Sequence record: OL631481.1 | Length of the DNA: 64,000 nt | Source of the DNA: Escherichia phage ECML-183-2 | Strand: one strand, 5' to 3' | In this document: one piece after another, positions 1 to 64,000 of the stretch | Layout of the letters: each line of letters starts with the position of its first letter | How positions within the stretch are numbered: the first letter of the stretch is position 1 | The notes under the pieces: generated by a model | The model's input: only the letters and a program-made list of their open reading frames with translations | Database searches by the model: none | What the model was told of the DNA's origin: nothing | Position numbers and translations under genes: made by a program

Positions 1-1
1 A

Positions 2-100
2 TTAGAAGGTTTCTACCGGACTAATGGTGTTGAGGAACATGATATTTTAAACTTAAAAGGTTTTTGTGAAATAGTGGAGGATTTAAATGGCAGCAATTAA
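2..100 (+). CDS. 3' end of an unidentified upstream gene (partial at window edge)
   Basis: Frame open from window start to TAA at 98-100, overlapping nrdB start; too short to identify. Confidence 0.25.
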   Translation, partial: LEGFYRTNGVEEHDILNLKGFCEIVEDLNGSN

Positions 101-1175
101 TTTACATAACGAAGTTTACAAAACAGGAAAATATCCAGTATTTTTAGGGGAACAATTAGGGATTTTTGATTCTGTTAACGTAACTTATCCAGAAATGCAT
201 AAACTCTACAAACTTCAAAAAGCACAAGATTGGGATGAGAATGAAGTTAATCTGGATCAGACACGTAAAGATTTCGTAGCTTGTTCTAAAAACAACTATG
301 ATGTTATGATTAAAAACTTATCGTTCCAATGGGAAAATGATTCTCTTGCAAAATCAATCATCACTTTGTTCTCTCCATTCTTGAGTAACAATGAAGCCTG
401 TGCTATGATGATGAAGCAGAGTGAAATGGAAGTTCTCCATGCGTTAACGTATTCTGAAATAATCCGTCAATGTACTCCAGATCCAATTGAAGTCATCAAT
501 CAGATTATGATTAATGATAAAATTTTCAATCGTATGGGTATCATTGCTGATATCATGGGTCAGTTGGAAGAAGCTGGTCATAAGTATGCTCTAGGATTGA
601 TTGAAGCTAACGATGAACTTCGCTTGCTGATTCTTAAAGGGATGGTAGCCCTGATTGGATTAGAAGGTATTCAGTTTATATCTTCCTTCTCTGCTACTTT
701 TGCTATGGCAGAACAACAACTGTTTGTTGGGGCTTGTAAACTGATCCAGAAAATTATGCTAGATGAAATCTTGCATGTTAAGATGGACTATGCTGTAATT
801 GATGCATTGATGCATGACCCAATTTGGCGTAAAATTTACGAAGATAATATTGAAGAGTTGACTTTGATCCTCGACACTGTTGTTGAACAAGAGGAACAGT
901 GGTGTGACTACCTGTTTAGTGAAGGTCGTTTTATTGTAGGTCTTAACGCCGAATTGTCTAAACAGTGGGTTTATTTCAATGCTGCTCCTATTTATCGTCG
1001 ATTGAAAATGAAAGCCAAGTTTAAAGCACCTAAACATAGTCCTTTAGCTTGGATGGAAAAATGGTTGAATCCTGATTTGATTCAGTCAGCAGCCCAAGAG
1101 ATTCAGTTAACTAATTACAAATTGAATTCAGCTAACAAAGATCTCTCTGATGATGAGGAGCTTGACTTCGAATGA
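87..1175 (+). CDS. nrdB: ribonucleotide reductase class Ia small (beta) subunit
   Basis: 362 aa; diiron/tyrosyl-radical motifs align with E. coli NrdB (EVLHALTYSEIIRQ, DEILH, QEEQWCDYLF); GGAGG RBS. Confidence 0.9.
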   Translation: MAAINLHNEVYKTGKYPVFLGEQLGIFDSVNVTYPEMHKLYKLQKAQDWDENEVNLDQTRKDFVACSKNNYDVMIKNLSFQWENDSLAKSIITLFSPFLSNNEACAMMMKQSEMEVLHALTYSEIIRQCTPDPIEVINQIMINDKIFNRMGIIADIMGQLEEAGHKYALGLIEANDELRLLILKGMVALIGLEGIQFISSFSATFAMAEQQLFVGACKLIQKIMLDEILHVKMDYAVIDALMHDPIWRKIYEDNIEELTLILDTVVEQEEQWCDYLFSEGRFIVGLNAELSKQWVYFNAAPIYRRLKMKAKFKAPKHSPLAWMEKWLNPDLIQSAAQEIQLTNYKLNSANKDLSDDEELDFE

Positions 1176-1381
1176 TTTTGAAATGTGTTGGTATAATCGA
1201 CACATTCAAAGACGTTTTTGATAAAGGGGCTTCTTATGAAGCCTCTGAAATGAAGAATGGTTTTTGTGATGTATTCGGTAAACGCCTGAAGAAAAATGGC
1301 GATCCTTGGCTAGGAGTTATGTCTTGTGGTCATATTATTGTAAATGGTGTTGCCAAATTTGAAATAATTAAGGAGGAATAG
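1172..1381 (+). CDS. hypothetical protein (69 aa)
   Basis: ATGA overlap with nrdB stop; same-strand compact packing. Confidence 0.45.
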   Translation: MILKCVGIIDTFKDVFDKGASYEASEMKNGFCDVFGKRLKKNGDPWLGVMSCGHIIVNGVAKFEIIKEE

Positions 1382-1533
1382 TGGCTGAAAAACTTATTTT
1401 TTGTCCTGTGTGCGGTGGGACGGGACAGATGGAAGTGGAAATTATGGTAACATTTCCTTGCCTGAATTGTCATGGTGAGGGACGAGTAGTAGTCTTTGAA
1501 AAAGAAGGGTTGGAGGTAGAAGATGGAGAGTGA
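1381..1533 (+). CDS. small zinc-ribbon protein (50 aa, GTG start)
   Basis: Not in ORF track (<60 aa); CPVC..CLNC pairs; AGGAGG just upstream; coordinates hand-derived. Confidence 0.35.
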   Translation: MAEKLIFCPVCGGTGQMEVEIMVTFPCLNCHGEGRVVVFEKEGLEVEDGE

Positions 1534-1687
1534 AAAAGAGTATGTTCGCATTCCACGAGAATTAACAGATCACATTGCAGAAGCAATAGCTTTCGAAGCT
1601 AGATGTTGTGGAGGCATTGCTTACGATATTTATGAAGCAATTATTAAAGCTGCTCAAGAAGAGGAGGAGATGAAAAATGGGTATTGA
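1523..1687 (+). CDS. hypothetical small protein (54 aa)
   Basis: Not in ORF track; GGAGG RBS 6 nt upstream of ATG; fills gap before next gene. Confidence 0.3.
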   Translation: MESEKEYVRIPRELTDHIAEAIAFEARCCGGIAYDIYEAIIKAAQEEEEMKNGY

Positions 1688-2003
1688 TATCGAATGGCGT
1701 ATGTTACAGGGTGCACCTTTTAATAAGTGGGAAGAGGCTGTAGGAGAAGATCCTAGAATTGAAGAAGAATTTGATGGAGATTTTAACTGGTTCTTACAAG
1801 AAGGTCTTGACTTAAGTCGAATCTCTCCTTTCTACGATGCTGATGAGTCTTATTGCATATATGGTATTTATTTAGAAGGCGGAGAAGGAAGCGTAGCTGT
1901 AGATCTTGAGCAAGTAAATGAGAATGCAAAAGAAGCCTATGCAGAGCTACTTGAAAAATATAACATTAAAACGGAAACTATTATTTCTCAACATGTCTGG
2001 TAA
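1677..2003 (+). CDS. hypothetical protein (108 aa)
   Basis: ORF track; RBS GAGGAGGAG upstream; acidic protein. Confidence 0.5.
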   Translation: MGIDIEWRMLQGAPFNKWEEAVGEDPRIEEEFDGDFNWFLQEGLDLSRISPFYDADESYCIYGIYLEGGEGSVAVDLEQVNENAKEAYAELLEKYNIKTETIISQHVW

Positions 2004-2012
2004 GGAGAGAAA

Positions 2013-2579
2013 ATGAAAGTAGAAAAAACAAAAATTGAAGGTGCGGTAATTATCAAACCAGACGTTTATAAAGATGACCGTGGTTTCTTTTTAGAAACAT
2101 ATAATGAACAAAAATACGAAGATATCATTGGTAGACAAACTTTCGTTCAAGATAACATGTCTAAATCAAACTTCGGTGTTTTGCGAGGAATGCACTTTCA
2201 AACAAATAATCCGCAAGGTAAGCTTGTTCGTTGTGTAAGTGGTGAAGTATTGGATTTCGCTGTAGACTTACGTAAAGATAGTCCTACTTACGGTGCTTGG
2301 GACGGTGTTGTTCTTCGTGCACGACACCATACGCAGTTTTGGCTTCCACCTGGTTTGGCACATGGTTTTATAGTTTTGAGTATGGATGCTATCTTTGAAT
2401 ACAAATGCACAACTCCATACGACCCTTCTAGTGAAGAAAGTTTACGTTGGGATGATCCTGATATAGGGATCGATTGGGGCTTCGATATGATTTTTGATGA
2501 AGGTTTTAAACCTATCCTATCAACAAAAGATGCAATGGCTAAATCTTTTCAACAGTTACGTAGCGAGGGTGTATGCTAA
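2013..2579 (+). CDS. rmlC: dTDP-4-dehydrorhamnose 3,5-epimerase
   Basis: 188 aa; RmlC cupin signatures (DDRGFF.E, VLRGMHFQ, KLVRCV.GEV.DFAVDLRKDSPTYG, PPGLAHGF). Confidence 0.9.
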   Translation: MKVEKTKIEGAVIIKPDVYKDDRGFFLETYNEQKYEDIIGRQTFVQDNMSKSNFGVLRGMHFQTNNPQGKLVRCVSGEVLDFAVDLRKDSPTYGAWDGVVLRARHHTQFWLPPGLAHGFIVLSMDAIFEYKCTTPYDPSSEESLRWDDPDIGIDWGFDMIFDEGFKPILSTKDAMAKSFQQLRSEGVC

Positions 2580-3415
2580 CATATCTGGTATTGGGTGGTA
2601 ATGGACAACTGGGACAAGCTTTACGTAAAGTTGCCCCTGCAAATGTATCTTTAATTTATCCTAAAGAACGTGTAGATATTACAAATTTTGAAGCTGTGCG
2701 AAACGCTATTGTTGAAGATTATGTAGATGGTGTTATTAATTGCGCCGCTTATACGGCTGTAGATAAAGCCGAACAAGATTTTGCTACTGCTTTGGCTGTT
2801 AATGCTTATGGCCCTGCAAATATTGCGGCAGTGTGCAGCAAACTTAAAATTGATTTTGTGCATATTTCCACAGACTATATTTTTAATTATTCTCATCCTA
2901 TTTTTGAAGACACTGCACCTAACCCAATAAACAATTATGGGTATACGAAAGAACTTGGTGAAAAAATGGTGCGAGGAGTTAACCCAAATGCATATATTAT
3001 TCGAACAGCCTCGGTATATAGCGAATTTGGAAATAACTTTCTAAAAACCATGTTGTCTCGCTATAATGATGGACAACGTGATTTTATTATTGTTGCTGAT
3101 CAGTTCTCTTGTCCAACATATGCTCCAGATTTAGCAGAAGCTATTTTTGAAGTATTAAAAACAGGTTGGTCAAGGTCTGTTAAGACTTACCATTTTGCAG
3201 GAAGCCATCTTATTTCTTGGGCGGAGTTTGCGGAAAAGATCTTGACACAGATGCCAGAACCTGTTAAGATATCGGCGGTATCAGCTTCAACCTATAATGC
3301 TCCAGCAGCACGTCCGGTGAAGTCACAACTAATAACCAGTCACTATCTTACAAAATCAGATTTAAATAAAGGTATTGAACAGTCTTTAGCAGTATTACTT
3401 AATAAGGAGAGGTAA
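2573..3415 (+). CDS. rmlD: dTDP-4-dehydrorhamnose reductase
   Basis: 280 aa; N-terminal Rossmann GGNGQLG, STDYIF, catalytic YGYTK; overlaps rmlC stop. Confidence 0.9.
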   Translation: MLTYLVLGGNGQLGQALRKVAPANVSLIYPKERVDITNFEAVRNAIVEDYVDGVINCAAYTAVDKAEQDFATALAVNAYGPANIAAVCSKLKIDFVHISTDYIFNYSHPIFEDTAPNPINNYGYTKELGEKMVRGVNPNAYIIRTASVYSEFGNNFLKTMLSRYNDGQRDFIIVADQFSCPTYAPDLAEAIFEVLKTGWSRSVKTYHFAGSHLISWAEFAEKILTQMPEPVKISAVSASTYNAPAARPVKSQLITSHYLTKSDLNKGIEQSLAVLLNKER

Positions 3416-3675
3416 TGGAATTTGTAATTTTTGGTAAACCTAACTGTCAATTTTGCGAAATGTCAAAACAACTATTAACCATGCGCAATAAACAGTTTGA
3501 ATATTTAAGTCTTGATCAAGACTATGATTTAGAATCAATGACTAAAACAGTTGTTGATCTTACCGGAGTTCCTCCACGCACATTTCCACAAATTCTGTCT
3601 GAAGTGAACGGGGAGGTAACATACGTAGGCGGTTTTACCGAACTGCGTGATCTCATGGCTCAAATTGCGGAGTAA
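3415..3675 (+). CDS. nrdC: glutaredoxin/thioredoxin (T4 NrdC-like)
   Basis: 86 aa; CQFC active site, C-terminal GGFTELRDL resembles T4 NrdC GGFDQLREY. Confidence 0.75.
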   Translation: MEFVIFGKPNCQFCEMSKQLLTMRNKQFEYLSLDQDYDLESMTKTVVDLTGVPPRTFPQILSEVNGEVTYVGGFTELRDLMAQIAE

Positions 3676-3680
3676 CAATT

Positions 3681-3830
3681 ATGAAAAGTAAACAGAAACG
3701 TAAGATCTTTTCTCGTGCTTTGGCAAATGAGCTGAAGTCCAACATAAAGAAAACGAAACCAAAACGTGAAACTTCTCCAGAACATCTGTTGTTTAATGAG
3801 TTGGATCACGGAGTAGGAGACGACGAATAG
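3681..3830 (+). CDS. small basic protein (49 aa)
   Basis: Not in ORF track; Lys/Arg-rich; coordinates hand-derived. Confidence 0.3.
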   Translation: MKSKQKRKIFSRALANELKSNIKKTKPKRETSPEHLLFNELDHGVGDDE

Positions 3831-3837
3831 GAAGTAA

Positions 3838-4338
3838 ATGGCTAAAGTAGTAGATGAGTTTGATATGCTACGAGTCGATGAAGGACTGAAGCTTACTGTT
3901 TATCAAGATCATCTTGGTTATTGGACAGTTGGCATAGGACACCTTCTGACTAAAATAAAAGATAAAGCAAAGGCTATTCAAATCTTAGATAATCTCCTTG
4001 GTCGTAAGACCAATGGAGTTATCACAGAAAAAGAAGCCCGTCAAATCTTTGCTGACGATGTTGCAAAAGTGAAGAGAGACATAAAAAACAGTGCTATCTT
4101 ATCACCAATCTATGATAAGGTGAGTGATACTCGTAAATTGGGAATAATCAACATGGTTTTCCAGTTGGGGTTAAAAGGTGCTGAAGGGTTTAAAAATAGC
4201 TTGACTTTAATCAGCAATGCATATTATACTCAAGCAGGTAAAAACATGCGTAAAAGCCGATGGTATAGCCAGACGCCAAACCGTGCTGAACGAGTAATTA
4301 AAGTTCTGACTTCTGGAACTTTAGATGCTTACAACTAA
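3838..4338 (+). CDS. e: T4-type lysozyme (endolysin, gene e homolog)
   Basis: 166 aa; colinear with T4 lysozyme (MLRVDEGLKLTVYQDHLGYWTVGIGHLLTK, KSRWYSQTPNRAERVI, GTLDAY); catalytic E/D/T conserved. Confidence 0.9.
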   Translation: MAKVVDEFDMLRVDEGLKLTVYQDHLGYWTVGIGHLLTKIKDKAKAIQILDNLLGRKTNGVITEKEARQIFADDVAKVKRDIKNSAILSPIYDKVSDTRKLGIINMVFQLGLKGAEGFKNSLTLISNAYYTQAGKNMRKSRWYSQTPNRAERVIKVLTSGTLDAYN

Positions 4339-4342
4339 TAAA

Positions 4343-4356
4343 GGGGCTTCGGCCCC
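4343..4356 (+). terminator. GC stem-loop GGGGC-TTCG-GCCCC between e and phoH (weak terminator or stabilising hairpin)
   Basis: Perfect 5-bp stem with TTCG loop; only short T tract after. Confidence 0.4.
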
Positions 4357-4375
4357 TTCTAAAAGGAGTGCTACT

Positions 4376-5134
4376 ATGGGAAATAAAACCGCAGCTAAAA
4401 CACAACGGCAGAAACTGGCTAATTCAGCAAAGATTGAAAGCCGTTATGCAGCAAAAGCGGTAGGTAATGACGATTACCGTTTAGATGAATTTATGCCTGA
4501 AGGGGACCAAAATAAGATTGTTCAAAGCATGATTTGGAATGATCTGACTGTTGTAAATGCTCCGGCAGGGACTGGTAAAACCTCTGTTGCTTTATGGAAA
4601 GCTTTGCAGATGCTTCGTTCAGGAGACTTCCGTAAACTACTTTTTATCAAGAACCCTACTGAAGTCGGAGATGACCAGATTGGTTTCTTGTCTGGGGATA
4701 AAACAGATAAACTAGCAGCACACTATGAATCTACAAAACGTATTTTCCAGCAATTCATGACAGCCAACAAATTGGAAAACGATATTGGATCAGGTAAGAT
4801 CGAATTGAATATTCCTAACTATTTGTTGGGGGCTACCCTGGATAATACAATCGTCATTATTGACGAAGCACAACTTATGTCAACAGAAACACTTAAACTT
4901 CTTATTGAACGTGCAGGTATTAATACGCATGTTATTGTATTAGGCGATGTTCGCCAGACATATGCAATTAAAAAACGTAGCAATGGTCTGCATCAAATTT
5001 TGGAACTTTTATATCCAGAAAATGAAGAAGGTGTTCGTGAGCCAATTGTAGATTTTATTGGATACGTTGAACTGACAACGGACGATAATAAACGTGGACG
5101 TTTGTCTAAACTGATTACTGAAGTGTTTATTTAA
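4376..5134 (+). CDS. phoH: PhoH-like ATPase
   Basis: Start moved to internal ATG with AAGGAG RBS; Walker A APAGTGKTS, Walker B VIIDEAQ. Confidence 0.85.
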   Translation: MGNKTAAKTQRQKLANSAKIESRYAAKAVGNDDYRLDEFMPEGDQNKIVQSMIWNDLTVVNAPAGTGKTSVALWKALQMLRSGDFRKLLFIKNPTEVGDDQIGFLSGDKTDKLAAHYESTKRIFQQFMTANKLENDIGSGKIELNIPNYLLGATLDNTIVIIDEAQLMSTETLKLLIERAGINTHVIVLGDVRQTYAIKKRSNGLHQILELLYPENEEGVREPIVDFIGYVELTTDDNKRGRLSKLITEVFI

Positions 5135-5169
5135 TAATGTGGCAGGGAAGCCATTTATAAGGAGGATTG

Positions 5170-5670
5170 ATGGGTGTAGCAACAATAGCTATCGGAAGAA
5201 GCGGTATAGATGAGTGCTATCAAACGGGACTCGTAAAACCTAACGAATTTCGTCAAATTTGTGTAAACCATATTGAAAAAGAGATTGCTCTTACTTTAGA
5301 GAATATGACCCTCCGAGATAAACTGGAAATGTTTAAATGTTGGTGTCTAGGAGAAGATTGGCTTTTAAACCATTTTCAAGAACTTTCTGATAGTAAAGAA
5401 AGCTTGTTTGATTGTATAATAGGAATAGCTGGCTCCGATCCTAGCCTTCTGCACATAACAGAAGAAGAGGCGAAGTTACTGTTCTTAAGTAATTTGTTTA
5501 ATAAGAAAGCACTGCTTGTTCGTGATTGCAGTGATCTTCTTAATAACCCGCTCGCAACGTCTGATCAAATTTTTGTTGACAAAGAGACACTACGTGCGAT
5601 AGAATACATCTGCAAATATGTGAATGGCGGGAAAGCGGTTCTTAAAACATTAACAGAGGAGGAAGAATAG
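5170..5670 (+). CDS. hypothetical protein (166 aa)
   Basis: ORF track (start at ATG after TTG); AAGGAGG RBS. Confidence 0.5.
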   Translation: MGVATIAIGRSGIDECYQTGLVKPNEFRQICVNHIEKEIALTLENMTLRDKLEMFKCWCLGEDWLLNHFQELSDSKESLFDCIIGIAGSDPSLLHITEEEAKLLFLSNLFNKKALLVRDCSDLLNNPLATSDQIFVDKETLRAIEYICKYVNGGKAVLKTLTEEEE

Positions 5671-6362
5671 TGACGACAATTATTGCAACCAAAAATAAGA
5701 TTTTGAGTGACGGTAAGGTAACTTTTGGTGGACGTGTAGATTCTATTAATTTCAAAAAGGTCCGAAAAATTGGAGATTACCTTGTAGGTGGTGCTGGTCG
5801 TCTGACCTCCGTGCTTTCTTTCTTTCAATGGTTTGAACAAAATCTACAGTGCGAAGCAGCACGTGATGCTGTCCCTGGTTTGATGATTCACTCTGATCCA
5901 GATAAAGAAGATGAAGAGTTTATTGCACTTGTTGTTCATCCAGACGGACGTATTTTCCTGCACGAAGGTAACAACCCAACACGTGCATATCCGATTGATG
6001 AAGAATATTATGCAGTAGGAAGTGGGTCAGACTTTGCTTTAGCTGCTCTTGATGCAGGGGCAACACCAGAACAGGCTATGGAAGTAGCTAAAAAGCGAGA
6101 TGCTTTTTCTGGTGGTGAAACATTTATTGAAGAACAAGACGAGATTATTGAATTAACAGATGATGATTTAGAAAACTTCTCCAAAGAAGAATTGATCAAT
6201 CTTTTGAAATTCGGTAATCCCTACGGTGAAGAAGAACCTCGTAACGTGGCAGGTAACGAGGCGGATACTGAAGAAAAATCTGTTGCAGAAAACAACTTGA
6301 CTTCTAAATCTGAAAATATTAATCTCGTAAATGTGGCGGATTTCGAAGGAACCGCTATTTAA
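5670..6362 (+). CDS. HslV/proteasome-beta-like Ntn peptidase with acidic C-terminal extension
   Basis: GTG start then TTI (N-terminal Thr after fMet), GGAGRLTS and GSGSDFALAA motifs resembling HslV. Confidence 0.55.
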   Translation: MTTIIATKNKILSDGKVTFGGRVDSINFKKVRKIGDYLVGGAGRLTSVLSFFQWFEQNLQCEAARDAVPGLMIHSDPDKEDEEFIALVVHPDGRIFLHEGNNPTRAYPIDEEYYAVGSGSDFALAALDAGATPEQAMEVAKKRDAFSGGETFIEEQDEIIELTDDDLENFSKEELINLLKFGNPYGEEEPRNVAGNEADTEEKSVAENNLTSKSENINLVNVADFEGTAI

Positions 6363-6367
6363 CAAAC

Positions 6368-6389
6368 TGCCCCTTCGGGGGCATTTCTT
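6368..6389 (+). terminator. rho-independent terminator
   Basis: TGCCCC-TTCG-GGGGCA hairpin followed by TTTCTT. Confidence 0.55.
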
Positions 6390-6407
6390 AAACATAGGAG
6401 ATTAATA

Positions 6408-6842
6408 ATGTTACAAGTTCCTGCTAAGTTTGTTGAAGGCGCTATCCACTCTTACCGTCAAACATGTAAGAGGGCAAGAAACTGTTTAGATGGTCTGGTG
6501 GCAAAAACCTATACTGTTGAAAAGAAGAAACGTTGGTTTGGCAAAGATGTTTACGAAGTTAATATTTTTGGTGAACATAAACTAAACCACGATACTCCTG
6601 AAAACATGTTAGAAATATTTCTAAGAGATGACAAAATATCTCCTATGGATTACCAACTTTTAAAATTTTATGATTCTTCTTTGGCTATTGATAAGTTTGT
6701 TGAAGATATTCTGTCTAGAAAAACAGATAAAAACACTTATCCTCTAGAGGCTGATCAAATAGGATTATTAAACGAGATTTCATCCTTTAAAGAGTTGGAT
6801 AATATTACAAAAGAGGAGATTTTAGATGGCATTAGATTATGA
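6408..6842 (+). CDS. hypothetical protein (144 aa)
   Basis: ORF track; RBS AGGAG. Confidence 0.5.
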   Translation: MLQVPAKFVEGAIHSYRQTCKRARNCLDGLVAKTYTVEKKKRWFGKDVYEVNIFGEHKLNHDTPENMLEIFLRDDKISPMDYQLLKFYDSSLAIDKFVEDILSRKTDKNTYPLEADQIGLLNEISSFKELDNITKEEILDGIRL

Positions 6843-7335
6843 TCGCCCAACGAGCGATTATTATCCGACACCGCAAAAAGCAATCAATAGTTTGTTTAGT
6901 GTTATAGATTTCAAAAATCTAAAGGAAGAAGGTTGGGTTTTTGCAGAACCTTGCAGAGGTGAAGCTGAAGCGATTTATCGCCATTTTCCTGAAGGTTCAG
7001 AATATTGCGAACTTGAAGAAGGTAAAGATTATTTTAGTCACGAATGGGAAAATCGTCCCGACATTATAATCACAAATCCTCCATTTAAGTTAGCAATGGA
7101 GTTCTTGGAAAAGAGCTTAAAAGAGGCGGATGTTTGTATTTATCTTCTTCGGTTGGGCTTCTTGGAGTCAAAGAAACGACGAGAGTTCCATCAAAAGAAT
7201 CCACCAACAAACCTTATAGTCCTTTCAGAACGGCCTTCGTTTGTTGCAGGTGGAACAGATAAGACAGCATACGCTTGGTATGTATACGACCCAAAGAATC
7301 GTTTGGGCCTCTCTCAACCATTTTATTTTGTTTAA
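6826..7335 (+). CDS. putative DNA N6-adenine methyltransferase (NPPF motif)
   Basis: 169 aa; DYYPTP and IIITNPPF catalytic-motif-like segments; family not verified. Confidence 0.45.
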   Translation: MALDYDRPTSDYYPTPQKAINSLFSVIDFKNLKEEGWVFAEPCRGEAEAIYRHFPEGSEYCELEEGKDYFSHEWENRPDIIITNPPFKLAMEFLEKSLKEADVCIYLLRLGFLESKKRREFHQKNPPTNLIVLSERPSFVAGGTDKTAYAWYVYDPKNRLGLSQPFYFV

Positions 7336-7347
7336 GGAGTGTGAACT

Positions 7348-7584
7348 ATGGGTAAACTAATTATGACAGTGGCTATTGATTTTGATGAAGTAGATGAAAG
7401 CCTCAACCTTTCACTTTCTACTGACGTAGATGGCGAAATGGATAATATTGAAGCAGCTACTGCTCTTTTCTTCAAAAAAGCCATTGAAGTTTATGCCGAA
7501 CATGCTGCAAATCAGGCAGTAGATTACGGTGGTATCGTGCGAGCTTTAGTTCACTCTACCGAGGGCAATGACTGGGAAGATTAA
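7348..7584 (+). CDS. hypothetical protein (78 aa)
   Basis: ORF track; RBS AAGGAG. Confidence 0.45.
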   Translation: MGKLIMTVAIDFDEVDESLNLSLSTDVDGEMDNIEAATALFFKKAIEVYAEHAANQAVDYGGIVRALVHSTEGNDWED

Positions 7585-7787
7585 TGGCTTACAATTATTA
7601 CTGCATTTATGCACATGAGAAGAAAAAAGGTGACACTGGGACTAACGTTTATGCGGAGTCCGAATCTCATGCAAAAGAGATTGGTGCTATCCTTTTATCA
7701 CGCTGGACTGGAAATAATTACAGTGCAGAAGATATGTTTGCAGAAGTGGATTCTAGTATCCAAGAAGGCAACATAACAACTACGTGA
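7584..7787 (+). CDS. hypothetical protein (67 aa)
   Basis: ORF track; ATG overlaps upstream stop. Confidence 0.4.
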   Translation: MAYNYYCIYAHEKKKGDTGTNVYAESESHAKEIGAILLSRWTGNNYSAEDMFAEVDSSIQEGNITTT

Positions 7788-7795
7788 TATACTTA

Positions 7796-7821
7796 TACTC
7801 CCTTTTCGGAGGGAGTATTTT
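7796..7821 (+). terminator. rho-independent terminator
   Basis: TACTCCC-loop-GGGAGTA hairpin followed by TTTT. Confidence 0.55.
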
Positions 7822-7832
7822 AAGGAGGGATT

Positions 7833-8027
7833 ATGCAGAGCGGAGAAGAACTTTTAGAGAAACAATTCTCAACGCGTCAACAAGCTTTAAGTTATATGGT
7901 TTTTCTAAGCAATCTTGATGTGAATGAGATACTTTTACGGCGCGAAGGTAATTTCTGGAGCGTTAAATATCATGCAACAAGGTCTGTAATCTACCTGGAA
8001 GAGGCGGAATTCTCTTTGGTAGAATGA
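7833..8027 (+). CDS. hypothetical protein (64 aa)
   Basis: ORF track; RBS AAGGAGGG. Confidence 0.45.
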   Translation: MQSGEELLEKQFSTRQQALSYMVFLSNLDVNEILLRREGNFWSVKYHATRSVIYLEEAEFSLVE

Positions 8028-8041
8028 TCCGAGGAGTAGTT

Positions 8042-8614
8042 ATGCGTTCAACTTTCACTGGCAAAATAAATGCTGGTTTGATTTTTACAGCAGTAAGCAT
8101 TCTTAGCAAAAAGTTTAAAGTTGTTAACTTACCTGTGTGTGTCGATTTCGATCATGTTTTTGATCCTTCGAACCCCACTCGTTGCATAGTAAGGAGCAAT
8201 GTTGAAAACCCAACAGAAAATCTTTTTTATGTAACAAAACCATCTCAAAGCATACTTAACCAGGTTGAGGCGAAATTGATACCTAACGGTAAATATTACT
8301 CCTTTTTACCTTGTAAGTCGGTTGAAGTAGAGAATAGCAATACTTTCGCTAATAACTTGTCTGTATTCGTTTTCTTTGTTTCACAGGAAGACGAAACAGA
8401 TGAAATGGTAGCAACAGTGAGATCACTTTATGACTCTTTAGGGGTTGTTTATAGTCAACAAGTGTGCGAAAATAATAAAGCCTGTGTAGATTTCATTATC
8501 AACGGTATTTGTGTTTGTAGAGTAGAATCTTTTTGGCTGCACGATACATATGTGACTGTAGCAGAGGTTATATCTGAACCAAGATTTAGTCATGCGGTTT
8601 CGTTAATAATTTGA
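8042..8614 (+). CDS. hypothetical protein (190 aa)
   Basis: ORF track; start moved to ATG with GAGGAG RBS. Confidence 0.5.
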   Translation: MRSTFTGKINAGLIFTAVSILSKKFKVVNLPVCVDFDHVFDPSNPTRCIVRSNVENPTENLFYVTKPSQSILNQVEAKLIPNGKYYSFLPCKSVEVENSNTFANNLSVFVFFVSQEDETDEMVATVRSLYDSLGVVYSQQVCENNKACVDFIINGICVCRVESFWLHDTYVTVAEVISEPRFSHAVSLII

Positions 8615-8624
8615 GGAGGAAGGA

Positions 8625-8954
8625 ATGGAAATTACTACAGAACAAGCCCTTATCGACGAGGGTCGTAAAATCTTAGAAAAGTATTTAGGGGAGATTCATA
8701 AAACCCCTGGCTATTTGGGTTGGAGAATTGTTGAAGCTGTAGATTTCCTTCCTCGTAACAGTAAAAACGTCGAAATGCGATCTCTTTTCTTATTAGTAAA
8801 GGTGGATGGGGATACGCCTTTTAAAGATGCCGCAGAACATATTGAAAAAGTTGAAGAGAAAGCTTATGCAGAATTTGCCGATCTTGTTTTAGAACAAGAG
8901 ATTGAAGGAAAGGTGAATATTTTTATTTTCTTAGATTTTGAGGAGGATAAGTGA
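8625..8954 (+). CDS. hypothetical protein (109 aa)
   Basis: ORF track; RBS GGAGGAAGG. Confidence 0.5.
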   Translation: MEITTEQALIDEGRKILEKYLGEIHKTPGYLGWRIVEAVDFLPRNSKNVEMRSLFLLVKVDGDTPFKDAAEHIEKVEEKAYAEFADLVLEQEIEGKVNIFIFLDFEEDK

Positions 8955-9694
8955 TCATACACAGAGAAATTACTGTTAAAAGCGATCAAGATCTTTTTAT
9001 AATTGGAGATCTACACGGTTGTTATAATTTGTATGAAAAAGGAAAGGCAAAGTTAGGTATCCGAGATACAGATGTGGTTGTATCTCTAGGAGATCTTACT
9101 GACCGTGGAAAGCAAAACTTTCGTTGTGTTTTAGAATTTACTCGTAAACACAATCGCTACGCTATTCGTGGCAATCATGAAGACATGATGATTAAAGGTA
9201 TGCTGGAAGGAGATCGTAGCTACTACGAGTGTTGGTATCAAAATGGAGGATATACGGTCTTTGAAGAATGTGGTGAAGAAGGAGCTACAGCCTTAGCAAT
9301 GATGACAGAAGATTTACCTGTTGTTCTCATTGTTAACTACAGAGGCATGAAACTTGCGTTTATTCATGGTGGGTATCCATCTTCTTTGGAATATCTCCCT
9401 GTAACAGATATTCCAGAATACATTTCGAAGATGACAAAAACACAGGAAAACCGTTTTGCTGAAGCACTTATGTGGGACAGAGATATGGTAGACTGTGCTA
9501 AAGAGGGAATGAAACTTCCTGTTGTGATGGGTGTGGATTATGTGTTTCATGGACACTCTTATGTAAAAACACCTATTATCAATGCGAATCGTGTTTATAT
9601 GGATACTGGATCTGTGTTCAATAATAACTTAACATTTGCTTATTTCGATATGGACGGTGGTCTTCAATTTTATTCAACTCTTGAGGAGGATTAA
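8951..9694 (+). CDS. Ser/Thr protein phosphatase (lambda-PPase-like metallophosphoesterase)
   Basis: GDLHGC, GDLTDRG, GNHE metal-binding motifs; GTG start with GAGGAGG RBS. Confidence 0.8.
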   Translation: MIIHREITVKSDQDLFIIGDLHGCYNLYEKGKAKLGIRDTDVVVSLGDLTDRGKQNFRCVLEFTRKHNRYAIRGNHEDMMIKGMLEGDRSYYECWYQNGGYTVFEECGEEGATALAMMTEDLPVVLIVNYRGMKLAFIHGGYPSSLEYLPVTDIPEYISKMTKTQENRFAEALMWDRDMVDCAKEGMKLPVVMGVDYVFHGHSYVKTPIINANRVYMDTGSVFNNNLTFAYFDMDGGLQFYSTLEED

Positions 9695-10002
9695 TGTATA
9701 AGATTACAATTATTCAAAGTGTAGGTAATATCCGTAAAGAAGTTATCTTAGAAACAGAAGATGTTAATCTTGTTCGTGAGATTGTTTTTAAGGAAGATAA
9801 CCTGCAAACTGTAGAATCGGATGCACCGAATCTTATGGTGGATCAAGAATATTCTGAACTTCGTCGTATTTTTGAAGAGATTCAGAAGAAAGAAACACAA
9901 CCTACCATAAAACCTTTTGGTCCTTATGATCCGAGCAATCCTAGCAGTCCTTGGATCATGAGAAATACGGAACCCTATACACCTTTTGAAATTACTTGTT
10001 GA
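9694..10002 (+). CDS. hypothetical protein (102 aa)
   Basis: ORF track; RBS GAGGAGG. Confidence 0.5.
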   Translation: MYKITIIQSVGNIRKEVILETEDVNLVREIVFKEDNLQTVESDAPNLMVDQEYSELRRIFEEIQKKETQPTIKPFGPYDPSNPSSPWIMRNTEPYTPFEITC

Positions 10003-10009
10003 GGTGATT

Positions 10010-10591
10010 ATGGCAGAACTGTTCTATACGGGAGTTGGAAGTAGAGACATATCTGAAGAAGAGTGGGCTTTGATGGTAGGCATAGGGAAATGGCTTTCAA
10101 ACCTTGGGTTTAAATTAAGGTCTGGGAAGGCAGAGGGTAGTGATTCTGCTTTTGAAACAGGTGTCCAAGAGTCTGAAAATCCTACTAACAAGGAGATTTA
10201 TGTTCCTTGGGAAAATTTCAAAGGTAATCAGATTCCAGGTGATGTTATTGTTCTTGCAAAACCAGATACAATGAACTATGCTATCTCTGTGCAATGGATC
10301 AAAGATGTTCACCCAGCTTATGAAAAGCTTAAGCAGGGTGCTAGAAAATTGCACCAACGTAATGTGCATCAAGTGTTAGGCAGAGATTTGGAGAATCCTG
10401 CTCCATCATGTTTCTTGTTGGCTTGTGCTAATACTGATAAACATGGAGATGCAAAAGGTGGAACAGCTACGGCTTGGAAGATAGCTAAAGCCAATAATGT
10501 TCCTTGTTTAAACATTCGTGGGAAAACAAAACAAGAGATTTACGATTTTCTACGACCTTTGGTAATGAGGGCAATAACAAGTGATTCCTAG
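10010..10591 (+). CDS. DprA/Smf-like Rossmann-fold (SLOG-type) protein
   Basis: GVGSRD ... LRSGKAEGSDSAFETG resembles DprA core; start moved to ATG after GAGG. Confidence 0.4.
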   Translation: MAELFYTGVGSRDISEEEWALMVGIGKWLSNLGFKLRSGKAEGSDSAFETGVQESENPTNKEIYVPWENFKGNQIPGDVIVLAKPDTMNYAISVQWIKDVHPAYEKLKQGARKLHQRNVHQVLGRDLENPAPSCFLLACANTDKHGDAKGGTATAWKIAKANNVPCLNIRGKTKQEIYDFLRPLVMRAITSDS

Positions 10592-11093
10592 ACGTAAACG
10601 TGGTGAACAAAGAACAAACTTGGCAGAAATCTTAGATTACAACATGGTTAATGATGTGACAAAAGAAATTCTCCCTGTTGTAGAAGATATTCTTCGTAGA
10701 GGGTTACGATTCTGCTCTGATCGGGTGCATTTCATGTGGACACATAAAAGTGACTCCGCTTTGAATTTCTATCCTTTGGACTATACTCTGAACAATACGG
10801 AGATGAAAGATATCAACAAATACTTAATGGGATATAAAGATATAACAGAAACTGTTCTTGGAGAATTGGCAGAAATCTTGGCTAACGATATCCTTAGAAA
10901 TATTAATAAGGCTCTTGACAGAAGCCCAGCAGGAGTAGTAGTATCTTTTGCTGTGCCAGATATGGTTAAATATGAGTCTACAATACCTAATAAAGCTTAT
11001 GCCTTTCTTCGGAGAGACGTTCGTGGAAATGTGTTGGAGATGGAGTCAAACTACAAGATTGAGGAGGTTTTATGGCAGAGTTCGGATCAGTAA
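10581..11093 (+). CDS. hypothetical protein (170 aa)
   Basis: ORF track; GTG start. Confidence 0.45.
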   Translation: MIPRRKRGEQRTNLAEILDYNMVNDVTKEILPVVEDILRRGLRFCSDRVHFMWTHKSDSALNFYPLDYTLNNTEMKDINKYLMGYKDITETVLGELAEILANDILRNINKALDRSPAGVVVSFAVPDMVKYESTIPNKAYAFLRRDVRGNVLEMESNYKIEEVLWQSSDQ

Positions 11094-11362
11094 CAAGTTT
11101 TGAAAGTAACTTCGTTACCGCTTGGGAAGCTTGGGATGAAATGGGTGTTGGGGAACTTTATTTTTACAATGTAACACTACGTCCAGAGTATGCTTACCTG
11201 GTACCAGAAGGAACAGTTCAAATTGGCATGTATTTGTCTTCTCAAGACGGTGTTGTTCAATTTGAGTTTTATTCTAACACAACGGACAACGAATTTACAT
11301 ACCGCGCATTTCATGTCAACATGTCTTTAGGAGAGGAGAAATTTTATGACGACCAAGTTTAA
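11072..11362 (+). CDS. hypothetical protein (96 aa)
   Basis: ORF track; RBS GAGGAGG. Confidence 0.45.
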   Translation: MAEFGSVTSFESNFVTAWEAWDEMGVGELYFYNVTLRPEYAYLVPEGTVQIGMYLSSQDGVVQFEFYSNTTDNEFTYRAFHVNMSLGEEKFYDDQV

Positions 11363-11543
11363 AACAGTAGAAGAAGCCGTAAAAGCAGCTTATGAGGCTT
11401 TAGCGGAAGCAGAGCAGTTAGCAGATGAGACTGGTAAAGGTTTCCGTTTCTCCCCTGAATATGGGATGGGTGGTTATTATGATCCAGAAGACGAAAATGA
11501 GAACACTGGAACAAATTGGCATCCATCTTCTTTAAGTTGTTAA
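11346..11543 (+). CDS. small acidic protein with C-terminal W-H-P-S-S-L-S-C tail (paralog 1 of 3)
   Basis: 65 aa; helical N-terminus; ends NWHPSSLSC. Confidence 0.5.
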   Translation: MTTKFKTVEEAVKAAYEALAEAEQLADETGKGFRFSPEYGMGGYYDPEDENENTGTNWHPSSLSC

Positions 11544-11554
11544 TAGGAGGTAAA

Positions 11555-11824
11555 GTGGGAATCGAAGATATCAAAGGTTATAAACCGCATACCGATGACA
11601 AAATTGGTAAAGTGAATGCTATTAAAGATGCTGAAGTTCGATTAGGATTAATCTTTGATGCTCTAATGTCTGAATTGTGGGCTGAACTGGACGATTGTGA
11701 AGATTTGGAAGAGTCTACCAATATATCCACCCGCCTTGACCAAATTTCAATAGCAAAGACTAAGTTGAAAGAAGCTTCTATGTGGGCCTGTCGTTCCGTT
11801 TTCCAACCAGAGGAGAAATACTAA
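11555..11824 (+). CDS. hypothetical protein (about 89 aa, GTG start)
   Basis: Track ORF trimmed to GTG preceded by TAGGAGGT RBS. Confidence 0.4.
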   Translation: MGIEDIKGYKPHTDDKIGKVNAIKDAEVRLGLIFDALMSELWAELDDCEDLEESTNISTRLDQISIAKTKLKEASMWACRSVFQPEEKY

Positions 11825-12042
11825 TGAGTTATCGTAATGTTGAAGAATTAACTGAAAAAGCCCAAGCTATTATGGCTTTAGTGGACGAACTTACAAAAGA
11901 AGCTGAAGATGCTGGTTTTGGTCTTAGTTTGGAAGATGACGCAATCTGTTTTGAAGATTGGCAATCCTCTTCTTGTTATGGTGAAGGTGATGATGGTTTC
12001 GTCGTTAATTCTCAAGGCGTTTGGCACAGTAGTAGCTGTTAA
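11824..12042 (+). CDS. small acidic protein with C-terminal W-H-S-S-S-C tail (paralog 2 of 3)
   Basis: 72 aa; ATG overlaps upstream TAA; internal WQSSSC and terminal GVWHSSSC. Confidence 0.5.
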   Translation: MSYRNVEELTEKAQAIMALVDELTKEAEDAGFGLSLEDDAICFEDWQSSSCYGEGDDGFVVNSQGVWHSSSC

Positions 12043-12051
12043 GGAGAGATT

Positions 12052-12324
12052 GTGGAGTCTGAAGGCGAACTGCTGATAAAAAAGAAAGTTAAAGAGATGG
12101 AACAAGCACAAAGAAAGTTTCGTAAGGAAATTGAAGAACTTTGTGAACAGTTTCAGGAACAAGCTTGGATAGGTGACTACGGTAACGGAGAAACTTATTA
12201 CCCTACAGGAACACCAGCCGCAGATCACTATATTGATTTCATTTGTGAAGATTATGGTGTAGAGTTGGATGAAAATGGTTTAACCACAAGAGGTGTTTGG
12301 ATCTCTTCTTCCTCAATGTGTTAG
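12052..12324 (+). CDS. small acidic protein with C-terminal W-I-S-S-S-S-M-C tail (paralog 3 of 3)
   Basis: 90 aa; GTG start after AAGGAGAG; ends GVWISSSSMC. Confidence 0.5.
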   Translation: MESEGELLIKKKVKEMEQAQRKFRKEIEELCEQFQEQAWIGDYGNGETYYPTGTPAADHYIDFICEDYGVELDENGLTTRGVWISSSSMC

Positions 12325-12333
12325 TAAATAATA

Positions 12334-12355
12334 ACCCGCTTCGGCGGGTTTTTTA
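12334..12355 (+). terminator. rho-independent terminator
   Basis: ACCCGC-TTCG-GCGGGT hairpin followed by TTTTTT. Confidence 0.75.
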
Positions 12356-12384
12356 TTGACAGGAATCTGGAAGCTTGATAAACT
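12356..12384 (+). promoter_or_regulatory. sigma70-type promoter
   Basis: TTGACA - 17 bp - TAAACT directly after the terminator, 30 bp upstream of next gene. Confidence 0.5.
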
Positions 12385-12414
12385 TAACCTATCAACCAAT
12401 AGAGGAGAAATATT

Positions 12415-13356
12415 ATGGTGTTAATTGGTAGCCGTGCATTACAAATTCATGCTATGGACATGGGAAAAGACTTGTATCGCCCTTGTGTAGATTTAGATTA
12501 CCTGTGTACAGAACAAGAGTGGGAAGAATTATCAAAAATGTTCTCTCAAGATGAGTTTGTTGAACTTGTAGAACGTAAAGGGAACAAGGGCCATGTCAAA
12601 ATGATAGCTGGTGCACATTTGGAATACGATATTGCTTCTCAAGGAGATAGCACAGAAGCTTTGATTAGTTATTGTGAAGATTCTGATGATGTTCGTCGAA
12701 CTTACGCTGGACACGTTGTTGCTCCTTTAGATGTGCTCTACCTTCTTAAAATGAGTCATCGTTTTAAAAAGGATAGTCCTCACTTCTTTAAAACTATGAA
12801 AGATATTCATTTCATGCGATCACTAGGCGCAAAGATCCCAGAAAATCTTAAGAGTGTTTACGAGTTGCGTGAGAAAGAAACATACACTTACTCTCATCCA
12901 AACTTAAACGTGAGAAGTAAAGATTTCTTTAAAGGTGATGAGGTTCCGTATGTTTATGATCATGATTCTATCCATGAAGCAATCGCGGTAATGGATGCTC
13001 CGGCATATAAATCTTATATGAAAGATGGAAGTGAAGTTATGACCAGCAAAGAAAAGTTTTTTGCTCAACCAAAACATGTGCGCCTGTTAGGTGTTTATGA
13101 AGAAGCGTGTGTTTTGGCTTTGGAACGTTCACAAATTCCTTTCGGTGGAGAGATCGGAGGTCCAACCCCTAAGCAAAGTTTTATAATGGCTTTATCTAAA
13201 GTCTGCACATCCATCACTAGTGGTTGGTTTAGGGAATATGCTTGGGAAAACTTTTATGTTGTTATTAAGCTATATGAAAACATGGGCGAAAACGACTATG
13301 TTGAACGTTTTAAAGCTAATCAACATGTAGTAAAGCCTTTTGAAGGAGGTTATTAA
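12415..13356 (+). CDS. hypothetical protein (313 aa), possible nucleotidyltransferase-like N-terminus
   Basis: N-terminal GS ... DLD segment loosely resembles pol-beta-type NTase motif but spacing atypical. Confidence 0.5.
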   Translation: MVLIGSRALQIHAMDMGKDLYRPCVDLDYLCTEQEWEELSKMFSQDEFVELVERKGNKGHVKMIAGAHLEYDIASQGDSTEALISYCEDSDDVRRTYAGHVVAPLDVLYLLKMSHRFKKDSPHFFKTMKDIHFMRSLGAKIPENLKSVYELREKETYTYSHPNLNVRSKDFFKGDEVPYVYDHDSIHEAIAVMDAPAYKSYMKDGSEVMTSKEKFFAQPKHVRLLGVYEEACVLALERSQIPFGGEIGGPTPKQSFIMALSKVCTSITSGWFREYAWENFYVVIKLYENMGENDYVERFKANQHVVKPFEGGY

Positions 13357-13357
13357 T

Positions 13358-13753
13358 ATGTGTGGATATCTTTCAGAAAGTTATTTCAAAGTGACGCATG
13401 AGGATTTAGAAAAAGCACGATTGAAACTGACAGCTATTATTGAATACTCTAATACTGTTGATCACAGATTAAAGACTACTAAAGTATCTGTTCCTTGTTG
13501 GTTAGGTTTACGGCATAAAATAATGTCTCAACATGACCATGTTGTTCGAGAGATGCATGGTTGGTGTTGGTTTCACGATGTGGCTCTGCATTTTGGTTAT
13601 ATTACAGAAGAAGAGCATAGATTCTGTGAACTAACATATCGTATTCCAACCCTTCACGATTTAGATTTGTGGAAGAAAGCAAACGAGATTTTTCTTACAG
13701 AAAGTGATTGGCGTAAAGTTATGGCTTGTCTTGAATGGAGGGGTAATGAGTAA
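13358..13753 (+). CDS. hypothetical protein (131 aa)
   Basis: Track ORF trimmed to ATG with GGAGG RBS. Confidence 0.45.
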   Translation: MCGYLSESYFKVTHEDLEKARLKLTAIIEYSNTVDHRLKTTKVSVPCWLGLRHKIMSQHDHVVREMHGWCWFHDVALHFGYITEEEHRFCELTYRIPTLHDLDLWKKANEIFLTESDWRKVMACLEWRGNE

Positions 13754-14429
13754 AACAGTTTTGTCTATGTTTGACGGATCTGGGATCATGGTGTTACGTT
13801 ATGCCGAAGCAGGTCACAAGTGTTTTTGTGTAAACGCTGATGAAGGGGATCACGGTAAATACGAGGTTAGGATGGAGCACCCAAACATAACCTATGTGAA
13901 TGCCTGGATAGATTCTACATTCAACCCTGAAGATCATGGGATACCTAAACCCGATATTATTTTTGGATTTCCACCTTGCACTATGTTAGCAGGTAGTGGT
14001 AGCAAACACGAACGCAGCACAGAGGAATTGGATGAAGCTTTAGCTAATATTCGTGTAGTGGAAGCTTTGGGTAACAAATATAATGTTCCTTGGATGATTG
14101 AGAACCCAGTAGGTAAACTTTCAACCTTATGGCGTAAACCCGATTTTTACTTTGATCCTTATGAGTATGGTGGGTATTTGTTTGAAGAGGAAGGAAGCTT
14201 TCATCCTAAAATGCCTACCCGTGATGGGTATACAAAGAAAACTTGTATTTGGCACGGCAATGGTTTTGTTCAACCAGTGAAGAAACCAGTAGATCATATA
14301 GGCTGCTTCTGGGGTTGGAAAAGCTTAGGCGGAGCTAGTGCAAAAACAAAACAACTTAGATCCCTAACCGCACGTGGTTTTGCTCGTGCCGTGTTTTTGT
14401 CTAACAATCTTCTAGATAAGGAGAAATAA
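13746..14429 (+). CDS. cytosine-C5 DNA methyltransferase-like protein (atypically short)
   Basis: Motif I-like FDGSG, motif IV-like FPPCT, motif VI-like ENPVG; only ~227 aa, no obvious target-recognition domain. Confidence 0.5.
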   Translation: MSKTVLSMFDGSGIMVLRYAEAGHKCFCVNADEGDHGKYEVRMEHPNITYVNAWIDSTFNPEDHGIPKPDIIFGFPPCTMLAGSGSKHERSTEELDEALANIRVVEALGNKYNVPWMIENPVGKLSTLWRKPDFYFDPYEYGGYLFEEEGSFHPKMPTRDGYTKKTCIWHGNGFVQPVKKPVDHIGCFWGWKSLGGASAKTKQLRSLTARGFARAVFLSNNLLDKEK

Positions 14430-15046
14430 TGTCAAATTCAAAACCAGTAGTTGCTTATCAAGTAGATCGTAATGATGGTGAAGGTAGTGTTGTAGTTTTT
14501 GATACACATGGTCTTGCAGCAAGACGCAAAGGTGCTTGTCTACTGGACATTGGTGGTGAAGATGAATACTGCACTGTACGTAGAGTAAAAGAATTTGATC
14601 AATATGCTGAAAAAGGTTTTGTACCCGTGAAAGCACTATTAGAAGCTGGATGGTGGATACCTAGTGCACATGATTATGATATTTTGGAAGATACAGATGA
14701 ATTCAACAGTGAAGATTTTGTTTTTTCTCTGGATGAAAAATGCGTTTGGAAGGACTGGGATGAAATGGAACGCCATGCTTATTTTATAAACGAAGCATTA
14801 GATCGTAAAACTTGGTTTGAGAATACAGTTAAAGCAGCGTATCCTCAATTTACTTTTACACAGTTTTGGGGTGGCCCACATCATATTACTCATACAGCAT
14901 ATTTCGAGTTCCCAGGCTCACGTTATAAAGGTACTGTTTATTGGGATTGGGACGAGGACAAAGAACCTTCTGCTCAAGACTTCCGTTGCTATGTTTGTCA
15001 AGGTGATCAAGAAGCCCTTGACAAATACCTACAAAGTCTGGTATAG
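14429..15046 (+). CDS. hypothetical protein (205 aa)
   Basis: ORF track; RBS AAGGAG. Confidence 0.5.
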   Translation: MSNSKPVVAYQVDRNDGEGSVVVFDTHGLAARRKGACLLDIGGEDEYCTVRRVKEFDQYAEKGFVPVKALLEAGWWIPSAHDYDILEDTDEFNSEDFVFSLDEKCVWKDWDEMERHAYFINEALDRKTWFENTVKAAYPQFTFTQFWGGPHHITHTAYFEFPGSRYKGTVYWDWDEDKEPSAQDFRCYVCQGDQEALDKYLQSLV

Positions 15047-15063
15047 TGCCAACATCTGAACAA

Positions 15064-15092
15064 AGCCTCCTGTTTCAGGGGGCTTTTCTTTT
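15064..15092 (+). terminator. probable rho-independent terminator
   Basis: AGCCTCC-loop-GGGGGCT imperfect hairpin followed by TTTCTTTT. Confidence 0.5.
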
Positions 15093-15104
15093 ATAGGAGG
15101 GAAT

Positions 15105-15584
15105 ATGTTTCAAGTAAATGTCAATGTGCATAATAGTTACTCTGATTGTGAAACGTGTGGCTATAATTCATCTAATGTTGTTCGTATTAGTGGCGATTTA
15201 GGAGAAGCTTCTTTTGGAGAAGAAGCAAGTTGCTTTAGTGGTATGGATGCAGAATGGAATGATATTGCACATTGGTTGGTGAGCAAACTAAAAGAAAAAG
15301 AGAAACCATTTCCTACTCTGCTTGATCGTTCTCTTGTGGAAGACGCAGGTAAAGCATATGCAGACTATGCGTATGCAGACGGTAAATATTTGGAAGATGA
15401 TAAGGCTAACCATTTGCTTTATGTTTACTATGAAGCTGAATCTGCCTACGATAATTATTACAGCATGTCTAACATCCTACGTCTGTTTGCAGAGTTTGAT
15501 ATTTATTTCGAAGTAGAATTTTCAGAAGATGATGTTTATGAATATGATTCTTATGATCCATTTGAGGAGGAAGAGGGTGAATGA
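15105..15584 (+). CDS. hypothetical acidic protein (159 aa)
   Basis: ORF track; RBS AGGAGGG; highly acidic C-terminus. Confidence 0.5.
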   Translation: MFQVNVNVHNSYSDCETCGYNSSNVVRISGDLGEASFGEEASCFSGMDAEWNDIAHWLVSKLKEKEKPFPTLLDRSLVEDAGKAYADYAYADGKYLEDDKANHLLYVYYEAESAYDNYYSMSNILRLFAEFDIYFEVEFSEDDVYEYDSYDPFEEEEGE

Positions 15585-16168
15585 TAGAACGAAAACCCTT
15601 ACCAGATAGAGACTACTTGTTATCAAGGTTTAGTGTGGAGAATGGTCGTCTTGTTTGGAAACCTAAACCTTCTACAACAAAAGAGAACAAAAGATGGAAT
15701 AGCAGATACGCAGGGAAGATTGCAGGGACTATTGATAAAGCTGGTTACTCTCATGTCAAAATAGACGGTATTGTATACTTGGAGCACAGAGTTTGTTTTA
15801 AAATGTACCATAATTACTGTCCAGATGTTATAGATCATGATGACGGCAATAAGCTTAATAATGCGGAAAGTAATTTATTGGATAGTAACTATTTATTAAA
15901 TAATAACAATAGACATGTGGATGGGTTAGAAGGTATTTATGAAAAGGATGGTGTTTTTCTTTGGGTTATAAACTACAACCAAGAAACTTTCTCTGTTTCA
16001 GGTTTCAAAACTAAAGAGGAAGCTACTGTAGCTAGAGCTTTAGCAAAACAAGAAATTTTGAAAGGATCTTATATCAAAAAAGAAAAGAAGCGTATAGATA
16101 ACACTTCAGGATTAAGTTGTGTGTTTGTGGCAACAAGAGAGAACATTCTTTTTCAAGTTTGTGTTTGA
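15581..16168 (+). CDS. HNH homing-endonuclease-like protein with AP2-type DNA-binding domain (possibly frameshifted)
   Basis: HNH_3-like YLEHRV...IDHDDGNKLNN; AP2-like VSGFKTKEEATVARALA; C-terminus appears to continue in +1 frame after T5 run at 16149-16153. Confidence 0.65.
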   Translation: MIERKPLPDRDYLLSRFSVENGRLVWKPKPSTTKENKRWNSRYAGKIAGTIDKAGYSHVKIDGIVYLEHRVCFKMYHNYCPDVIDHDDGNKLNNAESNLLDSNYLLNNNNRHVDGLEGIYEKDGVFLWVINYNQETFSVSGFKTKEEATVARALAKQEILKGSYIKKEKKRIDNTSGLSCVFVATRENILFQVCV

Positions 16169-16308
16169 CAAGACCACGTATTGCAAATATGGTTTCAACG
16201 ATCCAGAGAGATGTGCTATAGCTCTGGAGAAGCTAAGGTTGAAGGTGATGAAAGAAAAATATAAACCTGCAAATAAAAGCATTTGCGAAAAACATAAGGA
16301 GGAGATTT

Positions 16309-17124
16309 ATGCCGCGTAGAGTCATATTCATAACTGGCGCAGGACTATCTGTGGATAGCGGTATCCCAGCTTTTAGAACAGATACTTCTTCAGGGGAGGC
16401 GTTATGGTCTTCTTATAATCTTTCTGAAGTCTGTGACATTTTCAACTTCCGTGACGGTTATCAGCAAGAACAAGGTATTCTGGATGCTATGGGCGGTTTA
16501 GATGCGGAAGGATATAACCTCTACCGTAAAACTCACGACTTTTACAATAAACGTCGCGCGGAATTAGAGAAAGTTGACCCGAATCCGGCACATCTTCAGA
16601 TTGGGGAATGGTTCAAAAAACATGGTGCAGAAAAGATTATTAACATCACTACTAACGTTGATGACCTCCTTGAACGAGCAGGAGTAGATAGGGAAGAAGT
16701 GCTACATGTGCATGGTTTTCTTCCTGAAATTACTTTTCAAAGAAAAGCTGGACAACCTACAATTGTAAAAGATGTTGGTTATCAAGCCATAGATGTAGAT
16801 GACTACCATTATGTAAAACCTAATGTAATCTTCTTTGGGGAAGCTGCTCCACTTTACACAGATATGTATCATATTTTTGATACACTGACGGCTCAAGATA
16901 TGGTTATCGTTGTAGGCTGCTCTAACCAAGTAATCAACTTCAACTGGGAACTCTTCCCTGCCCTGAATATTGGGGTTAAGATGGTTGTAGTTAACCCAGG
17001 TTTGAATTTTGTAGAACAAACTCTCTACGAAGAACGTGGAGTGCTTGTCTACCGAGAGAAAGCAGGAACAGTCTTCAGTGATGAAGGCTTTATCAAAATG
17101 GTTGAAGACCATTTAAACAAATAA
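16309..17124 (+). CDS. Sir2-family (sirtuin-like) NAD+-dependent protein, no zinc-ribbon
   Basis: GAGLSVDSGIPAFR, TTNVDDLLERAG, HG, VIFFGE, VVGCS motifs; the CxxC..CxxC Zn module is absent. Confidence 0.8.
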   Translation: MPRRVIFITGAGLSVDSGIPAFRTDTSSGEALWSSYNLSEVCDIFNFRDGYQQEQGILDAMGGLDAEGYNLYRKTHDFYNKRRAELEKVDPNPAHLQIGEWFKKHGAEKIINITTNVDDLLERAGVDREEVLHVHGFLPEITFQRKAGQPTIVKDVGYQAIDVDDYHYVKPNVIFFGEAAPLYTDMYHIFDTLTAQDMVIVVGCSNQVINFNWELFPALNIGVKMVVVNPGLNFVEQTLYEERGVLVYREKAGTVFSDEGFIKMVEDHLNK

Positions 17125-17133
17125 ACCACTCAA

Positions 17134-17153
17134 GGGGCTTCGGCCCCTTTCTT
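17134..17153 (+). terminator. rho-independent terminator
   Basis: GGGGC-TTCG-GCCCC hairpin followed by TTTCTTATT. Confidence 0.7.
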
Positions 17154-17167
17154 ATTAGGAGAATAAA

Positions 17168-17440
17168 ATGACTGAAGAAATCCGTGATTACTACCTTGCA
17201 CATTACGTTTACTACTTTGCCAATGCTACACAAAAAGGGGAAGGTAATCTTTACTTGGCAACAGGACATGGAACAGGCGTTAGGAAATCCAATATTGATA
17301 ATGCCTTGGCTCAAGTGGCTGCGGGGCTAGAAGATAAACTTCAAACACCTGTAGTTGTAGTGATGCAAAATATAAGTTACCTAGCAAGTTGTACTGAAAC
17401 CGAATTTAACGCGTCTGAGACGCAATCTAACGAAGAATAA
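17168..17440 (+). CDS. hypothetical protein (90 aa)
   Basis: ORF track; RBS AGGAG. Confidence 0.5.
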   Translation: MTEEIRDYYLAHYVYYFANATQKGEGNLYLATGHGTGVRKSNIDNALAQVAAGLEDKLQTPVVVVMQNISYLASCTETEFNASETQSNEE

Positions 17441-17445
17441 AACAA

Positions 17446-17470
17446 AGGCACCCAAGTGGGTGCCTTTTCT
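17446..17470. terminator. bidirectional rho-independent terminator at the plus/minus block boundary
   Basis: AGGCACCC-loop-GGGTGCCT hairpin with T-runs on both strands. Confidence 0.7.
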
Positions 17471-17509
17471 ATTTTAGAGCGTCTCTGTTCGATTTAGGTG
17501 GGTTCTAGC

Positions 17510-17740
17510 TTACTTGTGTAGTGCTCTCTCGTATAACTCAATAATTAATTCATCTTCTACTGTAATACGCGCCATTTGATCCGTCTTAAGGATTGTTGGT
17601 TGGTAGTGGTGCATTTCACTATTGATACTACAATCCCATTCGTCATAACCTAAATACTCTCCTACATGGACCTTAACCATAAAGGGAAACGGGTTATCTA
17701 CCAAAAATGCCATACAACCTTCTTCGATTTTATTTAACAC
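17510..17740 (-). CDS. hypothetical protein (76 aa)
   Basis: ORF track; last gene of minus-strand block. Confidence 0.45.
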   Translation of the reverse strand: MLNKIEEGCMAFLVDNPFPFMVKVHVGEYLGYDEWDCSINSEMHHYQPTILKTDQMARITVEDELIIELYERALHK

Positions 17741-17764
17741 ACGACCTCCTATTGCTACAGATAT

Positions 17765-17786
17765 GAAAAAACCCGCCGAAGCGGGT
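17765..17786 (-). terminator. rho-independent terminator (minus strand)
   Basis: rc reads AACCCGC-TTCG-GCGGGTT + TTTTTT. Confidence 0.7.
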
Positions 17787-17831
17787 TCTATTGCTACGAT
17801 AGGATCACTATCCTATAGTATTGTTTCTGTG

Positions 17832-18113
17832 TCAAGCCTTAGCGTAGAAAAACTTCTCATATTCAGATTTTGTTACGATTGTGGGGCAATCTTTTGTTCC
17901 ATCCTCGATAACAGGGGCTTCTACCATTCTGGTGTTGAATAAGCAATAAGTTCCACGCATGTAAATACCCAGTTTTGTTTCTACGATGTGCTCTTTACTT
18001 ACGCTTGAAAACTTAATCTCACCATCGGAGTCTCTTATAGCAATAAGCGCATGTTCGGGCCAATCTTTTCCTTTTGCTCCTAAAGCATTATACAATTCTT
18101 GAACGAGTTCCAT
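17832..18113 (-). CDS. hypothetical protein (93 aa)
   Basis: ORF track. Confidence 0.5.
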   Translation of the reverse strand: MELVQELYNALGAKGKDWPEHALIAIRDSDGEIKFSSVSKEHIVETKLGIYMRGTYCLFNTRMVEAPVIEDGTKDCPTIVTKSEYEKFFYAKA

Positions 18114-18125
18114 ATGACCTCCTTA

Positions 18126-18326
18126 TTAAATAACAAATTTTTCTTCTTCTGGCTTATCATAATCTGGAGAATAAACATGTGCGGGATTAAAACCTTTAAA
18201 ATTTCCGCGACCTTTACGTGGACAGTTGAATGTGCGAGCTTGATGATCCCCAAAAGATTTCCCACAATGCATACATTTAAAATCAGTGCGTTTAGTCATG
18301 CCATATCTCCTTTTAAAAGGCTGCAC
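18126..18326 (-). CDS. small zinc-binding protein (66 aa)
   Basis: CMHCGK ... FNCPRKG cysteine pairs. Confidence 0.5.
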   Translation of the reverse strand: MQPFKRRYGMTKRTDFKCMHCGKSFGDHQARTFNCPRKGRGNFKGFNPAHVYSPDYDKPEEEKFVI

Positions 18327-18351
18327 CTGTTGAAGATGCAGCTTTGATAGA

Positions 18352-18453
18352 TTATTTAGATGAGTCTAAAATGTCTTTTACTTTTGCCGTGATAACGTCT
18401 TGATATTTGTTAATAAGATAGCCTACAACTACACCTACGATAAATGAAACCAT
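18352..18453 (-). CDS. small membrane protein (33 aa)
   Basis: Not in ORF track; AAGGAG RBS; single hydrophobic helix; coordinates hand-derived. Confidence 0.4.
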   Translation of the reverse strand: MVSFIVGVVVGYLINKYQDVITAKVKDILDSSK

Positions 18454-18462
18454 TATTTCTCC

Positions 18463-19071
18463 TTATTTAAGTGGTGAGAGAACAATCTCTCGGTTTTTTA
18501 AGAACCAAAGCACGTCATCTTGATCATAGTCTGATCCCTCTGTAGTAGAATTTTTGATAGAATCAAAAAACCAACGAGGTATACCAAAACAACTTCCAGA
18601 TGACTGCATGTCTTTCTGCGACATTTTAAATGTGATTGGAAAATCACAATTATCAATCTCTCGGATATCTGCTGAAGATAAGATTGTAACTTCAACCAGT
18701 TCGTCGTTAGATGTAGTATCGTTGTCTTCCTGAATAATGTCAAATGCTTTTTGCACATCTTTTGCATCTAATGTTAAACCTGTGGCTTTCTGAAAAGCCG
18801 AAACAAAAATTAGAGCTTCTTCAGAGCAAGGGGCTTCCAGCAAATGAGCCATAATAGGTGACAAGCAAATGTTAAGATCTTTGTCATACCAACGAACAAT
18901 CCACACAGGCGTTGCTCCGTTTTGTTTGTCACGAGCCAAAATTGTAACGTGCTGACCTTCTTCTGGTATATGATACAAACCAGAAAAACCAGGACCTGTA
19001 GTAGATTTTTTGACACGTGCTACGTGTCCAACTTCTAAAGGATCTTTACCATCCCAAATCTTCTCTTCCAT
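18463..19071 (-). CDS. hypothetical protein (202 aa)
   Basis: ORF track. Confidence 0.55.
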   Translation of the reverse strand: MEEKIWDGKDPLEVGHVARVKKSTTGPGFSGLYHIPEEGQHVTILARDKQNGATPVWIVRWYDKDLNICLSPIMAHLLEAPCSEEALIFVSAFQKATGLTLDAKDVQKAFDIIQEDNDTTSNDELVEVTILSSADIREIDNCDFPITFKMSQKDMQSSGSCFGIPRWFFDSIKNSTTEGSDYDQDDVLWFLKNREIVLSPLK

Positions 19072-19079
19072 ATAACCTC

Positions 19080-19343
19080 CTAAATAACATCTTTGAAATA
19101 GTGAATCACTTCAATATTATGGTACAAAGTGCTTCGCTCTTTTGTGTACTCTGTTTTAGTAACAAACACTTTTGCAATACCGTACTTATGTGCTGGTAGG
19201 TTTGGATTGGTTTGCATAATTTCTTTCACTACATTTATAGTTTCGTGCTCGGATTCCCAATAAGTGAAGTAACCCTCACTATCAACGATTAAAGACTCGT
19301 TTTCAAGATCTACAAAACAGAAAAATATTGACGGATGGCTCAT
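19080..19343 (-). CDS. hypothetical protein (87 aa)
   Basis: ORF track; ATGA overlap with upstream gene. Confidence 0.5.
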   Translation of the reverse strand: MSHPSIFFCFVDLENESLIVDSEGYFTYWESEHETINVVKEIMQTNPNLPAHKYGIAKVFVTKTEYTKERSTLYHNIEVIHYFKDVI

Positions 19344-19507
19344 TCTTTTTCTTCAACCTTCCTCAAAGCTTTTTGATCGAATATGGCGTGTTGCAATTCC
19401 CCGTTTTCATCGAACCAAGTTACTTTACAAGATTCACCATAACTTTCTATTACTGTCATTCGTTTGTTTGCACCTTTAAGGCAAACCACATCACCTACTT
19501 GCATCAT
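19340..19507 (-). CDS. DUF2158 (YodC-like) small protein (55 aa)
   Basis: Not in ORF track; GDVVCLKGANKRMTV ... CKVTWFDENGELQ resembles YodC family; ATGA overlaps both neighbours. Confidence 0.45.
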   Translation of the reverse strand: MMQVGDVVCLKGANKRMTVIESYGESCKVTWFDENGELQHAIFDQKALRKVEEKE

Positions 19508-19953
19508 GATTGAGTTCCTTTTTGTTTTTCAATAGCTGCACGAATTTCTGCTAAAGGTTCTGCTACCAAGTCTTCAACTTCTTGGATTTGTTCATTCATC
19601 ACATCACGAACCATTTGAATACGCTCTTCAAGGGAAACAGCAAGTTCATCTGCATAAGCCATATTAAGAACGTGGTAGAAATTTTCTTGTGCACTTAAAG
19701 CACCAGATAACAAATAATCCTGATCTTCCTCTGGTAAAAGCATGTGTTGCTCATATTCAGCAAAAGTGTTTTTGTTAATCTCAAGCAAAGCACCCATCAT
19801 AACATCATACTGATAATTTTTATGACCAGGATTGTTTAAAATAATATCTTCAAAGATATTAAGAAGAATCTTAGTAACAAAAGCATTGTTTTCGGCACCT
19901 TCCATCTGACGGATTACCGTGATTACTTCTTTTTCTTTAGCGTTTTGGCTCAT
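19504..19953 (-). CDS. hypothetical protein (149 aa)
   Basis: ORF track. Confidence 0.5.
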   Translation of the reverse strand: MSQNAKEKEVITVIRQMEGAENNAFVTKILLNIFEDIILNNPGHKNYQYDVMMGALLEINKNTFAEYEQHMLLPEEDQDYLLSGALSAQENFYHVLNMAYADELAVSLEERIQMVRDVMNEQIQEVEDLVAEPLAEIRAAIEKQKGTQS

Positions 19954-20143
19954 AGTGTTTCTCCTCTGATTCTATTTCGATATAGCCTGTGGTTTTGCAC
20001 GGGTTACACTCGTAAATTTGACCTACATCCGCCATAACATATCCTTCACCACCACAATAGGGGCAAGGCATAGGAGGACAAGGTATGGACGTAATGATTG
20101 TTACGACATTATCAATTTTCAACATTTTCGCCATTATTACCAT
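19937..20143 (-). CDS. small zinc-ribbon protein (68 aa)
   Basis: CPYCGGEG ... CNPCKTTG. Confidence 0.45.
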   Translation of the reverse strand: MVIMAKMLKIDNVVTIITSIPCPPMPCPYCGGEGYVMADVGQIYECNPCKTTGYIEIESEEKHYEPKR

Positions 20144-20385
20144 TCCGCTATTAACGTCAAACCAAGTGCATCGTTAAAACGCTCAACATTTGAGTATAGG
20201 TATGGAGGGGTTATTTGCTCTAAAATCTGTGCTGCTTCCACTTGGTGCTCTATGTTTTGAGAAGTTCGGGCATAAACTAAGACACCCATTTTATTCAAAA
20301 TAAAAACAGAATCAGACCCATCCAGCTTATCAACGGCTGCATACATTTTAGTCATATCTTCTCCTGGATTACCATTCAGCAACAA
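20137..20385 (-). CDS. hypothetical protein (82 aa)
   Basis: ORF track; C-terminus LIAEW. Confidence 0.45.
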   Translation of the reverse strand: MLLNGNPGEDMTKMYAAVDKLDGSDSVFILNKMGVLVYARTSQNIEHQVEAAQILEQITPPYLYSNVERFNDALGLTLIAEW

Positions 20386-20584
20386 GACTAGGATTCATAG
20401 CAAAAGCTTTGAAAGTTGTTATGTCATGACTAACATTAAAACTAACACCTTTTACTTTCTCTAATATTTGAACTTTCGTCTCTCCGTCCCACGGTAGGAT
20501 GATAACACCATCTTCTGTGATCAACCACCAATGGTTCTCTCCATCTCGTGAATCTTTTGCTTTGTATAGAAAATTGGAACTCAT
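20369..20584 (-). CDS. hypothetical protein (71 aa)
   Basis: ORF track; C-terminus LVAEW similar to neighbour. Confidence 0.45.
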   Translation of the reverse strand: MSSNFLYKAKDSRDGENHWWLITEDGVIILPWDGETKVQILEKVKGVSFNVSHDITTFKAFAMNPSLVAEW

Positions 20585-20786
20585 TCTTCCTCCTGTTCGG
20601 TATTATTCACCTGTGAGACACAATGTAACACAAGCTTTGTGAGTTTGTCAAGGATCTAATTACATTCTACACAAGAAGAGGGGTTAATAACTATAGGAAT
20701 AGTCTCACTATAGGTGCAATACTAGTTAAGAGTTAGATTGATAGGTAAGACTTATCTTAAACAGATAATTGATAGGTGAGTCACCA

Positions 20787-20815
20787 TTGACTTTTTCAAA
20801 AAAGTATGGTACCCT
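20787..20815 (+). promoter_or_regulatory. extended -10 promoter-like element (copy A of a repeated ~60-bp unit)
   Basis: TTGACT-N14-TGg-TACCCT followed by conserved GAGCGATAGCGAGTA at 20830-20844; near-identical copy at 55124-55181. Confidence 0.4.
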
Positions 20816-20945
20816 AAACATATGTTTACGAGCGATAGCGAGTAGTAGATTTCTATATAATAATGTTTCATGTTACTCACGACAGTGAGGTATGAAACGT
20901 AAGTTAAGGTAGATAAACTATGATCATCTATCTACCATCTATTAA

Positions 20946-21155
20946 TCAATATAGATCTAATGTTAGACTAACAGTTATCCAACAAACAATAGCAGTCCAT
21001 ATAACAAGTAATGATCTACAAACTACATCCCATTCAAATACATTGTATGTTAACCATTCTCCCATCACAACAGAAGAACCTAACCAACATCCAACAATAA
21101 CTATAATCCAATAAAAGAATCCTACAGTAGAGTATACAGCAAAAGCTTTTAACAT
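20946..21155 (-). CDS. small membrane protein (69 aa)
   Basis: GGAGG RBS; hydrophobic; overlaps start of next gene. Confidence 0.45.
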   Translation of the reverse strand: MLKAFAVYSTVGFFYWIIVIVGCWLGSSVVMGEWLTYNVFEWDVVCRSLLVIWTAIVCWITVSLTLDLY

Positions 21156-21568
21156 CTTTCCTCCAAAAGTTGTTCAACAGTTTGACGAGTATGATTGTCC
21201 CAGTAAACCTTAGTGAAGTCAAGAGTTCCTTGTTCGTTTCTCTTAGTTTCGAAGAAGTATCCGCCTTCTCTTTCTACTCTGTCTCTAATGTGCTCTATGA
21301 GGTGCTTTTTACAAGATGCTGATAAACAGTGGTCATATTCCCCACGAAGCAATGCTATAGCTGCAAGCCTGTTATCACCAACTTGAGATATTGTCCAAGA
21401 AAGCATACTACCTTTTATACCTAAAGGTGTTTGTCGAATGGAATATCCACCATGCCTACTGATAGAAATTATGGCAAGTGGTTCTCCTGTTAGGGATCTT
21501 CCTAATGCACCTTCTGTTGGACTTCCTTCAATAACACGTTTGAAAAAGGCTTTGATCTTACCTAACAT
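21149..21568 (-). CDS. hypothetical protein (139 aa)
   Basis: ORF track; no confident domain. Confidence 0.5.
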   Translation of the reverse strand: MLGKIKAFFKRVIEGSPTEGALGRSLTGEPLAIISISRHGGYSIRQTPLGIKGSMLSWTISQVGDNRLAAIALLRGEYDHCLSASCKKHLIEHIRDRVEREGGYFFETKRNEQGTLDFTKVYWDNHTRQTVEQLLEERC

Positions 21569-21712
21569 AAGTCCCCCTTAAAAATTTACTTGTTTAAAGT
21601 ATCTCTTACTTGTTCTGCTTGACGTTTAGTAATAAAAGTCCCAACCGAAACGTTAAACTCATTGACTACAGAGAACGATCCATCACGGTTCTCACGAATA
21701 TTAAACAATTTC

Positions 21713-22240
21713 TTACTCATTTCTACCTCCTTCAATGCTTTGTGCCGTACCATCCCAAGCCATTAGAATGTTTTCCAATAGTTCACGAGGCTCTTTAAAC
21801 CAAACTTCCATTTCATCAAGGATCTCGTCCGTGTCGTAAGTATAACCTGGAACACCAAGTTCACATTTCTTAAGATAGCTTTCTAACCAGCGGTGATAAT
21901 TCTTAACCCATTCATACTGTGCTACCTTTTCTTTTACCCAATCTACACGATCTTTATCATAATGTTGAGTGCCAAGGAAAAAACCATTGTGGAAACTTTC
22001 CTCACCGAAAGGATAAATTGGATCTAAACCATCTTCTTCAAATAACATTTTTAATCTGTTTGATGTAGATTTCTTAGTTTCTGAATTGTAGTTTGTGGTT
22101 ATAAGCCAATCTTCCAAACAACGACACAAACCTTGACGAGAATCCCAAGGAAAAACACAATCTCCGACAGGAGCTTGTTTCGCCCATTTCAACCAGCCTT
22201 TAAAAAAGTTATACAGTATGTAGTCTTCAGTGTAATACAT
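21713..22240 (-). CDS. member of a six-copy paralogous family (FY..WL..GAP ... CHLN ... WVK)
   Basis: Start moved to ATG with AAGGAGG RBS; shares N- and C-terminal family motifs. Confidence 0.5.
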   Translation of the reverse strand: MYYTEDYILYNFFKGWLKWAKQAPVGDCVFPWDSRQGLCRCLEDWLITTNYNSETKKSTSNRLKMLFEEDGLDPIYPFGEESFHNGFFLGTQHYDKDRVDWVKEKVAQYEWVKNYHRWLESYLKKCELGVPGYTYDTDEILDEMEVWFKEPRELLENILMAWDGTAQSIEGGRNE

Positions 22241-22291
22241 TATCTCCTCCTTTACGTATACAATAACACCCCGAAGAACGGGGTGCAACTG

Positions 22292-22903
22292 TTATTTAAT
22301 CTGTTTGAAAATTTCGTTTGGAACGGTACCGTTTAAAATACCTTCTACGATCTCTTGTGCAGATGTGTAAGAGAGTCCAAAAGAAGCTACGCCTAAAATT
22401 GCCTCCTTCAAAGGATCTGGCAGGGGTTCAAAATTACCTGCAACAAAGCCACCTGCACAAGCAGCGCCTTCATCATCCCAGAAAACAACTGCTACATCGT
22501 TACCATGCGAAGTTGTGCGATGTGCAATAACTTCAACTTCGGTGCCTTCTTTAGGAACAGAATAAGAACTGTCCCAAGAATATCTTTCCAAGTCAGGAAC
22601 AAAGATAACCTTTTCACCTACTGGCGGCAGTTCACAACGATAATACCAAGAATTTTTTTCGTTCATTGCTTTATTTTCCTCCACGTCTTCAAAAGTAACG
22701 ATCCAATCGTAGCCGTAAGAAAACGGATATTTTAGATCTAAAGAATAAGTTTGACCTAGATCGTCCTCAACAAGAACCATCCTGTCAAAGTTTGCGATGT
22801 TAGGATTATGTTTAATGACAGGGTATGTTTCCCCTACAGTAAATTGTCCTAAATGGTAAAGTTCATCTCTCCAAGTAATTTGGACATAAGTGCATTGAAT
22901 CAT
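22292..22903 (-). CDS. hypothetical protein (203 aa)
   Basis: ORF track. Confidence 0.5.
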   Translation of the reverse strand: MIQCTYVQITWRDELYHLGQFTVGETYPVIKHNPNIANFDRMVLVEDDLGQTYSLDLKYPFSYGYDWIVTFEDVEENKAMNEKNSWYYRCELPPVGEKVIFVPDLERYSWDSSYSVPKEGTEVEVIAHRTTSHGNDVAVVFWDDEGAACAGGFVAGNFEPLPDPLKEAILGVASFGLSYTSAQEIVEGILNGTVPNEIFKQIK

Positions 22904-22907
22904 AAAA

Positions 22908-23180
22908 TCACCCCCAAGAAATATTTATATATCTTACAATGTTTGCACTGTCTAAAGCCATGTTTGCACCACACCCACGCTCGCGCCAGTAACTAACAAT
23001 ACCTTCACAGATACTCTCTTGTATCTTCTTATCACTTGGCATTTCTAGTATAAGACTTGGGTTGTGGATGTTTATGTTATAATATCCTTCCTCTGCGGCT
23101 TGAGCTACCAATTTACTTACTTTTTCAAAGTACGGGGAATTAGTGGCATCTGCTATTGTTTTTAAGGTTTGTCTATCCAT
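22908..23180 (-). CDS. hypothetical protein (90 aa)
   Basis: ORF track. Confidence 0.5.
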   Translation of the reverse strand: MDRQTLKTIADATNSPYFEKVSKLVAQAAEEGYYNINIHNPSLILEMPSDKKIQESICEGIVSYWRERGCGANMALDSANIVRYINISWG

Positions 23181-23545
23181 TATTCTGCCTCATCATAGAA
23201 GAAATCCAACTCTTGTTCCAGTTGTTTAACTTGATCCTTAACCCACTGTACACGTTTTTCATTAAACATGCAACGTTTTTCCTTACACTCTTGCTCAAAA
23301 GATTTTGCTGTGTTAAACGGGAAAGTTGTATCTAAACCAGCATTTTCAAAACTGGCTAATTGCATACCATAAACAGAATATGCTAAAGAATGATCGGCTC
23401 GAAATTCATCACTTATATACATACGTAGACCTCGGCATAAGCCAACATCAGCGTAACCACTTTCTCTTGGAAAGAGACGGAGGTGTTCTAACCAATTATT
23501 ATAGAAATCTAAAAGAATCCTCTTACACTTCAAATCGATTGTCAT
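23180..23545 (-). CDS. member of six-copy paralogous family
   Basis: LLDFYNNWLEHL ... TFPFN ... RVQWVKDQV; start moved to ATG with AAGGAG RBS. Confidence 0.5.
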   Translation of the reverse strand: MTIDLKCKRILLDFYNNWLEHLRLFPRESGYADVGLCRGLRMYISDEFRADHSLAYSVYGMQLASFENAGLDTTFPFNTAKSFEQECKEKRCMFNEKRVQWVKDQVKQLEQELDFFYDEAE

Positions 23546-23945
23546 AAAAAGTTTCTCCTTCATCGAACAAGTTGGCAAGATTGTTCACGGCAATCTGGGT
23601 GGAAAGAAGACAACTGTTTGCAGACACATAAGCACGAGCTATTTTGTAAACATAGGCTTTCGTATTACAATTGTCTAGGATCGGAAGACTTTCGTCGATA
23701 GCATCTATAACACTAAACATCACATCTAAAACTTTAATTGTAAGTATTGTATCTATATCTTCGTAACCTTTTTCAATCCGACCTGAATAGAAAGCATAGT
23801 CCTCAACAGTTCGTCGTTTAAACTGGCGCATAAAATCGGAACCATCTGTAGTAGAATTGAACAAATTTTCAAAAAATACCTCCCATCCGGCAAAAAGGGC
23901 TGACAGCATGATTAAGTGATCTACAGATTCATTTTCTTGTTTCAT
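23523..23945 (-). CDS. hypothetical protein (140 aa)
   Basis: ORF track. Confidence 0.5.
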   Translation of the reverse strand: MKQENESVDHLIMLSALFAGWEVFFENLFNSTTDGSDFMRQFKRRTVEDYAFYSGRIEKGYEDIDTILTIKVLDVMFSVIDAIDESLPILDNCNTKAYVYKIARAYVSANSCLLSTQIAVNNLANLFDEGETFYDNRFEV

Positions 23946-23953
23946 ATCCTCTC

Positions 23954-24631
23954 CTATTTAATGTTCAATCTAGCACACAAGCGAGAAACAGTTTTAGCAT
24001 CCCACTTACCACCACGTGCTGTTGCGATTTTCTTACTATTGAATTTTTCAGCAATAGTTTTGTAAGGTGTATTTAAATCTCTAAGGATCTCCAAGCGTTC
24101 ACGAAATGTCTCTGCAAAAGCGTCTGCTTTAACAGAATTGTATTCCATTTTTCCTTTTCTACGTGCAGCGGCAGTTTTAGGATTAGCACTGCCTAACAAA
24201 ACACCTTTGCTTTTTGCTACAGCAAGACCCTTTTTAATACGATCAGCAATACCTCTAACTTCTTGTTCAGCCAGAACAGACAGAAGCTGTATAACCATTT
24301 TATCTGCGTCTGGCATGATGGCTATCTTAACATCGATCATTTCTAGAAGAGTTGCTACGGAGGCGTTGTTACGACCCAAGCGGTCAACTTTAGCTACCAA
24401 TAAAGTTGCTCCGGTAGCTTTACACATTTCAACCGCTTTAACCAGTTCCTTACGTTGCTTCCAATCGCCCTTACCAGAATAGTATTCAGAAAATTGACCA
24501 ATAACTTCAGCATCAGGCACAGAGTCTAAGAAGTAACGGATATCGTTCTCTTGGCTCTCCATACCATATTGTGCCTCACCTTTTTTCTGTTTAGAAAGAC
24601 GACTGTAAACAACAAACTTTTTCATAACCAC
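23954..24631 (-). CDS. serine recombinase (resolvase/invertase family)
   Basis: VVYSRLSK with nucleophile Ser, LLVAKVDRLGRN, LAEQEVRGIADRIKKGL, C-terminal RGGKW..TVSRL. Confidence 0.8.
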   Translation of the reverse strand: MVMKKFVVYSRLSKQKKGEAQYGMESQENDIRYFLDSVPDAEVIGQFSEYYSGKGDWKQRKELVKAVEMCKATGATLLVAKVDRLGRNNASVATLLEMIDVKIAIMPDADKMVIQLLSVLAEQEVRGIADRIKKGLAVAKSKGVLLGSANPKTAAARRKGKMEYNSVKADAFAETFRERLEILRDLNTPYKTIAEKFNSKKIATARGGKWDAKTVSRLCARLNIK

Positions 24632-24654
24632 TCCTAAACCATTGCTGTATTCTC

Positions 24655-24683
24655 ACTTTACAAAACGAATAAACACTTGTCAA
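24655..24683 (-). promoter_or_regulatory. sigma70-type promoter for the recombinase gene
   Basis: rc reads TTGACA - 17 bp - TAAAGT. Confidence 0.5.
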
Positions 24684-24695
24684 GGTATTTATTAT

Positions 24696-24908
24696 TTACA
24701 GCCATTCTACTTTTAAGCAGTATTCTTCGACATGTTGTTTACGCTTGTTTTTGTCTATGTAAGTGTATTCAACAAATGTCCCAAGATAATCCTTGTCCAC
24801 ATTGTGTTGGCTATTAATTGGACATTTAGTACGACAAACCCGTTGCCACTGACGAAGAATTACGGCTTTGTTTTTAGGATCAAAGGGATGAGGGTAATGT
24901 GCCTTCAT
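24696..24908 (-). CDS. hypothetical protein (70 aa)
   Basis: ORF track. Confidence 0.45.
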   Translation of the reverse strand: MKAHYPHPFDPKNKAVILRQWQRVCRTKCPINSQHNVDKDYLGTFVEYTYIDKNKRKQHVEEYCLKVEWL

Positions 24909-25232
24909 TCACGCCTCCTGTTTTAGTCGAAAAATATTTTGAATAACGAGAGATGTATAGTTATCACTTAGTCCCATAAGTTCTACTTCCAAGTTTCGAA
25001 TATCTTCCACCGTAGGAGGATATGTTGGTAAAAATGCTTGAGCATTGCCAGATCCAACCTCATTGCTGTAAGCAGTTGTAAAATTGTAAGATACAAAACA
25101 TGAAACACCTTTTTGTCGGTACCCGATTAATCGACGAATACACCAGATAAGAGCCAAACCTATGAGAACACCTCCTAAACCAGCTAACAAGAAGGATAAG
25201 TTCATAATAGCTTCGTTAACAACTGCTTGCAT
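24909..25232 (-). CDS. membrane-anchored protein (107 aa)
   Basis: N-terminal hydrophobic segment LSFLLAGLGGVLIGLALIW. Confidence 0.5.
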   Translation of the reverse strand: MQAVVNEAIMNLSFLLAGLGGVLIGLALIWCIRRLIGYRQKGVSCFVSYNFTTAYSNEVGSGNAQAFLPTYPPTVEDIRNLEVELMGLSDNYTSLVIQNIFRLKQEA

Positions 25233-25242
25233 TCTTTTCTCC

Positions 25243-25542
25243 TTAGTTATGTAAACCCAAATGTGCTACAACTTCTCTACGATAAGATAACTGCATAGCG
25301 ATTTTATAGCCAGGATGAAAACCATTTACATCAATGTCATCAAACCAAACCTCAAACGAACCGTGCTTAAGAGTCATTAAGTTGATATACCATTCGATAA
25401 TATAATGATCGTCAGCAATACCTTCGATGTAAAATTCTCGGCAACAGTGAGATAGGTCTTCACTTGTTTCACGTTTCCAGTCTTTGATAGCACCCTTCTC
25501 TTTGGCTTTATTCAGAATCTTGATCAGGTCTTCAACTTGCAT
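25243..25542 (-). CDS. hypothetical protein (99 aa)
   Basis: ORF track; sigma70 promoter upstream. Confidence 0.5.
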   Translation of the reverse strand: MQVEDLIKILNKAKEKGAIKDWKRETSEDLSHCCREFYIEGIADDHYIIEWYINLMTLKHGSFEVWFDDIDVNGFHPGYKIAMQLSYRREVVAHLGLHN

Positions 25543-25596
25543 GTTTCTCTCCTTTTGTGGTTAATCTTTATATTTTAAATATTGTACCGTCTTCTG

Positions 25597-26010
25597 TCAA
25601 ATAGCCTCTTTCTCTAAAACAACTCTTTGGATCACAACATCTTCAATGTTTGCCAAACAATGACCCAAAGTCAATCCTGCCTTGAAAGGTGCTTGTAGTT
25701 TGGATTCGGCTTCTACGCGAACAGAATGTTCCGCTCCGCACATGGTGTAATCTACACGGTAAACATTTAAACCTAAGAACATAGATTCTTCTTCTTCACA
25801 ACAAGGATTGAGTTCAGCCCATTCCCAAGCATCTCCTTCTAAAGCAAATGGAGTGTTGTAATTGAAGAAAGTGCAGCGCGGATATTCCCCGTTGAAAGAA
25901 TCTTTCAACAGGATATATTTCTTACCATTTGCATGGAAGAGTTCTCCTTTGATAACCTTACCTACAAGGATATCACTGTTAGTGGAACGGGTGCAAATAA
26001 ATTTTTTCAT
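25597..26010 (-). CDS. hypothetical protein (137 aa)
   Basis: ORF track; sigma70 promoter upstream. Confidence 0.5.
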   Translation of the reverse strand: MKKFICTRSTNSDILVGKVIKGELFHANGKKYILLKDSFNGEYPRCTFFNYNTPFALEGDAWEWAELNPCCEEEESMFLGLNVYRVDYTMCGAEHSVRVEAESKLQAPFKAGLTLGHCLANIEDVVIQRVVLEKEAI

Positions 26011-26064
26011 GATTTTCTCCTCTCTGTTTCGATGAGATGATTATGACAAAGACAGATCCTTCTG

Positions 26065-26391
26065 TCAACCAATTATTTCTTCTGCTACACGTTCTTTTAC
26101 CCAGTTCACACGATCCACATTCAAATGACAACGGCTTTTTTCCGCTTCTAAGGTGTACTTTCCAAAATTACTGTTGAAAGGCAACACCATAACCAAACCT
26201 TTGAGGTAGAACTGCTCATGCATTTCATCCAGTACAGGTTCGTATCGTTCGCTTTCTCCTATGTCGTAAAAATCATAGAGGTTCGTGCACAAACCTGTGC
26301 AACGGGTGAACGGTTCACCTTCAGGAGCACCAGCTTCCAACCATGCCAAATACGTGCGGTAAAATGTTAATAGTTCTTCGCTCATTTCCAC
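26065..26391 (-). CDS. member of six-copy paralogous family
   Basis: LLTFYRTYLAWLEAGAPEGEPF ... LPFN ... CHLNVDRVNWVKERVA. Confidence 0.5.
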   Translation of the reverse strand: MEMSEELLTFYRTYLAWLEAGAPEGEPFTRCTGLCTNLYDFYDIGESERYEPVLDEMHEQFYLKGLVMVLPFNSNFGKYTLEAEKSRCHLNVDRVNWVKERVAEEIIG

Positions 26392-26594
26392 TCTCCTTCG
26401 TGATAGTAAACCTCAAAAGAATAGTAAGTGAACATGCTCATTGTAACACCTGCCATTTCTGGATCAAAGGGGGTGTTGTTATACATGTCAACTACTGCCT
26501 GACCCGCTGCTTTGGCATGTGCTGCTGAATCACAGGCACAAACATCTTTCTCCCACGGAAACTTGCCATCATACTTAAGACGGACAATCCACAT
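26382..26594 (-). CDS. hypothetical protein (70 aa)
   Basis: ORF track. Confidence 0.45.
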   Translation of the reverse strand: MWIVRLKYDGKFPWEKDVCACDSAAHAKAAGQAVVDMYNNTPFDPEMAGVTMSMFTYYSFEVYYHEGEWK

Positions 26595-26596
26595 GC

Positions 26597-26824
26597 TTAT
26601 TCCTCCATCTCAAACCATTCAGGGAACACTTTATGGAAGACACGGGTTGTTTCCAAAAGGAATTCCAATTCTTTTTCCAGATCTGCGTTCCAATCGTGCA
26701 CTTTAACATTGATTGCCAATGCACTTGCACGGCGACTTAATTCTTGACAGATTGGATCACGCAGAACTATTGAGTCGTAAAACTGACAAACAGCTTCAAG
26801 TTCATACCAGTTATAATCCGACAT
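26597..26824 (-). CDS. hypothetical protein (75 aa)
   Basis: ORF track. Confidence 0.45.
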   Translation of the reverse strand: MSDYNWYELEAVCQFYDSIVLRDPICQELSRRASALAINVKVHDWNADLEKELEFLLETTRVFHKVFPEWFEMEE

Positions 26825-27150
26825 TATTCATCCTCCTCTGCAATACGATCTCTTACCCAATTAATTCTGTCCACGTTCAGGTGACAGGCATCTGCATCTG
26901 ACTCTAAGACATATGCATCGTAGTTCTCATTGAAAGGGAGTTCTTGATTCAACACTTTATGGTAAAACTGTGCGTGCATTTCATCTGACAAGGTTGTTAT
27001 AATGGGGTTGTAATTACCTCTGTGCACATAATCGAACAAGTTGGCACACAAACCACAATCCCGCCGAAAAGGTTTACCATCAGGAGCACCAACATCAATC
27101 CATGCTAGATAAATTTTATAAAACTCCATCAACCTTGCGCTTGTTTTCAT
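26824..27150 (-). CDS. member of six-copy paralogous family
   Basis: LMEFYKIYLAWIDVGAPDGKPF ... LPFN ... CHLNVDRINWVRDRIA; GAGGTGG RBS. Confidence 0.5.
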   Translation of the reverse strand: MKTSARLMEFYKIYLAWIDVGAPDGKPFRRDCGLCANLFDYVHRGNYNPIITTLSDEMHAQFYHKVLNQELPFNENYDAYVLESDADACHLNVDRINWVRDRIAEEDE

Positions 27151-27388
27151 TTAGCCACCTCGTTAGTTTTTCTTGCTCTTTGTTTGCGCGTTCTAAGCTT
27201 CTGAACTTTAAACAGAGGGAACGAGAATCCCTACCCATGCACAAGCTTTCATCTAAGCTGTGCTCCCCAACCAACCAAAGAGAGTATGTTTGAACATCTA
27301 ACCCATAGTTTCTGTCTTTCCATAATCTCACCCCAAGAACATCAAAAGGAGCTTCCGCGACTAAAGAAAGGAACCGATCTTTATTCAT
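27116..27388 (-). CDS. hypothetical protein (90 aa)
   Basis: ATG with AAGGTGG RBS and sigma70 promoter upstream; 35-nt overlap with next gene. Confidence 0.4.
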   Translation of the reverse strand: MNKDRFLSLVAEAPFDVLGVRLWKDRNYGLDVQTYSLWLVGEHSLDESLCMGRDSRSLCLKFRSLERANKEQEKLTRWLNENKRKVDGVL

Positions 27389-27450
27389 ATTACACCACCT
27401 TACTCACGTTGATAATGTATGTATACCATACATAAAATAAATGTCAAGGC

Positions 27451-27651
27451 TTATCGACACAGATAGTTGTAACGATCTGCTTTATCCTCTGCTTCAGCAA
27501 AGTCAGCAATCAAGGAAGTTTTAAGTTCTTCCAACTCTTTCACCCAAGAGTCGTAATCGTTCTGTGTTTCTCCAATAGTTTGGAGAAAACAATCGTCGTA
27601 GCCAATAGACATGGCTAACTCGATAATACGTTCCAGTTTTTCTTCCATCAC
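27451..27651 (-). CDS. hypothetical protein (66 aa)
   Basis: ORF track. Confidence 0.45.
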   Translation of the reverse strand: MMEEKLERIIELAMSIGYDDCFLQTIGETQNDYDSWVKELEELKTSLIADFAEAEDKADRYNYLCR

Positions 27652-28010
27652 TTCTCTCCTTCTACAGACTTCTGTTTAACATAGAAGTAAGCACCACGAG
27701 CAAGATACAAATCATGTTCAATATCGCTCACAGGAAAACCATTTGGATTTTTAAAACCATCTTCTACAGCCAAAATGAGAGATCGTAAACTGATAGCTAA
27801 CAACTCCATTTGATCTTGTAGTTTTCTATTTTCTGCGTAAAGGTTTTTGCATTTTTGTTCTGCATTTTTCCATTGTTCTAATGCATGATCATAGCGGTGC
27901 ATAAGAATAGCTTTTTCTTGTTCACGCTTAAAAGTTTCTTCACAAATGAAACCTGTGCCTAAACCAGTTTCTTCGTCTTTGACAAACACTTCAACAAAAT
28001 CTTTAGACAT
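27648..28010 (-). CDS. hypothetical protein (120 aa)
   Basis: Track ORF trimmed to ATG with AGGAG RBS just after upstream stop. Confidence 0.5.
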   Translation of the reverse strand: MSKDFVEVFVKDEETGLGTGFICEETFKREQEKAILMHRYDHALEQWKNAEQKCKNLYAENRKLQDQMELLAISLRSLILAVEDGFKNPNGFPVSDIEHDLYLARGAYFYVKQKSVEGEK

Positions 28011-28011
28011 A

Positions 28012-28275
28012 TTATCTCCTATTTGCTTTCGGATACTCCCAACCCTCTGGGAGATCTTCTTTACACATCCACTCAAAAGGCCAGCGACAATAACTGTGCC
28101 ACTTTCCATCGAGATACAAACAATCTTCATCTACTGGTCCACAAGGGTTGATAACTACAACACACCCTTTCGCTCGCCAATATTGAACTATTTCAGGGTA
28201 AAAACAAGAAACGTCGGTCCACTCCCAAATACGTTCATCATTCAGACGGTAGGCTGCTGGTAATGTTTCTTTCAT
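28012..28275 (-). CDS. hypothetical protein (87 aa)
   Basis: Track ORF (GTG) trimmed to first ATG. Confidence 0.45.
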   Translation of the reverse strand: MKETLPAAYRLNDERIWEWTDVSCFYPEIVQYWRAKGCVVVINPCGPVDEDCLYLDGKWHSYCRWPFEWMCKEDLPEGWEYPKANRR

Positions 28276-28279
28276 AGTA

Positions 28280-28516
28280 TTAAACCTGAGCCAAGGAGTC
28301 ACGCCAATTACGGCTATCTCCTTCTCCTAAATACCAGTAATCCGCAGCATTAAAAACTTGATAAGGAATACGCCACGCATAAGCGAAATCTGGAATCTCC
28401 GGTTTATGACTGTAACCATAACGCTCGCCACTCGAATCTGTTGCAATATAATTAACAAATTCAGGAACCTCTAAAATTTCACCTTGATACTCTACACGCT
28501 TGAAGCCATCTTCCAC
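28280..28516 (-). CDS. hypothetical protein, 3' part of a gene split by a homopolymer frameshift
   Basis: GTG-start ORF whose frame joins the upstream ORF if the G5 (plus C5) run at 28524-28528 were one base shorter. Confidence 0.4.
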   Translation of the reverse strand: MEDGFKRVEYQGEILEVPEFVNYIATDSSGERYGYSHKPEIPDFAYAWRIPYQVFNAADYWYLGEGDSRNWRDSLAQV

Positions 28517-28736
28517 TTGTTCCTCCCCCTTCTACCAGAAGGGCAAGAAGTTTGATGTGAGGGCAAGTGAAATCTTGTCCTGGATAACGTGAACGGATAT
28601 CAGTTAACAATGCGATCACAGCATCCGATAACTCTTTATAATCCTCATATCTTACAAATGTGCCTTCTGTCGGATCATCAGGACACAAACGCCAAACATC
28701 GTTGCAGTTTACAGCATAATGTCGCACTTTAGTCAT
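28479..28736 (-). CDS. hypothetical protein, 5' part of a gene split by a homopolymer frameshift
   Basis: Overlaps downstream ORF by 38 nt; improbable C-terminal tail after the G5 run. Confidence 0.4.
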   Translation of the reverse strand: MTKVRHYAVNCNDVWRLCPDDPTEGTFVRYEDYKELSDAVIALLTDIRSRYPGQDFTCPHIKLLALLVEGGGTSGRWLQACRVSR

Positions 28737-28745
28737 AAATACCCC

Positions 28746-29144
28746 TTATCGTTGCGTACAATCAGCTTCTAGAGTAAGAACATTCGTTATTGTTTTATCA
28801 TTTTTTAGAAATGCAAACCAAGCCAAAGTGTCTCGATACTCTGTGCGCATCATTACTACTTCAGTAGTGCCAATAAATTGTTGTGAACCGTACATAGCAC
28901 TACCATCTTTACTTTTTTCTCCTGTGTATTGCAGAATGCCACTCATCAAAGCACCGCCTGAATTTTTAAGGATAAAGGAGTTATCTTTATTAATGACAAC
29001 AGAAGCCATTTTCTTAGGACCAGAAATCACTTCACCTTTCAGATTTTTAACAACCACATCTGACACACACTCATAAACTTGAGACGCACTTGCTGTTCCA
29101 AGTGATGCAATGAGTAACAACAAACCTACGATGATCTTTTTCAT
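28746..29144 (-). CDS. secreted protein with signal peptide (132 aa)
   Basis: MKKIIVGLLLLIASLGTASA signal-peptide-like N-terminus. Confidence 0.55.
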   Translation of the reverse strand: MKKIIVGLLLLIASLGTASASQVYECVSDVVVKNLKGEVISGPKKMASVVINKDNSFILKNSGGALMSGILQYTGEKSKDGSAMYGSQQFIGTTEVVMMRTEYRDTLAWFAFLKNDKTITNVLTLEADCTQR

Positions 29145-29240
29145 ATAAACTCTCCTCTTTGTTTACCCGATGCGCCCCCTGTTGGGCGGAAAGGGTTGTA
29201 CGCAAAATTTTTAGCTCCAATCGTCGGGTGTCCCGACTCC

Positions 29241-29447
29241 TTACGCTTTTAATGTTTTAACAGAATGACAAGCTTTGCAAACAATAACCGGAACAAGTTC
29301 ATCTCCATTATCCGCATAAATCACTGTTTTCTTCATTCTGCCACCACATGAACAATACTCTGTATGATCCGCTGGAATATTAAATATTCCGTAATCACTT
29401 TCATACTGTTTCTTACATATGGACACTGCTTTCGTAAAACAAGACAT
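29241..29447 (-). CDS. small zinc-ribbon protein (68 aa)
   Basis: CSCGG ... CKACH. Confidence 0.45.
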   Translation of the reverse strand: MSCFTKAVSICKKQYESDYGIFNIPADHTEYCSCGGRMKKTVIYADNGDELVPVIVCKACHSVKTLKA

Positions 29448-29449
29448 GC

Positions 29450-29671
29450 CTACTCCGCAAGAACCTTCACTTCGTCAGAGAAGAATACGTAATCACAACC
29501 TTCCCAAACATCTTCTTCAAACCACTCCCATCCCTCGACTTTGGACATTTCTTCTATCGTAACAAAGAATGTTGTCATATCCTCACTAACAAGATGTGCT
29601 TCAACAACAAAAGGAATCTGAACATTCTCAAAACCAACATAACCCAATACATCACAAACTCTAATTTTCAT
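29450..29671 (-). CDS. hypothetical protein (73 aa), paralog of 33785..34015
   Basis: Shared WEW.E..W.G.DYVFF segment. Confidence 0.45.
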   Translation of the reverse strand: MKIRVCDVLGYVGFENVQIPFVVEAHLVSEDMTTFFVTIEEMSKVEGWEWFEEDVWEGCDYVFFSDEVKVLAE

Positions 29672-29672
29672 A

Positions 29673-29861
29673 TTATGCTCCTCTGTAGATTATGTTGGTG
29701 CGTTCACACTCTGCTACCAGCAAGCGATTAGCAATGTTATCCATAGGAACATCAATCTCTACACTCCAGGCATTGATACACACTTCTTCAATCTTTGCTC
29801 CCAACGTTTGTGCGATCAGAGCAACAGCCCCAGCATATTCAAGTTTAATCTCAATTACCAT
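29673..29861 (-). CDS. hypothetical protein (62 aa)
   Basis: Track ORF trimmed to internal ATG. Confidence 0.4.
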   Translation of the reverse strand: MVIEIKLEYAGAVALIAQTLGAKIEEVCINAWSVEIDVPMDNIANRLLVAECERTNIIYRGA

Positions 29862-29875
29862 TTTGCACCTCAAGG

Positions 29876-30106
29876 TTATTTGTCTTGCTTGTATCTTACA
29901 AGGCGATCACACTCCAGGTCAAGAAATTTCTCCGCATTTCGTTCATGTTTGAGCACAATACATTGTTCTTTCCAGTCTGTAGCTCTTTGCTGCGCTGCTC
30001 CTGGGTCAAAATCCCAAAGCCATGCCGCGAAAAGAACAACTACCCAAAGCCATACCGCGAAAAGAACAACTATAACAATTACTAAGAAACTAAACACTAT
30101 TGGCAT
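29876..30106 (-). CDS. small membrane protein with internal 10-aa duplication
   Basis: Hydrophobic core VVLFAVWLW VVVLFAAWLW encoded by a 2x30-bp tandem repeat. Confidence 0.45.
   Translation of the reverse strand: MPIVFSFLVIVIVVLFAVWLWVVVLFAAWLWDFDPGAAQQRATDWKEQCIVLKHERNAEKFLDLECDRLVRYKQDK
30003..30062. repeat. 2 x 30-bp in-frame tandem duplication
   Basis: cccaaagccat[g/a]ccgcgaaaagaacaacta repeated head-to-tail, 1 mismatch. Confidence 0.8.
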
Positions 30107-30411
30107 TGCACATCCTCCTGTGTAGCATGATCTTTTACCCATTTTATACGGGCAGCATTCAAATGCAATAGCCCGTTTCTTTGTGCAAAATCATATTTAA
30201 ACCAGTCTCCGTCATCAAACGGGTATTCTTCAGACAACCCTGCTTCTCGAAATTGCATTTGCATTTCATAATTTAGATCATCGTAACCACCAGTCCAAAG
30301 GTAGAGGCAACTGCACAAACCTTTATCGTGCCAGAAAGGATTATTATCTGGAGCACCAGCTAACAGCCAATTATGATAGGCTTGATAAAATTCTTTAAGT
30401 TCTTCTGACAT
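30097..30411 (-). CDS. member of six-copy paralogous family
   Basis: LKEFYQAYHNWLLAGAPDNNPF ... YPFD ... LHLNAARIKWVKDHA. Confidence 0.5.
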   Translation of the reverse strand: MSEELKEFYQAYHNWLLAGAPDNNPFWHDKGLCSCLYLWTGGYDDLNYEMQMQFREAGLSEEYPFDDGDWFKYDFAQRNGLLHLNAARIKWVKDHATQEDVQCQ

Positions 30412-30609
30412 TTAACCCCCTGTGTACAGTGTTGAAAGATACACAGCAAAAGCATTCTCGGCTGTTTTAACCTCCTCTTCAAGATCTTCACGCTCTGTTG
30501 GCGTTAGCGCATTTCGCACAGCAGCGTCTGCTTCTCGGATTTTTCTTACTAAACGTGAAACATCTTTCAGTTGTTGAAAAGTAGCCATAATCTTCCTCCT
30601 TTTAGTCAA
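30412..30609 (-). CDS. hypothetical protein (65 aa)
   Basis: ORF track. Confidence 0.45.
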   Translation of the reverse strand: MTKRRKIMATFQQLKDVSRLVRKIREADAAVRNALTPTEREDLEEEVKTAENAFAVYLSTLYTGG

Positions 30610-30835
30610 ACCAGTTGTATTCGGAAGGGTAACGAGCGTAGTTTGGCTTGTACCCCAGTCTTTTCATCTTAACAGACATACGAGTGAAGCCAAAGGTTGT
30701 TTTGCCCTTAGACATAAACTTCTTCCCACTCTTCATTGGCTTCTTAGGGTTTTTGATCGTCTGGTGTAACGCTCGCGCAAGCCACAGAGTGTATGCGCTC
30801 GGCACTTGATTAACTTTCATCTTGTTACCTTTCAT
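30602..30835 (-). CDS. small basic protein (77 aa)
   Basis: Track ORF trimmed to ATG with AAGGAGG RBS; Lys-rich. Confidence 0.45.
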   Translation of the reverse strand: MKGNKMKVNQVPSAYTLWLARALHQTIKNPKKPMKSGKKFMSKGKTTFGFTRMSVKMKRLGYKPNYARYPSEYNWFD

Positions 30836-30845
30836 CGAAACCTCC

Positions 30846-31055
30846 TTAGTGAACTTCGTGCCAAGTGCCAAACTCTTCTGCTGATACTTTAGGAACGGCA
30901 TGAGTTTCTCGATATTTGTTTAAAGCTTTCTCAATGGCTGTAGCAAAAACATCTTGTGATTTATAAGGCATATAATAAGAGCGTCCCATGTATGCCACTG
31001 CATCACGTAATTCTTCTGCTTGCTCTTGTGTAACTGTCAATGTGATAGTAACCAT
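30846..31055 (-). CDS. hypothetical protein (69 aa)
   Basis: Track ORF trimmed to internal ATG. Confidence 0.45.
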   Translation of the reverse strand: MVTITLTVTQEQAEELRDAVAYMGRSYYMPYKSQDVFATAIEKALNKYRETHAVPKVSAEEFGTWHEVH

Positions 31056-31354
31056 TATTTCACCTCCGACCAATCAATAGTGATCCACTCGTATGCCCCG
31101 TTCAGATCCATTTCTTTATAAACAATAAGCCCACGCTCACGAAGAATTGCTACTGCTTCATCCATCCACTTCACCTGATTGTAGATCGCCCCTGGGTGGG
31201 TAGGGGAATTATCTAGACCAAAATCAGATGGCGTGAAATTTCTTGAAGAGTTTCCCGCTCGTGCTTCAGCAAAACATGTCTCGATCACTTCTTCAACAGG
31301 GAAGTTGAAGGAAGCTTCTTTTGCAATACGGCGTAACTGTTCAGTCAGATTCAT
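31055..31354 (-). CDS. hypothetical protein (99 aa)
   Basis: ORF track. Confidence 0.5.
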   Translation of the reverse strand: MNLTEQLRRIAKEASFNFPVEEVIETCFAEARAGNSSRNFTPSDFGLDNSPTHPGAIYNQVKWMDEAVAILRERGLIVYKEMDLNGAYEWITIDWSEVK

Positions 31355-31381
31355 CTTATTCTCCTTTCGTTGTGTGAAACA

Positions 31382-31819
31382 TTACAGCAGATCTAATGCT
31401 TTCAACTCTTCTTTCAATGATTCAGGCAGGTCACATTCAATGTCAATCAGAGATAACAAGTGACCAACAATGCCTTCCAGATGTTGATACTCACTATAAC
31501 TTATAAATTCAGAATTGTAAACAGAAACATCCTTAGTTTCTTTCACAACTTCCCCCGCAGACACACACATAAAAAAGTTACGCTCTCCGCGAGCTAACAA
31601 TATCTCCCAACTCCTGAACGGATACTGTCCAGCTTCAATAATATCTCCGCTGTCCAATAAAGTCAATGAGCAAACAGACCCTGATTCACTAACATCTTCG
31701 ACGCGGAAACAAGACCCTTCAATCAAAGCTGCCATTTTGAAATTTTCATCAGAAATCATAGAGAAAGCTTCACATGCAGCTTTGCTTTTGAAACAGTAAA
31801 CAGCATTAACTTTGAACAT
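31382..31819 (-). CDS. hypothetical protein, MFK-family paralog 1 of 3
   Basis: N-terminus MFKVNAVYCFKS shared with two tandem neighbours. Confidence 0.5.
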   Translation of the reverse strand: MFKVNAVYCFKSKAACEAFSMISDENFKMAALIEGSCFRVEDVSESGSVCSLTLLDSGDIIEAGQYPFRSWEILLARGERNFFMCVSAGEVVKETKDVSVYNSEFISYSEYQHLEGIVGHLLSLIDIECDLPESLKEELKALDLL

Positions 31820-31828
31820 AATAGCTCC

Positions 31829-32614
31829 TTATTTTATTACCGCAGTAGGCTCAATACTAACAACACCAATACGCTCATAGATCTCAACAGTAGAAATTGG
31901 ATATTCTTCCTTCATCTTTTTTGCTTCCGTGGCGATCTCTTCATAAGAATGTGACACCAATTGGACATTCATGCCTTTAACAATAGCATAGTGTTTAAAA
32001 TTCGCTGCGGATTCCTCTTGTTTAGGCTCAACAACATCTTTAATATTTTTAAAATAAGGGTTATCGCTTTTGATTAGCAGTGCACAAGCTTCCTTGAACC
32101 AGCCTTCACCTGCTACATGATTTGTATTACATACAAGCCTACGGATTGCTGTTACATCTTGTCCAACCATCTTTGTGATCACGAAAGGATCATCGCCAAT
32201 AAGATCGGAAATTTTTCGGTTTACATTGTTTGTCGTTTGTCCTCCGTCAATATAATTGGCGAAAAGCTTACGATCTTGTTCACTTGCAAACTTATAGACA
32301 CCACCTTCTACAAAGACACAGCCTCCTGTAGGAGAATCTTCATAATCTTCAGGAGTATGTTCTTCAAAACGAGCATAATCCATACAACTTACAAGCTTAT
32401 AACCTTCAGGGAAAAGCCCAGAACCAGCTTCGATGATTTTATTTGTGTCTAATACCTTCACCTTAGATACAGAACCAAGAAAATCAACATCCAAAACTTT
32501 AAACTTGCTATCTTGAATGCAACCTACAAAGAAAGCGTTACCAATACTAGCTTTACCAAAATTCTTTTTGGTATCTTCCGATTTGAAATTATAAATAAAA
32601 CCTACTTTAAACAT
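31829..32614 (-). CDS. hypothetical protein, MFK-family paralog 2 of 3 (261 aa)
   Basis: N-terminus MFKVGFIYNFKSED. Confidence 0.5.
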   Translation of the reverse strand: MFKVGFIYNFKSEDTKKNFGKASIGNAFFVGCIQDSKFKVLDVDFLGSVSKVKVLDTNKIIEAGSGLFPEGYKLVSCMDYARFEEHTPEDYEDSPTGGCVFVEGGVYKFASEQDRKLFANYIDGGQTTNNVNRKISDLIGDDPFVITKMVGQDVTAIRRLVCNTNHVAGEGWFKEACALLIKSDNPYFKNIKDVVEPKQEESAANFKHYAIVKGMNVQLVSHSYEEIATEAKKMKEEYPISTVEIYERIGVVSIEPTAVIK

Positions 32615-32626
32615 AACATTCCCCTT

Positions 32627-33082
32627 TTAAACAAAAGATACGCCGATGGTAGCAACAACCATACGTTTATAAACTTCAACCTCTTCTGTAGGATTAGCCA
32701 TTTTATGCTCTGCTGCTTCTTTCAAAGCTTCTTCATAACTTTCAAATCCAGAAATACAGGTGTCATCAGTCATTACAACATACCACTCTTCTTTTGTTGT
32801 ATCAACAGGTTCTTCTTGGGGTTTTCCACGACCACCACGAACACCACCGTCAACAAAATAATCTATATGAGCAGAATTGATTATGTAACGATCCCCATCA
32901 CTAGCAGTGATAATACCGTCTCTCCCTATCACAACAATTGACAAGATATTACCATTTGCATCAGTGCTCAACACCTCGAAAAAATTCTCTCCAATGATAG
33001 CAGCAATACTGTTATCAAAGGTAGAATATAATCGCATATAGTCTTCATCCTGGAAACGGTAGACATGACCTTCTTTAAACAT
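32627..33082 (-). CDS. hypothetical protein, MFK-family paralog 3 of 3
   Basis: N-terminus MFKEGHVYRFQDED. Confidence 0.5.
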   Translation of the reverse strand: MFKEGHVYRFQDEDYMRLYSTFDNSIAAIIGENFFEVLSTDANGNILSIVVIGRDGIITASDGDRYIINSAHIDYFVDGGVRGGRGKPQEEPVDTTKEEWYVVMTDDTCISGFESYEEALKEAAEHKMANPTEEVEVYKRMVVATIGVSFV

Positions 33083-33536
33083 TGCTCTCTCCTCCTAGTT
33101 CATCATACCATTTCAAAGCGTCTTTTGGAAGCATACCAAAATCTTCTTTTAGTTCTTTTTCAATCTCTTCTTGCATTTCCATCAGCATTTTCAATTGACG
33201 AACTTTTTTGTGCATAGCCACATTTCTTTCATTAAGATTTGTCACTACATTATTTGCACGACTTGGTGGAAATGACAAAGGTTTCACGGGAAGATAATCT
33301 TCAATATTATCTAGTGCGTTACGAAAATTATGATCCAAGAAACGCACATCTACACGATTGTAATCGGCAGCTACAACAGTGAACACTTTAAACGGCACAT
33401 TGGATAAAGTATGTTGCACACAGACAGTACCCATATTACCTTCAATTTTACTGGTAACTTCCAGCAAACCTGTATGAGCACTAACATAATCGTGAACACA
33501 TTGCACATAAGCTGCCAGTATAGTGAATTGTCTCAT
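33075..33536 (-). CDS. hypothetical protein (153 aa)
   Basis: ORF track. Confidence 0.5.
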   Translation of the reverse strand: MRQFTILAAYVQCVHDYVSAHTGLLEVTSKIEGNMGTVCVQHTLSNVPFKVFTVVAADYNRVDVRFLDHNFRNALDNIEDYLPVKPLSFPPSRANNVVTNLNERNVAMHKKVRQLKMLMEMQEEIEKELKEDFGMLPKDALKWYDELGGESNV

Positions 33537-33781
33537 TTTCTACCTCCCCATAATGCTAACATTTTATTGAAAATGGAAACGCGTCGTGCGCGAGATGCCA
33601 TATCATAATTCATTCTTTCCGTCTCTGCAAGAAATTGATCTACGGTAATCAACGCTTCTGTCTTCTCTTTCAGAGTTTGCATATTCATCCATTCACATTC
33701 AGAGTACCAATTATCGAAATACAAACTATCAAGAAGATCCATTGCTGCTTCATTCTGTTGTGGTGTGATCATTGCACACAA
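33533..33781 (-). CDS. hypothetical protein (82 aa)
   Basis: ORF track. Confidence 0.45.
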   Translation of the reverse strand: MCAMITPQQNEAAMDLLDSLYFDNWYSECEWMNMQTLKEKTEALITVDQFLAETERMNYDMASRARRVSIFNKMLALWGGRK

Positions 33782-33784
33782 CCC

Positions 33785-34015
33785 TTAATAGACAATTTCA
33801 TATTCGTGAGGAAAGAAAACATAATCTTCCCCTTCTCGTGCATCTATCTCGTCCCAAAACCATTCCTGCACTTCCATCATCTTCGAGAATCGCACATGAG
33901 CAAGCCCACTGTATTCCACAGTAGCTTCCAACACAAGTGGAAATTTTGCATGGACAAGTCCTTTATAACCACCATCATTCTCAATACGAATTTTCATGCG
34001 TTTCATGTTATGCAT
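33785..34015 (-). CDS. hypothetical protein (76 aa), paralog of 29450..29671
   Basis: Shared EDYVFF segment. Confidence 0.45.
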   Translation of the reverse strand: MHNMKRMKIRIENDGGYKGLVHAKFPLVLEATVEYSGLAHVRFSKMMEVQEWFWDEIDAREGEDYVFFPHEYEIVY

Positions 34016-34217
34016 CCTTCAGACCCTTAATAAAGTAACGACCAACCGGATTCCCTCGGAAGTATTCGTTAATGAAATCGATAACACACGTTTCACTGCC
34101 TGTCACAACGGACGGCTTAAAGTTTTGGAATTCTACAGCTACACGGCTGGCTTTAGCCAGTGCTTGCACACGTGTAGGATCAGTCAAGAACATTGTGACA
34201 GTTTTCAAATTCTTCAT
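34008..34217 (-). CDS. hypothetical protein (69 aa)
   Basis: ORF track. Confidence 0.45.
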   Translation of the reverse strand: MKNLKTVTMFLTDPTRVQALAKASRVAVEFQNFKPSVVTGSETCVIDFINEYFRGNPVGRYFIKGLKDA

Positions 34218-34266
34218 TTCATCTCCTCATTGGCTATCTGTTATGTCGTCCATTATACAAACATCT

Positions 34267-34605
34267 TTATTCAATGCAAGCATTATTTGCATCTTCAATG
34301 CGATCTTTCACCCACTGAAGACGTAACTCGTTGGTATGACACGCTAAACCTATGCACTCTGAAAGGTAATCCATGCAATCTGCATTAAACGGGAAATTGT
34401 AATCTAGTCCTGCACCAATAAACTGGGATTTCATCTCTTGTTGTAGACGAGGTAACAGTTCATCAGGGTATGTTCCCTCTACATACTTAATCAAACATAT
34501 GCACAAACCACTCGTTGTGTGACCTTCTACCTCACCAGCAAGCCAAGCTTTGTAAAACTTCATTAGACGTAAACTACTTAACGGAACATTTTTACTCTCT
34601 TGCAT
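34267..34605 (-). CDS. member of six-copy paralogous family
   Basis: LMKFYKAWLAGEVEG ... NFPFN ... CHTNELRLQWVKDRIE; GAGGAG RBS. Confidence 0.5.
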   Translation of the reverse strand: MQESKNVPLSSLRLMKFYKAWLAGEVEGHTTSGLCICLIKYVEGTYPDELLPRLQQEMKSQFIGAGLDYNFPFNADCMDYLSECIGLACHTNELRLQWVKDRIEDANNACIE

Positions 34606-34944
34606 GACAATCTCCTCTCATCGTTAGCCATCTTTCATGGCAATCATCAATCACCAACATCATACGATCAATCTTAAGGAATTACAATCGAATTATCATA
34701 GGGGATTCCTATCAATTATCCCATATATACCGATTATTTTTGACACCCCATTCTTGTATAAAAAGTAACCCAAAATATCCACGGGGAGAGATTATTTCGA
34801 CACACCCTGTTTCATGGCAATCATGGCAAGAATATCTAATAGAATCAATATCATATGGCAAAAATCATGGCGCATACGTAAGAAGTGCTTAACGCGAATT
34901 TTCGGGCCGTCAGGTCCACGCAGCGACAATTCCCAAATATCATG

Positions 34945-34967
34945 CGAATGAGAATAATTATCATTCG
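34945..34967. promoter_or_regulatory. Fur-box-like palindrome
   Basis: cgaatgagaataattatcattcg; near-perfect dyad, ~13/15 match to TGATAATCATTATCA. Confidence 0.3.
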
Positions 34968-35126
34968 TATTCAATGACTTATGCAAGGCTCATGCCAACA
35001 TAGCGACAAGGTGGGCCACCTGATTATAAATCACACAAACACTTATTTATCAATGGTTTGGCAACTTCATCATATGACGGAACAATGTCAACTAATCCCG
35101 CTCATGACAGACGGACTATTATTTAT

Positions 35127-35145
35127 ATGAGAATGATTATTATTT
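35127..35145. promoter_or_regulatory. Fur-box-like site
   Basis: atgagaatgattattattt. Confidence 0.25.
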
Positions 35146-35379
35146 AAACGTTTATTAACATATAAACTAAAATAAATCAAGAATTTTCTGATTTTATTTA
35201 CGTTTAAGAGAAGGTGCTCAACATCCTACCGGATCGCCGTTGGCAATCCTCGGATATTTACGCCCCCATGATTAAGGTTTATCTCTTTTATAGCTCAACA
35301 TTCCCGCCTGTGGCGGTAACATTTCGCCCCCAAAATTATTGACTTTTATTCTATTATGTGCATAGTGTGCAATGTATCG

Positions 35380-35397
35380 GAATGATGATAATCATCC
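35380..35397. promoter_or_regulatory. Fur-box-like site
   Basis: gaatgatgataatcatcc; ~13/14 match to ATAATGATAATCAT. Confidence 0.3.
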
Positions 35398-36181
35398 TCC
35401 CATTGCCCCCATAATTATTGCCATGCTAATTGTTTCATTACGTAATTATTACAATGACTATTGTTATTGCGCTAATGTTATGATCTTGGTAATTACATAT
35501 AATGCTAATAATAAGCCAGCGCAATAAGTGTAAGCGTCATTACGCTTGCAATTATTGCAAGCTACGCAGTAACAAGAAATAACCATCACCGATGGTTATG
35601 ATTGTTGGGGTGTAGTTGGCTTATTATTAGCTCGCTATGTGTCCGGCATAGCGTGCTAATGATGACTCTGTGAATGATTCGTTTTGTAATGATTTCATTC
35701 AGGCACTATTTTGCTAATAGTTATTATTTTAATGGTTTCGTTTGTTATTGTTCGTTAGTTGGTTGTTTTGTCGTGTTATCGTTATTTTGCTTAGTATTTA
35801 TCATGGTTTGATTGTTTGTCGTTATCAATCATCTTGCTATTATTCCTTTGATTATGATTAGTTTGCTTATTGTTTTATGTTGTTTGTTGGTTAGTTGTTG
35901 CGAACTATTATCAACATTATAATTATGCGCTTATATTGCATAGATAATCATGGGTAGATGATAATGGTTATCATTGCACTAGAAAGGAGGTAAAAGGGTG
36001 TTTTTGATGGTTTGTTGTTGGTTGTTGATCGATTTTAACCGCTCTAAATAGCTCTCTAACAGCCTGTTGCCCTGGGATGTATGGTTATTCGTTTAATGGT
36101 CGATTAGCTCGATACCGTGATTTATTCAGTTTTGTTCTGTGTCGGTTTTTCATAGGCGAAAGCTATCAACATTGTTCGGGC

Positions 36182-36208
36182 AAAAAGAAAGGGCGCTTTG
36201 TGCGCCCT
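36182..36208 (-). terminator. rho-independent terminator closing the cassette array
   Basis: rc reads AGGGCGC-loop-GCGCCCT + TTTCTTTTT. Confidence 0.6.
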
Positions 36209-36223
36209 GGTATGAAATGTTAT

Positions 36224-36607
36224 TTACTGATAAGCTGGATCGTTTGTTATATCAATCCAATGAGATAAATTAATTTTATTTTTTGCTTTCATTTTCTCGA
36301 TCAAACGTTCGGCTAATGTCTCGGAACGAATATAAACGTTTTCGCTAAAATCTTGCCCCGTTTCTTCGTCGATCATCTCACGATATTCGATTTTTCCGAT
36401 AAACGCGTGATTCAGCGCATAAGTTTTACCCGTGTACCAGTTATGCAAATGGATCTCACATTTATAATCATCGCTATACCCTTCGGTTGTTCTAACTTCA
36501 ACCAGGTCGCCTTTAAACACTGATAAGCACCACATAGGATCACGGTCTACAGCGCCGTTAAAGTCTTTACCGTTTACAGTCGCTGCCAGGTTGATGATAT
36601 TGCTCAT
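36224..36607 (-). CDS. hypothetical protein (127 aa)
   Basis: Track ORF trimmed to ATG after promoter; N-terminal track extension runs through leader. Confidence 0.5.
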   Translation of the reverse strand: MSNIINLAATVNGKDFNGAVDRDPMWCLSVFKGDLVEVRTTEGYSDDYKCEIHLHNWYTGKTYALNHAFIGKIEYREMIDEETGQDFSENVYIRSETLAERLIEKMKAKNKINLSHWIDITNDPAYQ

Positions 36608-36653
36608 GGTGATTCCTCGTTTACCGTTTAAAATGATTTGCCCTACGTGATAA

Positions 36654-36682
36654 ATAATAATGCAAGCGTGATCCGGTGTCAA
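36654..36682 (-). promoter_or_regulatory. sigma70-type early promoter (first cassette of array)
   Basis: rc reads TTGACA - 17 bp - TATTAT. Confidence 0.5.
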
Positions 36683-36856
36683 TAGGTAAAATTGTAAAGA
36701 TTTGATAGTTTGTTCCTTTGATGTTTTGTTGTTTGATAGGCGTTAGTTATCAATATATAGCGGGGTCTTCCGGTGATTATCTTCCCCTGCTCCCAGGTGC
36801 CGCCCGTTCAATAAGTATAACAAAAAATAGGACTATTGCAAGCCCTATTTATTATC

Positions 36857-36991
36857 TTAAAACCAGGTGCCAACCGTTTCCAATAGGTCACTGACTACAA
36901 GGACAACACTGATCAGCACATGTTCAACCATGAAAGGGATAAGCGCCAGCGTTGCTACTACGATCCCCATTGTGATGATTACCTTTCTCAT
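36857..36991 (-). CDS. small membrane protein (44 aa)
   Basis: Not in ORF track; hydrophobic; no clear RBS; coordinates hand-derived. Confidence 0.3.
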   Translation of the reverse strand: MRKVIITMGIVVATLALIPFMVEHVLISVVLVVSDLLETVGTWF

Positions 36992-37278
36992 TGTTGGCGG
37001 TTTACGTAAGCTTTACCGTTTACGGTCATCGGTATGGCCTCAAGGTCTGGATCTTCCTTAAGGTCGCGTGCAAGCTCACCGCAGCGGATACCCTCGAATC
37101 CGTAGTACTCTGTTGTGCCGTCCTGGAAAGTTTTAGCGGCAAGGCATAGGCGATAATTAACGCCGATCCGGTTTATTGCGTTGATATCGGTTAGCGTGAT
37201 GGATTCTGGCAACTCATTAGCCAGTACAGGCGCGTTAATACCAACAACCAGGGCAACTACTGCGATCATCTTTTTCAT
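36988..37278 (-). CDS. secreted protein with signal peptide (96 aa)
   Basis: MKKMIAVVALVVGINAPVLA signal-peptide-like. Confidence 0.5.
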   Translation of the reverse strand: MKKMIAVVALVVGINAPVLANELPESITLTDINAINRIGVNYRLCLAAKTFQDGTTEYYGFEGIRCGELARDLKEDPDLEAIPMTVNGKAYVNRQQ

Positions 37279-37332
37279 GCGTCTATCCTCTTCCTATTGC
37301 GTTTAATGGGGCGTTACCGCCCCGCTTATGGT

Positions 37333-37569
37333 TTATTGATTGATGTTATGATGAAAGTTATTTTCTTCAATAGCTTTTAAAATAAAAGCCGTGATCGCTT
37401 TCGTGTCTACTTGTTCGAACGTATCAGAATAAGCCCAATAATAATCATCCCCTACTTTCGGCGGGTAAACCTGGACAAGGAGATCGCCACCTGGTTGATC
37501 TATAAGCTCAACATGTAAGCCGGATGATTCAGCGGTTTTAACGGCGTTTAATACTGTTGCAATACTCAT
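37333..37569 (-). CDS. hypothetical protein (78 aa)
   Basis: ORF track; GC hairpin 37307-37322 downstream. Confidence 0.5.
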   Translation of the reverse strand: MSIATVLNAVKTAESSGLHVELIDQPGGDLLVQVYPPKVGDDYYWAYSDTFEQVDTKAITAFILKAIEENNFHHNINQ

Positions 37570-37613
37570 AATCTTTTCCTTTCTGATGTGGGGCGTTGCC
37601 GCCCCTTTGTTGA

Positions 37614-37913
37614 TTAGATCGCTGTTTCCAGTAGTTCGGCTAACGTCTTACCGCCTGATAGTTGGTCTAACGTTTGCTCTTCTGGCAAGAAATTAGCTGA
37701 TATTAATCCGACTTGATTTCCTTTGTGCCAATTAGCTTGACGGATGATTCCATCCTTTAAAGATTTTACCGCCATTGTGCAACCGTCGCCAAATGATTCA
37801 TTTTTATGATCCATTACTTCATAAGCGCCCAGCTTGCTGCTGTTAGGCACCATTAACGCGAATACATCACCAACAACCAGCTTTTCTACGGTAACAATAG
37901 CGATAGTTTCCAT
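37614..37913 (-). CDS. hypothetical protein (99 aa)
   Basis: ORF track; GC hairpin 37590-37605 downstream. Confidence 0.5.
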   Translation of the reverse strand: METIAIVTVEKLVVGDVFALMVPNSSKLGAYEVMDHKNESFGDGCTMAVKSLKDGIIRQANWHKGNQVGLISANFLPEEQTLDQLSGGKTLAELLETAI

Positions 37914-37930
37914 TTTACTTTCCTCATTAT

Positions 37931-37986
37931 CGGCGGCACCATTGCCGCCCTACGCATTAAATATAAGTTATCTAAGAGATTAGATC
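37931..37986 (-). promoter_or_regulatory. PeSL-like cassette (early promoter + 5' stem-loop)
   Basis: rc: TTGATC-17-TATATT then GGCGGCA-ATGG-TGCCGCC hairpin. Confidence 0.5.
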
Positions 37987-37991
37987 AAGGA

Positions 37992-38183
37992 TTATTTTGT
38001 AAAGATTACAGCTTCATCAAAATTTTCAACATAGTAAGCAAGCTCTTCATTTGCTGCAACCATTCCTAAAAGTTGGCTATAAGATAAACCTTTGATCCCT
38101 TCCTCGTTGTTTAATGCTTCGATGATTTCATCAACGGGCGCAAAAAACATGTTATTCGATTCCAGGTAGGAGATGGTTTTCAT
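37992..38183 (-). CDS. hypothetical protein (63 aa)
   Basis: ORF track; own cassette upstream. Confidence 0.5.
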   Translation of the reverse strand: MKTISYLESNNMFFAPVDEIIEALNNEEGIKGLSYSQLLGMVAANEELAYYVENFDEAVIFTK

Positions 38184-38204
38184 AATGTTTACCTTTTTCG
38201 GGGA

Positions 38205-38260
38205 GCGGCACCATTGCCGCCCTACGTGGTAAATATTAGCACACTGGCGATCTGTGTCAA
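38205..38260 (-). promoter_or_regulatory. PeSL-like cassette
   Basis: rc: TTGACA-16-TAATAT then GCGGCA-ATGG-TGCCGC hairpin. Confidence 0.55.
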
Positions 38261-38266
38261 TACTTT

Positions 38267-38653
38267 TTATTCAATATAAATCAAATTATCTTCACCAATG
38301 TAAGCCGACACGTTCGGCATAAACTTAGCTGCATTGGTTAGGCGGTTCGCCGTGTTAGTGGTGTATATTTCAGGGCGATCCCAAAAGCCTACGCCGTGAC
38401 CGTTACGGGTAAAATGTAAATCATTCCCGATCTGGTTGGCTGTTGCGCCGTCGCTCATTGCCTCAGAGATAGCGGCAAGATTAGCATTAATAAAGGCTGT
38501 TACATCCTGGGCGATCCGTTGATGGGCTTGATCTGAAAAATCATAATCAGTCATGTCATCTATAAAATTACCTTCATGATCCCTTGCGGATTCAGCAAAA
38601 ATAAAGGCTTCTTTATAACCGTTGATGATTTCAATAATGATTTCTGTTTTCAT
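38267..38653 (-). CDS. hypothetical protein (128 aa)
   Basis: ORF track; conserved-looking GHGVGFWDR segment, family unknown. Confidence 0.5.
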   Translation of the reverse strand: MKTEIIIEIINGYKEAFIFAESARDHEGNFIDDMTDYDFSDQAHQRIAQDVTAFINANLAAISEAMSDGATANQIGNDLHFTRNGHGVGFWDRPEIYTTNTANRLTNAAKFMPNVSAYIGEDNLIYIE

Positions 38654-38874
38654 GCTGTACGCTCGACAATAATAATAGTTTGCGGGATCTCGTTTTCTAC
38701 TACTAACAAGGCTTTTTTCTGTGTGATAGATATTTTAACACGTTGTAAAGTAGCGGTGAAATCTTTCATTTCATTATGCGCGGACTTCGTGCAATGCCAG
38801 ATCTCAGGCTTACCAACTTGTAAGCCGCGTAAAAATTCCGTTTTGCCTGTTTTGTTCGTGATCATTTGTTTCAC
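38650..38874 (-). CDS. hypothetical protein (74 aa)
   Basis: ORF track. Confidence 0.45.
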   Translation of the reverse strand: MKQMITNKTGKTEFLRGLQVGKPEIWHCTKSAHNEMKDFTATLQRVKISITQKKALLVVENEIPQTIIIVERTA

Positions 38875-38875
38875 C

Positions 38876-38980
38876 TTAACCGATACCGTGGGAAGATAGG
38901 ATCATGTTAGCCATAGTTGCAACCACTCCAACCGATAACGCCAGGCCCACTATTACAACCGTGAAAATTTTCTCTAACAT
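38876..38980 (-). CDS. small membrane protein (34 aa)
   Basis: Track ORF trimmed to ATG with GAGGG RBS; upstream part is hairpin read-through. Confidence 0.45.
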   Translation of the reverse strand: MLEKIFTVVIVGLALSVGVVATMANMILSSHGIG

Positions 38981-38996
38981 GATTCTACCCTCATTA

Positions 38997-39059
38997 ATGG
39001 GCGTTGCACCATTGCCCCGCCCTACGTAATACACTTTACCAGATAACAAATTATTGTCA
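38997..39059 (-). promoter_or_regulatory. PeSL-like cassette
   Basis: rc: TTGACA-16-TAAAGT then GC hairpin. Confidence 0.5.
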
Positions 39060-39124
39060 AGGTTTATTTTACTTCCCAAACGGAAAATTCACTGCGTGGC
39101 GGGAAGTATTCCCCGCCTTATTAA

Positions 39125-39295
39125 TTACTCTTCATCGTCGCCGTTATAGTATTCAATGCCGTTTTCATCGGTTACGGTGATGTTAACGCCACCGATAGCA
39201 ACACGATCACGGGCAAACGTCATAGCTTCATTTAAATCTTCAGACCAAAAAATATTGTGACCTTTGCGCGATACATAAAACATAGTCGGGATCAT
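39125..39295 (-). CDS. hypothetical protein (56 aa)
   Basis: Track ORF trimmed to internal ATG; GC hairpin 39097-39116 downstream. Confidence 0.45.
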   Translation of the reverse strand: MIPTMFYVSRKGHNIFWSEDLNEAMTFARDRVAIGGVNITVTDENGIEYYNGDDEE

Positions 39296-39318
39296 GATTT
39301 GTTTCTCTTCTGTTGTGA

Positions 39319-39379
39319 GCGGTGGACCATTCCGCCGCCCTATGTGGTAAACTTTACTACGTTGTTTGCCTGTTGTCAA
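39319..39379 (-). promoter_or_regulatory. PeSL-like cassette
   Basis: rc: TTGACA-17-TAAAGT then GGCGG-loop-CCGCC hairpin. Confidence 0.5.
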
Positions 39380-39380
39380 A

Positions 39381-39665
39381 TTATTTTTTAATGTTTTGCC
39401 CTACAAAATTGATCACTTCCTTAAGCTGTCTCTCTGTCATGATCGTACCTGGTAACTCTTCTTTAATTTCTTCCGGTAAATAGATATTACCGCGCCAGGT
39501 TAACAAACAACCGTTTTGATCTTCGCAGATAGAATAAGAAAACATCCACTCGCAATCATTTTCAAGCTCCCAAAAACACAAAAAGTCTTCTTTCCCTAAG
39601 TTTTCAACGGTTAAACATAATCCGCGACGTGCTGCATAATTAGTCAGGCTTTTTGTGATTTTCAT
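39381..39665 (-). CDS. hypothetical protein (94 aa)
   Basis: Track ORF trimmed to internal ATG. Confidence 0.5.
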   Translation of the reverse strand: MKITKSLTNYAARRGLCLTVENLGKEDFLCFWELENDCEWMFSYSICEDQNGCLLTWRGNIYLPEEIKEELPGTIMTERQLKEVINFVGQNIKK

Positions 39666-39686
39666 GATTTTTCTCTCTTCTTGTGA

Positions 39687-39742
39687 GCGGCACCATTGCC
39701 GCCCTACAAGATACATATTATCAGACTAGGCGGACTTGTCAA
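39687..39742 (-). promoter_or_regulatory. PeSL-like cassette
   Basis: rc: TTGACA-16-TAATAT then GCGGCA-ATGG-TGCCGC hairpin. Confidence 0.55.
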
Positions 39743-39743
39743 A

Positions 39744-39854
39744 CTATTTTTTCTTTTTCTTTGCTTCCAACCGTCTAAGGTTACGGCTTGACTTATTTCG
39801 CAAGGCGCTTAGATCGTCGTACCCTTTCCATGCTTGCATATCTTTCGGATTCAT
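39744..39854 (-). CDS. small basic protein (36 aa)
   Basis: Not in ORF track; AAGGGG RBS; hand-derived coordinates. Confidence 0.3.
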   Translation of the reverse strand: MNPKDMQAWKGYDDLSALRNKSSRNLRRLEAKKKKK

Positions 39855-39863
39855 GTTATCCCC

Positions 39864-40025
39864 TTACTTGTTAGCCGGATCATATACCAGGACCGCGCCG
39901 CTTGCTTTCACGCTTTCCGCTTCATAGTTGCGCAGATCGTTTTCTGTAAGGTTGAGCGCGATCACTTCCTCGATCTCAACGTCAGCGGCAAGGGCGATCT
40001 CTTTGATAATGTCTGTTGTTTTCAT
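39864..40025 (-). CDS. small acidic protein (53 aa)
   Basis: Not in ORF track; AAGGTG RBS; hand-derived coordinates. Confidence 0.35.
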   Translation of the reverse strand: MKTTDIIKEIALAADVEIEEVIALNLTENDLRNYEAESVKASGAVLVYDPANK

Positions 40026-40035
40026 AGTACGCACC

Positions 40036-40155
40036 TTATAAGATGATTGATAAGATAGTGATAACGAAAGCGATTATACTGATGGCAAATGTCATCTTTT
40101 TACCTTCGGATACTGCCGGATTTTCTACCGTGTATTCTACTGTGTACTTGCTCAT
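40036..40155 (-). CDS. small membrane protein (39 aa)
   Basis: Not in ORF track; C-terminal hydrophobic helix; directly after cassette. Confidence 0.35.
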   Translation of the reverse strand: MSKYTVEYTVENPAVSEGKKMTFAISIIAFVITILSIIL

Positions 40156-40178
40156 CGTGTAATCCTCTCGTTTGCTTT

Positions 40179-40235
40179 GGGAACTATTCCCGCCGCCTTA
40201 TGAATTAAATATACACTATCTCAAAATGATTGCAA
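40179..40235 (-). promoter_or_regulatory. PeSL-like cassette
   Basis: rc: TTGCAA-16-TATATT then GGGAA-TAG-TTCCC hairpin. Confidence 0.5.
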
Positions 40236-40252
40236 GCCTTTTTCTAAATTAT

Positions 40253-40537
40253 TTATGCAGTAAACAAACCATCATTTACAACGGCGGCGATGATCTCCCG
40301 TGCCATTGATTCAGGGAAAGGGGCGCTATAGTCCTGGCTTGTCTCATCGGTATCAGTGATCCAATGATAAGCTAACGAGTAAAAGCCTTTACTAACTGTT
40401 TTCAGTGAGATGATGATCACTCGGTCAAGCTTATTGGTGAATGTTGCCGTTAATGTGTTACCCTCCTGCGTCATGTTGGACAAGTAAGCGGGATCATTAA
40501 TCAGGGAAAACATTAGCACGGTGTTAGCTTTACTCAT
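40253..40537 (-). CDS. hypothetical protein (94 aa)
   Basis: Track ORF trimmed to internal ATG; the track ATG lies inside the hairpin loop. Confidence 0.5.
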   Translation of the reverse strand: MSKANTVLMFSLINDPAYLSNMTQEGNTLTATFTNKLDRVIIISLKTVSKGFYSLAYHWITDTDETSQDYSAPFPESMAREIIAAVVNDGLFTA

Positions 40538-40557
40538 GATTGCATCCTCAAAGGGGC

Positions 40558-40612
40558 GCGGCACCATTGCCGCCCTACACGATAACTATAACACAATGTA
40601 AAACAGGATCAA
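40558..40612 (-). promoter_or_regulatory. PeSL-like cassette
   Basis: rc: TTGATC-16-TATAGT then GCGGCA-ATGG-TGCCGC hairpin. Confidence 0.5.
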
Positions 40613-40815
40613 CCTTTATTTTTCCACGGTGTCAGCTTGTTAATCATTGGTGATAAATAGCGTTTACCAACGTAAAACAGTACGCCAACTGATGCAACGG
40701 CGGCGATCTCATGTAAGGAGGAAGGTCGCGCGGTGTCATAATAGGTACCAATAATAGCAATAGCGGCTACTGCGGCAATGTCTGTAATAATTTTTTCTTG
40801 TTTTGCGGTGATCAT
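40609..40815 (-). CDS. small membrane protein (68 aa)
   Basis: Track ORF trimmed to internal ATG; two hydrophobic segments. Confidence 0.5.
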   Translation of the reverse strand: MITAKQEKIITDIAAVAAIAIIGTYYDTARPSSLHEIAAVASVGVLFYVGKRYLSPMINKLTPWKNKG

Positions 40816-40838
40816 AATATTTACCTTTTTGTATGGTG

Positions 40839-40895
40839 GGGGAACTATTCCCCGCCTGATGTAATACAGTTTAACAGGTCCGGTTATGGTGTCAA
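40839..40895 (-). promoter_or_regulatory. PeSL-like cassette
   Basis: rc: TTGACA-15-TAAACT then GGGGAA-TAG-TTCCCC hairpin. Confidence 0.5.
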
Positions 40896-40901
40896 CCACT
40901 T

Positions 40902-41087
40902 TTAAAGATATTTTATATTGATAACGTTTTCAGGTTTAACCTTGTTGTGATGTGCATCAACATAGATCAAACCATCGTCAGAAAAGCCCAGGATCACGCC
41001 CTGCGCAATAAAACCGTATTCGTCACGGTAACGCACGGCTATTTTTAACGTTGCGTTGTAGGCTGTTTTAAGCTCGTTTAAAGTCAT
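40902..41087 (-). CDS. hypothetical protein (61 aa)
   Basis: ORF track. Confidence 0.45.
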   Translation of the reverse strand: MTLNELKTAYNATLKIAVRYRDEYGFIAQGVILGFSDDGLIYVDAHHNKVKPENVINIKYL

Positions 41088-41108
41088 TTTTGTTTATCCT
41101 CTACATGT

Positions 41109-41136
41109 AAAAAGAAAGGGCGCTTGGTGCGCCCTT
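41109..41136 (-). terminator. rho-independent terminator inside the array
   Basis: rc reads AAGGGCGC-ACCAA-GCGCCCTT + TCTTTTT. Confidence 0.6.
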
Positions 41137-41142
41137 GTTATG

Positions 41143-41289
41143 TTAATCCTCTAAATCCATCCAATTATATTTGTCACTCTTCCCGCGCTTTGTTTTATTA
41201 CGCTTGTCGCCTTTTCGGATCACTTCCTCGTTCCAGGCCTTGCGGATCTTGGAAGATTGAATTTTTTCTGCGCGATTAGATGTATTCAT
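41143..41289 (-). CDS. small basic protein (48 aa)
   Basis: Not in ORF track; AAGAGGA RBS; Lys/Arg-rich. Confidence 0.4.
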   Translation of the reverse strand: MNTSNRAEKIQSSKIRKAWNEEVIRKGDKRNKTKRGKSDKYNWMDLED

Positions 41290-41309
41290 TTTGTTTCCTC
41301 TTTATATGA

Positions 41310-41362
41310 GCGGCACCATTGCCGCTATATTATTAATTTAAACTGTTTTGTAAAATTGTCAA
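41310..41362 (-). promoter_or_regulatory. PeSL-like cassette
   Basis: rc: TTGACA-16-TAAATT then GCGGCA-ATGG-TGCCGC hairpin. Confidence 0.5.
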
Positions 41363-41368
41363 GGTTTA

Positions 41369-41722
41369 TCATTGATAAGAGCAAGCAAGGATCACGCCTG
41401 CAATATAAAGCCAATAATTTTCCCTTTCTCGTTGGATTTTATCATCGCTGCTATTCTCTTTAATGTATCCCCAGGATGTTAACAGGCGATCAATTTCCCA
41501 ATATTCGAAAGCGATATTGATATCTGATGGCAAGCCTTGTAACCATGATGCAAGTGCTTTAACAATACTATAATTAAAACGTGATTGGTTATCAGGGTAC
41601 CAGTACTCGGAATTAAAACGGTGCATCAATTCCGCGATCTTCTCTTTTTCGGTTGTAATACCGTAATCATTAAAATCGATAGCGGCAAGGATGTACTCTT
41701 TAATTGCATTTTGTGCTTTCAT
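41369..41722 (-). CDS. hypothetical protein (117 aa)
   Basis: ORF track. Confidence 0.5.
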   Translation of the reverse strand: MKAQNAIKEYILAAIDFNDYGITTEKEKIAELMHRFNSEYWYPDNQSRFNYSIVKALASWLQGLPSDINIAFEYWEIDRLLTSWGYIKENSSDDKIQRERENYWLYIAGVILACSYQ

Positions 41723-41741
41723 GGTCTTTCTCTCTTTTTGA

Positions 41742-41798
41742 GCGGGAACTATTCCCGCCCTACGTGTAACAGTTTACTAAAAATTAAATCCGTGTCAA
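41742..41798 (-). promoter_or_regulatory. PeSL-like cassette
   Basis: rc: TTGACA-16-TAAACT then GCGGGAA-TAG-TTCCCGC hairpin. Confidence 0.55.
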
Positions 41799-41801
41799 GC
41801 T

Positions 41802-42023
41802 TTATTTTGTTACTACCATTTGGTACCCTGTTTCAATGTTAGTAAATACTGTTATCCCGTCCTGGCGTTCACTCATTAGCATACAAGGCGCTAACATCCT
41901 TTCTACTGCCTTGCACTCATTGTAAACGGCGGTTATGTCTCCTGCGGCCTTGTCTTCTGTGGTGAATGTATCGTTTACGTAAACCTGACCAGCGACAACG
42001 GCGACAATAGCGAAAGTGATCAT
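41802..42023 (-). CDS. hypothetical protein (73 aa), shares MITFA 5' end with next-upstream gene
   Basis: ORF track; first ~20 nt of CDS plus RBS duplicated at 42245-42270. Confidence 0.5.
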   Translation of the reverse strand: MITFAIVAVVAGQVYVNDTFTTEDKAAGDITAVYNECKAVERMLAPCMLMSERQDGITVFTNIETGYQMVVTK

Positions 42024-42054
42024 GATGTTTCCTTGTTAGTAGTGGTTTCTCTTC

Positions 42055-42095
42055 TCTATAGCGCCCATTGTAAGGCGCTATAACGAAAAGTCAAC
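42055..42095 (-). promoter_or_regulatory. variant cassette (promoter overlapping TATAGCGCC hairpin)
   Basis: rc: TTGACT-16-TACAAT with 9-bp-stem hairpin overlapping. Confidence 0.4.
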
Positions 42096-42097
42096 GA

Positions 42098-42265
42098 TTA
42101 TTTTTTAAGGCTTAAAGTACCTAACTTGTCAGCATGACGCAGACCAGGGAAGATCCATTTGCCTGATTCATCTTTCACCGGGGCTTTAAGCGTAGCGCCC
42201 AGGTTGGCGGCGTTAACTTTACGTGCAACGTTGCGAGCGGCTTCACGGGTAGCGAAAGTGATCAT
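42098..42265 (-). CDS. small protein (55 aa) starting MITFA
   Basis: Not in ORF track; hand-derived; same 5' end as 41802..42023. Confidence 0.4.
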   Translation of the reverse strand: MITFATREAARNVARKVNAANLGATLKAPVKDESGKWIFPGLRHADKLGTLSLKK

Positions 42266-42289
42266 GATATTTTCCTCTTCTCTTTGTTA

Positions 42290-42351
42290 GGCGGTGGACC
42301 ATTCCGCCGCCTTGATGTAATACAGTTTACTTTATTTTTGCAGTATTGCAA
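42290..42351 (-). promoter_or_regulatory. PeSL-like cassette
   Basis: rc: TTGCAA-16-TAAACT then GGCGG-loop-CCGCC hairpin. Confidence 0.5.
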
Positions 42352-42357
42352 GCGGTT

Positions 42358-42570
42358 TTATGAAATAATCGTCAAAGTAAAATTGTAATCACCTGATTGA
42401 TACAATACTTTATCACCGAACGTTCCAACACGTTTAACATTGCAATATATACCCATAACACTTTTTACATCTTTGATATTCTTCACGCCTGTAATATCTT
42501 TATTAAAATGATCGTGATCAGAAAATAAAACTTGTTTTGCATTTTTCAACAAGGTGCGGATATTAGCCAT
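42358..42570 (-). CDS. hypothetical protein (70 aa)
   Basis: ORF track. Confidence 0.5.
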   Translation of the reverse strand: MANIRTLLKNAKQVLFSDHDHFNKDITGVKNIKDVKSVMGIYCNVKRVGTFGDKVLYQSGDYNFTLTIIS

Positions 42571-42595
42571 CGTGATAATCTCTCTTCTGTTGTGA

Positions 42596-42651
42596 GCGGC
42601 ACTATTGCCGCCCTACGTAATACAGTTTACTCTTTTTCTTTCCCGTGTCAA
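42596..42651 (-). promoter_or_regulatory. PeSL-like cassette
   Basis: rc: TTGACA-16-TAAACT then GCGGCA-ATAG-TGCCGC hairpin. Confidence 0.55.
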
Positions 42652-42660
42652 CAATCTTTT

Positions 42661-42888
42661 TCAGATTAATTCATCCAGGCATAACAGGCGATCAACGTTG
42701 AGATCGGTTAGGCTGATGGTTGGCACCTGGTAGGATTCGATGTACTCGACGCTCGCATATTCTCCAAAATTAGCAATAGCCCACTTATTCAAGATCTCAC
42801 ATACATCATTAATCTTTTTGTTTGTTACAACTGCTACAACCTGGGAACTGCCAACGGTGCCGGATACACGAACAATATTGATAGCCAT
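42661..42888 (-). CDS. hypothetical protein (75 aa)
   Basis: ORF track. Confidence 0.5.
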   Translation of the reverse strand: MAINIVRVSGTVGSSQVVAVVTNKKINDVCEILNKWAIANFGEYASVEYIESYQVPTISLTDLNVDRLLCLDELI

Positions 42889-42911
42889 AATCTTTAATCT
42901 CTCTGTTGTTG

Positions 42912-42970
42912 GCGGGAAACCATTTCCCGCCCTATGTGATACATCTTACACTAATTTTAAACGTTGTCAA
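42912..42970 (-). promoter_or_regulatory. PeSL-like cassette
   Basis: rc: TTGACA-16-TAAGAT then GCGGGAAA-TGG-TTTCCCGC hairpin. Confidence 0.55.
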
Positions 42971-42980
42971 CTGTTTTTTA

Positions 42981-43220
42981 TTACATTCCAACCATCGCGG
43001 CACGGATCGCAGTAGTGCTATATTTGAAACCGTCTGGAGTTTTATCTTGTCCAGTTTGTTCCAGAAAAAGCATCATATCCCGCGCCGCATCATTACGATT
43101 AGCATTAGCGTTAATAAAATCCAAGGCCAACCGATACAATGATTCATCGTTATTAATCCAAAGGCTTACATTCCAATGAGTTTTGTTTTTGTGACCGTTG
43201 TACATTTTAGATTTAGCCAT
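42981..43220 (-). CDS. hypothetical protein (79 aa)
   Basis: ORF track. Confidence 0.5.
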   Translation of the reverse strand: MAKSKMYNGHKNKTHWNVSLWINNDESLYRLALDFINANANRNDAARDMMLFLEQTGQDKTPDGFKYSTTAIRAAMVGM

Positions 43221-43244
43221 GATTTTTCTCTCTTTTTCAGTGAG

Positions 43245-43303
43245 GCGGGAAGTGTTCCCGCTCTCTATGTAATACAGTTTACTCTTTTTATTCGTGCTGT
43301 CAA
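43245..43303 (-). promoter_or_regulatory. PeSL-like cassette
   Basis: rc: TTGACA-16-TAAACT then GCGGGAA-CACT-TCCCGC hairpin. Confidence 0.55.
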
Positions 43304-43309
43304 TGCTTT

Positions 43310-43675
43310 TTATAAATCTTTTTTACGTTTTACATCGCTTGCATGACTGTATACAGTGATCCCATTGTCACGGCAAAAACGGGAAAGATACGCGCCGCGT
43401 GAAAATTCCTTGCCCTCAAGGTTGATAACCTTGCTAAATTCTTCCAGGGCGACGGTATCAAAATGATCACCATAGCCATATTGAAACGGAACGTTAACCA
43501 CCTCGATCAGTTTACCGCCGATCTCAACGTCAACCAGTAAAGAAAAATATGTGTTACCGTAGGACTGTTGAAACCAGCGACGGGCACTAATATGCACCGC
43601 CTCAATGCTGGATAATTCAATTTTAGCCGTGTTAGCCAGGGTAGCATAAGCGGAAACATTGATATTAATAGCCAT
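43310..43675 (-). CDS. hypothetical protein (121 aa)
   Basis: ORF track. Confidence 0.5.
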   Translation of the reverse strand: MAININVSAYATLANTAKIELSSIEAVHISARRWFQQSYGNTYFSLLVDVEIGGKLIEVVNVPFQYGYGDHFDTVALEEFSKVINLEGKEFSRGAYLSRFCRDNGITVYSHASDVKRKKDL

Positions 43676-43701
43676 GGTGTCACTCTCTCTTTTTGGTTAG
43701 T

Positions 43702-43753
43702 GGGAAGTATTCCCGATAAAAGTTATTATGCTTATACTATCACTCATTGTCAA
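43702..43753 (-). promoter_or_regulatory. PeSL-like cassette
   Basis: rc: TTGACA-17-CATAAT then GGGAA-TAC-TTCCC hairpin. Confidence 0.5.
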
Positions 43754-43772
43754 TAGTATAAGACTAAAACTT

Positions 43773-43952
43773 TTAACGATAATCATTATAGGCTTTATTG
43801 ACCTGGCGAATGTAACATTCGAAAGCAAGATCAATGTATTCGTATTCACGCACATAATCACCATAGGTCACTACATACATTTTTAAAGTTTCCTCATAAG
43901 CCAGGAGGATCGAATCTAAACCTATAATCTCAGTTTTTGCAATGATAGCCAT
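43773..43952 (-). CDS. hypothetical small protein (59 aa)
   Basis: Not in ORF track; AAAAGG RBS; hand-derived coordinates. Confidence 0.4.
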   Translation of the reverse strand: MAIIAKTEIIGLDSILLAYEETLKMYVVTYGDYVREYEYIDLAFECYIRQVNKAYNDYR

Positions 43953-43974
43953 GATGTTAACCTTTTATTGTTGG

Positions 43975-44029
43975 CGGCACCATTGCCGCCCTACGTGATA
44001 AACTATACCAGAAGTTTAAACAGTGTCAA
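43975..44029 (-). promoter_or_regulatory. PeSL-like cassette
   Basis: rc: TTGACA-15-TATAGT then GCGGCA-ATGG-TGCCGC hairpin. Confidence 0.5.
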
Positions 44030-44035
44030 CCGTTT

Positions 44036-44398
44036 TTATTCGTAAATTTTACCGCTTTCGGCCCATACCATAACGCGGCGCATACTATCCCAAGTGTTTT
44101 GATCCAGGTTTAAGCCGTGCAACTCTTCGGTACTTCCCAGACCAGGTACCGCTTTGTTGTAAGTCGCATATAAGCGCCCTTGATACTCATACGCCAGAGT
44201 AAGATCCGTTTGAATCATCTTTTTAAGCATAGCATTAAGCATCATATTAGCGGCATGTTGATCACGTTTTAGCGGTAACATGTCAATAAGGGCGCGATAA
44301 GCTGAAACATGAATATCAACCGTTTCACGTGGTAAATTTTTCATATCATCGCGGAAGGACACCAGGTTTAACATGATAGTATTGATTTGCTTGCTCAT
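44036..44398 (-). CDS. hypothetical protein (120 aa)
   Basis: ORF track; AAGGG RBS. Confidence 0.5.
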   Translation of the reverse strand: MSKQINTIMLNLVSFRDDMKNLPRETVDIHVSAYRALIDMLPLKRDQHAANMMLNAMLKKMIQTDLTLAYEYQGRLYATYNKAVPGLGSTEELHGLNLDQNTWDSMRRVMVWAESGKIYE

Positions 44399-44419
44399 TG
44401 TGTTACCCTTTTTTGTTTT

Positions 44420-44480
44420 GGCGGGGAAGTATTCCGCCGCCCTATGTGATACATCTTATCAGATTAAAAAACGTTGTCAA
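44420..44480 (-). promoter_or_regulatory. PeSL-like cassette
   Basis: rc: TTGACA-16-TAAGAT then GGCGG-loop-CCGCC hairpin. Confidence 0.55.
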
Positions 44481-44488
44481 GAATATTT

Positions 44489-44584
44489 TTAGAAAATAAT
44501 AGCCGCTACTACAATCCAAAATGGAACGGCTAGAATGATAGCGTTAATCGTTCCAACCGTCAAGCTATTTTCTTTATTAATCAT
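44489..44584 (-). CDS. small membrane protein (31 aa)
   Basis: Not in ORF track; AAGAGG RBS; hydrophobic C-terminus. Confidence 0.35.
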   Translation of the reverse strand: MINKENSLTVGTINAIILAVPFWIVVAAIIF

Positions 44585-44613
44585 TGTAAGCCTCTTGCAT
44601 AATTTCACTATGA

Positions 44614-44670
44614 GCGGCACCATTGCCGCCCTACGTGGTAAATATTATGCCAGTGGCGGCGATATGTCAA
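44614..44670 (-). promoter_or_regulatory. PeSL-like cassette
   Basis: rc: TTGACA-17-TAATAT then GCGGCA-ATGG-TGCCGC hairpin. Confidence 0.55.
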
Positions 44671-45224
44671 AGACTATTTTCAAAGTTTTCTAGTGCGATC
44701 CTTTTTTCTTCCTCTGTCGGCTGATAATCAGGAAAAGCATCAACACACAACAACGGCGGGATCTCTTCGTACTCTTCCTCTTCCGTTGTCTCCTCGTCTT
44801 CCTCCTGGGCTATGGCTGCAATTTTGGCTAATTTTCTTTCAGCTTGAATCAATTTACCATCAAGTACGTTTTTTGCCATGTTGTAAGCGGTCCAGGTGAT
44901 GCGCTTACTTTCCAGTGCTTGATCAAGCGCCGCTATCTTGCTGGGGTATTCATCCAGGACACGAAAAGCCGGATCAACTTTGTACAAAGGATTATCTTTC
45001 GCGCCGTCGCTCGCATCTTCCGCACTGGATAAATCAGCGTTACCATTTGCCAGCCAGCCAGGGCGCACATAACGCGCTTTTACGTTGCCGTTACTACGTG
45101 CTAATCTGTTACCTATTTGCTCACCACTATATCCCGTGGATTCATCGATAAGATGATCGGGAATGATGCGCGGATCATCTGCTTCATGTTTTACCCAAGA
45201 CTGGATCACATATTCGCGGCCCAT
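44667..45224 (-). CDS. hypothetical protein (185 aa), acidic C-terminus
   Basis: Track ORF trimmed to ATG; no cassette of its own, coupled to upstream gene. Confidence 0.5.
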   Translation of the reverse strand: MGREYVIQSWVKHEADDPRIIPDHLIDESTGYSGEQIGNRLARSNGNVKARYVRPGWLANGNADLSSAEDASDGAKDNPLYKVDPAFRVLDEYPSKIAALDQALESKRITWTAYNMAKNVLDGKLIQAERKLAKIAAIAQEEDEETTEEEEYEEIPPLLCVDAFPDYQPTEEEKRIALENFENSL

Positions 45225-45225
45225 A

Positions 45226-45483
45226 TTAACCACCTTTTTTCAACAATTGGCATACTTTAAAAAGACTTGCTGAATCCTTGCAAGGGTAGAAAGATGTACG
45301 ATAATCACGTACGCCAACCTTGCGGATCTCGATGTTCTCGCATGTTGTTTGATCAAAGATATTTATTTCATCACGCCCCCTTATATAAACATAGTGGGGA
45401 TGTATTAACGCATATTTTGCTAATCTGTAAAAAGCGTTATCTTTGAACGCGATCACGTGACCTTTTAATTTGATGTAAAACAT
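45226..45483 (-). CDS. hypothetical protein (85 aa)
   Basis: ORF track. Confidence 0.5.
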   Translation of the reverse strand: MFYIKLKGHVIAFKDNAFYRLAKYALIHPHYVYIRGRDEINIFDQTTCENIEIRKVGVRDYRTSFYPCKDSASLFKVCQLLKKGG

Positions 45484-45501
45484 TCTACCACCTTACAAAT
45501 A

Positions 45502-45556
45502 GCGGGAACTATTCCCGCTTTATGTAACATATTAACAAATTATTCGTTAATGTCAA
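45502..45556 (-). promoter_or_regulatory. PeSL-like cassette
   Basis: rc: TTGACA-16-TAATAT then GCGGGAA-TAG-TTCCCGC hairpin. Confidence 0.55.
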
Positions 45557-45559
45557 ACC

Positions 45560-45832
45560 TTAAAGCAAAAACGCTACATCTTGCGCTTTTAGTGTAGTAT
45601 CAACCATTTTCGGGCTTTTATAATCAACAAAGCGCGCGGTTTTTTCAATAGCGAAACCGAGATAATCTTGTTTATTGAATTTACATTCTTTCTTAAATGT
45701 TTCCCGCGCCACGGTGATCGCTGCGTCCAGGGATAAACGCCCGTCAATGTTGATATTTGCGAAAGATCCGCCACCGCTCATAGGTTTACCAGTGGTGCCA
45801 GCTACGATCATTGTTGCGCTATATGATGCCAT
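45560..45832 (-). CDS. hypothetical protein (90 aa)
   Basis: Track ORF trimmed to internal ATG. Confidence 0.5.
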   Translation of the reverse strand: MASYSATMIVAGTTGKPMSGGGSFANINIDGRLSLDAAITVARETFKKECKFNKQDYLGFAIEKTARFVDYKSPKMVDTTLKAQDVAFLL

Positions 45833-45857
45833 GATTATAATCTCTCTTCTGTTGTGA

Positions 45858-45918
45858 GCGGCTGGACCATTCCGCCGCCCTATGTGATACATCTTATCAG
45901 GTTGTTGTTTGTTGTCAA
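45858..45918 (-). promoter_or_regulatory. PeSL-like cassette
   Basis: rc: TTGACA-16-TAAGAT then GGCGG-loop-CCGCC hairpin. Confidence 0.55.
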
Positions 45919-45924
45919 TACTTT

Positions 45925-46122
45925 TTATTCTATTCCTGCAATTTGATTAACGCGCTTGCATTTTGTAGCGTGCTGGTCTTCTGTAATGACTCCCATTTCT
46001 AACAGGGAATCAATGAAAGATAAAACCGTTTCATGATCATCCTGGGGATGACTGAACTCAGTAAAACCGTTTACCACGACGCTGATTTGTCCTGCTTTCG
46101 CTACTATGTGCAATGTTGCCAT
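45925..46122 (-). CDS. hypothetical protein (65 aa)
   Basis: Track ORF trimmed to internal ATG with GGAG RBS. Confidence 0.5.
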   Translation of the reverse strand: MATLHIVAKAGQISVVVNGFTEFSHPQDDHETVLSFIDSLLEMGVITEDQHATKCKRVNQIAGIE

Positions 46123-46143
46123 GATTTTAACTCCAAATAATGA

Positions 46144-46200
46144 GCGGCACCATTGCCGCCCTACGTGGTAAATATTATGCCGCCACCTGGCGAACGTCAA
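46144..46200 (-). promoter_or_regulatory. PeSL-like cassette (last/upstream-most of array)
   Basis: rc: TTGACG-17-TAATAT then GCGGCA-ATGG-TGCCGC hairpin 46144-46159. Confidence 0.55.
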
Positions 46201-46309
46201 TCACTTTTTCAATCTTTTTTATTTTCTTTTTGCTTGCTATATATAAAAGAAAGGGCTATCATCTTTCTACCGCGCCAACCAGGGCGCACATCAAAGAAAG
46301 GGCGATACC

Positions 46310-46576
46310 ATGACAAATACTACATTACACCTTATGCACTCATTGGGCTGGCAAGGCGGCACGGTGCACCAGGTAGCAAGCGCAACGGGCTTAAAGGTTG
46401 AAACAGTTCTCAACCTGGGCGATCATAAGGTGGAAGAAATAGATCATTTTGATACGTTCGCAAATGGTTATCTATGGGCTTGCAGTGGCGGCGGGGAAAG
46501 CAAGATACCACCAGGGGCGCGGGGCGATATGTATTTTTGGTTAGGTGTCCTATCCTGGCAAGAAAACAAAAAATAA
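46310..46576 (+). CDS. hypothetical protein (88 aa) in GC-rich island
   Basis: Only plus-strand ORF in the minus block; weak RBS; local composition unlike surrounding DNA. Confidence 0.3.
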   Translation: MTNTTLHLMHSLGWQGGTVHQVASATGLKVETVLNLGDHKVEEIDHFDTFANGYLWACSGGGESKIPPGARGDMYFWLGVLSWQENKK

Positions 46577-46578
46577 TC

Positions 46579-46607
46579 TTGACAAGCCCAGGGATCGGGC
46601 TTATACT
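46579..46607 (+). promoter_or_regulatory. sigma70-type promoter of unknown target
   Basis: TTGACA-17-TATACT; downstream ~100 nt GC-rich with long-range complementarity, no ORF. Confidence 0.4.
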
Positions 46608-46838
46608 GTTTTACATACAGAAGAGGAAGCGCCACCCCACGGCGTAAAGGCGGGGCTAACATACCAGGGGGGGCACTGGTTGGAAGGTTGATCGCCGGTA
46701 GGCTGGGCGCTATATATTTGTAAAGAAATGTAAAGATAAAATAATCGCTTGCTTTCCTGGCTGGATCTGTTATTCTTATTACATGGCGAGGGGACACGGG
46801 AGCGCGAGACAAACACCGCCCCTGCGCGTCATTCTCTA

Positions 46839-46858
46839 AATGAGAATGATTATCATTT
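46839..46858. promoter_or_regulatory. Fur-box-like site
   Basis: aatgagaatgattatcattt; ~15/17 match to TGATAATGATAATCATT. Confidence 0.3.
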
Positions 46859-46898
46859 ACCTTATCAAATAAGAATCAATCTCATTTATAAACCTAAA

Positions 46899-46919
46899 TG
46901 CGAATCATTATCATTTGCA
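46899..46919. promoter_or_regulatory. Fur-box-like palindrome
   Basis: tgcgaatcattatcatttgca; contains AATCATTATCA. Confidence 0.3.
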
Positions 46920-46967
46920 TTTCCATATGAGAACTCTTCTCATTCCCATCTGCATAAATTTTTGTAA

Positions 46968-47146
46968 ACTTTAAATTTTGCTTTTGTACTTTCATTTTTG
47001 TAAAAGCAAAAAAACTTTAAATACTGTGGGCGCGCAAAATTTTTAAAATTTTCCTTGACTTTTGAGTTTTGTTTTGTATCTAACATTTTAAGATAATTTT
47101 CCTAAACTTTAAATTTTGGTTTTCAACTTTCACTTTTGTAAATTCT
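46968..47146. repeat. AT-rich direct repeats (two ~40-bp units) with inverted AAACTTTAAA/TTTAAAGTTT elements
   Basis: aaactttaaattttgcttttgtactttcatttttgtaaa vs aaactttaaattttggttttcaactttcacttttgtaaa. Confidence 0.6.
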
Positions 47147-47303
47147 TAAAAAGTTTAAATAATTTGAGGGATTTTTGAGATAATAGGTAGTGGGAATTTG
47201 AGATAACCTTTAATCTTATTAGTAGACCTTCAGGAACCCACTCAGATCGAATCCTAGTGATGCAAACTGAAAAAGACAAGGGTTTGTATAGGACAAAATA
47301 ACA

Positions 47304-47328
47304 GGCTCTCTACGGTGCTGTAGGAGCC
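47304..47328. terminator. hairpin terminator downstream of NADAR gene
   Basis: GGCTC ... GAGCC stem with T-rich tracts on both strands. Confidence 0.45.
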
Positions 47329-47384
47329 TTATTTCTGTGCTACAAAGTGACACCTTTGTTCTAAAAATGAAAAAAGTTAAAATA

Positions 47385-47927
47385 TCACAAATATCGTCTT
47401 TGCGGTATTTTGTCTGGGAAAAGTATTTCGATCAGTTTGTTATGATATTTACCTAAAAGATTTTGCCCTTTCCAGTTGACCGGATTTAGCACCCCTGGTT
47501 CATACATTCCCATTCCAATACCGTAAACCTTATCGTAAGGACTTGCTTCAACAAACGTTTTGTATTGGTAAAGGTGTAAGTCTGCATACAAATCTGGATT
47601 CTGTACATATTTCAAGCATAAACCTCGCATAACAATACGCTCACGGTTCTCTTCCCATACGTTGTTATCAAAATCCGACACTGCCCTACCCATACGTTTG
47701 TAATAAGCTTGAATCTTCTCATCTTTCCGTATCAAACTATGAGTCAGAATAGCCTGTGCAGTGTTGTGATCATTAAAAAGCAAAGCTTTACGCCACATTA
47801 TGTATTGTTCGACACAATTAAATGTCTGATTGTAACCTGGTTCGGTTTCTGTAAAGGGTGCAATATACCAATTACTAAAAACATCTTTATGTGAAAAGAA
47901 GAATACATAATCATCAGTTATTCGCAT
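47385..47927 (-). CDS. NADAR-domain (YbiA-like) protein
   Basis: 180 aa; FSNWY, EQYIMWRKA, WEENRERIVMRGL..KY.QNP.L, VEASPYD, GQNLLGK colinear with E. coli YbiA. Confidence 0.75.
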   Translation of the reverse strand: MRITDDYVFFFSHKDVFSNWYIAPFTETEPGYNQTFNCVEQYIMWRKALLFNDHNTAQAILTHSLIRKDEKIQAYYKRMGRAVSDFDNNVWEENRERIVMRGLCLKYVQNPDLYADLHLYQYKTFVEASPYDKVYGIGMGMYEPGVLNPVNWKGQNLLGKYHNKLIEILFPDKIPQRRYL

Positions 47928-48138
47928 TTTTCATACTCTCCAAAATTTCACGTTGCCCTTGCTGATAGGCTTTCATCAGAACTACTTTAAGGTTTGTCTC
48001 CAAGAGGTCTTCATTGTAATTATACCGCTCCACAACATATGTCAATTCATCATAAAGATGAAGAACGGGGTAGAATACAGGGTTATCTGCTAAACGTGCC
48101 ATAGTTTCTCCTTTGTTAATCCATCCACCAGTAGCCAT
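47914..48138 (-). CDS. hypothetical protein (74 aa)
   Basis: ORF track. Confidence 0.45.
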   Translation of the reverse strand: MATGGWINKGETMARLADNPVFYPVLHLYDELTYVVERYNYNEDLLETNLKVVLMKAYQQGQREILESMKNANN

Positions 48139-48481
48139 AAACTGCGTCTGCGTCGATGAGTTTGTGTTTGTTGTTCCGCATGTAGTCTAAGATAAGTAGA
48201 CGTTTATTGTATCTGGAGAGATTATGACCCTCTTTTCCGCCATAGTCAAAATATTTTGCAAGATCTTTACACTCAAACAAAATCAGTTCGGGAGTTTCTT
48301 CACACTGGTCTGTCTGGTACACTTGACGAATGATCATGTATACATCGTCGTCTTCCGCTAAATGCTCTACTGGTCCACATCCAGCAGGAACAAATTCATA
48401 GTCCCATCTGATCAGATGTTTCTCTACTGCTTCAAAGAAGTCCATTCTTTCGTTGCGCATAATTTGAACGTCAACTAACAT
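48116..48481 (-). CDS. hypothetical protein (121 aa)
   Basis: ORF track. Confidence 0.45.
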   Translation of the reverse strand: MLVDVQIMRNERMDFFEAVEKHLIRWDYEFVPAGCGPVEHLAEDDDVYMIIRQVYQTDQCEETPELILFECKDLAKYFDYGGKEGHNLSRYNKRLLILDYMRNNKHKLIDADAVYGYWWMD

Positions 48482-49659
48482 GTTTCCTCCTGTAATGTTC
48501 CACCATAAAGTTTATAAATGTTTTGTATTGATGCCATGCAAGATAACTCCGCTGTCTCTGTGTAGCCATCTGGCATAGCATATTTGCTCACTGCTTCCGT
48601 GTGAAGGACACGCTTACAACGCTTTTCTGCATCTTTGCATTGCTTCACAGTAGGGAAGTGCCACACTTGGCCCTGTTTCATAGTAAACACATTACGACTA
48701 TTTTGTTCTTTGATACGGCGATTACTATTATTAGCAATACCAAACTTCAGTGCACAGATAATATCTTGCTCATCGTAAATATAATTAATGTAGGCTTGTT
48801 GTTGATTTTTGTTAGCACACTGCGGACAACCTTGTCCTATGTTTAAAAGGTTGTTTGCAGTTCCTTTTTGTTCCCCATGACTCTTACATACGTATTTAAA
48901 CTTACCTATAGAAGATGGTTTGGTAATCCATCCTATCCAAACATACCCTTTCTTTTCTATTTTCTTTCTTACTTTATACGTAATCTGTTCCGCTGTATAC
49001 CTATAAGATGCAGAGCAACGGCAGGGTAAGTGTCCATATTTAAGATTGCTACGCGTCATATAAAACTTACCATCACATAGTCCAGCTTTAACATATTCAT
49101 CATGAGAACAAACAGGACACTGAACCATCCATACTGGATCACACCCTTTACGTTCCCCCGTGTTGGTGAAAATAGTGCCTTCCTTAAACTTCCCTGTAGA
49201 AAAGAAATCTGCAATATGTTGATCGTCGGGTATTGTTTGTGACCTCCTTGTGTTCTCATACCTACATATAAGACAACCACTGCCATGTTTAAAACTATCA
49301 AAACTACATGTATTCCATTCATGACCATACCTACAACGTAGCATCATTTTCGTACGCGCACCTTTAAACGGTTCTACGATACCTATGATGGTAATCCCCT
49401 TAGCTTCCGCTATTGGTTTACATTCAGTAAGGTATGTTTTTAAATCTTTAATTTGACCTGCACACATAGGACAACCACTACCACGTTTAAAACTGTTAAT
49501 ACTTGTAGTATCCCATTTATAACCACAATGACACAACAAATCAAGTTTTGTATTAACCCCTTTCCATTCTCCCGTCCATCCTAAGATTTGGATTTGCTTA
49601 CTCTCTGCTATTGGTTGACACTCTTCTTTATATTGTTCCCATGATTTTGGTGCTGCCAT
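48475..49659 (-). CDS. T5orf172 (GIY-YIG-like) domain protein with four N-terminal CxxC zinc-ribbon repeats
   Basis: Repeated W..F..GSGCP.C units; C-terminal YINYIYDEQD..KFGIANN..RR ... GYTETAEL. Confidence 0.5.
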   Translation of the reverse strand: MAAPKSWEQYKEECQPIAESKQIQILGWTGEWKGVNTKLDLLCHCGYKWDTTSINSFKRGSGCPMCAGQIKDLKTYLTECKPIAEAKGITIIGIVEPFKGARTKMMLRCRYGHEWNTCSFDSFKHGSGCLICRYENTRRSQTIPDDQHIADFFSTGKFKEGTIFTNTGERKGCDPVWMVQCPVCSHDEYVKAGLCDGKFYMTRSNLKYGHLPCRCSASYRYTAEQITYKVRKKIEKKGYVWIGWITKPSSIGKFKYVCKSHGEQKGTANNLLNIGQGCPQCANKNQQQAYINYIYDEQDIICALKFGIANNSNRRIKEQNSRNVFTMKQGQVWHFPTVKQCKDAEKRCKRVLHTEAVSKYAMPDGYTETAELSCMASIQNIYKLYGGTLQEETC

Positions 49660-49693
49660 CTGTTGCTCCTCTTATTAATCTGATATCCATACA

Positions 49694-49716
49694 AGAGAAA
49701 ACCCGCCGAAGCGGGT
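49694..49716 (-). terminator. rho-independent terminator
   Basis: rc reads AACCCGC-TTCG-GCGGGTT + TTCTCTT. Confidence 0.6.
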
Positions 49717-49734
49717 TTAATAAATCTCAACTTA

Positions 49735-50874
49735 TTAGAACACGCTACCTAATGTGGTGGAACGTTGTGTTACAGGCTCCAGCACCACTCGCAGAGTGTT
49801 TCCTGGTGTAGTGCTCATCACCAGGATCTTACCACCTTCAATCAGATCACAAGTTAGACCATCAGCAGTTGCACATAGATCAATATGTGGATCACCATCT
49901 TCATCCAGGATAACATAACTGTTGGTTTCCATTGCTTCAACTTCATCATCTTTCAAGCTTTGCAGATAGATGTTCAGGGAACAAGCACCCGACAAAAACT
50001 TAGTAGGGGTGAAGTCGTGCCAGTTATTGATCCAATTCACCTTCAGAGTTTTGCCATTAGCTACGATAGAAGCCACATTCCATTTAGCATCATTGCCTAA
50101 AGAAATACCCATCATTTCAAGGCATTCTTTAAAAGTCATTTTTGGATAGAAATTCAATTCTTCTACAATGCCTTGAATAACATCGAAAGACAACTCTGTG
50201 CTAACATCCCATAAACGTTGGAAGTTATCTACGTGTTTTTTATTTACCAAGTTCTTATCCAAGTAATCTAACATAGTTTCACTAGACAGTTTATCGTAAT
50301 TGAAACTGTAATAGATACGACTAGGACGGTTTACAAAATATTCCGAGATATAGCCGCTATTTTTAGTGAGGATGTAAAGTTTATTTCCACTTCCTGTTCC
50401 ATCCAACAAGGTCAACAGTGCTTCCTGATCTTCTTTCTTAGCGTACACTTTATCAAATTCGTCAAATAAAACAACAGCACGATCTGTAATTTTACTCATA
50501 AATTCTAAGAATCCAGCATCTGTGTAAGGCTGTGTCACCAAAATGGTTGGAATACCTAAACCTTCTGTGGACATTAGGGACATGCTAATTAGTTTAGCCA
50601 ACATCGTCTTACCACTGCCTTTTGTCCCTGTCAGTAACACCCCAGTATTTTTACCTTCTTTACTACGACGAGCAAATGTTTTAATAACATGTGCGGCGCG
50701 ATCTTTAGTTTCCCCATAAAGAGTGTTCGGAAGAGAGAAACTTTCACCACGCACTAAAGAGTAGTTACCGTGCGGATCGCAGTTGACAACCCAAACTCCA
50801 GCAGGAAGTTTATTAGCTTCAACGCCATATTCCTTATTTACAACAGCTACATCTCCAAAAATAGTGTATTTCAT
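49735..50874 (-). CDS. AAA+ ATPase
   Basis: Walker A GTKGSGKT, Walker B VVLFDEFD; ~170-aa C-terminal domain of unknown function. Confidence 0.7.
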   Translation of the reverse strand: MKYTIFGDVAVVNKEYGVEANKLPAGVWVVNCDPHGNYSLVRGESFSLPNTLYGETKDRAAHVIKTFARRSKEGKNTGVLLTGTKGSGKTMLAKLISMSLMSTEGLGIPTILVTQPYTDAGFLEFMSKITDRAVVLFDEFDKVYAKKEDQEALLTLLDGTGSGNKLYILTKNSGYISEYFVNRPSRIYYSFNYDKLSSETMLDYLDKNLVNKKHVDNFQRLWDVSTELSFDVIQGIVEELNFYPKMTFKECLEMMGISLGNDAKWNVASIVANGKTLKVNWINNWHDFTPTKFLSGACSLNIYLQSLKDDEVEAMETNSYVILDEDGDPHIDLCATADGLTCDLIEGGKILVMSTTPGNTLRVVLEPVTQRSTTLGSVF

Positions 50875-51230
50875 TAGAACGTTTCTCCTTTTAAAATAAT
50901 TACTGTAAACTTTGCAGTTTTTTCACTCTTAATATTCTTGACTAATAAGTATTCTCCTCCAAGGGCATCTTTGTATTGTTTAATAGCTACTATTTCATTT
51001 TTGCAAGTAGCTATAATCGAATAAAAAGGACGTTCCGTGTTATCTTCTTTTCCTGTATATGCCTCAACATCTTTGCACTCTTCTAGAACACCATTCCCAG
51101 GTGTATAGTAAAACTTGTTGCCTGTGATCACAACATCTTTACCAATATCCGTTTTAACTGCTACAAATTTTTGAGCGTAAGTGGTGAAGCTTACGGTAGC
51201 CAGCAATGTGGCTAAGATTAATTTTTTCAT
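50874..51230 (-). CDS. secreted/lipoprotein-like protein
   Basis: Trimmed to ATG with AGGAGGG RBS; MKKLILATLLATVSFTTYA signal-peptide-like. Confidence 0.5.
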   Translation of the reverse strand: MKKLILATLLATVSFTTYAQKFVAVKTDIGKDVVITGNKFYYTPGNGVLEECKDVEAYTGKEDNTERPFYSIIATCKNEIVAIKQYKDALGGEYLLVKNIKSEKTAKFTVIILKGETF

Positions 51231-51241
51231 AAACTTCCCTC

Positions 51242-51406
51242 CTATTCCCACAACATACAAATCGCAGCGACAAACATATTAGCAATAGCCGCACCAAGAA
51301 CTATAAACATCGCCAGTTCAGAACAATATTCACCAACCAGAGGGGATACTATTGCACAAAGTAGTCCCAATGTCAAACACAAATTGATGATGAAGTTTAA
51401 AATCAT
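51242..51406 (-). CDS. small membrane protein (54 aa)
   Basis: Not in ORF track; AAGGAGAG RBS; two hydrophobic segments. Confidence 0.4.
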   Translation of the reverse strand: MILNFIINLCLTLGLLCAIVSPLVGEYCSELAMFIVLGAAIANMFVAAICMLWE

Positions 51407-51415
51407 ATTCTCTCC

Positions 51416-51580
51416 TTACAACCAACCCTTTGCCTGGTAGCCTTTAGAAAATCCATCTTCCCATTCTTCGAATTCCTTTTTGTGTGTCATTGGACAATAT
51501 GGATTTACTTTATTAAACATACCAAACTTGAACCCTGCGGTATACCCCTTCTTAAAAGCTATTGATTCTAAAGAGATCAT
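51416..51580 (-). CDS. hypothetical protein (54 aa)
   Basis: Track ORF trimmed to internal ATG with AGGAGA RBS. Confidence 0.4.
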   Translation of the reverse strand: MISLESIAFKKGYTAGFKFGMFNKVNPYCPMTHKKEFEEWEDGFSKGYQAKGWL

Positions 51581-51593
51581 ATTCTTTCTCCTC

Positions 51594-51845
51594 TTAGAAC
51601 TCGACAATTATTTTGTCTAAGTGTTCTGCTTCAACTTGGGATAATGTTAACACCTGCACCAAACCTCTGTCAATGCCTAATTTGATCACTTGCAAATAAT
51701 CGCCAAAAAGATCAGAGATTTCAATCTGGTGTTCAGTAACCACCACGACCTCGTTACCCTTGGTATACTCTCTCCAGATTCGTCCACACTTGTAAATGAA
51801 ATCTTTCTGGTCTTCACTGATCATCTTAGGCTTAACGCTTAACAT
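51594..51845 (-). CDS. hypothetical protein (83 aa)
   Basis: ORF track. Confidence 0.45.
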   Translation of the reverse strand: MLSVKPKMISEDQKDFIYKCGRIWREYTKGNEVVVVTEHQIEISDLFGDYLQVIKLGIDRGLVQVLTLSQVEAEHLDKIIVEF

Positions 51846-52183
51846 TACATACTCCCGTATTCTGGTTCAATATTATGTTTACGACAAATGGTATCCCAAC
51901 GTTCATTACCAAAACTTCTTCCATGTAGAGCGTTAAATGCGAAATGCTCTGCCAACCACAATACTACATCATCAGGATCTGTGTCAAGAGGAATTCTAAA
52001 CTCTCGATCATAACGCATACGCAGAATAAAATCCTTATCATCTTCAAGGAGATACATGTGACTTTTAGCCCGTGATGCCAAATCAAAGAAAGGAGGCTCG
52101 TCTTTCCAAACGTGACGCTCAACTTCAACACCATGATCAACTACCAGAGTAGCGATCACCTCTCTCATTTCTTTACTAAACAT
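51845..52183 (-). CDS. hypothetical protein (112 aa)
   Basis: Track ORF (TTG) trimmed to ATG with GGAGG RBS. Confidence 0.5.
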   Translation of the reverse strand: MFSKEMREVIATLVVDHGVEVERHVWKDEPPFFDLASRAKSHMYLLEDDKDFILRMRYDREFRIPLDTDPDDVVLWLAEHFAFNALHGRSFGNERWDTICRKHNIEPEYGSM

Positions 52184-52193
52184 ATTACCTCCA

Positions 52194-52370
52194 TTAACCA
52201 ATTAGTTCAACCGATTTGCAAATGTAGATCCAAACTGGAGTGAGCATAAGAGTTATACCGAATGCACAATTCCACTTAATTCCCATTTCCTCTATTAGAG
52301 ACATGATTAAGCCAACAGCACTAATAATCAGATAAATCCCTAAGAAAGCCATTGTGAAGAATTCAGACAT
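52194..52370 (-). CDS. small membrane protein (58 aa)
   Basis: Track ORF trimmed to ATG; hydrophobic. Confidence 0.45.
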   Translation of the reverse strand: MSEFFTMAFLGIYLIISAVGLIMSLIEEMGIKWNCAFGITLMLTPVWIYICKSVELIG

Positions 52371-52372
52371 AT

Positions 52373-52729
52373 TTAGCTCCAAAGATTATCAAAATAACTA
52401 GCGAATAAAAGACGGCCCTCTAACCGTGCCTTCCTTTGATCTTCAGCATACACGATTTCTGGATTACCACTATCAATAAAAGCATTCTCCATCTTTTCTA
52501 AAATATTTAACCACTCTCTTCTACCTGTCTCCTCTTCTTCATCTGTATACGGCGCACTTCTATTTGGATACAAAACACGCATCAGTTTAGTGGGGATCAT
52601 GACAAACGTGCTATTGTTTGTCTTCTCACGGAAGGCTTTAATTCCTGCATAGATTACCTTCCCCAAAGCTGCATCCAAATCCATCAGGTCACTTTCTTCT
52701 ATTTGAATTTCATCGTGTACAATTTTCAT
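52373..52729 (-). CDS. hypothetical protein (118 aa)
   Basis: ORF track. Confidence 0.5.
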   Translation of the reverse strand: MKIVHDEIQIEESDLMDLDAALGKVIYAGIKAFREKTNNSTFVMIPTKLMRVLYPNRSAPYTDEEEETGRREWLNILEKMENAFIDSGNPEIVYAEDQRKARLEGRLLFASYFDNLWS

Positions 52730-53013
52730 CGTGCCTTCTCCCGATCTGCATCTAATTTCAACAAGAAAGCTGTATACTCTTCCGAACCTTGGTGTAAAAA
52801 CATGTGATAAGAGCTTACCAGTTTCTTCGTTGTCGTATAACGTTCCATTTCCCCAACAACACCTCCACCTAGTGTGTAGAGCACAATACCTTCAACTCCA
52901 ACATGGGTTACTACTTCAACCAAATCTCTGTTATCCCAATAGTAGTTAGGTGACACAATAAGATCTCCCACTGCCAGTTTAATGTTTGCTACTTCGTCTT
53001 GTGAATAGTACAT
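52726..53013 (-). CDS. hypothetical protein (95 aa)
   Basis: ORF track. Confidence 0.5.
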   Translation of the reverse strand: MYYSQDEVANIKLAVGDLIVSPNYYWDNRDLVEVVTHVGVEGIVLYTLGGGVVGEMERYTTTKKLVSSYHMFLHQGSEEYTAFLLKLDADREKAR

Positions 53014-53025
53014 TTTGTTCTCCTC

Positions 53026-53319
53026 TCACATTAAGACACGTTTTGTATCGATGGGTGCATTATCAAACATGTTAAGAACATTGTCAAGCAGTTTTACTAA
53101 TTCATTTGTAATTTGTTCTTTTGAACGGGAGGAAGTGAGCACTTTGCTTTCACCAATGATATGCATAACTTTTATAGGGGCATCTAAAATAATGTTGTGT
53201 TGACGATCCTCTTCAAAAGAAGCCAACCATTTCTCATTGTTACCGTGCAAGGCTACAATCACACCAAAACCGTTAATTGTTTCAGAAATATTCTTAGTTG
53301 CTAAAGTAATGTTCATCAT
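53026..53319 (-). CDS. hypothetical protein (97 aa), first gene of minus block
   Basis: ORF track; divergent promoter region upstream. Confidence 0.5.
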   Translation of the reverse strand: MMNITLATKNISETINGFGVIVALHGNNEKWLASFEEDRQHNIILDAPIKVMHIIGESKVLTSSRSKEQITNELVKLLDNVLNMFDNAPIDTKRVLM

Positions 53320-53342
53320 CTACCTCTCTTGTTAATGTTCAT

Positions 53343-53370
53343 ACATGATACCTGAAAATAATTTCAGATC
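53343..53370 (-). promoter_or_regulatory. sigma70-type promoter (leftward)
   Basis: rc reads TTGATC-16-TATCAT. Confidence 0.4.
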
Positions 53371-53373
53371 AAG

Positions 53374-53401
53374 TATTGACATACTTTTTAATCTTGTTAA
53401 G
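53374..53401 (+). promoter_or_regulatory. sigma70-type promoter (rightward)
   Basis: TTGACA-16-TAAGAT about 30 bp upstream of 53434. Confidence 0.45.
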
Positions 53402-53433
53402 ATCAACTCCTACCAAACAAAAGGAGAAAACAA

Positions 53434-53877
53434 ATGCAAAACATCCAAAACATCAAACTGACTTGGCCCGAAGCTAAAGAAGCAATGAAGGAAGGTAGAC
53501 GTGTTGAGCACCGCCATTTTTGTGGTGGCGAATGGTTTGAGATGCGAGATGGTGTTATTCTCGACGAACAAGGTTATAACATGGAAACTTGGTTCAGAGG
53601 GGAAGCTTGGCAGGAAGAGGGTTGGTCTGTAATTGAAAAAGAAGACAGTAAGGAAGAAGGCGTGTTGTCTAATGTAGAACGCGAGATGAGGGAAACAAAG
53701 ATACCTGCTTTGGATTTTGTATACCTGGAAGAACTTGTGGCAGCATCTTTTGTAGCAGGAAACCTTTGGAATACACCTGTTAGCCGACTGGAGAACCAAA
53801 ATAACCCGTCTACTCGTAATCACAAGCTTTATAAGGGTAAAGGTCACAACAAATTAAAGAAAGGAAAGAAGAAATGA
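53434..53877 (+). CDS. DUF2829-like protein (Tad2-like candidate) with Lys-rich C-terminal tail
   Basis: N-terminal ~65 aa W.EAKEAMKEGRRV ... GEAWQEEGWSVIE resembles DUF2829 pattern; remainder unassigned. Confidence 0.4.
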   Translation: MQNIQNIKLTWPEAKEAMKEGRRVEHRHFCGGEWFEMRDGVILDEQGYNMETWFRGEAWQEEGWSVIEKEDSKEEGVLSNVEREMRETKIPALDFVYLEELVAASFVAGNLWNTPVSRLENQNNPSTRNHKLYKGKGHNKLKKGKKK

Positions 53878-54020
53878 TCTACAAAAACAAGTTCACTGGT
53901 TGTCTTCGTAAATTTATCGATAAGAAAGGGTATGTTTCTCTTGACAACGGGGCTACATGGATAGAGAATGGCGCTTCAGAACAATTGATTAAAGCTTTGC
54001 CTTACTACGAGGAGGTTTAA
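53874..54020 (+). CDS. hypothetical small protein (48 aa)
   Basis: Not in ORF track; ATGA overlap with upstream stop; hand-derived. Confidence 0.35.
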   Translation: MIYKNKFTGCLRKFIDKKGYVSLDNGATWIENGASEQLIKALPYYEEV

Positions 54021-54344
54021 ATGTCAAACAGTCTGTTTAGCGTGTCAATTGCACCACGTGTCAATATCCGTTGTCAGTTTGTTACTTTACCTGGTGTAAC
54101 GCATATCACATTAGAATACGATCCTCGCTCACGAGACAACCCAATCACAGGGAAAATTGATTGTGCTTATGGAGACTTTGTTATGGATCACCAAACCCTC
54201 TTATGCTGTGTGCAACGCTTACAGGCAGGATCTTTATACATCTTTAAGAAAACAGTGTTCCAAGAGATTGCTCAAGCAGTTGAAAGCGGTATGGAGACTC
54301 TTAACGTTATGATTGAAGCAGCCAACAAGAAGGAGGTTTTATGA
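54021..54344 (+). CDS. hypothetical protein (107 aa)
   Basis: ORF track; GAGGAGG RBS. Confidence 0.5.
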   Translation: MSNSLFSVSIAPRVNIRCQFVTLPGVTHITLEYDPRSRDNPITGKIDCAYGDFVMDHQTLLCCVQRLQAGSLYIFKKTVFQEIAQAVESGMETLNVMIEAANKKEVL

Positions 54345-54601
54345 CACTTTATCACGTAACTACAGAAGGCGACTGTGAAGGCCGCACTACAAAAGATTTG
54401 GGGTATGTTGAAGCAGATTCACCTGAACATGCTATCAAATACCTGCATTCCATCGGGAAGTATGCGGGTTATGAGTATACTATCTACGAGGTTGAAATTA
54501 TTAACCTTATACAAGTGGCAACTCCTATGGCAGAGTTGAAACATCTTAAGGCAAAAGTAAGACCTGGTATAGTGTCCGATTACAAAGGGGAAGTAAAGTG
54601 A
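54341..54601 (+). CDS. hypothetical protein (86 aa)
   Basis: ORF track; AAGGAGG RBS. Confidence 0.5.
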   Translation: MTLYHVTTEGDCEGRTTKDLGYVEADSPEHAIKYLHSIGKYAGYEYTIYEVEIINLIQVATPMAELKHLKAKVRPGIVSDYKGEVK

Positions 54602-54810
54602 GTGGATGGATTAAAGTATCTGGTACCGAGGATGTTCCTATCGGAGAGTGGCTTGTAATCATGGCAAACGGCAAGAAGGGATTCTGTGAAGTTAACAAAA
54701 CACGCAATGGCACGATAGCTGTTATCAATGGTCATTTTTATTTTGACTTGGCACCTGTGATCGCATACCATGCACTACCAACATATGAAGAGGAGATTAA
54801 CAATGGCTAA
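54598..54810 (+). CDS. hypothetical protein (70 aa)
   Basis: ORF track. Confidence 0.5.
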   Translation: MSGWIKVSGTEDVPIGEWLVIMANGKKGFCEVNKTRNGTIAVINGHFYFDLAPVIAYHALPTYEEEINNG

Positions 54811-55120
54811 CAAAGAACCACATGTATATACTGCACTGGTAAAGCACTTGAACAAAGAACGTAACAGGATCATTGCAGATTATCGTAAATTTAAACGTAG
54901 TAGTCTAAATCGTAAATACATGCCACATGCAGCTTTTGACGCTACACGTGCAGTATTTCGTGCAAAGATTGCGGAAATGGATAATCTGCTTAAGCTTGCA
55001 CGATTATCTATTCATGCATCCAAAGTAACAGGAGTCACTCACTTCTTTGACTTCGATACTAAAGCACTATATGCACCAGAAGCAGGTGAACAATTGATTT
55101 ATCTACTTACCAAAAAATAA
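54803..55120 (+). CDS. hypothetical protein (105 aa)
   Basis: Track ORF trimmed to ATG overlapping upstream stop. Confidence 0.5.
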   Translation: MANKEPHVYTALVKHLNKERNRIIADYRKFKRSSLNRKYMPHAAFDATRAVFRAKIAEMDNLLKLARLSIHASKVTGVTHFFDFDTKALYAPEAGEQLIYLLTKK

Positions 55121-55123
55121 GTG

Positions 55124-55152
55124 TTGACTTTTTTCAAAAAATATGCTACCCT
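55124..55152 (+). promoter_or_regulatory. extended -10 promoter-like element (copy B of repeated unit)
   Basis: TTGACT-N14-TGc-TACCCT then GAGCGATAGCGAGTA at 55167-55181; long structured leader before 55297. Confidence 0.45.
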
Positions 55153-55296
55153 AACCCCGAAGGGTCGAGCGATAGCGAGTATAGATTATGTAATAGATTA
55201 ATCTCTATCGTTAGATGTTCGAAGAACAGAGATTTAAGTACTTGTTCTTATCGGTAGATGATCGTAAGATCAAGAACAATAATAGGAGAGTGTGTT

Positions 55297-55494
55297 ATGT
55301 TAGTCAGTGAAATACTACCTGACTCTAATGGTAATCAGATCACTGTTGATTGGTTTCCTGGTACTGGTACACTAGATCTAACTGCTGAATGGTCTGGTGA
55401 TATTTATGGAGAAGGTGTATTATCATTGTCTACAGAACAAATGATCATCCTTCGTGACTTCTTAATTAGTTTAGATCTAGGAGAAAACAAATGA
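55297..55494 (+). CDS. hypothetical protein (65 aa)
   Basis: Track ORF trimmed to ATG with AGGAGAG RBS. Confidence 0.45.
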   Translation: MLVSEILPDSNGNQITVDWFPGTGTLDLTAEWSGDIYGEGVLSLSTEQMIILRDFLISLDLGENK

Positions 55495-55760
55495 GTAAAA
55501 CTTCTGTTGAGTTTATCGAGAAATCCCCTGTTCCAAAGTTATACCGTTTATCTGAAATTGAACCTATGTCTGTTTTCTACTATTACATTGCAGAAGTAGA
55601 TGAACAAGAACGGGAATACTATTTGGCTACAGATACAGGTGCAGTGTGCTTAACAGGTTCTCGTGCAGGAGAATACATTGTGAATAGTCGTTTTAATGAA
55701 GCAGACTCCTGTTGGGCTAAGGTTGAAACTAAGATTGTCATCAACATCACCAATCATTAA
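55491..55760 (+). CDS. hypothetical protein (89 aa)
   Basis: ORF track. Confidence 0.5.
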   Translation: MSKTSVEFIEKSPVPKLYRLSEIEPMSVFYYYIAEVDEQEREYYLATDTGAVCLTGSRAGEYIVNSRFNEADSCWAKVETKIVINITNH

Positions 55761-55842
55761 GACTAATCTGACAAAGAGTTACTTGACATGTGCAAAGCTC
55801 TTTGTGTAGAATAAAGATTCACTTACTAAGGAGATTTTATAA

Positions 55843-56040
55843 ATGGCTACAAAGAAACAGAAAATGAAATGTCTTACTCTCACTGAACTGGGTCAAGCTT
55901 CCAACTGCGTTACTGTTGGTAAGATTTATTCTACAGTTCTTGATAAAGACAACAACAGTTTTACTTTCAAAGATGATAACGGAAACCCTCAAGTTGGAAT
56001 CTACCCTTCCTGTGCTTTTGGTACTTGGGAAAAAGTTTAA
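55843..56040 (+). CDS. hypothetical protein (65 aa)
   Basis: ORF track; AAGGAG RBS. Confidence 0.45.
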   Translation: MATKKQKMKCLTLTELGQASNCVTVGKIYSTVLDKDNNSFTFKDDNGNPQVGIYPSCAFGTWEKV

Positions 56041-56058
56041 TTAACTGATCGGAGGGAG

Positions 56059-56233
56059 TATGCAAGACAAGAAAAACAATGTTCGTTATGCTTTGTACGG
56101 ACGTATGGGCGTAGACTGTGAATGGAGACTTCTGTTACAGCGTATTCCCTCTTATCAAGAAGCTATGACGAAGCGAGAACATTATAAGAAGACGTGGAGA
56201 CACGTTGTTTGCAAACATTACGAGGAGGCATGA
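56059..56233 (+). CDS. hypothetical small protein (57 aa)
   Basis: Not in ORF track; GGAGGGAG RBS; stop overlaps next start. Confidence 0.35.
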
Positions 56234-56541
56234 TGAGCACATTATCAACAGCAGTCAAGTTCCACCAGGATTATGAAGAAGCTGTCAAAGATGCTGACAA
56301 TCCTTCCTCATTAGTGTTTGAGGATCGTACAGGTTTGAAGTGGGTTAAATCTTTCGATGAGATCTATTTCTGGTATCCGCAGGGAGCCACAAGCGATAGT
56401 TCTCTGTATAGCTACGAACTGGAATACCGTGGCCCTGTAGACGAAGATGAAAACTTTATCATGTATTTCGTAAATAATGGTTGCGGTGAAACGTTTAATG
56501 TTGTATTCTCTAAAGCAGATGAGTCTGACGAGGAGGTGTAA
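56230..56541 (+). CDS. hypothetical protein (103 aa), tandem paralog 1
   Basis: Trimmed to ATG with GAGGAGG RBS; shares FIMYFVNNGCGETFNVVF with next gene. Confidence 0.5.
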   Translation: MMSTLSTAVKFHQDYEEAVKDADNPSSLVFEDRTGLKWVKSFDEIYFWYPQGATSDSSLYSYELEYRGPVDEDENFIMYFVNNGCGETFNVVFSKADESDEEV

Positions 56542-56846
56542 TGTTGTATAATCCGACTTTAAGCTTGGCAGTTGCAGCCCACATGCTGTACAATGATTCT
56601 GTGAAGGATGAGTTGTCGCCTGTGAGTTTAGCTTTCTATCTGATAGACAGGGATTGGATGTTCTCTGGTGAGGATGAAATCTACTACGTAAATTCACGAG
56701 GTTTTATTGAAAGTTTTGAACTTGAACATCGCGCACCAACAGCAGAAGATGATCGTTTTATTATGTTCTGTGTAAATGATGGTTACGGAGAGGTATATGA
56801 CGTAGTATTCTTCAAAAACCGACAGAAGACTGAAGAGGAATTCTAA
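56541..56846 (+). CDS. hypothetical protein (101 aa), tandem paralog 2
   Basis: FIMFCVNDGYGEVYDVVF matches upstream gene. Confidence 0.5.
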   Translation: MLYNPTLSLAVAAHMLYNDSVKDELSPVSLAFYLIDRDWMFSGEDEIYYVNSRGFIESFELEHRAPTAEDDRFIMFCVNDGYGEVYDVVFFKNRQKTEEEF

Positions 56847-57209
56847 ATGAAAAGGCTACTTTGTGTCCTGATGTTGATGATTGCCACCAATGCTACAGCC
56901 GCCCGTGATGGTTTCAAGATTGGGGTGGAAGGTAGCCAATTCTTCACTTGGTATGGTGGTGAAGCTGTCTACCAGGTGGATGATAAAAAGTATAACTGCA
57001 AGTTTGATCGTATAGATCGTGGAGTGGATAATTGGGGTGACGCTTACAAAGCCACAGGTTTCTATTGCACAAAAGATTTATATATTACAGTCAAAGAACC
57101 ACAAGACAATAGAAAGGTGTTGTTCATTGTGGTAAACCCTGCTAAATTTGAAGAACGTAAAGCTTACTATGCAGATATGTTCATTGAATACAAAAAGGAG
57201 GAAAAATGA
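56847..57209 (+). CDS. secreted protein with signal peptide (120 aa)
   Basis: MKRLLCVLMLMIATNATAA signal-peptide-like. Confidence 0.5.
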   Translation: MKRLLCVLMLMIATNATAARDGFKIGVEGSQFFTWYGGEAVYQVDDKKYNCKFDRIDRGVDNWGDAYKATGFYCTKDLYITVKEPQDNRKVLFIVVNPAKFEERKAYYADMFIEYKKEEK

Positions 57210-57568
57210 GAGAAACAATCGTAGATGTTGTTATTAATGGTCAACGTTATGTGCCTGTTGTAGAGAAAGCTGAACCAGACGCTTTAGATGTTGTTTTTGA
57301 AGACGATGATCTTGGAACTGTTACTGTGCGTGAATATTTCAGACGACTGCTCTCTACACTTTGGGAAGAAGAAGATAGTTTCAGTGGTAAACGTCCATTC
57401 GGTAACTCTTGCTGGCAGTTTGATTTGATTATCGGTTTGATCGATGCTGGTTATCTGGAGGGTAAAGTTTATCGTGATGAAGATGGTGGTATAGAAGATA
57501 CCGACTATGATCGTGAAGAAGCAGATAAACTCATCCAAGGTCTGATCGCACGTATGTGTTTAGGTTAA
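57206..57568 (+). CDS. hypothetical protein (120 aa)
   Basis: ORF track; AAGGAGG RBS. Confidence 0.5.
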   Translation: MRETIVDVVINGQRYVPVVEKAEPDALDVVFEDDDLGTVTVREYFRRLLSTLWEEEDSFSGKRPFGNSCWQFDLIIGLIDAGYLEGKVYRDEDGGIEDTDYDREEADKLIQGLIARMCLG

Positions 57569-57569
57569 T

Positions 57570-57938
57570 ATGAAGGTATTAAACTTTTACCATTTAGGCA
57601 AAACAATCCCAGAAGGTGCTGTTTATATTGGTAGAGCTATGCCTCACATGGGGCTAAAAGCCTCCAAGTTCGCAAATCCTTTTAAGTTAAAAGAGGATGA
57701 ACCACGAGGATCAACTATACAAAGGTATAAAGAGTGGTTGTGGGAGCAAATTCGTTGTGGTAAGATCACTCTTGAAGATTTATTAGAGTTAGAAGGGAAA
57801 GATTTAGTTTGCTTCTGCTCACCTCAACCTTGTCATGGAGATGTATTGGTAGCAGCCGTAGCTTGGGCTAGAAAAGAGTGGGACAAAAGGCATCCTACTT
57901 ATGTAGACAATTATTGGATTTGGGAGGAGAATTTTTGA
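57570..57938 (+). CDS. DUF4326-like protein
   Basis: VYIGR ... SKFANPF ... LVCFCSPQPCHGDVL pattern typical of DUF4326. Confidence 0.5.
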   Translation: MKVLNFYHLGKTIPEGAVYIGRAMPHMGLKASKFANPFKLKEDEPRGSTIQRYKEWLWEQIRCGKITLEDLLELEGKDLVCFCSPQPCHGDVLVAAVAWARKEWDKRHPTYVDNYWIWEENF

Positions 57939-58288
57939 AAAATATTATTGATGTAGATGTGTTTGGTATCACAACACTACAAGACAAACAAGCAACATTG
58001 TATTATCATAAAAAAGAGGACCAAGCTTACATCTACATCGGGGCAGAAAAGTTTGGTGTCGGAGATATGGTTTTAAATGTTGAAGGAGATCTTCCTTTAG
58101 AACAAAAGTTGAAAGTTTTTCGTTTCACAGGAGATGTTAAACTAGACGGCGTTATCGCAATCCTACAAGAAGACCATTATTATATGGTAACTTTCGTTAC
58201 TCCTGCTTTCTCTGGCCTTAATGGAGAAGACGCTCTTAATGATGTTATTATCTTAAAGATTGGTAATGCTCTAAACGATGTAAACTAA
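57935..58288 (+). CDS. hypothetical protein (about 117 aa, TTG start)
   Basis: Track ORF trimmed to TTG with GGAGGA RBS; TTGA overlap with upstream stop. Confidence 0.4.
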   Translation: MKNIIDVDVFGITTLQDKQATLYYHKKEDQAYIYIGAEKFGVGDMVLNVEGDLPLEQKLKVFRFTGDVKLDGVIAILQEDHYYMVTFVTPAFSGLNGEDALNDVIILKIGNALNDVN

Positions 58289-58301
58289 AGGGGGAGTGAG
58301 T

Positions 58302-58811
58302 ATGTTCTTTGATGCAAATTCTCTTTTTGTATCTACAGCAGGGCAGTCTGCTGTTAATGCAGAATTTGAGGAAAGAGAAGAATGGATTGATAATCACAAC
58401 TACGATCCAGGTAATTTAAACTGGTGCAGTTTGGATGTTGGTAATCTTAGTCGAGATAATGCACTTAGAGCATACTACTCTGTATATACTGTTGACAATC
58501 TTTATCAATACTACGTGTTTCGTAGTCTTATTGTTAATCTTAATTTAGCTGGACGTTTAAAGAACAATAAGGCATTCACATTGGGACATTATATTCCCTT
58601 CCGTAAAGGGGGTGTGCATTTTCCATGTAATTGGATCATTCAAACACGAAAAGAAAACAGTTTAGCAGGAGACACCATGCCAAGATTTAAAGATAAGTGG
58701 ACATGGGAAAAACAAATGGGATACATTAATGCACATTTGCCACCTAATCTAAAAGAACCTTACGCCAGCAGAGCTAAGGAAATGATGAGGATTGTCAAGA
58801 GTTTTTATTAA
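58302..58811 (+). CDS. hypothetical protein with HNH-nuclease-like motif
   Basis: GHYIPFRKGG ... N ... ENS segment resembles an HNH core; low certainty. Confidence 0.4.
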   Translation: MFFDANSLFVSTAGQSAVNAEFEEREEWIDNHNYDPGNLNWCSLDVGNLSRDNALRAYYSVYTVDNLYQYYVFRSLIVNLNLAGRLKNNKAFTLGHYIPFRKGGVHFPCNWIIQTRKENSLAGDTMPRFKDKWTWEKQMGYINAHLPPNLKEPYASRAKEMMRIVKSFY

Positions 58812-58825
58812 GAGAGGAGAAATAC

Positions 58826-60418
58826 GTGTCTACACAATTGAGTTTTACACCTACCGATGAACAATACGCTATTGAAAGTGGGTATCAAGAAAATCGTTTC
58901 GTTACAATTCAAGCTAAATCTGGATCAGGTAAAACGTCAACACTGTATATGTTGGCTAATGGCACAAATGATAGTATTCTATACTTGGCGTTTAACAAAA
59001 GTATGGCAGAGGAAGCTCGACGTAAAATGCCGCCTAATGTTATGTGCCGAACGCTACATTCAATCTGTTACCAGCGTCTTCCACAAAACCTTCGACACAA
59101 ATTGTCTCGTCCAGAAGGTCAATATGTTAACGTAGCTGGAACTGGTAGTGAGATTGCCAAAAAATTCAAGATTCAGAATTTGATTGATAAGAATGGTAAA
59201 GTGCTACTGACTCGTGCAATGATCGGGTTAATGGTAAAACAAACTTTAGCTAAATATGAGTTTTCTGACGATGAACATATTGGACATAAACATTTTCCTA
59301 AAGTGCATATGTCAGATCTTAAACGTAAGAACATCAACGAACAAAAACTTATTAATGAAGTTGTTAAATATGCGAAGCAACTTTGGCGTGAGCGTATTGA
59401 TCCTAAATCAGAAACCATTATGACTCATGACACCTATGTGAAACTCTTTGAATTGAGTAAAGAAGATTTAGGATACGATATTATTTTTGGAGATGAATTC
59501 CAGGATGTTAACCCTGCATTCCTGTCTATCCTTCGCAATGCTAAATCGGCTAAACGTATTGTTGTTGTGGGTGATGAATTTCAGAGTATTTATCAGTTCC
59601 GTGGAAGCCAGAACATGATGAAGCAAACGGCTACATATGGGGTTGAGTTGCCTCTGACAGCTTGTTTTCGCTTTGGTCCTAAAGTTGCGGACATTGCCAA
59701 TGCGATCCTTTCTGATCGCTCACCTCTGAAGCATCCGCTGGTAGGCAAAGGTTATGATACTGTCACTGGAAGTTTTCATTCTGATGTGGTAGATTATAGT
59801 AAACCTTACACCATTATTTTCCGTAAGAATTTGACCCTGTTGCTCGAAGCTATGGATCGAATCGCTAACGGAGAAGAGATTATTATTAACGTAGATACCA
59901 AAGATTTCATTTCTATGGTTGATAGTGTTAATGCTTTACGTAGAGGTGATTTGGACAAAGTTAAGCATGAGACAGTTCTACCTTACACTTCTTGGGAAGA
60001 ATTTGTAGAGTGTGCAGAATCAGATCCTGATGCAAAACGACTTTTAAACATTGTTGTTTCTGGTAAAGCTAATAATATTGCATACACTTTACGTATGCAC
60101 CGTAACTCTCCAACGGCTAAAGTTACTTTAACTACGGCCCATAAATCAAAAGGTTTGGAGTGGGATCAGGTTATTGTTGCAAATGACTTTCCTTCTAATT
60201 ATGATAAGAAGGGTGAGTGGGTAGGTCTTGAAGAATCAGAACGAAATCTTCTGTATGTTGCACATACACGTTGTATTAAATGTCTACAATGGAACCGGAC
60301 TGTTCAAGAGATTCTAGACATGCATCGTTTAGGTAAGAGCACGGCTCCTGTATCCGAAGAAGATAAACTTATAGCTGCCCTTGCTCGTAAGATTAATCAA
60401 ATCAGAGAGGATCGTTAA
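58826..60418 (+). CDS. UvrD/Rep-like superfamily 1 DNA helicase
   Basis: 530 aa; Walker A AKSGSGKTS, motif II FGDEFQDV, motif III VVGDEFQSIYQFRGS, motif V TAHKSKGLEWD, motif VI YVAHTR. Confidence 0.8.
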   Translation: MSTQLSFTPTDEQYAIESGYQENRFVTIQAKSGSGKTSTLYMLANGTNDSILYLAFNKSMAEEARRKMPPNVMCRTLHSICYQRLPQNLRHKLSRPEGQYVNVAGTGSEIAKKFKIQNLIDKNGKVLLTRAMIGLMVKQTLAKYEFSDDEHIGHKHFPKVHMSDLKRKNINEQKLINEVVKYAKQLWRERIDPKSETIMTHDTYVKLFELSKEDLGYDIIFGDEFQDVNPAFLSILRNAKSAKRIVVVGDEFQSIYQFRGSQNMMKQTATYGVELPLTACFRFGPKVADIANAILSDRSPLKHPLVGKGYDTVTGSFHSDVVDYSKPYTIIFRKNLTLLLEAMDRIANGEEIIINVDTKDFISMVDSVNALRRGDLDKVKHETVLPYTSWEEFVECAESDPDAKRLLNIVVSGKANNIAYTLRMHRNSPTAKVTLTTAHKSKGLEWDQVIVANDFPSNYDKKGEWVGLEESERNLLYVAHTRCIKCLQWNRTVQEILDMHRLGKSTAPVSEEDKLIAALARKINQIREDR

Positions 60419-60670
60419 ATGGCAGGGTATCACATAACAGACATTAAGAAACAACCTTATGGCAGCATAGAAAAGATTAAAGAGGAAGTAGAAGAACTTT
60501 TTGATGCTGTTGAACAGGATTGCAAAATAATGCAACTTGTTGAATTATCAGATATTATAGGGGCTGTTGAAGGAGTTTTAGAACAACAGTTCCCAGATAT
60601 GACTTTACAAGATTTAATCATTATGTCCGGCATTACTAAACGCGCTTTCCGCACAGGAGGAAGATCATGA
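60419..60670 (+). CDS. hypothetical protein (83 aa), possibly MazG-like all-alpha NTP pyrophosphohydrolase
   Basis: EEVEELFDAV ... ELSDIIGAVEGVL pattern; weak. Confidence 0.4.
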   Translation: MAGYHITDIKKQPYGSIEKIKEEVEELFDAVEQDCKIMQLVELSDIIGAVEGVLEQQFPDMTLQDLIIMSGITKRAFRTGGRS

Positions 60671-61221
60671 ACGTAGCTGTTATTGCTCAAGCTATTGATT
60701 ACTACGGGCGATTTGCGGAGATGTTGGAAGTCCCTTATCTTGTAGATGCGGATATCCTTGCATATACATTACCAGAAGGTAAAGAGGATCGCCCCTTGGG
60801 GCATCCTAATGGTAAGTTCTACGTAGCCAGTGCAGAGCAGTCTTTCCTCCAGATGGAGAAAGATGGGTTTGAATTTTCAACAGATCATCCTTATATGGCT
60901 CTAACACCTTGCTACCGAACAGAAGAAGAGTTGGATGATGCTCATTTTAACATTTTCTTAAAGTTGGAAATTATTGAGTTTTATCCAGGAGCGTCCGTCA
61001 AAGAATATGCCGAAACTATGCGCTATTTCTTTTGGACGTATTACAAAGTTCAAACTCAAATCATAGAGACAGATATTGGTCTTGACGTGGAAGATATGTA
61101 TGGGTTAGAATTAGGTTCGTTTGGGATGAGAACTTCTCCACAAGGTCATCCATATTTATACGCCACTGGTATCGCAGAGCCTAGGGCATCTATTGCAATA
61201 AAACGAGGAGGGTTATTATGA
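60667..61221 (+). CDS. hypothetical protein (184 aa)
   Basis: ORF track; CYRTEEELDDAHFNIFLKLE and GLELGSFGMR loosely resemble class II aaRS motifs 2/3, unverified. Confidence 0.5.
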   Translation: MNVAVIAQAIDYYGRFAEMLEVPYLVDADILAYTLPEGKEDRPLGHPNGKFYVASAEQSFLQMEKDGFEFSTDHPYMALTPCYRTEEELDDAHFNIFLKLEIIEFYPGASVKEYAETMRYFFWTYYKVQTQIIETDIGLDVEDMYGLELGSFGMRTSPQGHPYLYATGIAEPRASIAIKRGGLL

Positions 61222-62579
61222 ATGTATATGCACATAAGCAAGATTTGGTAACAGCGGCAAACAATCGGGGCTTGTTCGATAGGCTTTGCAAAGCTATTGA
61301 GATTGCATATGGTTGGACTAAAGAGACAGATCCTAAACTTACAGGACAATATGCTCTTTTACACGGTTGCACAAATTTTCCATACATCTGTCACACAGTC
61401 GGGACCGATGAATTTTCTGGAGAGCCGACAATAGGAGATAATGAACTACGTTTTACAGGAGATGCAATGCTAGATTTAATTTTTAAGAAAACTAAAATGC
61501 TAAAAATTGAAGATGTTTACACAGACACTAGTAACCTTTCTGAAGAAGAAATTGGAGAAATGATTACTACTTTCAATAATACAACAGGGAAGAGTTTTTG
61601 GACTAAAAGCGATGCTTCCCGTCTTAAACGAGTAGACCCTGCTATTCCAGAAGACGGTAAGAAGTATCGAAAAGTTATCTTTTACGATAAAATGGCAGGT
61701 CTGGATGCTCTACATCTTGAGTGTGGAAGCCTTGTGCCTCCGGCTGTTAGAGAACATGAATTTGCAGTTGAGGTTGAAGCACAGGAGTTTAAAGATATGT
61801 TTTATACTAAGCATGTAAGAAAAGTGGAAGATGTGGAACAACAAAAAGAGACTTTTGAACCAGAAGACACAGAGCCTACCTATATTCCTAATACAGGTGT
61901 TATGCCTTCAGAAGATTTCGTGCAGGTTCGCTTCAACAACGGTAAAACAGAGGTTGCTAAGGGGACAGTATTCAACTGGAGTGTTGACAATAATCACGAT
62001 CTGGAAGAATGGGCGATTAAAGAATACTTCATTCTCCCGCGCACGGCAAAATACAACTATCATAATGGTGGACACCGCCCTTGTGGTGGTCACGTAGAAG
62101 TTCTCTTCCGTGACGGAACTACGGATAGTGGATCGGCTACGCATTTCACTTGGGGTCATCATGAACAGGATCGGGATATTGTTGGTTGGCTTCCAACTAA
62201 CAACCCTAAACCACGTTACCGCAAGCGTCGTCAGAAGCCGCCAGTAGGTAAGAAGAGTGTCGTTCGTGTCCTCTACACTACACAACAGACCTACACATTT
62301 AAAAATGTGGTAGACGTGCAAGTGACTGAGGAGCGAGTTTATATCCAATATGATCGTGAAGTTACAGAGGGTATCAAAGAATCGGTTACTACCGAAATTG
62401 AAAATAAGCTTGTTATGGCGATCATTGTGGAAGAAAGTAAAGTAGAGAACGGTAAAGCCTACACTGTTCGTGATAGCTTCTTGCGTAATATCGATGGAAC
62501 TTGGGATTATAATGGACATGATGGGACCGCTGTAAAGAACGGTAAGATTATGGGAAGACAATTCCTCTCCAAACGATAA
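61218..62579 (+). CDS. hypothetical protein (453 aa)
   Basis: ORF track; no confident motif. Confidence 0.5.
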   Translation: MNVYAHKQDLVTAANNRGLFDRLCKAIEIAYGWTKETDPKLTGQYALLHGCTNFPYICHTVGTDEFSGEPTIGDNELRFTGDAMLDLIFKKTKMLKIEDVYTDTSNLSEEEIGEMITTFNNTTGKSFWTKSDASRLKRVDPAIPEDGKKYRKVIFYDKMAGLDALHLECGSLVPPAVREHEFAVEVEAQEFKDMFYTKHVRKVEDVEQQKETFEPEDTEPTYIPNTGVMPSEDFVQVRFNNGKTEVAKGTVFNWSVDNNHDLEEWAIKEYFILPRTAKYNYHNGGHRPCGGHVEVLFRDGTTDSGSATHFTWGHHEQDRDIVGWLPTNNPKPRYRKRRQKPPVGKKSVVRVLYTTQQTYTFKNVVDVQVTEERVYIQYDREVTEGIKESVTTEIENKLVMAIIVEESKVENGKAYTVRDSFLRNIDGTWDYNGHDGTAVKNGKIMGRQFLSKR

Positions 62580-62680
62580 AACTTAAAGGCGCACTTTGCG
62601 CCTTTTTTTGATTTTACTCAAAGCTTTTTTCGGTTGGAAGAGGTAGAATAATAGTTCTACTCACAAAATAAGGATTAATA

Positions 62681-64000
62681 ATGAAAGATTTGTACCAAGA
62701 TGTTTTTTCTTTTTTAGATCGTACTTCAGAAACATACACTAGAGAGAATGCAAACAAACCTTCCCACCTCGTTAACACGCATAGGGATCTCTTGGCGGGG
62801 ATTTTAAGCAAACATATGGCAATGACACAGATACTGCCAAAAAACTTGTCAGAGTGGCATACAGAAGGTTTTGGACATATTCACGACTTGGATTATCTAC
62901 TCTCTCCTCTTACAAACTGTTGTCTTGTTAATTATCAAGATATGTTAGAGAATGGTTTTAAGATCGGAGCCGCACAGATAGAAAAACCAAAATCTATTGG
63001 GGTAGCTACCACAGTACTAACTCAAATTATCCAAGCTGTTGCCTCCAGTCAGTATGGAGGTCAGACGTGTGCGCACATTGATAAAGGTCTTAGTCCTTAT
63101 GTTGAAGCTAGTTTCCTTAAAAACATGGAGATAACCAAACGTCGCTACGGTTGTTATGCAAGGAAAGAAGCCCTAGAAATGACCGAACAAGATGTATATG
63201 ATGCTATGCAAACTCTCTTGTATCAGGTTAATACTTTAATGAGTGTTAATGGACAATCTCCTTTTATTACAATCAGTATGGGTCTGGATACCTCTGTTTT
63301 TGGCAGAATGATCACAGCTAACTATCTTAAAGTGCATAGTAACGGTCTAGGCAAAGATCATGTAACACCTGTATTCCCTAAAGTTATTTTCTTTTTACAA
63401 GAAGGTGTTAACATGAAACCTAGTGATCCTAATTATGACCTTAAGCAACAAGCTTTGGCATGTTGTGCTGATCGTATTTATCCAGATTTTATTTCTGTTC
63501 CTTTGAACAAAGAAGTTACGGGATCAGCAGATGGTACTGTTACGAGTATGGGTTGTCGTTCCTTTTTGTCGTACTATGCCACCGAACAAGGAGAAAAATA
63601 TGATGGACGATTCAACCTTGGAGTAGTTTCTATCAATTTACCTCTGATGGCTGCGGAAGCGAGAAGTAAAGGAGAATCTTTCACCGACCTCCTTAATAAA
63701 CATATGGAGATAGCCTACGATGCTCACATGTTACGTGTAAACCGTATTAGGCATACCAAAGCATCTGAAAACCCTATTCTTTTCATGGAAGGGGCTTTAG
63801 CGCGTTTAAATGCCAATGATGAAATTGGTGTTTTGTTTGAAGGTGGTTATGCTTCTATTAGTATTGGTTATGTAGGTCTTGCCGAAGCTTTGGAAATCCT
63901 TTATCCAGAAGAAAAAGATAAAAAGGAACTTGGTAAAAGCATTCTGCAACATATGAAAGATGTGTGTGCTGTGTTTAAAGAACGATCTAATTTGGCGTTT
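62681..64000 (+). CDS. nrdD: anaerobic ribonucleotide reductase class III large subunit (5' partial, runs off window)
   Basis: Open frame from ATG 62681 to window end (440 codons, no stop); colinear with T4 NrdD (RDLLAGI, HIHDLDY, NCCLV, PKSIGVAT, MGCRSFLS). Confidence 0.85.
   Translation, partial: MKDLYQDVFSFLDRTSETYTRENANKPSHLVNTHRDLLAGILSKHMAMTQILPKNLSEWHTEGFGHIHDLDYLLSPLTNCCLVNYQDMLENGFKIGAAQIEKPKSIGVATTVLTQIIQAVASSQYGGQTCAHIDKGLSPYVEASFLKNMEITKRRYGCYARKEALEMTEQDVYDAMQTLLYQVNTLMSVNGQSPFITISMGLDTSVFGRMITANYLKVHSNGLGKDHVTPVFPKVIFFLQEGVNMKPSDPNYDLKQQALACCADRIYPDFISVPLNKEVTGSADGTVTSMGCRSFLSYYATEQGEKYDGRFNLGVVSINLPLMAAEARSKGESFTDLLNKHMEIAYDAHMLRVNRIRHTKASENPILFMEGALARLNANDEIGVLFEGGYASISIGYVGLAEALEILYPEEKDKKELGKSILQHMKDVCAVFKERSNLAF

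Follow-up and report, generated by a model that had tools for sequence, protein, structure and literature searches.

Known Origins of Replication and the Locus in ECML-183-2

At the primary origin of phage T7 and at oriF(uvsY) and oriG(34) of T4, promoters direct transcripts that code for nothing into an AT-rich segment where the DNA unwinds; these promoters are served by the phage's own RNA polymerase in T7 and are of the MotA-dependent middle class in T4. A different arrangement, several direct repeats (iterons of 12-22 bp) beside AT-rich DNA, is found in lambda ori, P4 ori, SPP1 oriL, T4 oriE and theta plasmids, and iterons co-evolve with their specificity protein. In ColE1, a structured, G-containing leader (RNA II) lies upstream of the start region and is accompanied by a second, short antisense stem-loop RNA with a conserved loop (RNA I). 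In rV5, GC skew follows gene orientation and the skew analysis made by its authors failed to place the origin (PMC3606486).

The locus described here occupies a gap of about 1.1-1.2 kb in the genome of the E. coli phage ECML-183-2 (OL631481.1), a phAPEC8-like Phapecoctavirus that shares 98.5% identity with vB_EcoM_UP17 over the window, that is, the whole 64-kb stretch of DNA analyzed, whose numbering is used throughout (Table 1). Judged from its sequence, this module appears to be a conserved cis-acting element and is most likely, although at somewhat less than even confidence, a transcription-activated or transcription-primed replication origin of the iteron type. Like the T7 and T4 origins, it has promoters directed into an AT-rich candidate for unwinding, a putative transcript with no coding target and a G-rich RNA compatible with a persistent RNA-DNA hybrid. 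Unlike them, it has promoters of the host sigma-70 type and iteron-like repeats, its P1 is separated from the AT-rich DNA by about 340 bp that comprise highly conserved structured RNA and boxes resembling regulator sites, and it has no sequence homology to them. With the iteron-type origins it shares several direct repeats beside AT-rich DNA, whose sequence is lineage-specific and whose number and spacing are kept, and a small phage gene next to them; however, the repeat units here measure about 60-75 bp and lie far apart, DnaA and IHF sites are lacking, and the module lies outside an initiator gene. The resemblance to ColE1 lies in the structured, G-containing leader upstream of the presumed start region and in the presence of another short RNA, a stem-loop whose loop is conserved, although this RNA2 is co-directional with RNA1 rather than antisense, its loop is not complementary to RNA1 and there is no homology.

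The module is the most conserved non-coding DNA of these genomes and has never been annotated: public records leave it blank or fill it with spurious ORFs, and a literature search on this locus found nothing. Phages of the phAPEC8, phi92, PVP-SE1, CR3 and Mydo types are in wide use as candidates for therapy and biocontrol. If the module is an origin, it would be a cis element for engineering, e.g., of minimal replicons and safe deletion maps, and would add a sigma-70-driven, iteron-bearing type to the known phage origins; if its RNAs act in trans, more than 200 genomes would share a phage RNA family that is new. The boxes that resemble Fur and CpxR sites, in turn, suggest a connection, open to testing, between the physiology of the host and the early development of the phage.

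Table 1. Features of the module and its borders in the window (empty strand cell, no strand assigned).
Feature	Position	Strand	Basis
Promoter-like site TTGCTA-17-TATCAT	46234..46262	+	9/12 matches; upstream of the 88-aa gene
88-aa protein gene	46310..46576	+	phrog_19316 match, E 2e-59
Promoter P1, TTGACA-17-TATACT	46579..46607	+	11/12 matches, best of region
RNA1, candidate structured non-coding RNA, ~100 nt	46613..46716	+	Covariance-model match, 107.8 bits
CpxR-like box GTAAAGAAATGTAAA, GTAAA-N5-GTAAA	46720..46734	+	Exact CpxR-P consensus match, just upstream of P2
Putative promoter P2, TTGCTT-16-TATTCT	46749..46776	+	From alignments; below promoter-scan threshold
RNA2, candidate hairpin RNA at P2 transcript start	46781..46832	+	Conserved loop GAGACAAACACC, then invariant YATTCT
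Four palindromes, ~29 bp spacing, Fur-box-like 7-1-7 type TGAGAATnATTCTCA	46829..46944		Repeat analysis and consensus match
Iteron-like direct repeats	46957..47166	+	Repeat analysis; most AT-rich DNA of the window
Weak P3-like site TTGACT-16-TATCTA	47055..47082	+	Read from sequence; not in promoter-scan list
Pair of TTTGAGATAA motifs, 23 bp apart	47174..47206	+	Motif search
GC-rich hairpin	47303..47329		ARNold-predicted terminator annotated here in phAPEC8

Genomic Context, Composition and Conservation

The module heads the cluster of leftward early genes (first early promoter, 46200-46172) and is situated within a block of minus-strand genes that spans about 18.4 to 53.8 kb. The original prediction, made from the letters alone, had called attention to a GC-rich segment carrying the only plus-strand ORF of the block, and had proposed horizontal acquisition as one explanation. 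The ORF exists and is indeed the sole plus-strand gene of the block, and a sliding-window check gives 48.6% GC for 46230-46850, the highest value among 1268 windows of 621 nt (mean 38.9%, sd 2.4). This segment is directly adjoined by the one with the lowest GC, which contains the repeats (46951-47215, 23.8%, the minimum among 265-nt windows in 64 kb). A recent foreign acquisition (a moron or island) without conserved function would account for a GC maximum so far above the 38.9% background and for the lone plus-strand gene found in it, but it is extremely improbable, since it is contradicted by the distribution of the module, which, with its RNA1, is syntenic and present in a single copy per genome in 228 phage records from two subfamilies. 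Moreover, the window contains no mobility genes, and 185,579 bacterial and archaeal genomes yielded no counterpart except for one phage contig binned in a MAG; a bacterial origin of RNA1 was discarded, this contig being its sole match. The high GC is explained by the structured RNAs (59.6% in RNA1 and 70% in RNA2) together with the GC-rich conserved gene (47.6%).

Across Stephanstirmvirinae and Vequintavirinae the elements follow the same order, namely P1, RNA1, the GTAAA-N5-GTAAA box, P2, RNA2, the palindromes, the repeats and a pair of TTTGAGATA motifs, and the genes flanking them differ among lineages. This order, the anatomy of the module, its conservation and non-coding status, and a partial covariation of the RNAs are direct observations. 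The neighboring genes in the window code only for NADAR, CapR and AAA domains, with no terminase gene found among them, and a search of the 64 kb for tRNA and tmRNA genes gave none.

The plus-strand ORF is a real conserved gene, with 21 homologs of about 88 aa each and identities down to about 41%. Its product is predicted to be all-helical (AlphaFold2 pLDDT 93) and has an invariant N-terminal half; a fold search gave no significant match and no recognizable DNA-binding fold. The gene adjoins the module in most lineages, although not in all: in L008 the module is inverted and lies upstream of the gene, and in CR9 no plus-strand ORF is annotated at the corresponding place. The variable half of the protein is uncoupled from the type of repeat, as Tr1 combines window-type repeats with a different C-terminal half. 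The promoter-like site upstream of the gene, which forms a divergent pair with the first leftward early promoter, is its putative promoter as judged from its position. A minus-strand ORF at 46468..46812 (phAPEC8_00257) was rejected as spurious, being without family and having its frame broken in five close relatives.

Promoter P1 and RNA1

Thirteen promoter-like sites are present in the region against 4.8 expected, and P1, which had already been noticed as consensus-like, is the top-scoring one. In nine aligned loci the TTGAC of its -35 element and A2 and T6 of its -10 element are invariant; in Mydovirus and Seunavirus loci the -35 element reads TTGCAA. The P1 spacer contains a GC hairpin (46584-46602), scored as terminator-like and kept in every lineage with a lineage-specific sequence, which may double as the terminator of the 88-aa gene transcript.

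P1 and the approximately 100 nt behind it are near-invariant in Stephanstirmvirinae and most Vequintavirinae, at loci where the identity of the neighboring protein falls to 41-58%, and about 70 nt of RNA1 are near-invariant over the two subfamilies, a conservation that exceeds that of the adjacent coding DNA. RNA1, found once in the window by the covariance model, is composed of a CGCC/GGCG hairpin and a long-range helix, GGCGG/UCGCC, that surrounds a covarying hairpin (ACC..GGU). Its loop contains a run of G that varies from 3 to 7 nt among lineages, and these indels of 1-4 nt show that RNA1 is non-coding. In an alignment fitted to the model, four pairs are changed on both sides, and 96.5% of the cells are paired, compared with 22-52% in shifted controls. 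Most helices of RNA1 and RNA2 are invariant and, therefore, uninformative for covariation, and the MFE z-score, -2.0 to -2.5 in the window, is about 0 in the homologs. The small RNA gene that had been proposed for this segment has thus gained comparative support from the conserved promoter and the ~100 nt that follow it, the variable G run with the non-coding status that it implies, and the compensatory changes in its base pairs. The long-range complementarity first described, AGCGCC (46628-46633) with GGCGCT (46706-46711), is present and paired in the MFE fold, but this pairing is conserved no further than the closest relatives: other genera have sequence there that is not complementary. As for membership in a known RNA family, a covariance scan of 44000-49000 on both strands against Rfam (cmscan, E<=1) returned no match. 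A scan for further copies of RNA1b, a divergent form of RNA1, gave eight loci, all of which were unrelated.

CpxR-Like Box, Promoter P2 and RNA2

The box that follows RNA1 reproduces the CpxR-P consensus, GTAAA-N5-GTAAA (PMC4846824), exactly and in direct orientation just upstream of a weak -35 element, although the motif conserved in the phages is longer, TGTAAAGAnnTGTAAAGA. One exact match occurs in the window against 0.25 expected, which is not significant alone, as 23 of 100 shuffles reach it. The box is kept in all RNA1-bearing lineages except W70/A73, and its distance to P2 is 5 nt in most of them and 13-15 nt in the window clade. Unrelated phages have the same box immediately upstream of -35 elements; this use of the motif was exposed by a collection scan with TGTAAAGANNTGTAAAGA, whose matches were mostly unrelated and were not retained, as were not T5-like loci with a GTAAAG box, where the module is absent. 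The GTAAA box could also be recognized by a phage factor or another host factor, instead of CpxR.

P2 is weak in the window and stronger in other lineages (TTGCAA-17-TATATT), and its predicted start site, at about 46781-46783, coincides with the beginning of RNA2. The loop of this hairpin is conserved and its stems differ among lineages: in the outer stem, one pair is A-U in six sequences and G-C in five, and three further pairs show G-C/G-U changes. rV5 has two RNA2-type units. A small ORF at the start of RNA2 (46783-46839) was rejected, its ATG being ATA in most lineages.

Sequence conservation as extreme as that of RNA1 and the RNA2 loop suggests an additional role for them as RNAs, in the binding of a factor or a target. 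Alternatively, the module might consist mainly of two trans-acting early small RNAs, RNA1 of about 100 nt and RNA2 with its hairpin of about 50 nt, directed to host or phage targets (e.g., by sponging a protein, by antisense regulation or as an anti-defense decoy), the repeats being unrelated regulatory DNA. Besides the near-invariance of RNA1, the strong conserved promoter and the covarying pairs are in its favor, as are the conserved single-stranded motifs (GGA-containing stretches and the CA-rich loop), which, as read from the sequence, resemble binding sites for a factor or target, and the organization of phage Ro1, in which a homing-endonuclease gene is inserted directly behind RNA1 and is followed by a second, variant copy. 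Nevertheless, neither RNA ends in a canonical intrinsic terminator (a GC hairpin followed by a U tract is absent after RNA1, and only YAUUCU is present after RNA2), their MFE stability is ordinary in most homologs, matches to the complement of the RNA2 loop occur at chance level within the window, there is no Rfam relative, and rV5 does without RNA1. The strict linkage of the RNAs to repeats and AT-rich DNA would also be left unexplained. As an account of the whole module, small RNAs are rather unlikely. RNAs acting in trans and an origin are not mutually exclusive.

Fur-Box-Like Palindromes

The palindromes (46836-46944), P2 and the hairpin RNA are elements that the original prediction did not contain. 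Compared with the Fur box as taken from published papers (GATAATGATAATCATTATC; in its 7-1-7 form, TGATAATnATTATCA), the palindromes match at 14-16 of 19 positions, the strongest starts being 46842 (16/19) and 46836, 46848, 46894 and 46900 (14/19 each). A stretch of 161 nt thus contains five sites of at least 14/19, where local composition predicts 0.013, and the array includes the best GATAATGATWATCATTATC match of the entire 64 kb. A copy in 4MG includes GATAATGATTATCATT, with 16 consecutive matching positions, and the hexamers of the palindromes are in phase, as in extended Fur sites. The half-site, however, is typically TGAGAAT and not TGATAAT. Classical Fur operators overlap the core promoter, whereas these palindromes, which resemble Fur boxes by consensus only, overlap no -10 or -35 element and are found at about +55 to +160 from the P2 start and, in relatives, 15-28 bp upstream of the next -35 element. 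They are kept in every lineage, in one to five copies, and also occur elsewhere in the genome, which marks them as general regulatory sites and not as elements particular to an origin.

A switch responding to host signals could be built from these boxes, with Fur (iron) acting at the palindromes and CpxR-P (envelope stress) at the GTAAA box, so that rightward and early transcription would follow the physiological state of the host, and replication would not be involved. The density and quality of the Fur-like matches in the window and the 4MG copy agree with it, and phages of Escherichia, Klebsiella, Salmonella, Cronobacter, Pectobacterium and Proteus share the palindrome sequence but have divergent repeats, in keeping with a host protein that is conserved. 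A poor -35 element preceded by an exact CpxR consensus, a distance from box to promoter that differs by 8-10 bp between lineages, and the same box upstream of promoters in unrelated phages point in the same direction. However, this likeness is one of consensus, the position of the palindromes is not that of classical Fur operators, the lone CpxR match is not significant, and a phage-encoded regulator of similar specificity is a possible alternative; taken together, a host-signal switch is unlikely to be the function of the module. A combined scheme, in which RNA1/RNA1b would be a new class of phage regulatory RNA that, together with host Fur and CpxR sites, couples iron and envelope stress to origin firing, is quite improbable; if true, a lytic phage would time its replication through host stress regulators and a switch-like RNA. 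Under the same scheme, alternative pairings can be drawn in RNA1, with the 5' CGCC and the 3' CGCC competing for one GGCG.

AT-Rich Direct Repeats and Putative Initiation of Replication

Two direct repeats of about 40 bp had been reported in the AT-rich segment. Both are there, but their length was underestimated: the full copies (46957-47028 and 47095-47166) are 72 nt long, 82% identical and 138 bp apart, and a third, degenerate copy lies between them (47046-47078). The inverted elements TAAACTTT / AAAGTTTA, also reported, are inside the repeat units, and two of the three window copies of the repeated motif TTTGAGATA(A) are located here, at 47174 and 47197; both subfamilies have such a pair, spaced by 22-23 bp, on the downstream side of the repeats. 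Far from being absent from related genomes, the repeats have equivalents in every lineage examined. Seven other lineages contain three direct repeats (four in W70, which has also a 32/52-bp pair) with lineage-specific sequences at 63-78 bp spacing (75/67, 67/76, 63/78, 76/67, 74/65 and 67/74 bp). The P3-like site lies inside the degenerate middle repeat and is doubtful as a promoter in the window, and other lineages have a clearer promoter between palindromes and repeats. No DnaA site (TTATCCACA, within one mismatch) and no IHF site (WATCAANNNNTTR) were found in this region of the window, and relatives contain only scattered one-mismatch DnaA-like sites.

Multi-site recognition regions of a packaging (pac) or other nucleoprotein complex, e.g., for the small terminase, have a comparable appearance, with three regular repeats plus short ones (TTTGAGATA, AAATATCA). 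The repeats of Vequintavirinae contain GATC (7-9 per ~0.9-kb region in 4MG, CR9 and Mydo), and several GenBank records begin or finish within about 2 kb. These record starts are, however, at different positions, and at least one of them is an assembly break at the repeats, the record having the same 80-bp repeat annotated at its two ends; physical genome ends near the locus were discarded for these reasons. Given, in addition, that no terminase gene is nearby, that window-type repeats have no GATC and that promoters and RNAs would be left unexplained, a packaging site is very unlikely.

The other suggestion of the original prediction, an origin with iterons, is plausible and is the interpretation preferred here, on circumstantial evidence. 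The module has at least three regularly spaced direct repeats and an AT-rich candidate for unwinding, and the repeats keep number and spacing yet change sequence, which is iteron-like behavior. Its promoters point into the repeats, the conserved predicted promoter P1 among them, and downstream there is no conserved ORF: beyond 46749 no plus-strand ORF of at least 30 aa begins, and the smaller ones lack conservation. The GC skew of RNA1 (+0.23) and its G run would favor RNA-DNA hybrids, by analogy to the ColE1 and T4 origins. Transcription, protein binding and initiation of replication are what we infer from this arrangement. Host sigma-70 RNA polymerase would start at P1 and at the weaker, activator-type P2, moving rightward against the direction of all flanking genes; the transcript would run through the G-rich structured leader, first RNA1 and then the RNA2 hairpin, and across the array of putative regulator-binding palindromes, to reach the most AT-rich DNA of the region with its three lineage-specific repeats at ~70 bp spacing. 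A phage protein would assemble at the repeats, and transcription, or the RNA itself as an R-loop or primer, would open the AT-rich DNA.

Several observations argue against an origin. GC skew tracks gene orientation, as in rV5, and does not switch at the module; DnaA and IHF consensus sites are missing, and neither the neighboring 88-aa protein, which has no recognizable DNA-binding fold, nor the other neighboring genes, with their NADAR, CapR and AAA domains, supplied a candidate for the initiator. The conservation of RNA1 and of the RNA2 loop far exceeds the needs of a primer or R-loop, rV5 has no RNA1 at all, P2 and P3 are weak by consensus in the window, and the palindromes are not confined to this locus.

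The GC-rich hairpin beyond the TTTGAGATA pair is the right boundary of the module; it would terminate the upstream minus-strand operon and would also halt rightward transcripts.

Genomic setting and conservation

The window comes from an Escherichia phage of the phAPEC8 type (Phapecoctavirus, Stephanstirmvirinae); across the 1.4 kb used as query it shares 98.5% identity with vB_EcoM_UP17. The minus strand carries all the genes surrounding the module, from about 18.4 to 53.8 kb. The module is a mostly non-coding stretch of about 1.2 kb (see table), flanked by a NADAR-domain gene, labelled 'GTP cyclohydrolase II' in some records, and by a 65-aa early gene. The NADAR operon ends in a hairpin, where a terminator is annotated in phAPEC8, and a leader-like element, CGTAGGGCGGC, occurs in 13 copies within 37944-46165, all on the minus strand (at most one mismatch; 0.14 expected) and each directly downstream of a leftward early promoter. 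These copies are the 'PHIRE promoters' of the phAPEC8 annotation, and the last one lies immediately behind the leftward promoter that borders the module. Given this promoter and the operon terminator, the gap divides two leftward transcription units and heads the early cluster. A very similar element, tcattgccgccctacgagataaataata, is present in T5-like genomes, and two genes from the NADAR gene there is a gene whose 394-aa product contains a treble-clef zinc finger and four stretches of CapR homology.

Features of the module and its surroundings (window coordinates)
Feature	Position	Strand	Remarks
Low-coding stretch	34600-36200		six Fur-like sites
65-aa early gene	45925..46122	minus	flank of module
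Last CGTAGGGCGGC copy	46155-46165	minus	
Leftward promoter	46200-46172	minus	
Module	46201-47384		mostly non-coding
88-aa gene	46310..46576	plus	phrog_19316, E 2e-59
P1 (promoter)	46579-46607	plus	11/12 consensus positions
RNA1 (candidate RNA)	46613-46716	plus	behind P1
GTAAA-N5-GTAAA box	46720-46734		GTAAAGAAATGTAAA
P2 (promoter)	46749-46776	plus	TTGCTT-16-TATTCT
RNA2 (candidate hairpin RNA)	46781-46832	plus	
7-1-7 palindromes (TGAGAATnATTCTCA)	46829-46944		four sites, ~29 bp spacing
AAATATCA repeats	47380-47396		right edge of module
NADAR-domain gene	47385..47927	minus	E 1.6e-34; flank of module
394-aa protein gene	48475-49659	minus	

All the features described in the original prediction are present. 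The contrast in composition is real, 46230-46850 having the highest GC of any 621-nt stretch in the window (48.6%) and 46951-47215 the lowest of any 265-nt stretch (23.8%). The horizontal acquisition proposed for the GC-rich block is contradicted by its distribution, since RNA1 is found by BLASTN in 228 phage records, one copy each, and has no bacterial homologue except the same phage in a MAG. Relatives retrieved with the 88-aa protein and the conserved DNA as queries share one order of elements, which is common to Phapecoctavirus and Justusliebigvirus, to unclassified Klebsiella and Citrobacter Stephanstirmvirinae, and to Certrevirus, Seunavirus, Mydovirus and W70/A73-like Vequintavirinae, and is found in reduced form in Vequintavirus (rV5). 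In all annotated records a stretch of about 0.8-1 kb is blank or holds tiny ORFs; the rV5 genome map shows an uncommented 'non-coding' box that may or may not be the module (PMC3606486), and literature searches returned no paper on the locus. Close to where the downstream minus-strand gene stops, the right edge carries 2-4 copies of the short AAATATCA repeat in 4MG, CR9, W70, phi92, Tr1 and Mydo as well.

The 88-aa gene, P1 and RNA1

The plus-strand ORF noticed in the original prediction is a real gene, with 21 homologues of about 88 aa each, identity down to about 41% and an invariant N-terminal half. AlphaFold2 gives a confident model of five helices (pLDDT 93) for which a structural search found no significant neighbour, and sequence searches of Pfam, NCBIfam and PDB gave no match. 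The minus-strand ORF 46468..46812 (phAPEC8 gene 00257, hypothetical protein) was rejected as an annotation artefact over RNA1: it has no family, and its frame is broken in five close relatives by G-run indels. Similar spurious ORFs are called over RNA1 in several records; in locus L001 such a call spans 3363-3704.

P1, behind the 88-aa gene, is present as predicted; all nine loci compared share TTGAC in the -35 and A2/T6 in the -10, the -35 reads TTGCAA in the Mydovirus and Seunavirus loci, and the spacer always holds a GC hairpin, different in sequence in each lineage. About 70 nt of RNA1 are practically invariant (ACGCCACCCCACGGCGnAAAGGCGGGGCUAAC ... GGAAGGUGrAUCGCCGG), whereas the adjacent protein drops to 41-58% identity, and a G run in a loop of RNA1, anywhere between 3 and 7 nt long, rules out coding. 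In the consensus fold, a CGCC/GGCG hairpin is accompanied by a helix, GGCGG/UCGCC, that encloses another hairpin; within this enclosed hairpin an A-U/G-C pair switches 11:13 among sequences. The covariance model was built from 20 sequences. In an alignment fitted to it, both partners have changed in four pairs altogether, and 96.5% of the cells pair, where shifted controls reach 22-52%; helices 1 and 2 are nearly invariant and give no covariation test, and thermodynamic stability is unremarkable. The AGCGCC/GGCGCT complementarity of the original prediction does pair in the minimum free energy fold, but is kept in the nearest relatives only, and so is not the conserved structure.

The model finds a single RNA1 copy in the window (107.8 bits). 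It also picks up diverged forms, named RNA1b (22-31 bits), in Citrobacter phage Tr1 and metagenomic locus L009, and Raoultella phage Ro1 has one as its second copy. RNA1b has one GGCG only for two CGCC partners, which hints at alternative structures. The scan against known RNA families gave no Rfam match, and by this test RNA1 is an undescribed RNA family. In Ro1 (L028, reverse strand 2690-3530) the RNA1 core (..GGATCGCTGGTAC|) directly precedes an inserted gene for a 197-aa HNH endonuclease, behind which come a second promoter and the RNA1b copy; the match in Klebsiella phage K23PH08C2 likewise coincides with an annotated HNH gene.

P2, RNA2 and the putative regulator sites

The GTAAA box is an exact match, the only one in the window, to the CpxR-P consensus GTAAA-N5-GTAAA (PMC4846824). 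It is kept in all RNA1-bearing lineages except W70/A73, always immediately upstream of P2 (in most lineages the two are 5 nt apart; the clade of the window has a gap of 13-15 nt). P2 is weak in the window and better elsewhere (TTGCAA-17-TATATT); its predicted transcript would start at ACAUrGCG and fold immediately into RNA2, whose outer stem shows covariation (6 sequences have A-U where 5 have G-C, and there are wobble changes), while the inner stems vary between lineages and the loop GAGACAAACACC is conserved. rV5 lacks RNA1 and has two RNA2-type units, with a palindrome after each; in rV5_ev158 (L042, 1300-1560) each of two tandem units consists of a promoter, an RNA2-type hairpin with the loop GGAGACAAnCACC and a Fur-like palindrome.

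The palindrome array, with 1-5 copies conserved in every lineage (GATAATGATTATCATT in 4MG), contains the site that fits the Fur consensus best in the whole window (16/19), and four others that reach at least 14/19 fall within a 161-nt stretch, where local composition would give 0.013. The palindromes look like general regulator sites, for host Fur or a phage protein. A Fur/CpxR-responsive switch, partly compatible with an origin, is an unlikely but credible alternative. The palindromes overlap no core promoter, and similar Fur-like sites cluster elsewhere in the window (34.9-36.0 kb). A scan of the collection located a longer form of the GTAAA motif, TGTAAAGAnnTGTAAAGA, at 2-5 nt ahead of -35 hexamers in contigs of unrelated phages, one of them a 346-kb jumbo phage, which makes it a general promoter-upstream element of enterobacterial phages. 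This CpxR-consensus direct repeat precedes sigma-70-like promoters in L045, L116 and L049/L085, sometimes in three copies with a 10-bp period, and adjoins a divergent promoter in the T5-like loci L047, L054, L069, L072, L082, L087 and L107. The second cluster of Fur-like sites (34944, 34950, 35129, 35381, 35954 and 35960; 14-15/19) falls in another large low-coding stretch, with odd T/G-rich low-complexity DNA at 35680-35900.

Direct repeats and possible function

The predicted direct repeats are 72 nt rather than about 40 bp long, share 82% identity and have a degenerate third copy between them, and the repeated TTTGAGATAA motif is there in two copies 23 bp apart. Three direct repeats (four in W70) recur in all seven other lineages tested, 63-78 bp from start to start, with lineage-specific sequence: the Stephanstirmvirinae have AAACTTTAAAT..., Seuna-, Certre- and Mydovirus have ...ATACGAT..TCGATCGAGAACC, to which the rV5 form is related, and W70 has GAAAAACCTCTCAAGTTC. 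Beyond the repeats, both subfamilies carry two TTTGAGATA motifs spaced by 22-23 bp. Small ORFs fill the repeats in the Tr1, F2M1E and W70/A73 records. That the repeats form a pac site is a weak alternative, as assembly breaks at the repeats account for the records that start close to the locus. Both termini of the Salmonella phage R7 record (PQ002170.1; ends L167/L168) lie inside the module, with an 80-bp repeat annotated 'attL/attR', probably such a break; R7 is filed under Demerecviridae despite its Vequintavirinae-type module.

Several features argue for a machine acting at the DNA level rather than a mere sRNA locus: the order of parts is conserved across subfamilies, the conserved promoters have no coding target and are directed, counter to every gene around them, into the most AT-rich DNA, and the regularly spaced repeats hold their geometry while their sequence changes. 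On this analysis the module may be, tentatively, a transcription-activated origin combined with an iteron-type one. Against an origin count the lack of a GC-skew signal at the module, the lack of DnaA and IHF sites in it, and RNA conservation far exceeding the needs of priming; a trans-acting function of the RNA, partly compatible with an origin, seems rather unlikely, though less so than the Fur/CpxR switch. As a whole, the module belongs to already known kinds, a phage origin or control region, and is no new category; the closest analogues are the transcription-activated origins (T7 primary origin, T4 oriF/oriG, ColE1) together with iteron-type origins.

Follow-up and report, generated by a model that had tools for sequence, protein, structure and literature searches.

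A gene on the minus strand of a 64,000-nucleotide stretch of DNA from Escherichia phage ECML-183-2 (OL631481.1; here called the window) probably specifies an ADP-ribosylglycohydrolase of the NADAR type that stands alone (‘orphan antitoxin-like’), which would be the Phapecoctavirus ortholog of AdfN-Bas60 and would act against DarTG1. NADARs are known to hydrolyse guanine-ADPr (PMC11543638), and the phage members, termed AdfN, strip ADP-ribose from DarT1-modified DNA (Johannesman et al. 2025, PMC11825919). For the protein described here, the enzymatic activity, the guanine specificity and the anti-DarTG1 role are predicted from its sequence. The original prediction had regarded the gene as a plausible phage counter-measure to DarT-like toxins. 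This reading is now supported, as a prediction by orthology, through 58% identity, synteny and catalytic residues in common with AdfN-Bas60.

It had also been proposed that the protein carries NADAR/YbiA signatures along its length, and this was borne out when the suggested profile search was run. Residues 11-161 were aligned with positions 3-154 of the 163 in the Pfam profile PF08719 (NADAR, DUF1768), at 119.9 bits and E 1.6e-34, where the gathering cut-off is 35.1 bits. The 180-aa protein further matches PHROG 1017, a family with no function attached to it, at E 4.9e-51. An AlphaFold2 model of the protein has the NADAR fold, with a pLDDT of 95.3 and a pTM of 0.89. In a Foldseek search with this model, the best match was 8bau, the ADP-ribose-bound NADAR of Phytophthora (TM 0.79, E 1e-9), along with YbiA (2b3w, TM 0.68), and no other PDB entry was matched at E < 0.001. 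The same solved structure is reached by sequence at E 4e-15, and by the profile of the NADAR homolog family at 3e-35. These matches are much stronger than chance would give. The identity of the window protein is 58% to the Bas60 protein, 36% to PnNADAR, 29% to YbiA and 18% to T4 gp30.3.

Membership in other NADAR groups was also considered. The model of the anti-phage NADAR protein DS-32 (NF053876) gave 16.6 bits, below its cut-off of 240. In the PADLOC scan of the window NADAR, there was no DarG match, and PDC-M42C alone was reported. The DarG1 group was tried and set aside: with E values of up to 10 allowed, the NADAR family profile reached 8bau and YbiA, and the DarT1-linked NADARs of the PDB were not matched.

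The residues that carry the reaction are in place. In PnNADAR, the mechanistic set comprises E43, K50, R79, W89, R93, E125 and D130 (Schuller et al., PMC11543638). By alignment, and with the offset of +2 in the chain numbering of 8bau allowed for, the equivalents in the window protein are E40, K47, R81, W91, R95, E127 and D132. In the NADAR of E. coli C7, the catalytic glutamate and lysine, E88 and K95, are equivalent to E43 and K50 of PnNADAR, and K115 (Pn K75) is a lysine that catalysis can do without, though DarT1 rescue in cells depends on it (PMC11543638). The window protein has K77 at this last position. Across an alignment of 82 homologs, there is no exception at E40, K47, W91, E127 or D132, and conservation reaches at least 90% at R81 and K77. 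Seven Phapecoctavirus orthologs do not vary at any of the eight positions (E40, K47, K77, R81, W91, R95, E127 and D132). At residue 43, the window allele has Ile, where at least 90% of the 82 homologs have Met.

The position equivalent to C7 K115 deserves separate attention. It is Lys in the window protein and in the Bas60 protein, Ala in YbiA and Gln in T4 gp30.3. It is known that G-ADPr is hydrolysed in vitro by both YbiA and gp30.3 of T4, and that neither gives DarT1 rescue in uninfected cells (PMC11125620). We infer that this lysine may parallel which NADARs can rescue cells from DarT1 unaided. By analogy with YbiA and T4 gp30.3, activity of a NADAR in vitro would be no guarantee of rescue in the cell.

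The features of the locus, and others in the window, are collected in Table 1.

Table 1. Features of the window, in order of position
Feature	Position	Strand	Remarks
Gene for DUF7277 + DUF7275 (253 bits) protein	12415-13356	+	313 aa; recently defined domains
Sir2-family gene	16309..17124	+	PF02146, 76.5 bits; annotated in nepoznato too
Small genes with pseudo-peptide starts	39125-39379, 39381-39716, 45560-45892, 45925-46200	-	near-identical pseudo-peptides before internal Met
Gene-free gap	46577-47384		~800 nt; between convergent genes (NADAR stop / ORF 46310..46576 +)
GC-rich block in gap	~46590-46810		~210 nt
Iteron-like repeats in gap	46836-46944		29-nt spacing (ATGAGAATCATT...)
AT-rich direct repeats in gap	46957-47028, 47095-47166		72 nt x2
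Intrinsic-terminator-like hairpin	47293..47328	-	GGCUCCUACAGCACCGUAGAGAGCC then UGUUAUUUUGU; 57 nt past NADAR stop
NADAR-domain CDS	47385..47927	-	180 aa; predicted ADP-ribosyl-guanine glycohydrolase
Small ORF	47914..48138	-	no Pfam family match
Shine-Dalgarno GGAGAG	47936..47941	-	8 nt 5' of NADAR ATG (read from sequence)
Small ORF	48116..48481	-	no Pfam family match
CapR-repeat/treble-clef zinc-finger protein	48475..49659	-	394 aa; labelled ‘endonuclease’ in relatives

According to the ORF list and the sequence, the NADAR reading frame starts with the ATG at 47925-47927 and ends with the TGA at 47385-47387. Its start codon lies within a 14-nt overlap with the 3' end of the adjacent small ORF, which suggests that the two may be translationally coupled. 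The upstream genes, up to and including the CapR gene, overlap end to end and are presumably co-transcribed. The RNA of 47280-47390(-) folds with z = -4.83 against shuffles, and the phAPEC8 record has a terminator annotated at the place equivalent to the hairpin. The transcription unit of the NADAR gene is probably closed by this terminator-like structure. Among seven Phapecoctavirus alleles of the gene, dN/dS ranges from 0.02 to 0.20 (Nei-Gojobori), and therefore the gene is maintained by purifying selection. In the phage TSP7_1, the stop of the ortholog comes three codons early.

The neighbours of the NADAR gene are an AAA ATPase, the CapR/zinc-finger protein and the two small ORFs, so the gene can be regarded as an orphan. 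In a Pfam search of the ORFs next to it, no ADP-ribosyltransferase (ART) domain was found, and there is no DarT nearby. The CapR protein has four CapR repeats (PF21817, 121.6 bits) and a treble-clef zinc finger (PF14311, DUF4379). Its length differs among relatives, being 330 aa in JLBYU50 and 467 aa in Bas60.

The gap beyond the NADAR stop has several features of its own. The GC-rich block is ~90-97% identical to that of Justusliebigvirus, while the NADARs that flank it are only 58% identical. This block occurs once in each of 143 phage records and is mostly unannotated; in phAPEC8, a dubious Pro-rich ORF, gp009, is called in it. Scans of the window and the gap for tRNAs and Rfam families gave no match, and the conserved block folded no better than shuffles on either strand (z ~0). 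A replication origin, or else a DNA element with a regulatory role, may lie here. Elsewhere in the window, the longest-ORF translations of some small minus-strand genes begin with pseudo-peptides such as YHIGRRNGP..., YHVGRQWCRS... and YLVGRQWCRS... Their repetition points to a candidate regulatory DNA element, repeated 5' of the true starts, and 20-nt PHIRE promoters are annotated in phAPEC8 at places such as these.

Over the 5 kb around the NADAR gene, the identity is 97.6% with Escherichia phage nepoznato and 96.8% with phAPEC8, which assigns the window to Phapecoctavirus, in the subfamily Stephanstirmvirinae. The phage is thus a phAPEC8-like virulent E. coli myovirus, and the phAPEC8 ortholog of its NADAR gene is gp010, which carries the label ‘hypothetical protein’. 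A tblastn search with the NADAR protein found 719 places in 718 phage records, nearly always as a single copy, and copies at least 80% identical were present in 70 phage records. With a Justusliebigvirus gene as the query, a further ~56 phi92-like phages were found, with ~58% identity where sampled. In the relatives, the ortholog is variously called ‘GTP cyclohydrolase II’ (e.g. MW175890 80961-81494, PQ571307, OR352953 and OR525700), ‘YbiA-like N-glycosidase’ or ‘hypothetical protein’. According to a note in one such record, the first of these labels derives from COG3236 fusions, and it looks like a transfer from RibA-fused COG3236 proteins.

The functional case comes from the phi92-like phages. 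AdfN-Bas60 is the NADAR common to Bas60, Bas61 and Bas62, and it neutralises DarT1 in uninfected E. coli (PMC11825919). With it, plaquing of RB69, T5 and Bas25 on DarTG1 hosts is recovered, and T5 on a DarTG2 host is not restored (PMC11825919). Neutralisation of DarT1 together with phage rescue has been demonstrated only for the Bas60, Bas32 and T4 proteins (PMC11825919). The three phages Bas60-62 are phi92-like, now Justusliebigvirus, and belong to Stephanstirmvirinae, as does the window phage. One NADAR gene was found in each, namely bas60_0111 (QXV83846.1), bas61_0107 and bas62_0106. No second NADAR gene was found in Bas60, and bas60_0111 was therefore taken as AdfN-Bas60. The window protein is 58% identical to its product over the full length (E 4e-68). 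In both the relatives of the window and Bas60, the gene order is AAA-ATPase, CapR ‘endonuclease’, NADAR and then a long gene-free gap, and the order upstream of NADAR is identical in phAPEC8, nepoznato, JLBYU50 and Bas60. On the grounds of single copy, identity and common gene order, the window gene is the syntenic ortholog of bas60_0111.

A course of events can be proposed from this orthology. When the phage infects E. coli that bears DarTG1, DarT1 would move ADP-ribose from NAD+ to the N2 of guanine. The substrate would be single-stranded phage DNA, the replication of which would be blocked by the ADP-ribosylation. The phage NADAR would grip the ADP-ribose moiety through K47, R81, W91, R95 and D132, while E40 and E127 would hydrolyse the N-glycosidic bond between ribose and guanine. 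ADP-ribose would thereby be freed and the base restored, and replication could proceed. With K77 present, the window protein is predicted to act without other phage factors, as AdfN-Bas60 does and unlike T4 gp30.3 and YbiA.

It was also considered whether the protein is a NADAR hydrolase with another main target, such as RNA or cytidine that carries ADP-ribose, or what is made by some other ADP-ribosyltransferase defence or toxin (perhaps a system related to PDC-M42), with the reversal of DarT1 marks as a side activity. This reading is rather unlikely, and it is compatible with the anti-DarT1 reading, the two not being mutually exclusive. The window and Bas60 (L004:4001-4552) NADARs score ~118 bits on PDC-M42C, which PADLOC lists as part of a candidate defence system yet to be characterised, against 56 for YbiA. 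A Burkholderia homolog (L011:6001-6489) reaches 157 bits and adjoins LmuB/SMC-like (L011:8641-10962) and PLD/DrmC-like (L011:11508-12071) genes; however, other PDC-M42 components were not found in its scanned neighbours. The family profile misses the DarT1-linked NADAR structures, which fits the position given to AdfN-Bas60 among the ‘non-YbiA, non-DarG1’ bacterial NADARs (PMC11825919) and leaves room for additional or different natural targets. Some NADARs are reported also to remove cytidine-ADPr (PMC12945103), and the authors of the AdfN study speculate on other defences that ADP-ribosylate DNA or RNA (PMC11825919). Against these points, the sole tested ortholog neutralises DarT1 fully (PMC11825919), and no alternative toxin was identified.

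Variation next to the active site bears on the same question. Among the seven Phapecoctavirus alleles, 30 positions vary, and 23 of them lie in two stretches that adjoin the active site, residues 52-72 and 85-94; this patch can be counted in favour of another target. In codons 31-90, synonymous sites have reached saturation when the window is compared with phage ETEC-TG, which suggests that a mosaic segment beside the active site was probably acquired by recombination. Together with the 42% of residues that differ from AdfN-Bas60, the clustered variation could mean an altered substrate or toxin specificity. That the window NADAR is an orphan antitoxin captured from some ADP-ribosylating defence yet to be recognised, be it one directed at DNA, RNA or cytidine, seems quite unlikely. 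It is suggested by the fast-evolving patch and by the strong resemblance to PDC-M42C; if it were so, the patch at 52-72/85-94 would follow changes of toxin or of substrate as an arms race went on.

The anti-DarT1 reading also has to be set against a role in the phage’s own NAD/ADP-ribose chemistry, by which NADAR would erase marks written by the phage itself (e.g. by Sir2) or recycle ADP-ribose. The original prediction had counted three NAD/ADP-ribose genes in the window. The NADAR gene and the Sir2-family gene are real, the latter at the score given in Table 1, while the DUF2829-like gene was not confirmed in the ORFs tested. There was no DUF2829 match in 53434..53877, the most DUF2829-looking ORF, or in nine other ORFs at E values of up to 5, and none among precomputed Pfam labels on the ~10 kb upstream side of a 98%-identical copy. 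As a joint system, the trio was not supported, because the Sir2 gene is ~30 kb away in an oppositely oriented block, where it is not co-transcribed with NADAR. Homologs with 42-44% identity occur in jumbo-phage-like contexts on contigs of 328 kb and 355 kb (L013:6001-6480 and L016:6001-6480), with NAMPT/NAPRTase-like and phosphoribosyltransferase-like genes within ~5 kb, which suggests that genes for NAD salvage and ADP-ribose reversal may cluster in some large phages. However, no NAMPT, Prs, macrodomain or ART adjoins the window NADAR, no NADAR is known from experiment to act in this way, and a self-serving function of this sort appears very improbable.

Lastly, a housekeeping role like that of YbiA, as an N-glycosidase by which reactive intermediates of the riboflavin pathway are destroyed, is extremely doubtful for the protein. 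A closer match to such enzymes had been named beforehand as grounds for giving up the DarT reading. Formally this point was reached, as the window protein passes the NCBIfam riboflavin-intermediate N-glycosidase model TIGR02464 with 111.1 bits against a cut-off of 73.7; yet it is uninformative, since the Bas60 protein scores equally (109.4 bits) and the match does not discriminate function. With YbiA at 169.5 bits and T4 gp30.3 unmatched, what the model picks out is one broad half of the superfamily, the YbiA/PnNADAR-like one, and not a function, and it was dropped as a discriminator after the Bas60 control. It cannot separate housekeeping YbiA from anti-defence NADARs. The YbiA-type glutamate E127 and the riboflavin-type names given to several relatives speak for this role. 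On the other side, YbiA is the more distant relative at 29% identity, compared with PnNADAR and the Bas60 protein, and itself hydrolyses G-ADPr in vitro (PMC11125620), while the ‘GTP cyclohydrolase II’ name stems from the fusions mentioned above. The window protein stands alone at 180 aa, with neither a RibA/RibD fusion nor such a neighbourhood. The annotation of nepoznato has no riboflavin gene over the 66 kb that span the window, and the cellular and jumbo-phage-like homologs on long contigs lie beside neither rib genes nor an ART.

If the anti-DarTG1 assignment is right, the AdfN counter-defence would extend from the phi92-like phages to the whole phAPEC8-like genus, and phAPEC8-like phages are predicted to be insensitive to DarTG1. 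The close copies noted above place the gene in at least 70 sequenced phages, several of which are considered for therapy. The labels ‘hypothetical protein’, ‘GTP cyclohydrolase II’ and ‘YbiA-like N-glycosidase’ would be corrected accordingly by this assignment. Among the matches listed by a literature search, no paper joined phAPEC8 or Phapecoctavirus with DarTG, NADAR or AdfN.

The window protein can be compared with five known NADARs. DarG1 of E. coli C7 and Geobacter lovleyi has the same chemistry of guanine-ADPr hydrolysis, and an antitoxin logic without toxin binding. Unlike the window protein, it has an N-terminal extension, whereas the NADAR domain here begins at residue ~4-11 of 180; it has Asp at the third catalytic position (C7 D171) in place of Glu127; and it is encoded beside DarT1, which does not adjoin the window gene. 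YbiA has the fold and the Glu/Lys/Glu set in common, but with Ala at the K77 equivalent, an identity of less than a third and no rescue of cells from DarT1, and its gene shares a LexA-type operon with dinG and ybiB. AdfN-T4 (gp30.3) is likewise a phage NADAR against DarTG1, in which the E-x6-K Glu/Lys, G80/R81 and W91 are conserved. The T4 type differs in having His at the third acidic position, where the window protein keeps E127 and so falls outside the gp30.3 clade, and in having Gln for the K115-equivalent Lys, at 18% identity. Full activity of AdfN-T4 requires the T-even context, and gp30.3 has no TIGR02464 or PADLOC match.

The NADAR of Phytophthora nicotianae (8bau) is the best match of solved structure, with 36% identity in the aligned part, and all of its ADP-ribose-contacting residues are common to the window protein. 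It is a eukaryotic protein, though, and the window protein has an extra segment at ~62-70 and a Tyr (Y135) for Pn W133. The nearest counterpart is AdfN-Bas60 (bas60_0111). The two differ in genus (Justusliebigvirus as against Phapecoctavirus), in 42% of their residues, in the loop that precedes the catalytic Glu, where the pairwise alignment shows a deletion of 7 residues, and in the two extra small ORFs that the window has between the CapR and NADAR genes. Nevertheless, each is a single-copy orphan NADAR of a lytic E. coli myovirus in Stephanstirmvirinae, their scores on TIGR02464 and PDC-M42C are equal, and they have in common the catalytic set, a Glu as the third acidic residue and the Lys equivalent to K115.

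Follow-up and report, generated by a model that had tools for sequence, protein, structure and literature searches.

A predicted Tad2-fold head and a portable polybasic C-terminal peptide in an early protein of a Phapecoctavirus phage

The window analysed here (the whole 64,000-nt stretch of DNA from Escherichia phage ECML-183-2, sequence record OL631481.1) contains a block of small rightward genes, the first of which had been described in an initial annotation as encoding a DUF2829-like domain, the family of the anti-Thoeris sponge Tad2, fused to a lysine-rich tail. This raises the question of whether the protein is a Tad2-type sponge to which the tail is an accessory, or whether head and tail have to be explained in another way.

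The gene, its expression signals and its neighbourhood

Translation of the open reading frame gives the 147-aa product ending in KLKKGKKK that had been claimed, and its position as the first gene of the rightward block, expressed from a divergent promoter region, is borne out by a sigma-70-like promoter in the 114 bp that separate the leftward from the rightward block (Table 1). In an alignment of eight orthologous loci, including that of phi92, the -35 element is invariant and the extended -10 and Shine-Dalgarno (SD) sequences are conserved, with the GGAGA of the SD invariant. An equivalent promoter is annotated in phage ASO2A. The source phage is a Phapecoctavirus (a phAPEC8-like myovirus of the Stephanstirmvirinae), and some 70 Phapecoctavirus records contain an orthologue of the 147-aa protein, annotated as hypothetical. 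Over the 4 kb around the gene, identity is 99.4% to Dompiswa phage TSP7_1 and 96-99% to some 60 Escherichia phages. We also noted that Acinetobacter phage ABPW7, Campylobacter phages A145/B15, Pseudomonas phage PsgM04F and the 'Dompiswa phage' are 82-99% identical to E. coli Phapecoctavirus/Justusliebigvirus genomes, so that their host labels look doubtful.

The protein matched PHROG 22208 over its full length (E 2.7e-102, residues 1-147 of 147), and its head matched the 64-aa phrog_3474 (E 5.1e-30, residues 7-68 to profile positions 2-63); since both families are of 'unknown function', this membership carries no functional information. Residues 87-147 form a second module, in which an acidic-hydrophobic helix is followed by a 19-residue polybasic C-terminal peptide, and a tail of charge +9 thus follows a body of -10. 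The structure model predicted the C-terminal half with low confidence. The last tail codons, AAA GGA AAG AAG AAA TGA, overlap the SD and ATG of the downstream gene. Judged from its sequence, the product is an early, host-RNAP-transcribed accessory protein of separately evolving modules.

The gene lies among small uncharacterised genes, as is typical of an early block. Phage_tudor, DUF7325 and DUF7247 proteins, all of uncharacterised phage families, flank the gene, and a UvrD helicase gene also lies in the rightward block. The neighbourhood of the AAA/STAND-like ATPase gene recurs in Mydovirus, Hena1 and phi92 near head or tail genes. NADAR enzymes process ADP-ribose adducts, and the NADAR gene may therefore act in counter-defence, against DarT-type systems for instance. 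Atd1, which has been reported in Phapecoctavirus, is unrelated to the protein studied here and is a MazG-like enzyme. Elsewhere in the window, two adjacent ORFs, 56194-56541 (+) and 56541-56846 (+), resemble tandem paralogs, both ending in ...Y/F-ELE-Y/H-R-x-P...D-x-FIM-Y/F-x-VN-N/D-G-x-GE-x-F/Y-x-VVF-S/F-K.

Table 1. Position of the gene, the modules of its product and the neighbouring genes in the window; residue numbers refer to the 147-aa protein.
Feature	Position	Strand	Evidence or detail
NADAR-domain protein	47385-47927	-	Pfam E 1.6e-34; divergent early block
394-aa protein with four CapR-homology repeats and a treble-clef zinc finger (DUF4379)	48475-49659	-	adjoins the AAA/STAND-like ATPase
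379-aa AAA/STAND-like ATPase	49735-50874	-	
Phage_tudor domain protein	52726-53013	-	E 1.8e-24
DUF7325 protein	53026-53319	-	E 1.2e-23
Sigma-70-type promoter, TTGACA / 16-nt spacer / TAAGAT, TG-extended -10	53376-53403	+	consensus scan 10/12 with TG
Shine-Dalgarno AAGGAG	53421-53426	+	7 nt 5' of ATG; direct reading of sequence
CDS, 147 aa, PHROG 22208	53434-53877	+	stop overlaps next gene's start (ATGA)
Minimal Tad2-fold head, residues 9-68 (predicted)	53458-53637	+	helix alpha1 and antiparallel beta-sheet; signature A14 G21 H26 F29 E33 E45 G47 W64
Acidic length-variable linker, residues 69-86	53638-53691	+	indels, low conservation (alignments A1/A5), pN/pS 0.63, pLDDT <50
'Helix A' module, residues 87-123, P.LDFxxLExLVAASF..G..W.TPVSR	53692-53802	+	common to Erwinia phage Hena1 gp02220, P0178 and FKP3
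Portable polybasic C-terminal peptide NHKLYKGKGHNKLKKGKKK, residues 129-147	53818-53874	+	net charge +9; motif [KR][LI]xKG[KR]GHN[KR][LF]xKxKKK-COOH
Translationally coupled downstream gene, 48 aa, phrog_2381	53874-54020	+	
DUF7247 protein	54021-54344	+	E 1.2e-46

The N-terminal head and its relation to Tad2

The N-terminal pattern on which the initial annotation relied goes beyond chance: the protein's profile, searched against 1.84 billion representative proteins, recovered 189 clusters at E<=1e-3, nearly all of them on residues 5-68. The head also models as a Tad2-like fold (pLDDT 87.5), and no structural match to Tudor/SH3-like small barrels was comparable to that for Tad2. Membership of DUF2829 itself, proposed in the same annotation, did not hold. 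The Pfam family PF11195 'Tad2-like' (formerly DUF2829) has a gathering cutoff of 25 bits, and the profile check gave no match above threshold; neither the protein nor 21 close homologs matched Pfam, even at E<=10. NCBIfam gave no match for the protein, and single-sequence and close-homolog profile searches of Pfam, NCBIfam and PDB sequences returned nothing useful. Sub-threshold PF11195 matches were found in 47 of 138 head relatives (best E 2.9e-4), with the distant relatives at 14.8-18.6 bits, and none of 40 database relatives of the head carries a precomputed PF11195 annotation. With the A3 profile, SptTad2, Tad2 and ModTad2 were among the top seven PDB sequence matches (E 0.1-0.9), and hhalign against three Tad2 PDB sequences gave 79.5% over alpha1-beta1. 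At the level of sequence, the link of the head to Tad2 thus appears weak but consistent. On the strength of the sub-threshold scores, the PDB ranking and the hhalign value, the fold call was right and the Pfam family assignment was not; the head family is a remote sister of Pfam Tad2-like/DUF2829.

The ligand contacts of HgmTad2 are W21, N22, G23, W87, L88, S90, T92 and D93 (10.1101/2023.11.15.567273). Using true Tad2 sequences taken from the PDB, we mapped these contacts onto the head by global profile alignment. W21 corresponds to F29 (F in 95% of the head family), N22 to C30 (T, S, C or A in the family) and G23 to G31 (variable); W87 corresponds to W53 (F or W) and L88 to F54 (aromatic), while S90, T92 and D93 fall on G56, E57 and A58, all three at variable positions. 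The GWNG loop between beta1 and beta2, which holds HgmTad2 W21, N22 and G23, is not present, H28 F29 C30 G31 being found in its place; across the family it is replaced by H-x-x-F-x-x-x-E. Likewise, where HgmTad2 has the helix motif W-x-x-S-Q-T-D, the aromatics W53 and F54 are kept and the polar positions are variable. The proteins differ in size as well, Tad2/AcrIIA7 members (SPO1 Tad2, HgmTad2, ModTad2 and SptTad2) having 75-105 aa and the head about 60 aa. In Tad2, an insertion of 24-41 aa between beta2 and the next core strand adds helices and, in HgmTad2, a CDN pocket, whereas in the head beta2 (35-38) joins beta3 (41-44) by a two-residue turn and the insertion faces gaps in the global alignment. 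Conversely, the protein studied here has a ~80-aa extension with a conserved basic tail that Tad2 lacks. The head pocket, as aligned, would retain the aromatic frame and differ in its polar gcADPR-contact chemistry. Among bona fide Tad2 proteins, diversification has produced binders of 3'cADPR, His-ADPR, N7-cADPR, cCMP/cUMP and CDNs (10.1101/2025.08.24.671296), which makes it plausible, by analogy, that the head has a ligand other than the known Tad2 ones.

Clustered at 50% identity, the head family counts at least 189 clusters, from phages and mobile elements, and the signature residues listed in Table 1 are near-invariant across it. Its members are mostly stand-alone proteins of 60-70 aa; others bear the domain N-terminally on longer proteins, in which the head is followed by SEC-C motifs (P0099, P0110, P0113 and P0118), Cys knuckles, other polybasic tails or C-terminal TM helices. 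Like the tail studied here, the SEC-C tails (PF02810) are short basic C-terminal additions after the same head domain. The two are not homologous: the SEC-C pattern of Cys/His zinc ligands, CxC...C[CH], is absent from the tail here, which contains no cysteines and has no Pfam match. One eukaryotic protein, P0051, seemed to carry 17 tandem copies of the head; its repeats are Tudor/Agenet domains, and it is therefore not a member of the family.

In phi92, gp217 (L055 12137-12688) consists of the head fused to a domain 61% identical to the product of ORF 51845-52201 (-) in the window, and gp218, directly after gp217, matches 51594-51845, the next leftward gene. Since the homolog of the next leftward gene follows, a rearrangement at the head's end gave rise to the fusion, and this arrangement indicates an inversion or recombination breakpoint that would lie exactly at the end of the head domain. 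No tail-bearing ORF was found within 12 kb on either side of gp217. PD06-type phages carry a decayed copy of the gene (PD06, L015 1636-1815), and in P0015 15 residues of the head are deleted internally with the C-terminal half kept. More generally, the decayed copies in some Justusliebigvirus/Phapecoctavirus genomes (PD06, P0015, P0041) have either this internal 15-residue head deletion or a frameshift with loss of the C-terminal half. Some lineages can therefore do without the gene and, given the phi92 arrangement together with the PD06-type decay, neither the head nor the tail module is indispensable.

The contexts of the head family share a recurring theme of accessory or anti-defence slots. 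Neighbours of its members elsewhere include orphan DNA methylases, a macro domain, an ADP-ribosylglycohydrolase with an ADP-ribosyltransferase toxin, Gad2 and Lar; the association with ADP-ribose was seen in three of the five contexts examined and is not universal. In gut metagenome contigs of up to 661 kb (the P0209 loci, L021-L024), a stand-alone head gene present in 285 contigs sits in a mobile-element island with the order DUF3846, DNA methylase, BubE, head, three small ORFs and ADP-ribosylglycohydrolase, with a gene for an 869-aa ADP-ribosyltransferase toxin opposite. The 139-kb phage contig carrying P0038 has genes of the Gad2 family (anti-Gabija) and for Lar restriction alleviation (L025 298-1662 and 1-160), divergent from the tail-bearing homolog. 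In Klebsiella phage BIS47, the stand-alone head gene is followed 1.4 kb downstream by a gene for a macro-domain protein (L005 5609-6220; Pfam E 4e-5; phrog_335), which comes directly after the operon segment of a 102-aa tail protein.

Conservation and portability of the C-terminal peptide

The extra ~80 residues had been called not typical. This is correct for Tad2 but not for the protein's own family, where the C-terminal half is the best conserved part and, among close relatives, better conserved than the head. Homologs that are 37-48% identical and have unrelated linkers (P0022, P0023, P0029, P0038, FKP3 and L011) keep D94-x-x-x-L98-E99 and retain the terminal K134 G135 x G137 H138 N139 K L141 x K x K K K. 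Within helix A, D94, L98 and E99 are invariant in distant homologs, and within the tail K134, G135, G137, H138, N139 and L141 are invariant (alignment A5). In a codon analysis of ten orthologs, the tail (residues 129-147) combined the highest pS of the segments (0.545) with the lowest pN/pS (0.195), compared to pN/pS values of 0.365 for the head, 0.63 for the linker and 0.54 for helix A, which shows selection acting on the tail peptide and not on the DNA. Part of the conservation of the terminal KKGKKK could reflect dual coding, as the last ~6 codons also encode the downstream SD. The tail profile matched no solved structure in the PDB, and a full-text literature search for the tail motif gave nothing relevant.

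The same motif ends unrelated early proteins of Vequintavirinae phages, with the consensus K(I/L)xKGRGHNK(L/F)KK(K/G)KKK; the tail is masked by BLAST. In the Mydovirus phages of Klebsiella, Proteus and Raoultella (Vequintavirinae, 31 records), the head is a stand-alone 62-aa gene followed by a phrog_2381 gene, the same neighbour as is found downstream of the head-bearing gene here. About 0.8 kb downstream of this Mydovirus head gene, a 102-aa protein (phrog_27594; BIS47_230) ends in KIVKGRGHNKLKKKKKKRK. Erwinia phage Hena1 (Vequintavirinae) encodes gp02220, a 186-aa protein without the head that has the tail KLRKGRGHNKFKKGKKK, and P0178 and P0179 are further tail bearers without the head. All four (phrog_27594, Hena1 gp02220, P0178 and P0179) have [KR][LI]xKG[KR]GH[ND][KR][LF]xKxKK(K) at the extreme C-terminus (alignments A5, A6 and A8). 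The tail-bearing Vequintavirinae proteins thus share the C-terminal peptide and an early region near the AAA ATPase with the protein here, and differ in lacking the Tad2-fold head. As in the window, the tail-bearing genes of Hena1 and BIS47 overlap their downstream genes.

Fusion of the stand-alone head gene with the whole Mydovirus 102-aa gene was considered as an origin of the 147-aa protein and rejected. By hhalign, homology between the C-terminal half here and phrog_27594 is limited to the final 19 residues (probability 96%, P 1.9e-9, 19 columns), and it vanishes once the tail is trimmed. With the tails removed, residues 53-89 of the Hena1 protein match the helix-A module (probability 82%, P 1e-5) and residues 97-152 align with the VVLGxG segment of phrog_27594 (89%, P 3e-6); as far as these profile alignments go, the Hena1 protein bridges the protein here and phrog_27594. 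The loci L005-L010 had been taken for 'phi92-like', a label we rejected: they are Klebsiella Mydovirus phages of the Vequintavirinae, and the true phi92 fusion differs.

Mimicry of a bacterial C-terminus was likewise rejected. A scan of 185,579 species' genomes with a degenerate motif gave 23 hits, about the number expected by chance, all of them out of frame or internal except for one in a 541-bp phage contaminant contig. This contig (L047; JAPMLR010000052.1, 'Lysobacteraceae bacterium JHOS43') encodes the exact Phapecoctavirus C-terminal sequence and is most likely phage contamination of the bacterial assembly. A scan of IMG/VR for the K-variant motif gave one true hit only, in another Phapecoctavirus.

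What the head and the tail may do

We tentatively favor a modular early protein in which a Tad2-fold head of new specificity is joined to a portable docking peptide, the whole serving as a binder in host takeover or anti-defence and not as a free cytosolic Thoeris sponge. The tail would dock sequence-specifically onto a conserved polyanion of the enterobacterial cell; a polyanionic target is favored by the +9 charge following a body of -10, and the invariant G-x-G-H-N argues that the role of the tail is not purely electrostatic. Nucleic acid would be the most likely target, with DNA or the nucleoid ranked slightly ahead of ribosomal RNA, and the tail would direct whichever head is attached to that site. 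By analogy with Tad2, the head may oligomerise and bind a small nucleotide-like ligand other than canonical gcADPR, or may only give multivalency. Brought to its site in this way, the protein could serve host takeover or anti-defence as an 'addressed' binder.

Among the alternatives, the one that survives best, although we consider it unlikely, is a multivalent nucleoid or DNA-binding protein in which the head only tetramerises and four KG(K/R)GHNK tails bridge or coat DNA, remodelling the host nucleoid or protecting phage DNA. Tad2 proteins are tetramers, the strongly basic tail follows an acidic body and occurs on interchangeable scaffolds, some with coiled-coil-like N-termini, and head relatives bear Zn knuckles and other basic tails. 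The KG(K/R)GHNK core, with Gly-flanked basic residues and Lys clusters, can also be likened to an AT-hook. Strict invariance of G-H-N would, however, be unusual for purely electrostatic DNA binding, and no known DNA-binding motif emerged as a homolog in searches of Pfam, PDB and NCBIfam.

It is quite improbable that the protein is a Tad2-type sponge for the Thoeris signals gcADPR or His-ADPR to which the tail is an accessory. Such a sponge would account for the Tad2 fold, the aromatic residues kept at two pocket positions, the early expression signals and the ADP-ribose-processing genes near several head-family members, and the functional plasticity of the Tad2 family leaves room for it. Against this, the protein has no PF11195 match and its relatives fall below the cutoff, the equivalents of N22, S90, T92 and D93 are not conserved, the GWNG loop is replaced and the second-pocket insertion is absent, while the gcADPR site is reported to be conserved in about 99% of bona fide Tad2 members (10.1101/2023.11.15.567273). 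The head is also less constrained than the tail and has decayed in some phages.

As an invariant, short, disordered motif at the extreme C-terminus of several early proteins, the tail might instead be a tag for degradation (a degron) or for docking to a partner. Either a host protease, ClpXP for example, or a partner that the phages of these subfamilies encode in common would recognise it, which would time the removal or assembly of early proteins. Its restriction to two related phage subfamilies and its absence from bacteria would fit such a role, and ClpX class-2 C-terminal motifs are basic. The match to the class-2 motif is loose, however, and we regard this reading as very unlikely.

Still less probable is a ribosome-directed factor, the tail of which would enter the ribosomal mRNA channel or another rRNA site and modulate translation or ribosome rescue. 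The SEC-C tail of SecA contacts ribosomes and SecB, and some head relatives carry SEC-C motifs. ArfA (KGKGS), ArfB and SmpB resemble the protein here in having a free, disordered Lys/Arg/Gly-rich C-terminus with a KGKG(H)-like core, and the KGKGS tail of ArfA sits in the ribosomal mRNA channel, on polyanionic RNA (PMC6299226); other features of ArfA are absent. Composition explains the similarity: against the ArfA sequence, which we confirmed against the PDB, the tail gave a Smith-Waterman score of 32, compared to a mean of 29.8 +/- 5.4 for composition-preserving shuffles, with 33% of shuffles reaching 32, and for other tails of the family 27-98% of shuffles reached the observed score. We also found no Pfam ArfA match, no PDB match with the tail profile and no identifiable RF2-binding-like segment. 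An ArfA-like tail was therefore rejected, leaving an analogy of class only.

That the tail has no peptide function and is conserved as a downstream SD and coupling signal, or is low-complexity drift, is scarcely credible: the gene overlaps here and in Hena1 and BIS47 would suit it, but the amino acids are kept despite the high pS of the segment, the KGxGHNKL core lies 20-45 nt upstream of the next start, beyond an SD, and the genes that follow the peptide differ from one scaffold to the next.

Within the favored reading of a modular early protein with a docking peptide, a more specific version is conceivable and, in our estimate, improbable: the tail might be a sequence-specific 'address label' with which rV5/phAPEC8-type phages send interchangeable heads of early proteins to one conserved site of the enterobacterial cell, nucleoid DNA or ribosomal RNA, here carrying a minimal Tad2-fold sponge for a nucleotide immune signal. 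If this were true, the sponge would be spatially addressed, and no anti-defence protein has been described as working on that principle. Independent of function, the Tad2 fold has a widespread 60-aa 'core-only' sister family, which Pfam, NCBIfam and PHROGs do not link to Tad2; any ligand that this family binds would probably be a new signal. Unrelated early proteins of two phage subfamilies used in E. coli and Klebsiella phage therapy end in the same short C-terminal peptide, which is under strong selection. That they share this peptide, which is small and directly testable, suggests that early phage effectors have a cellular address in common.
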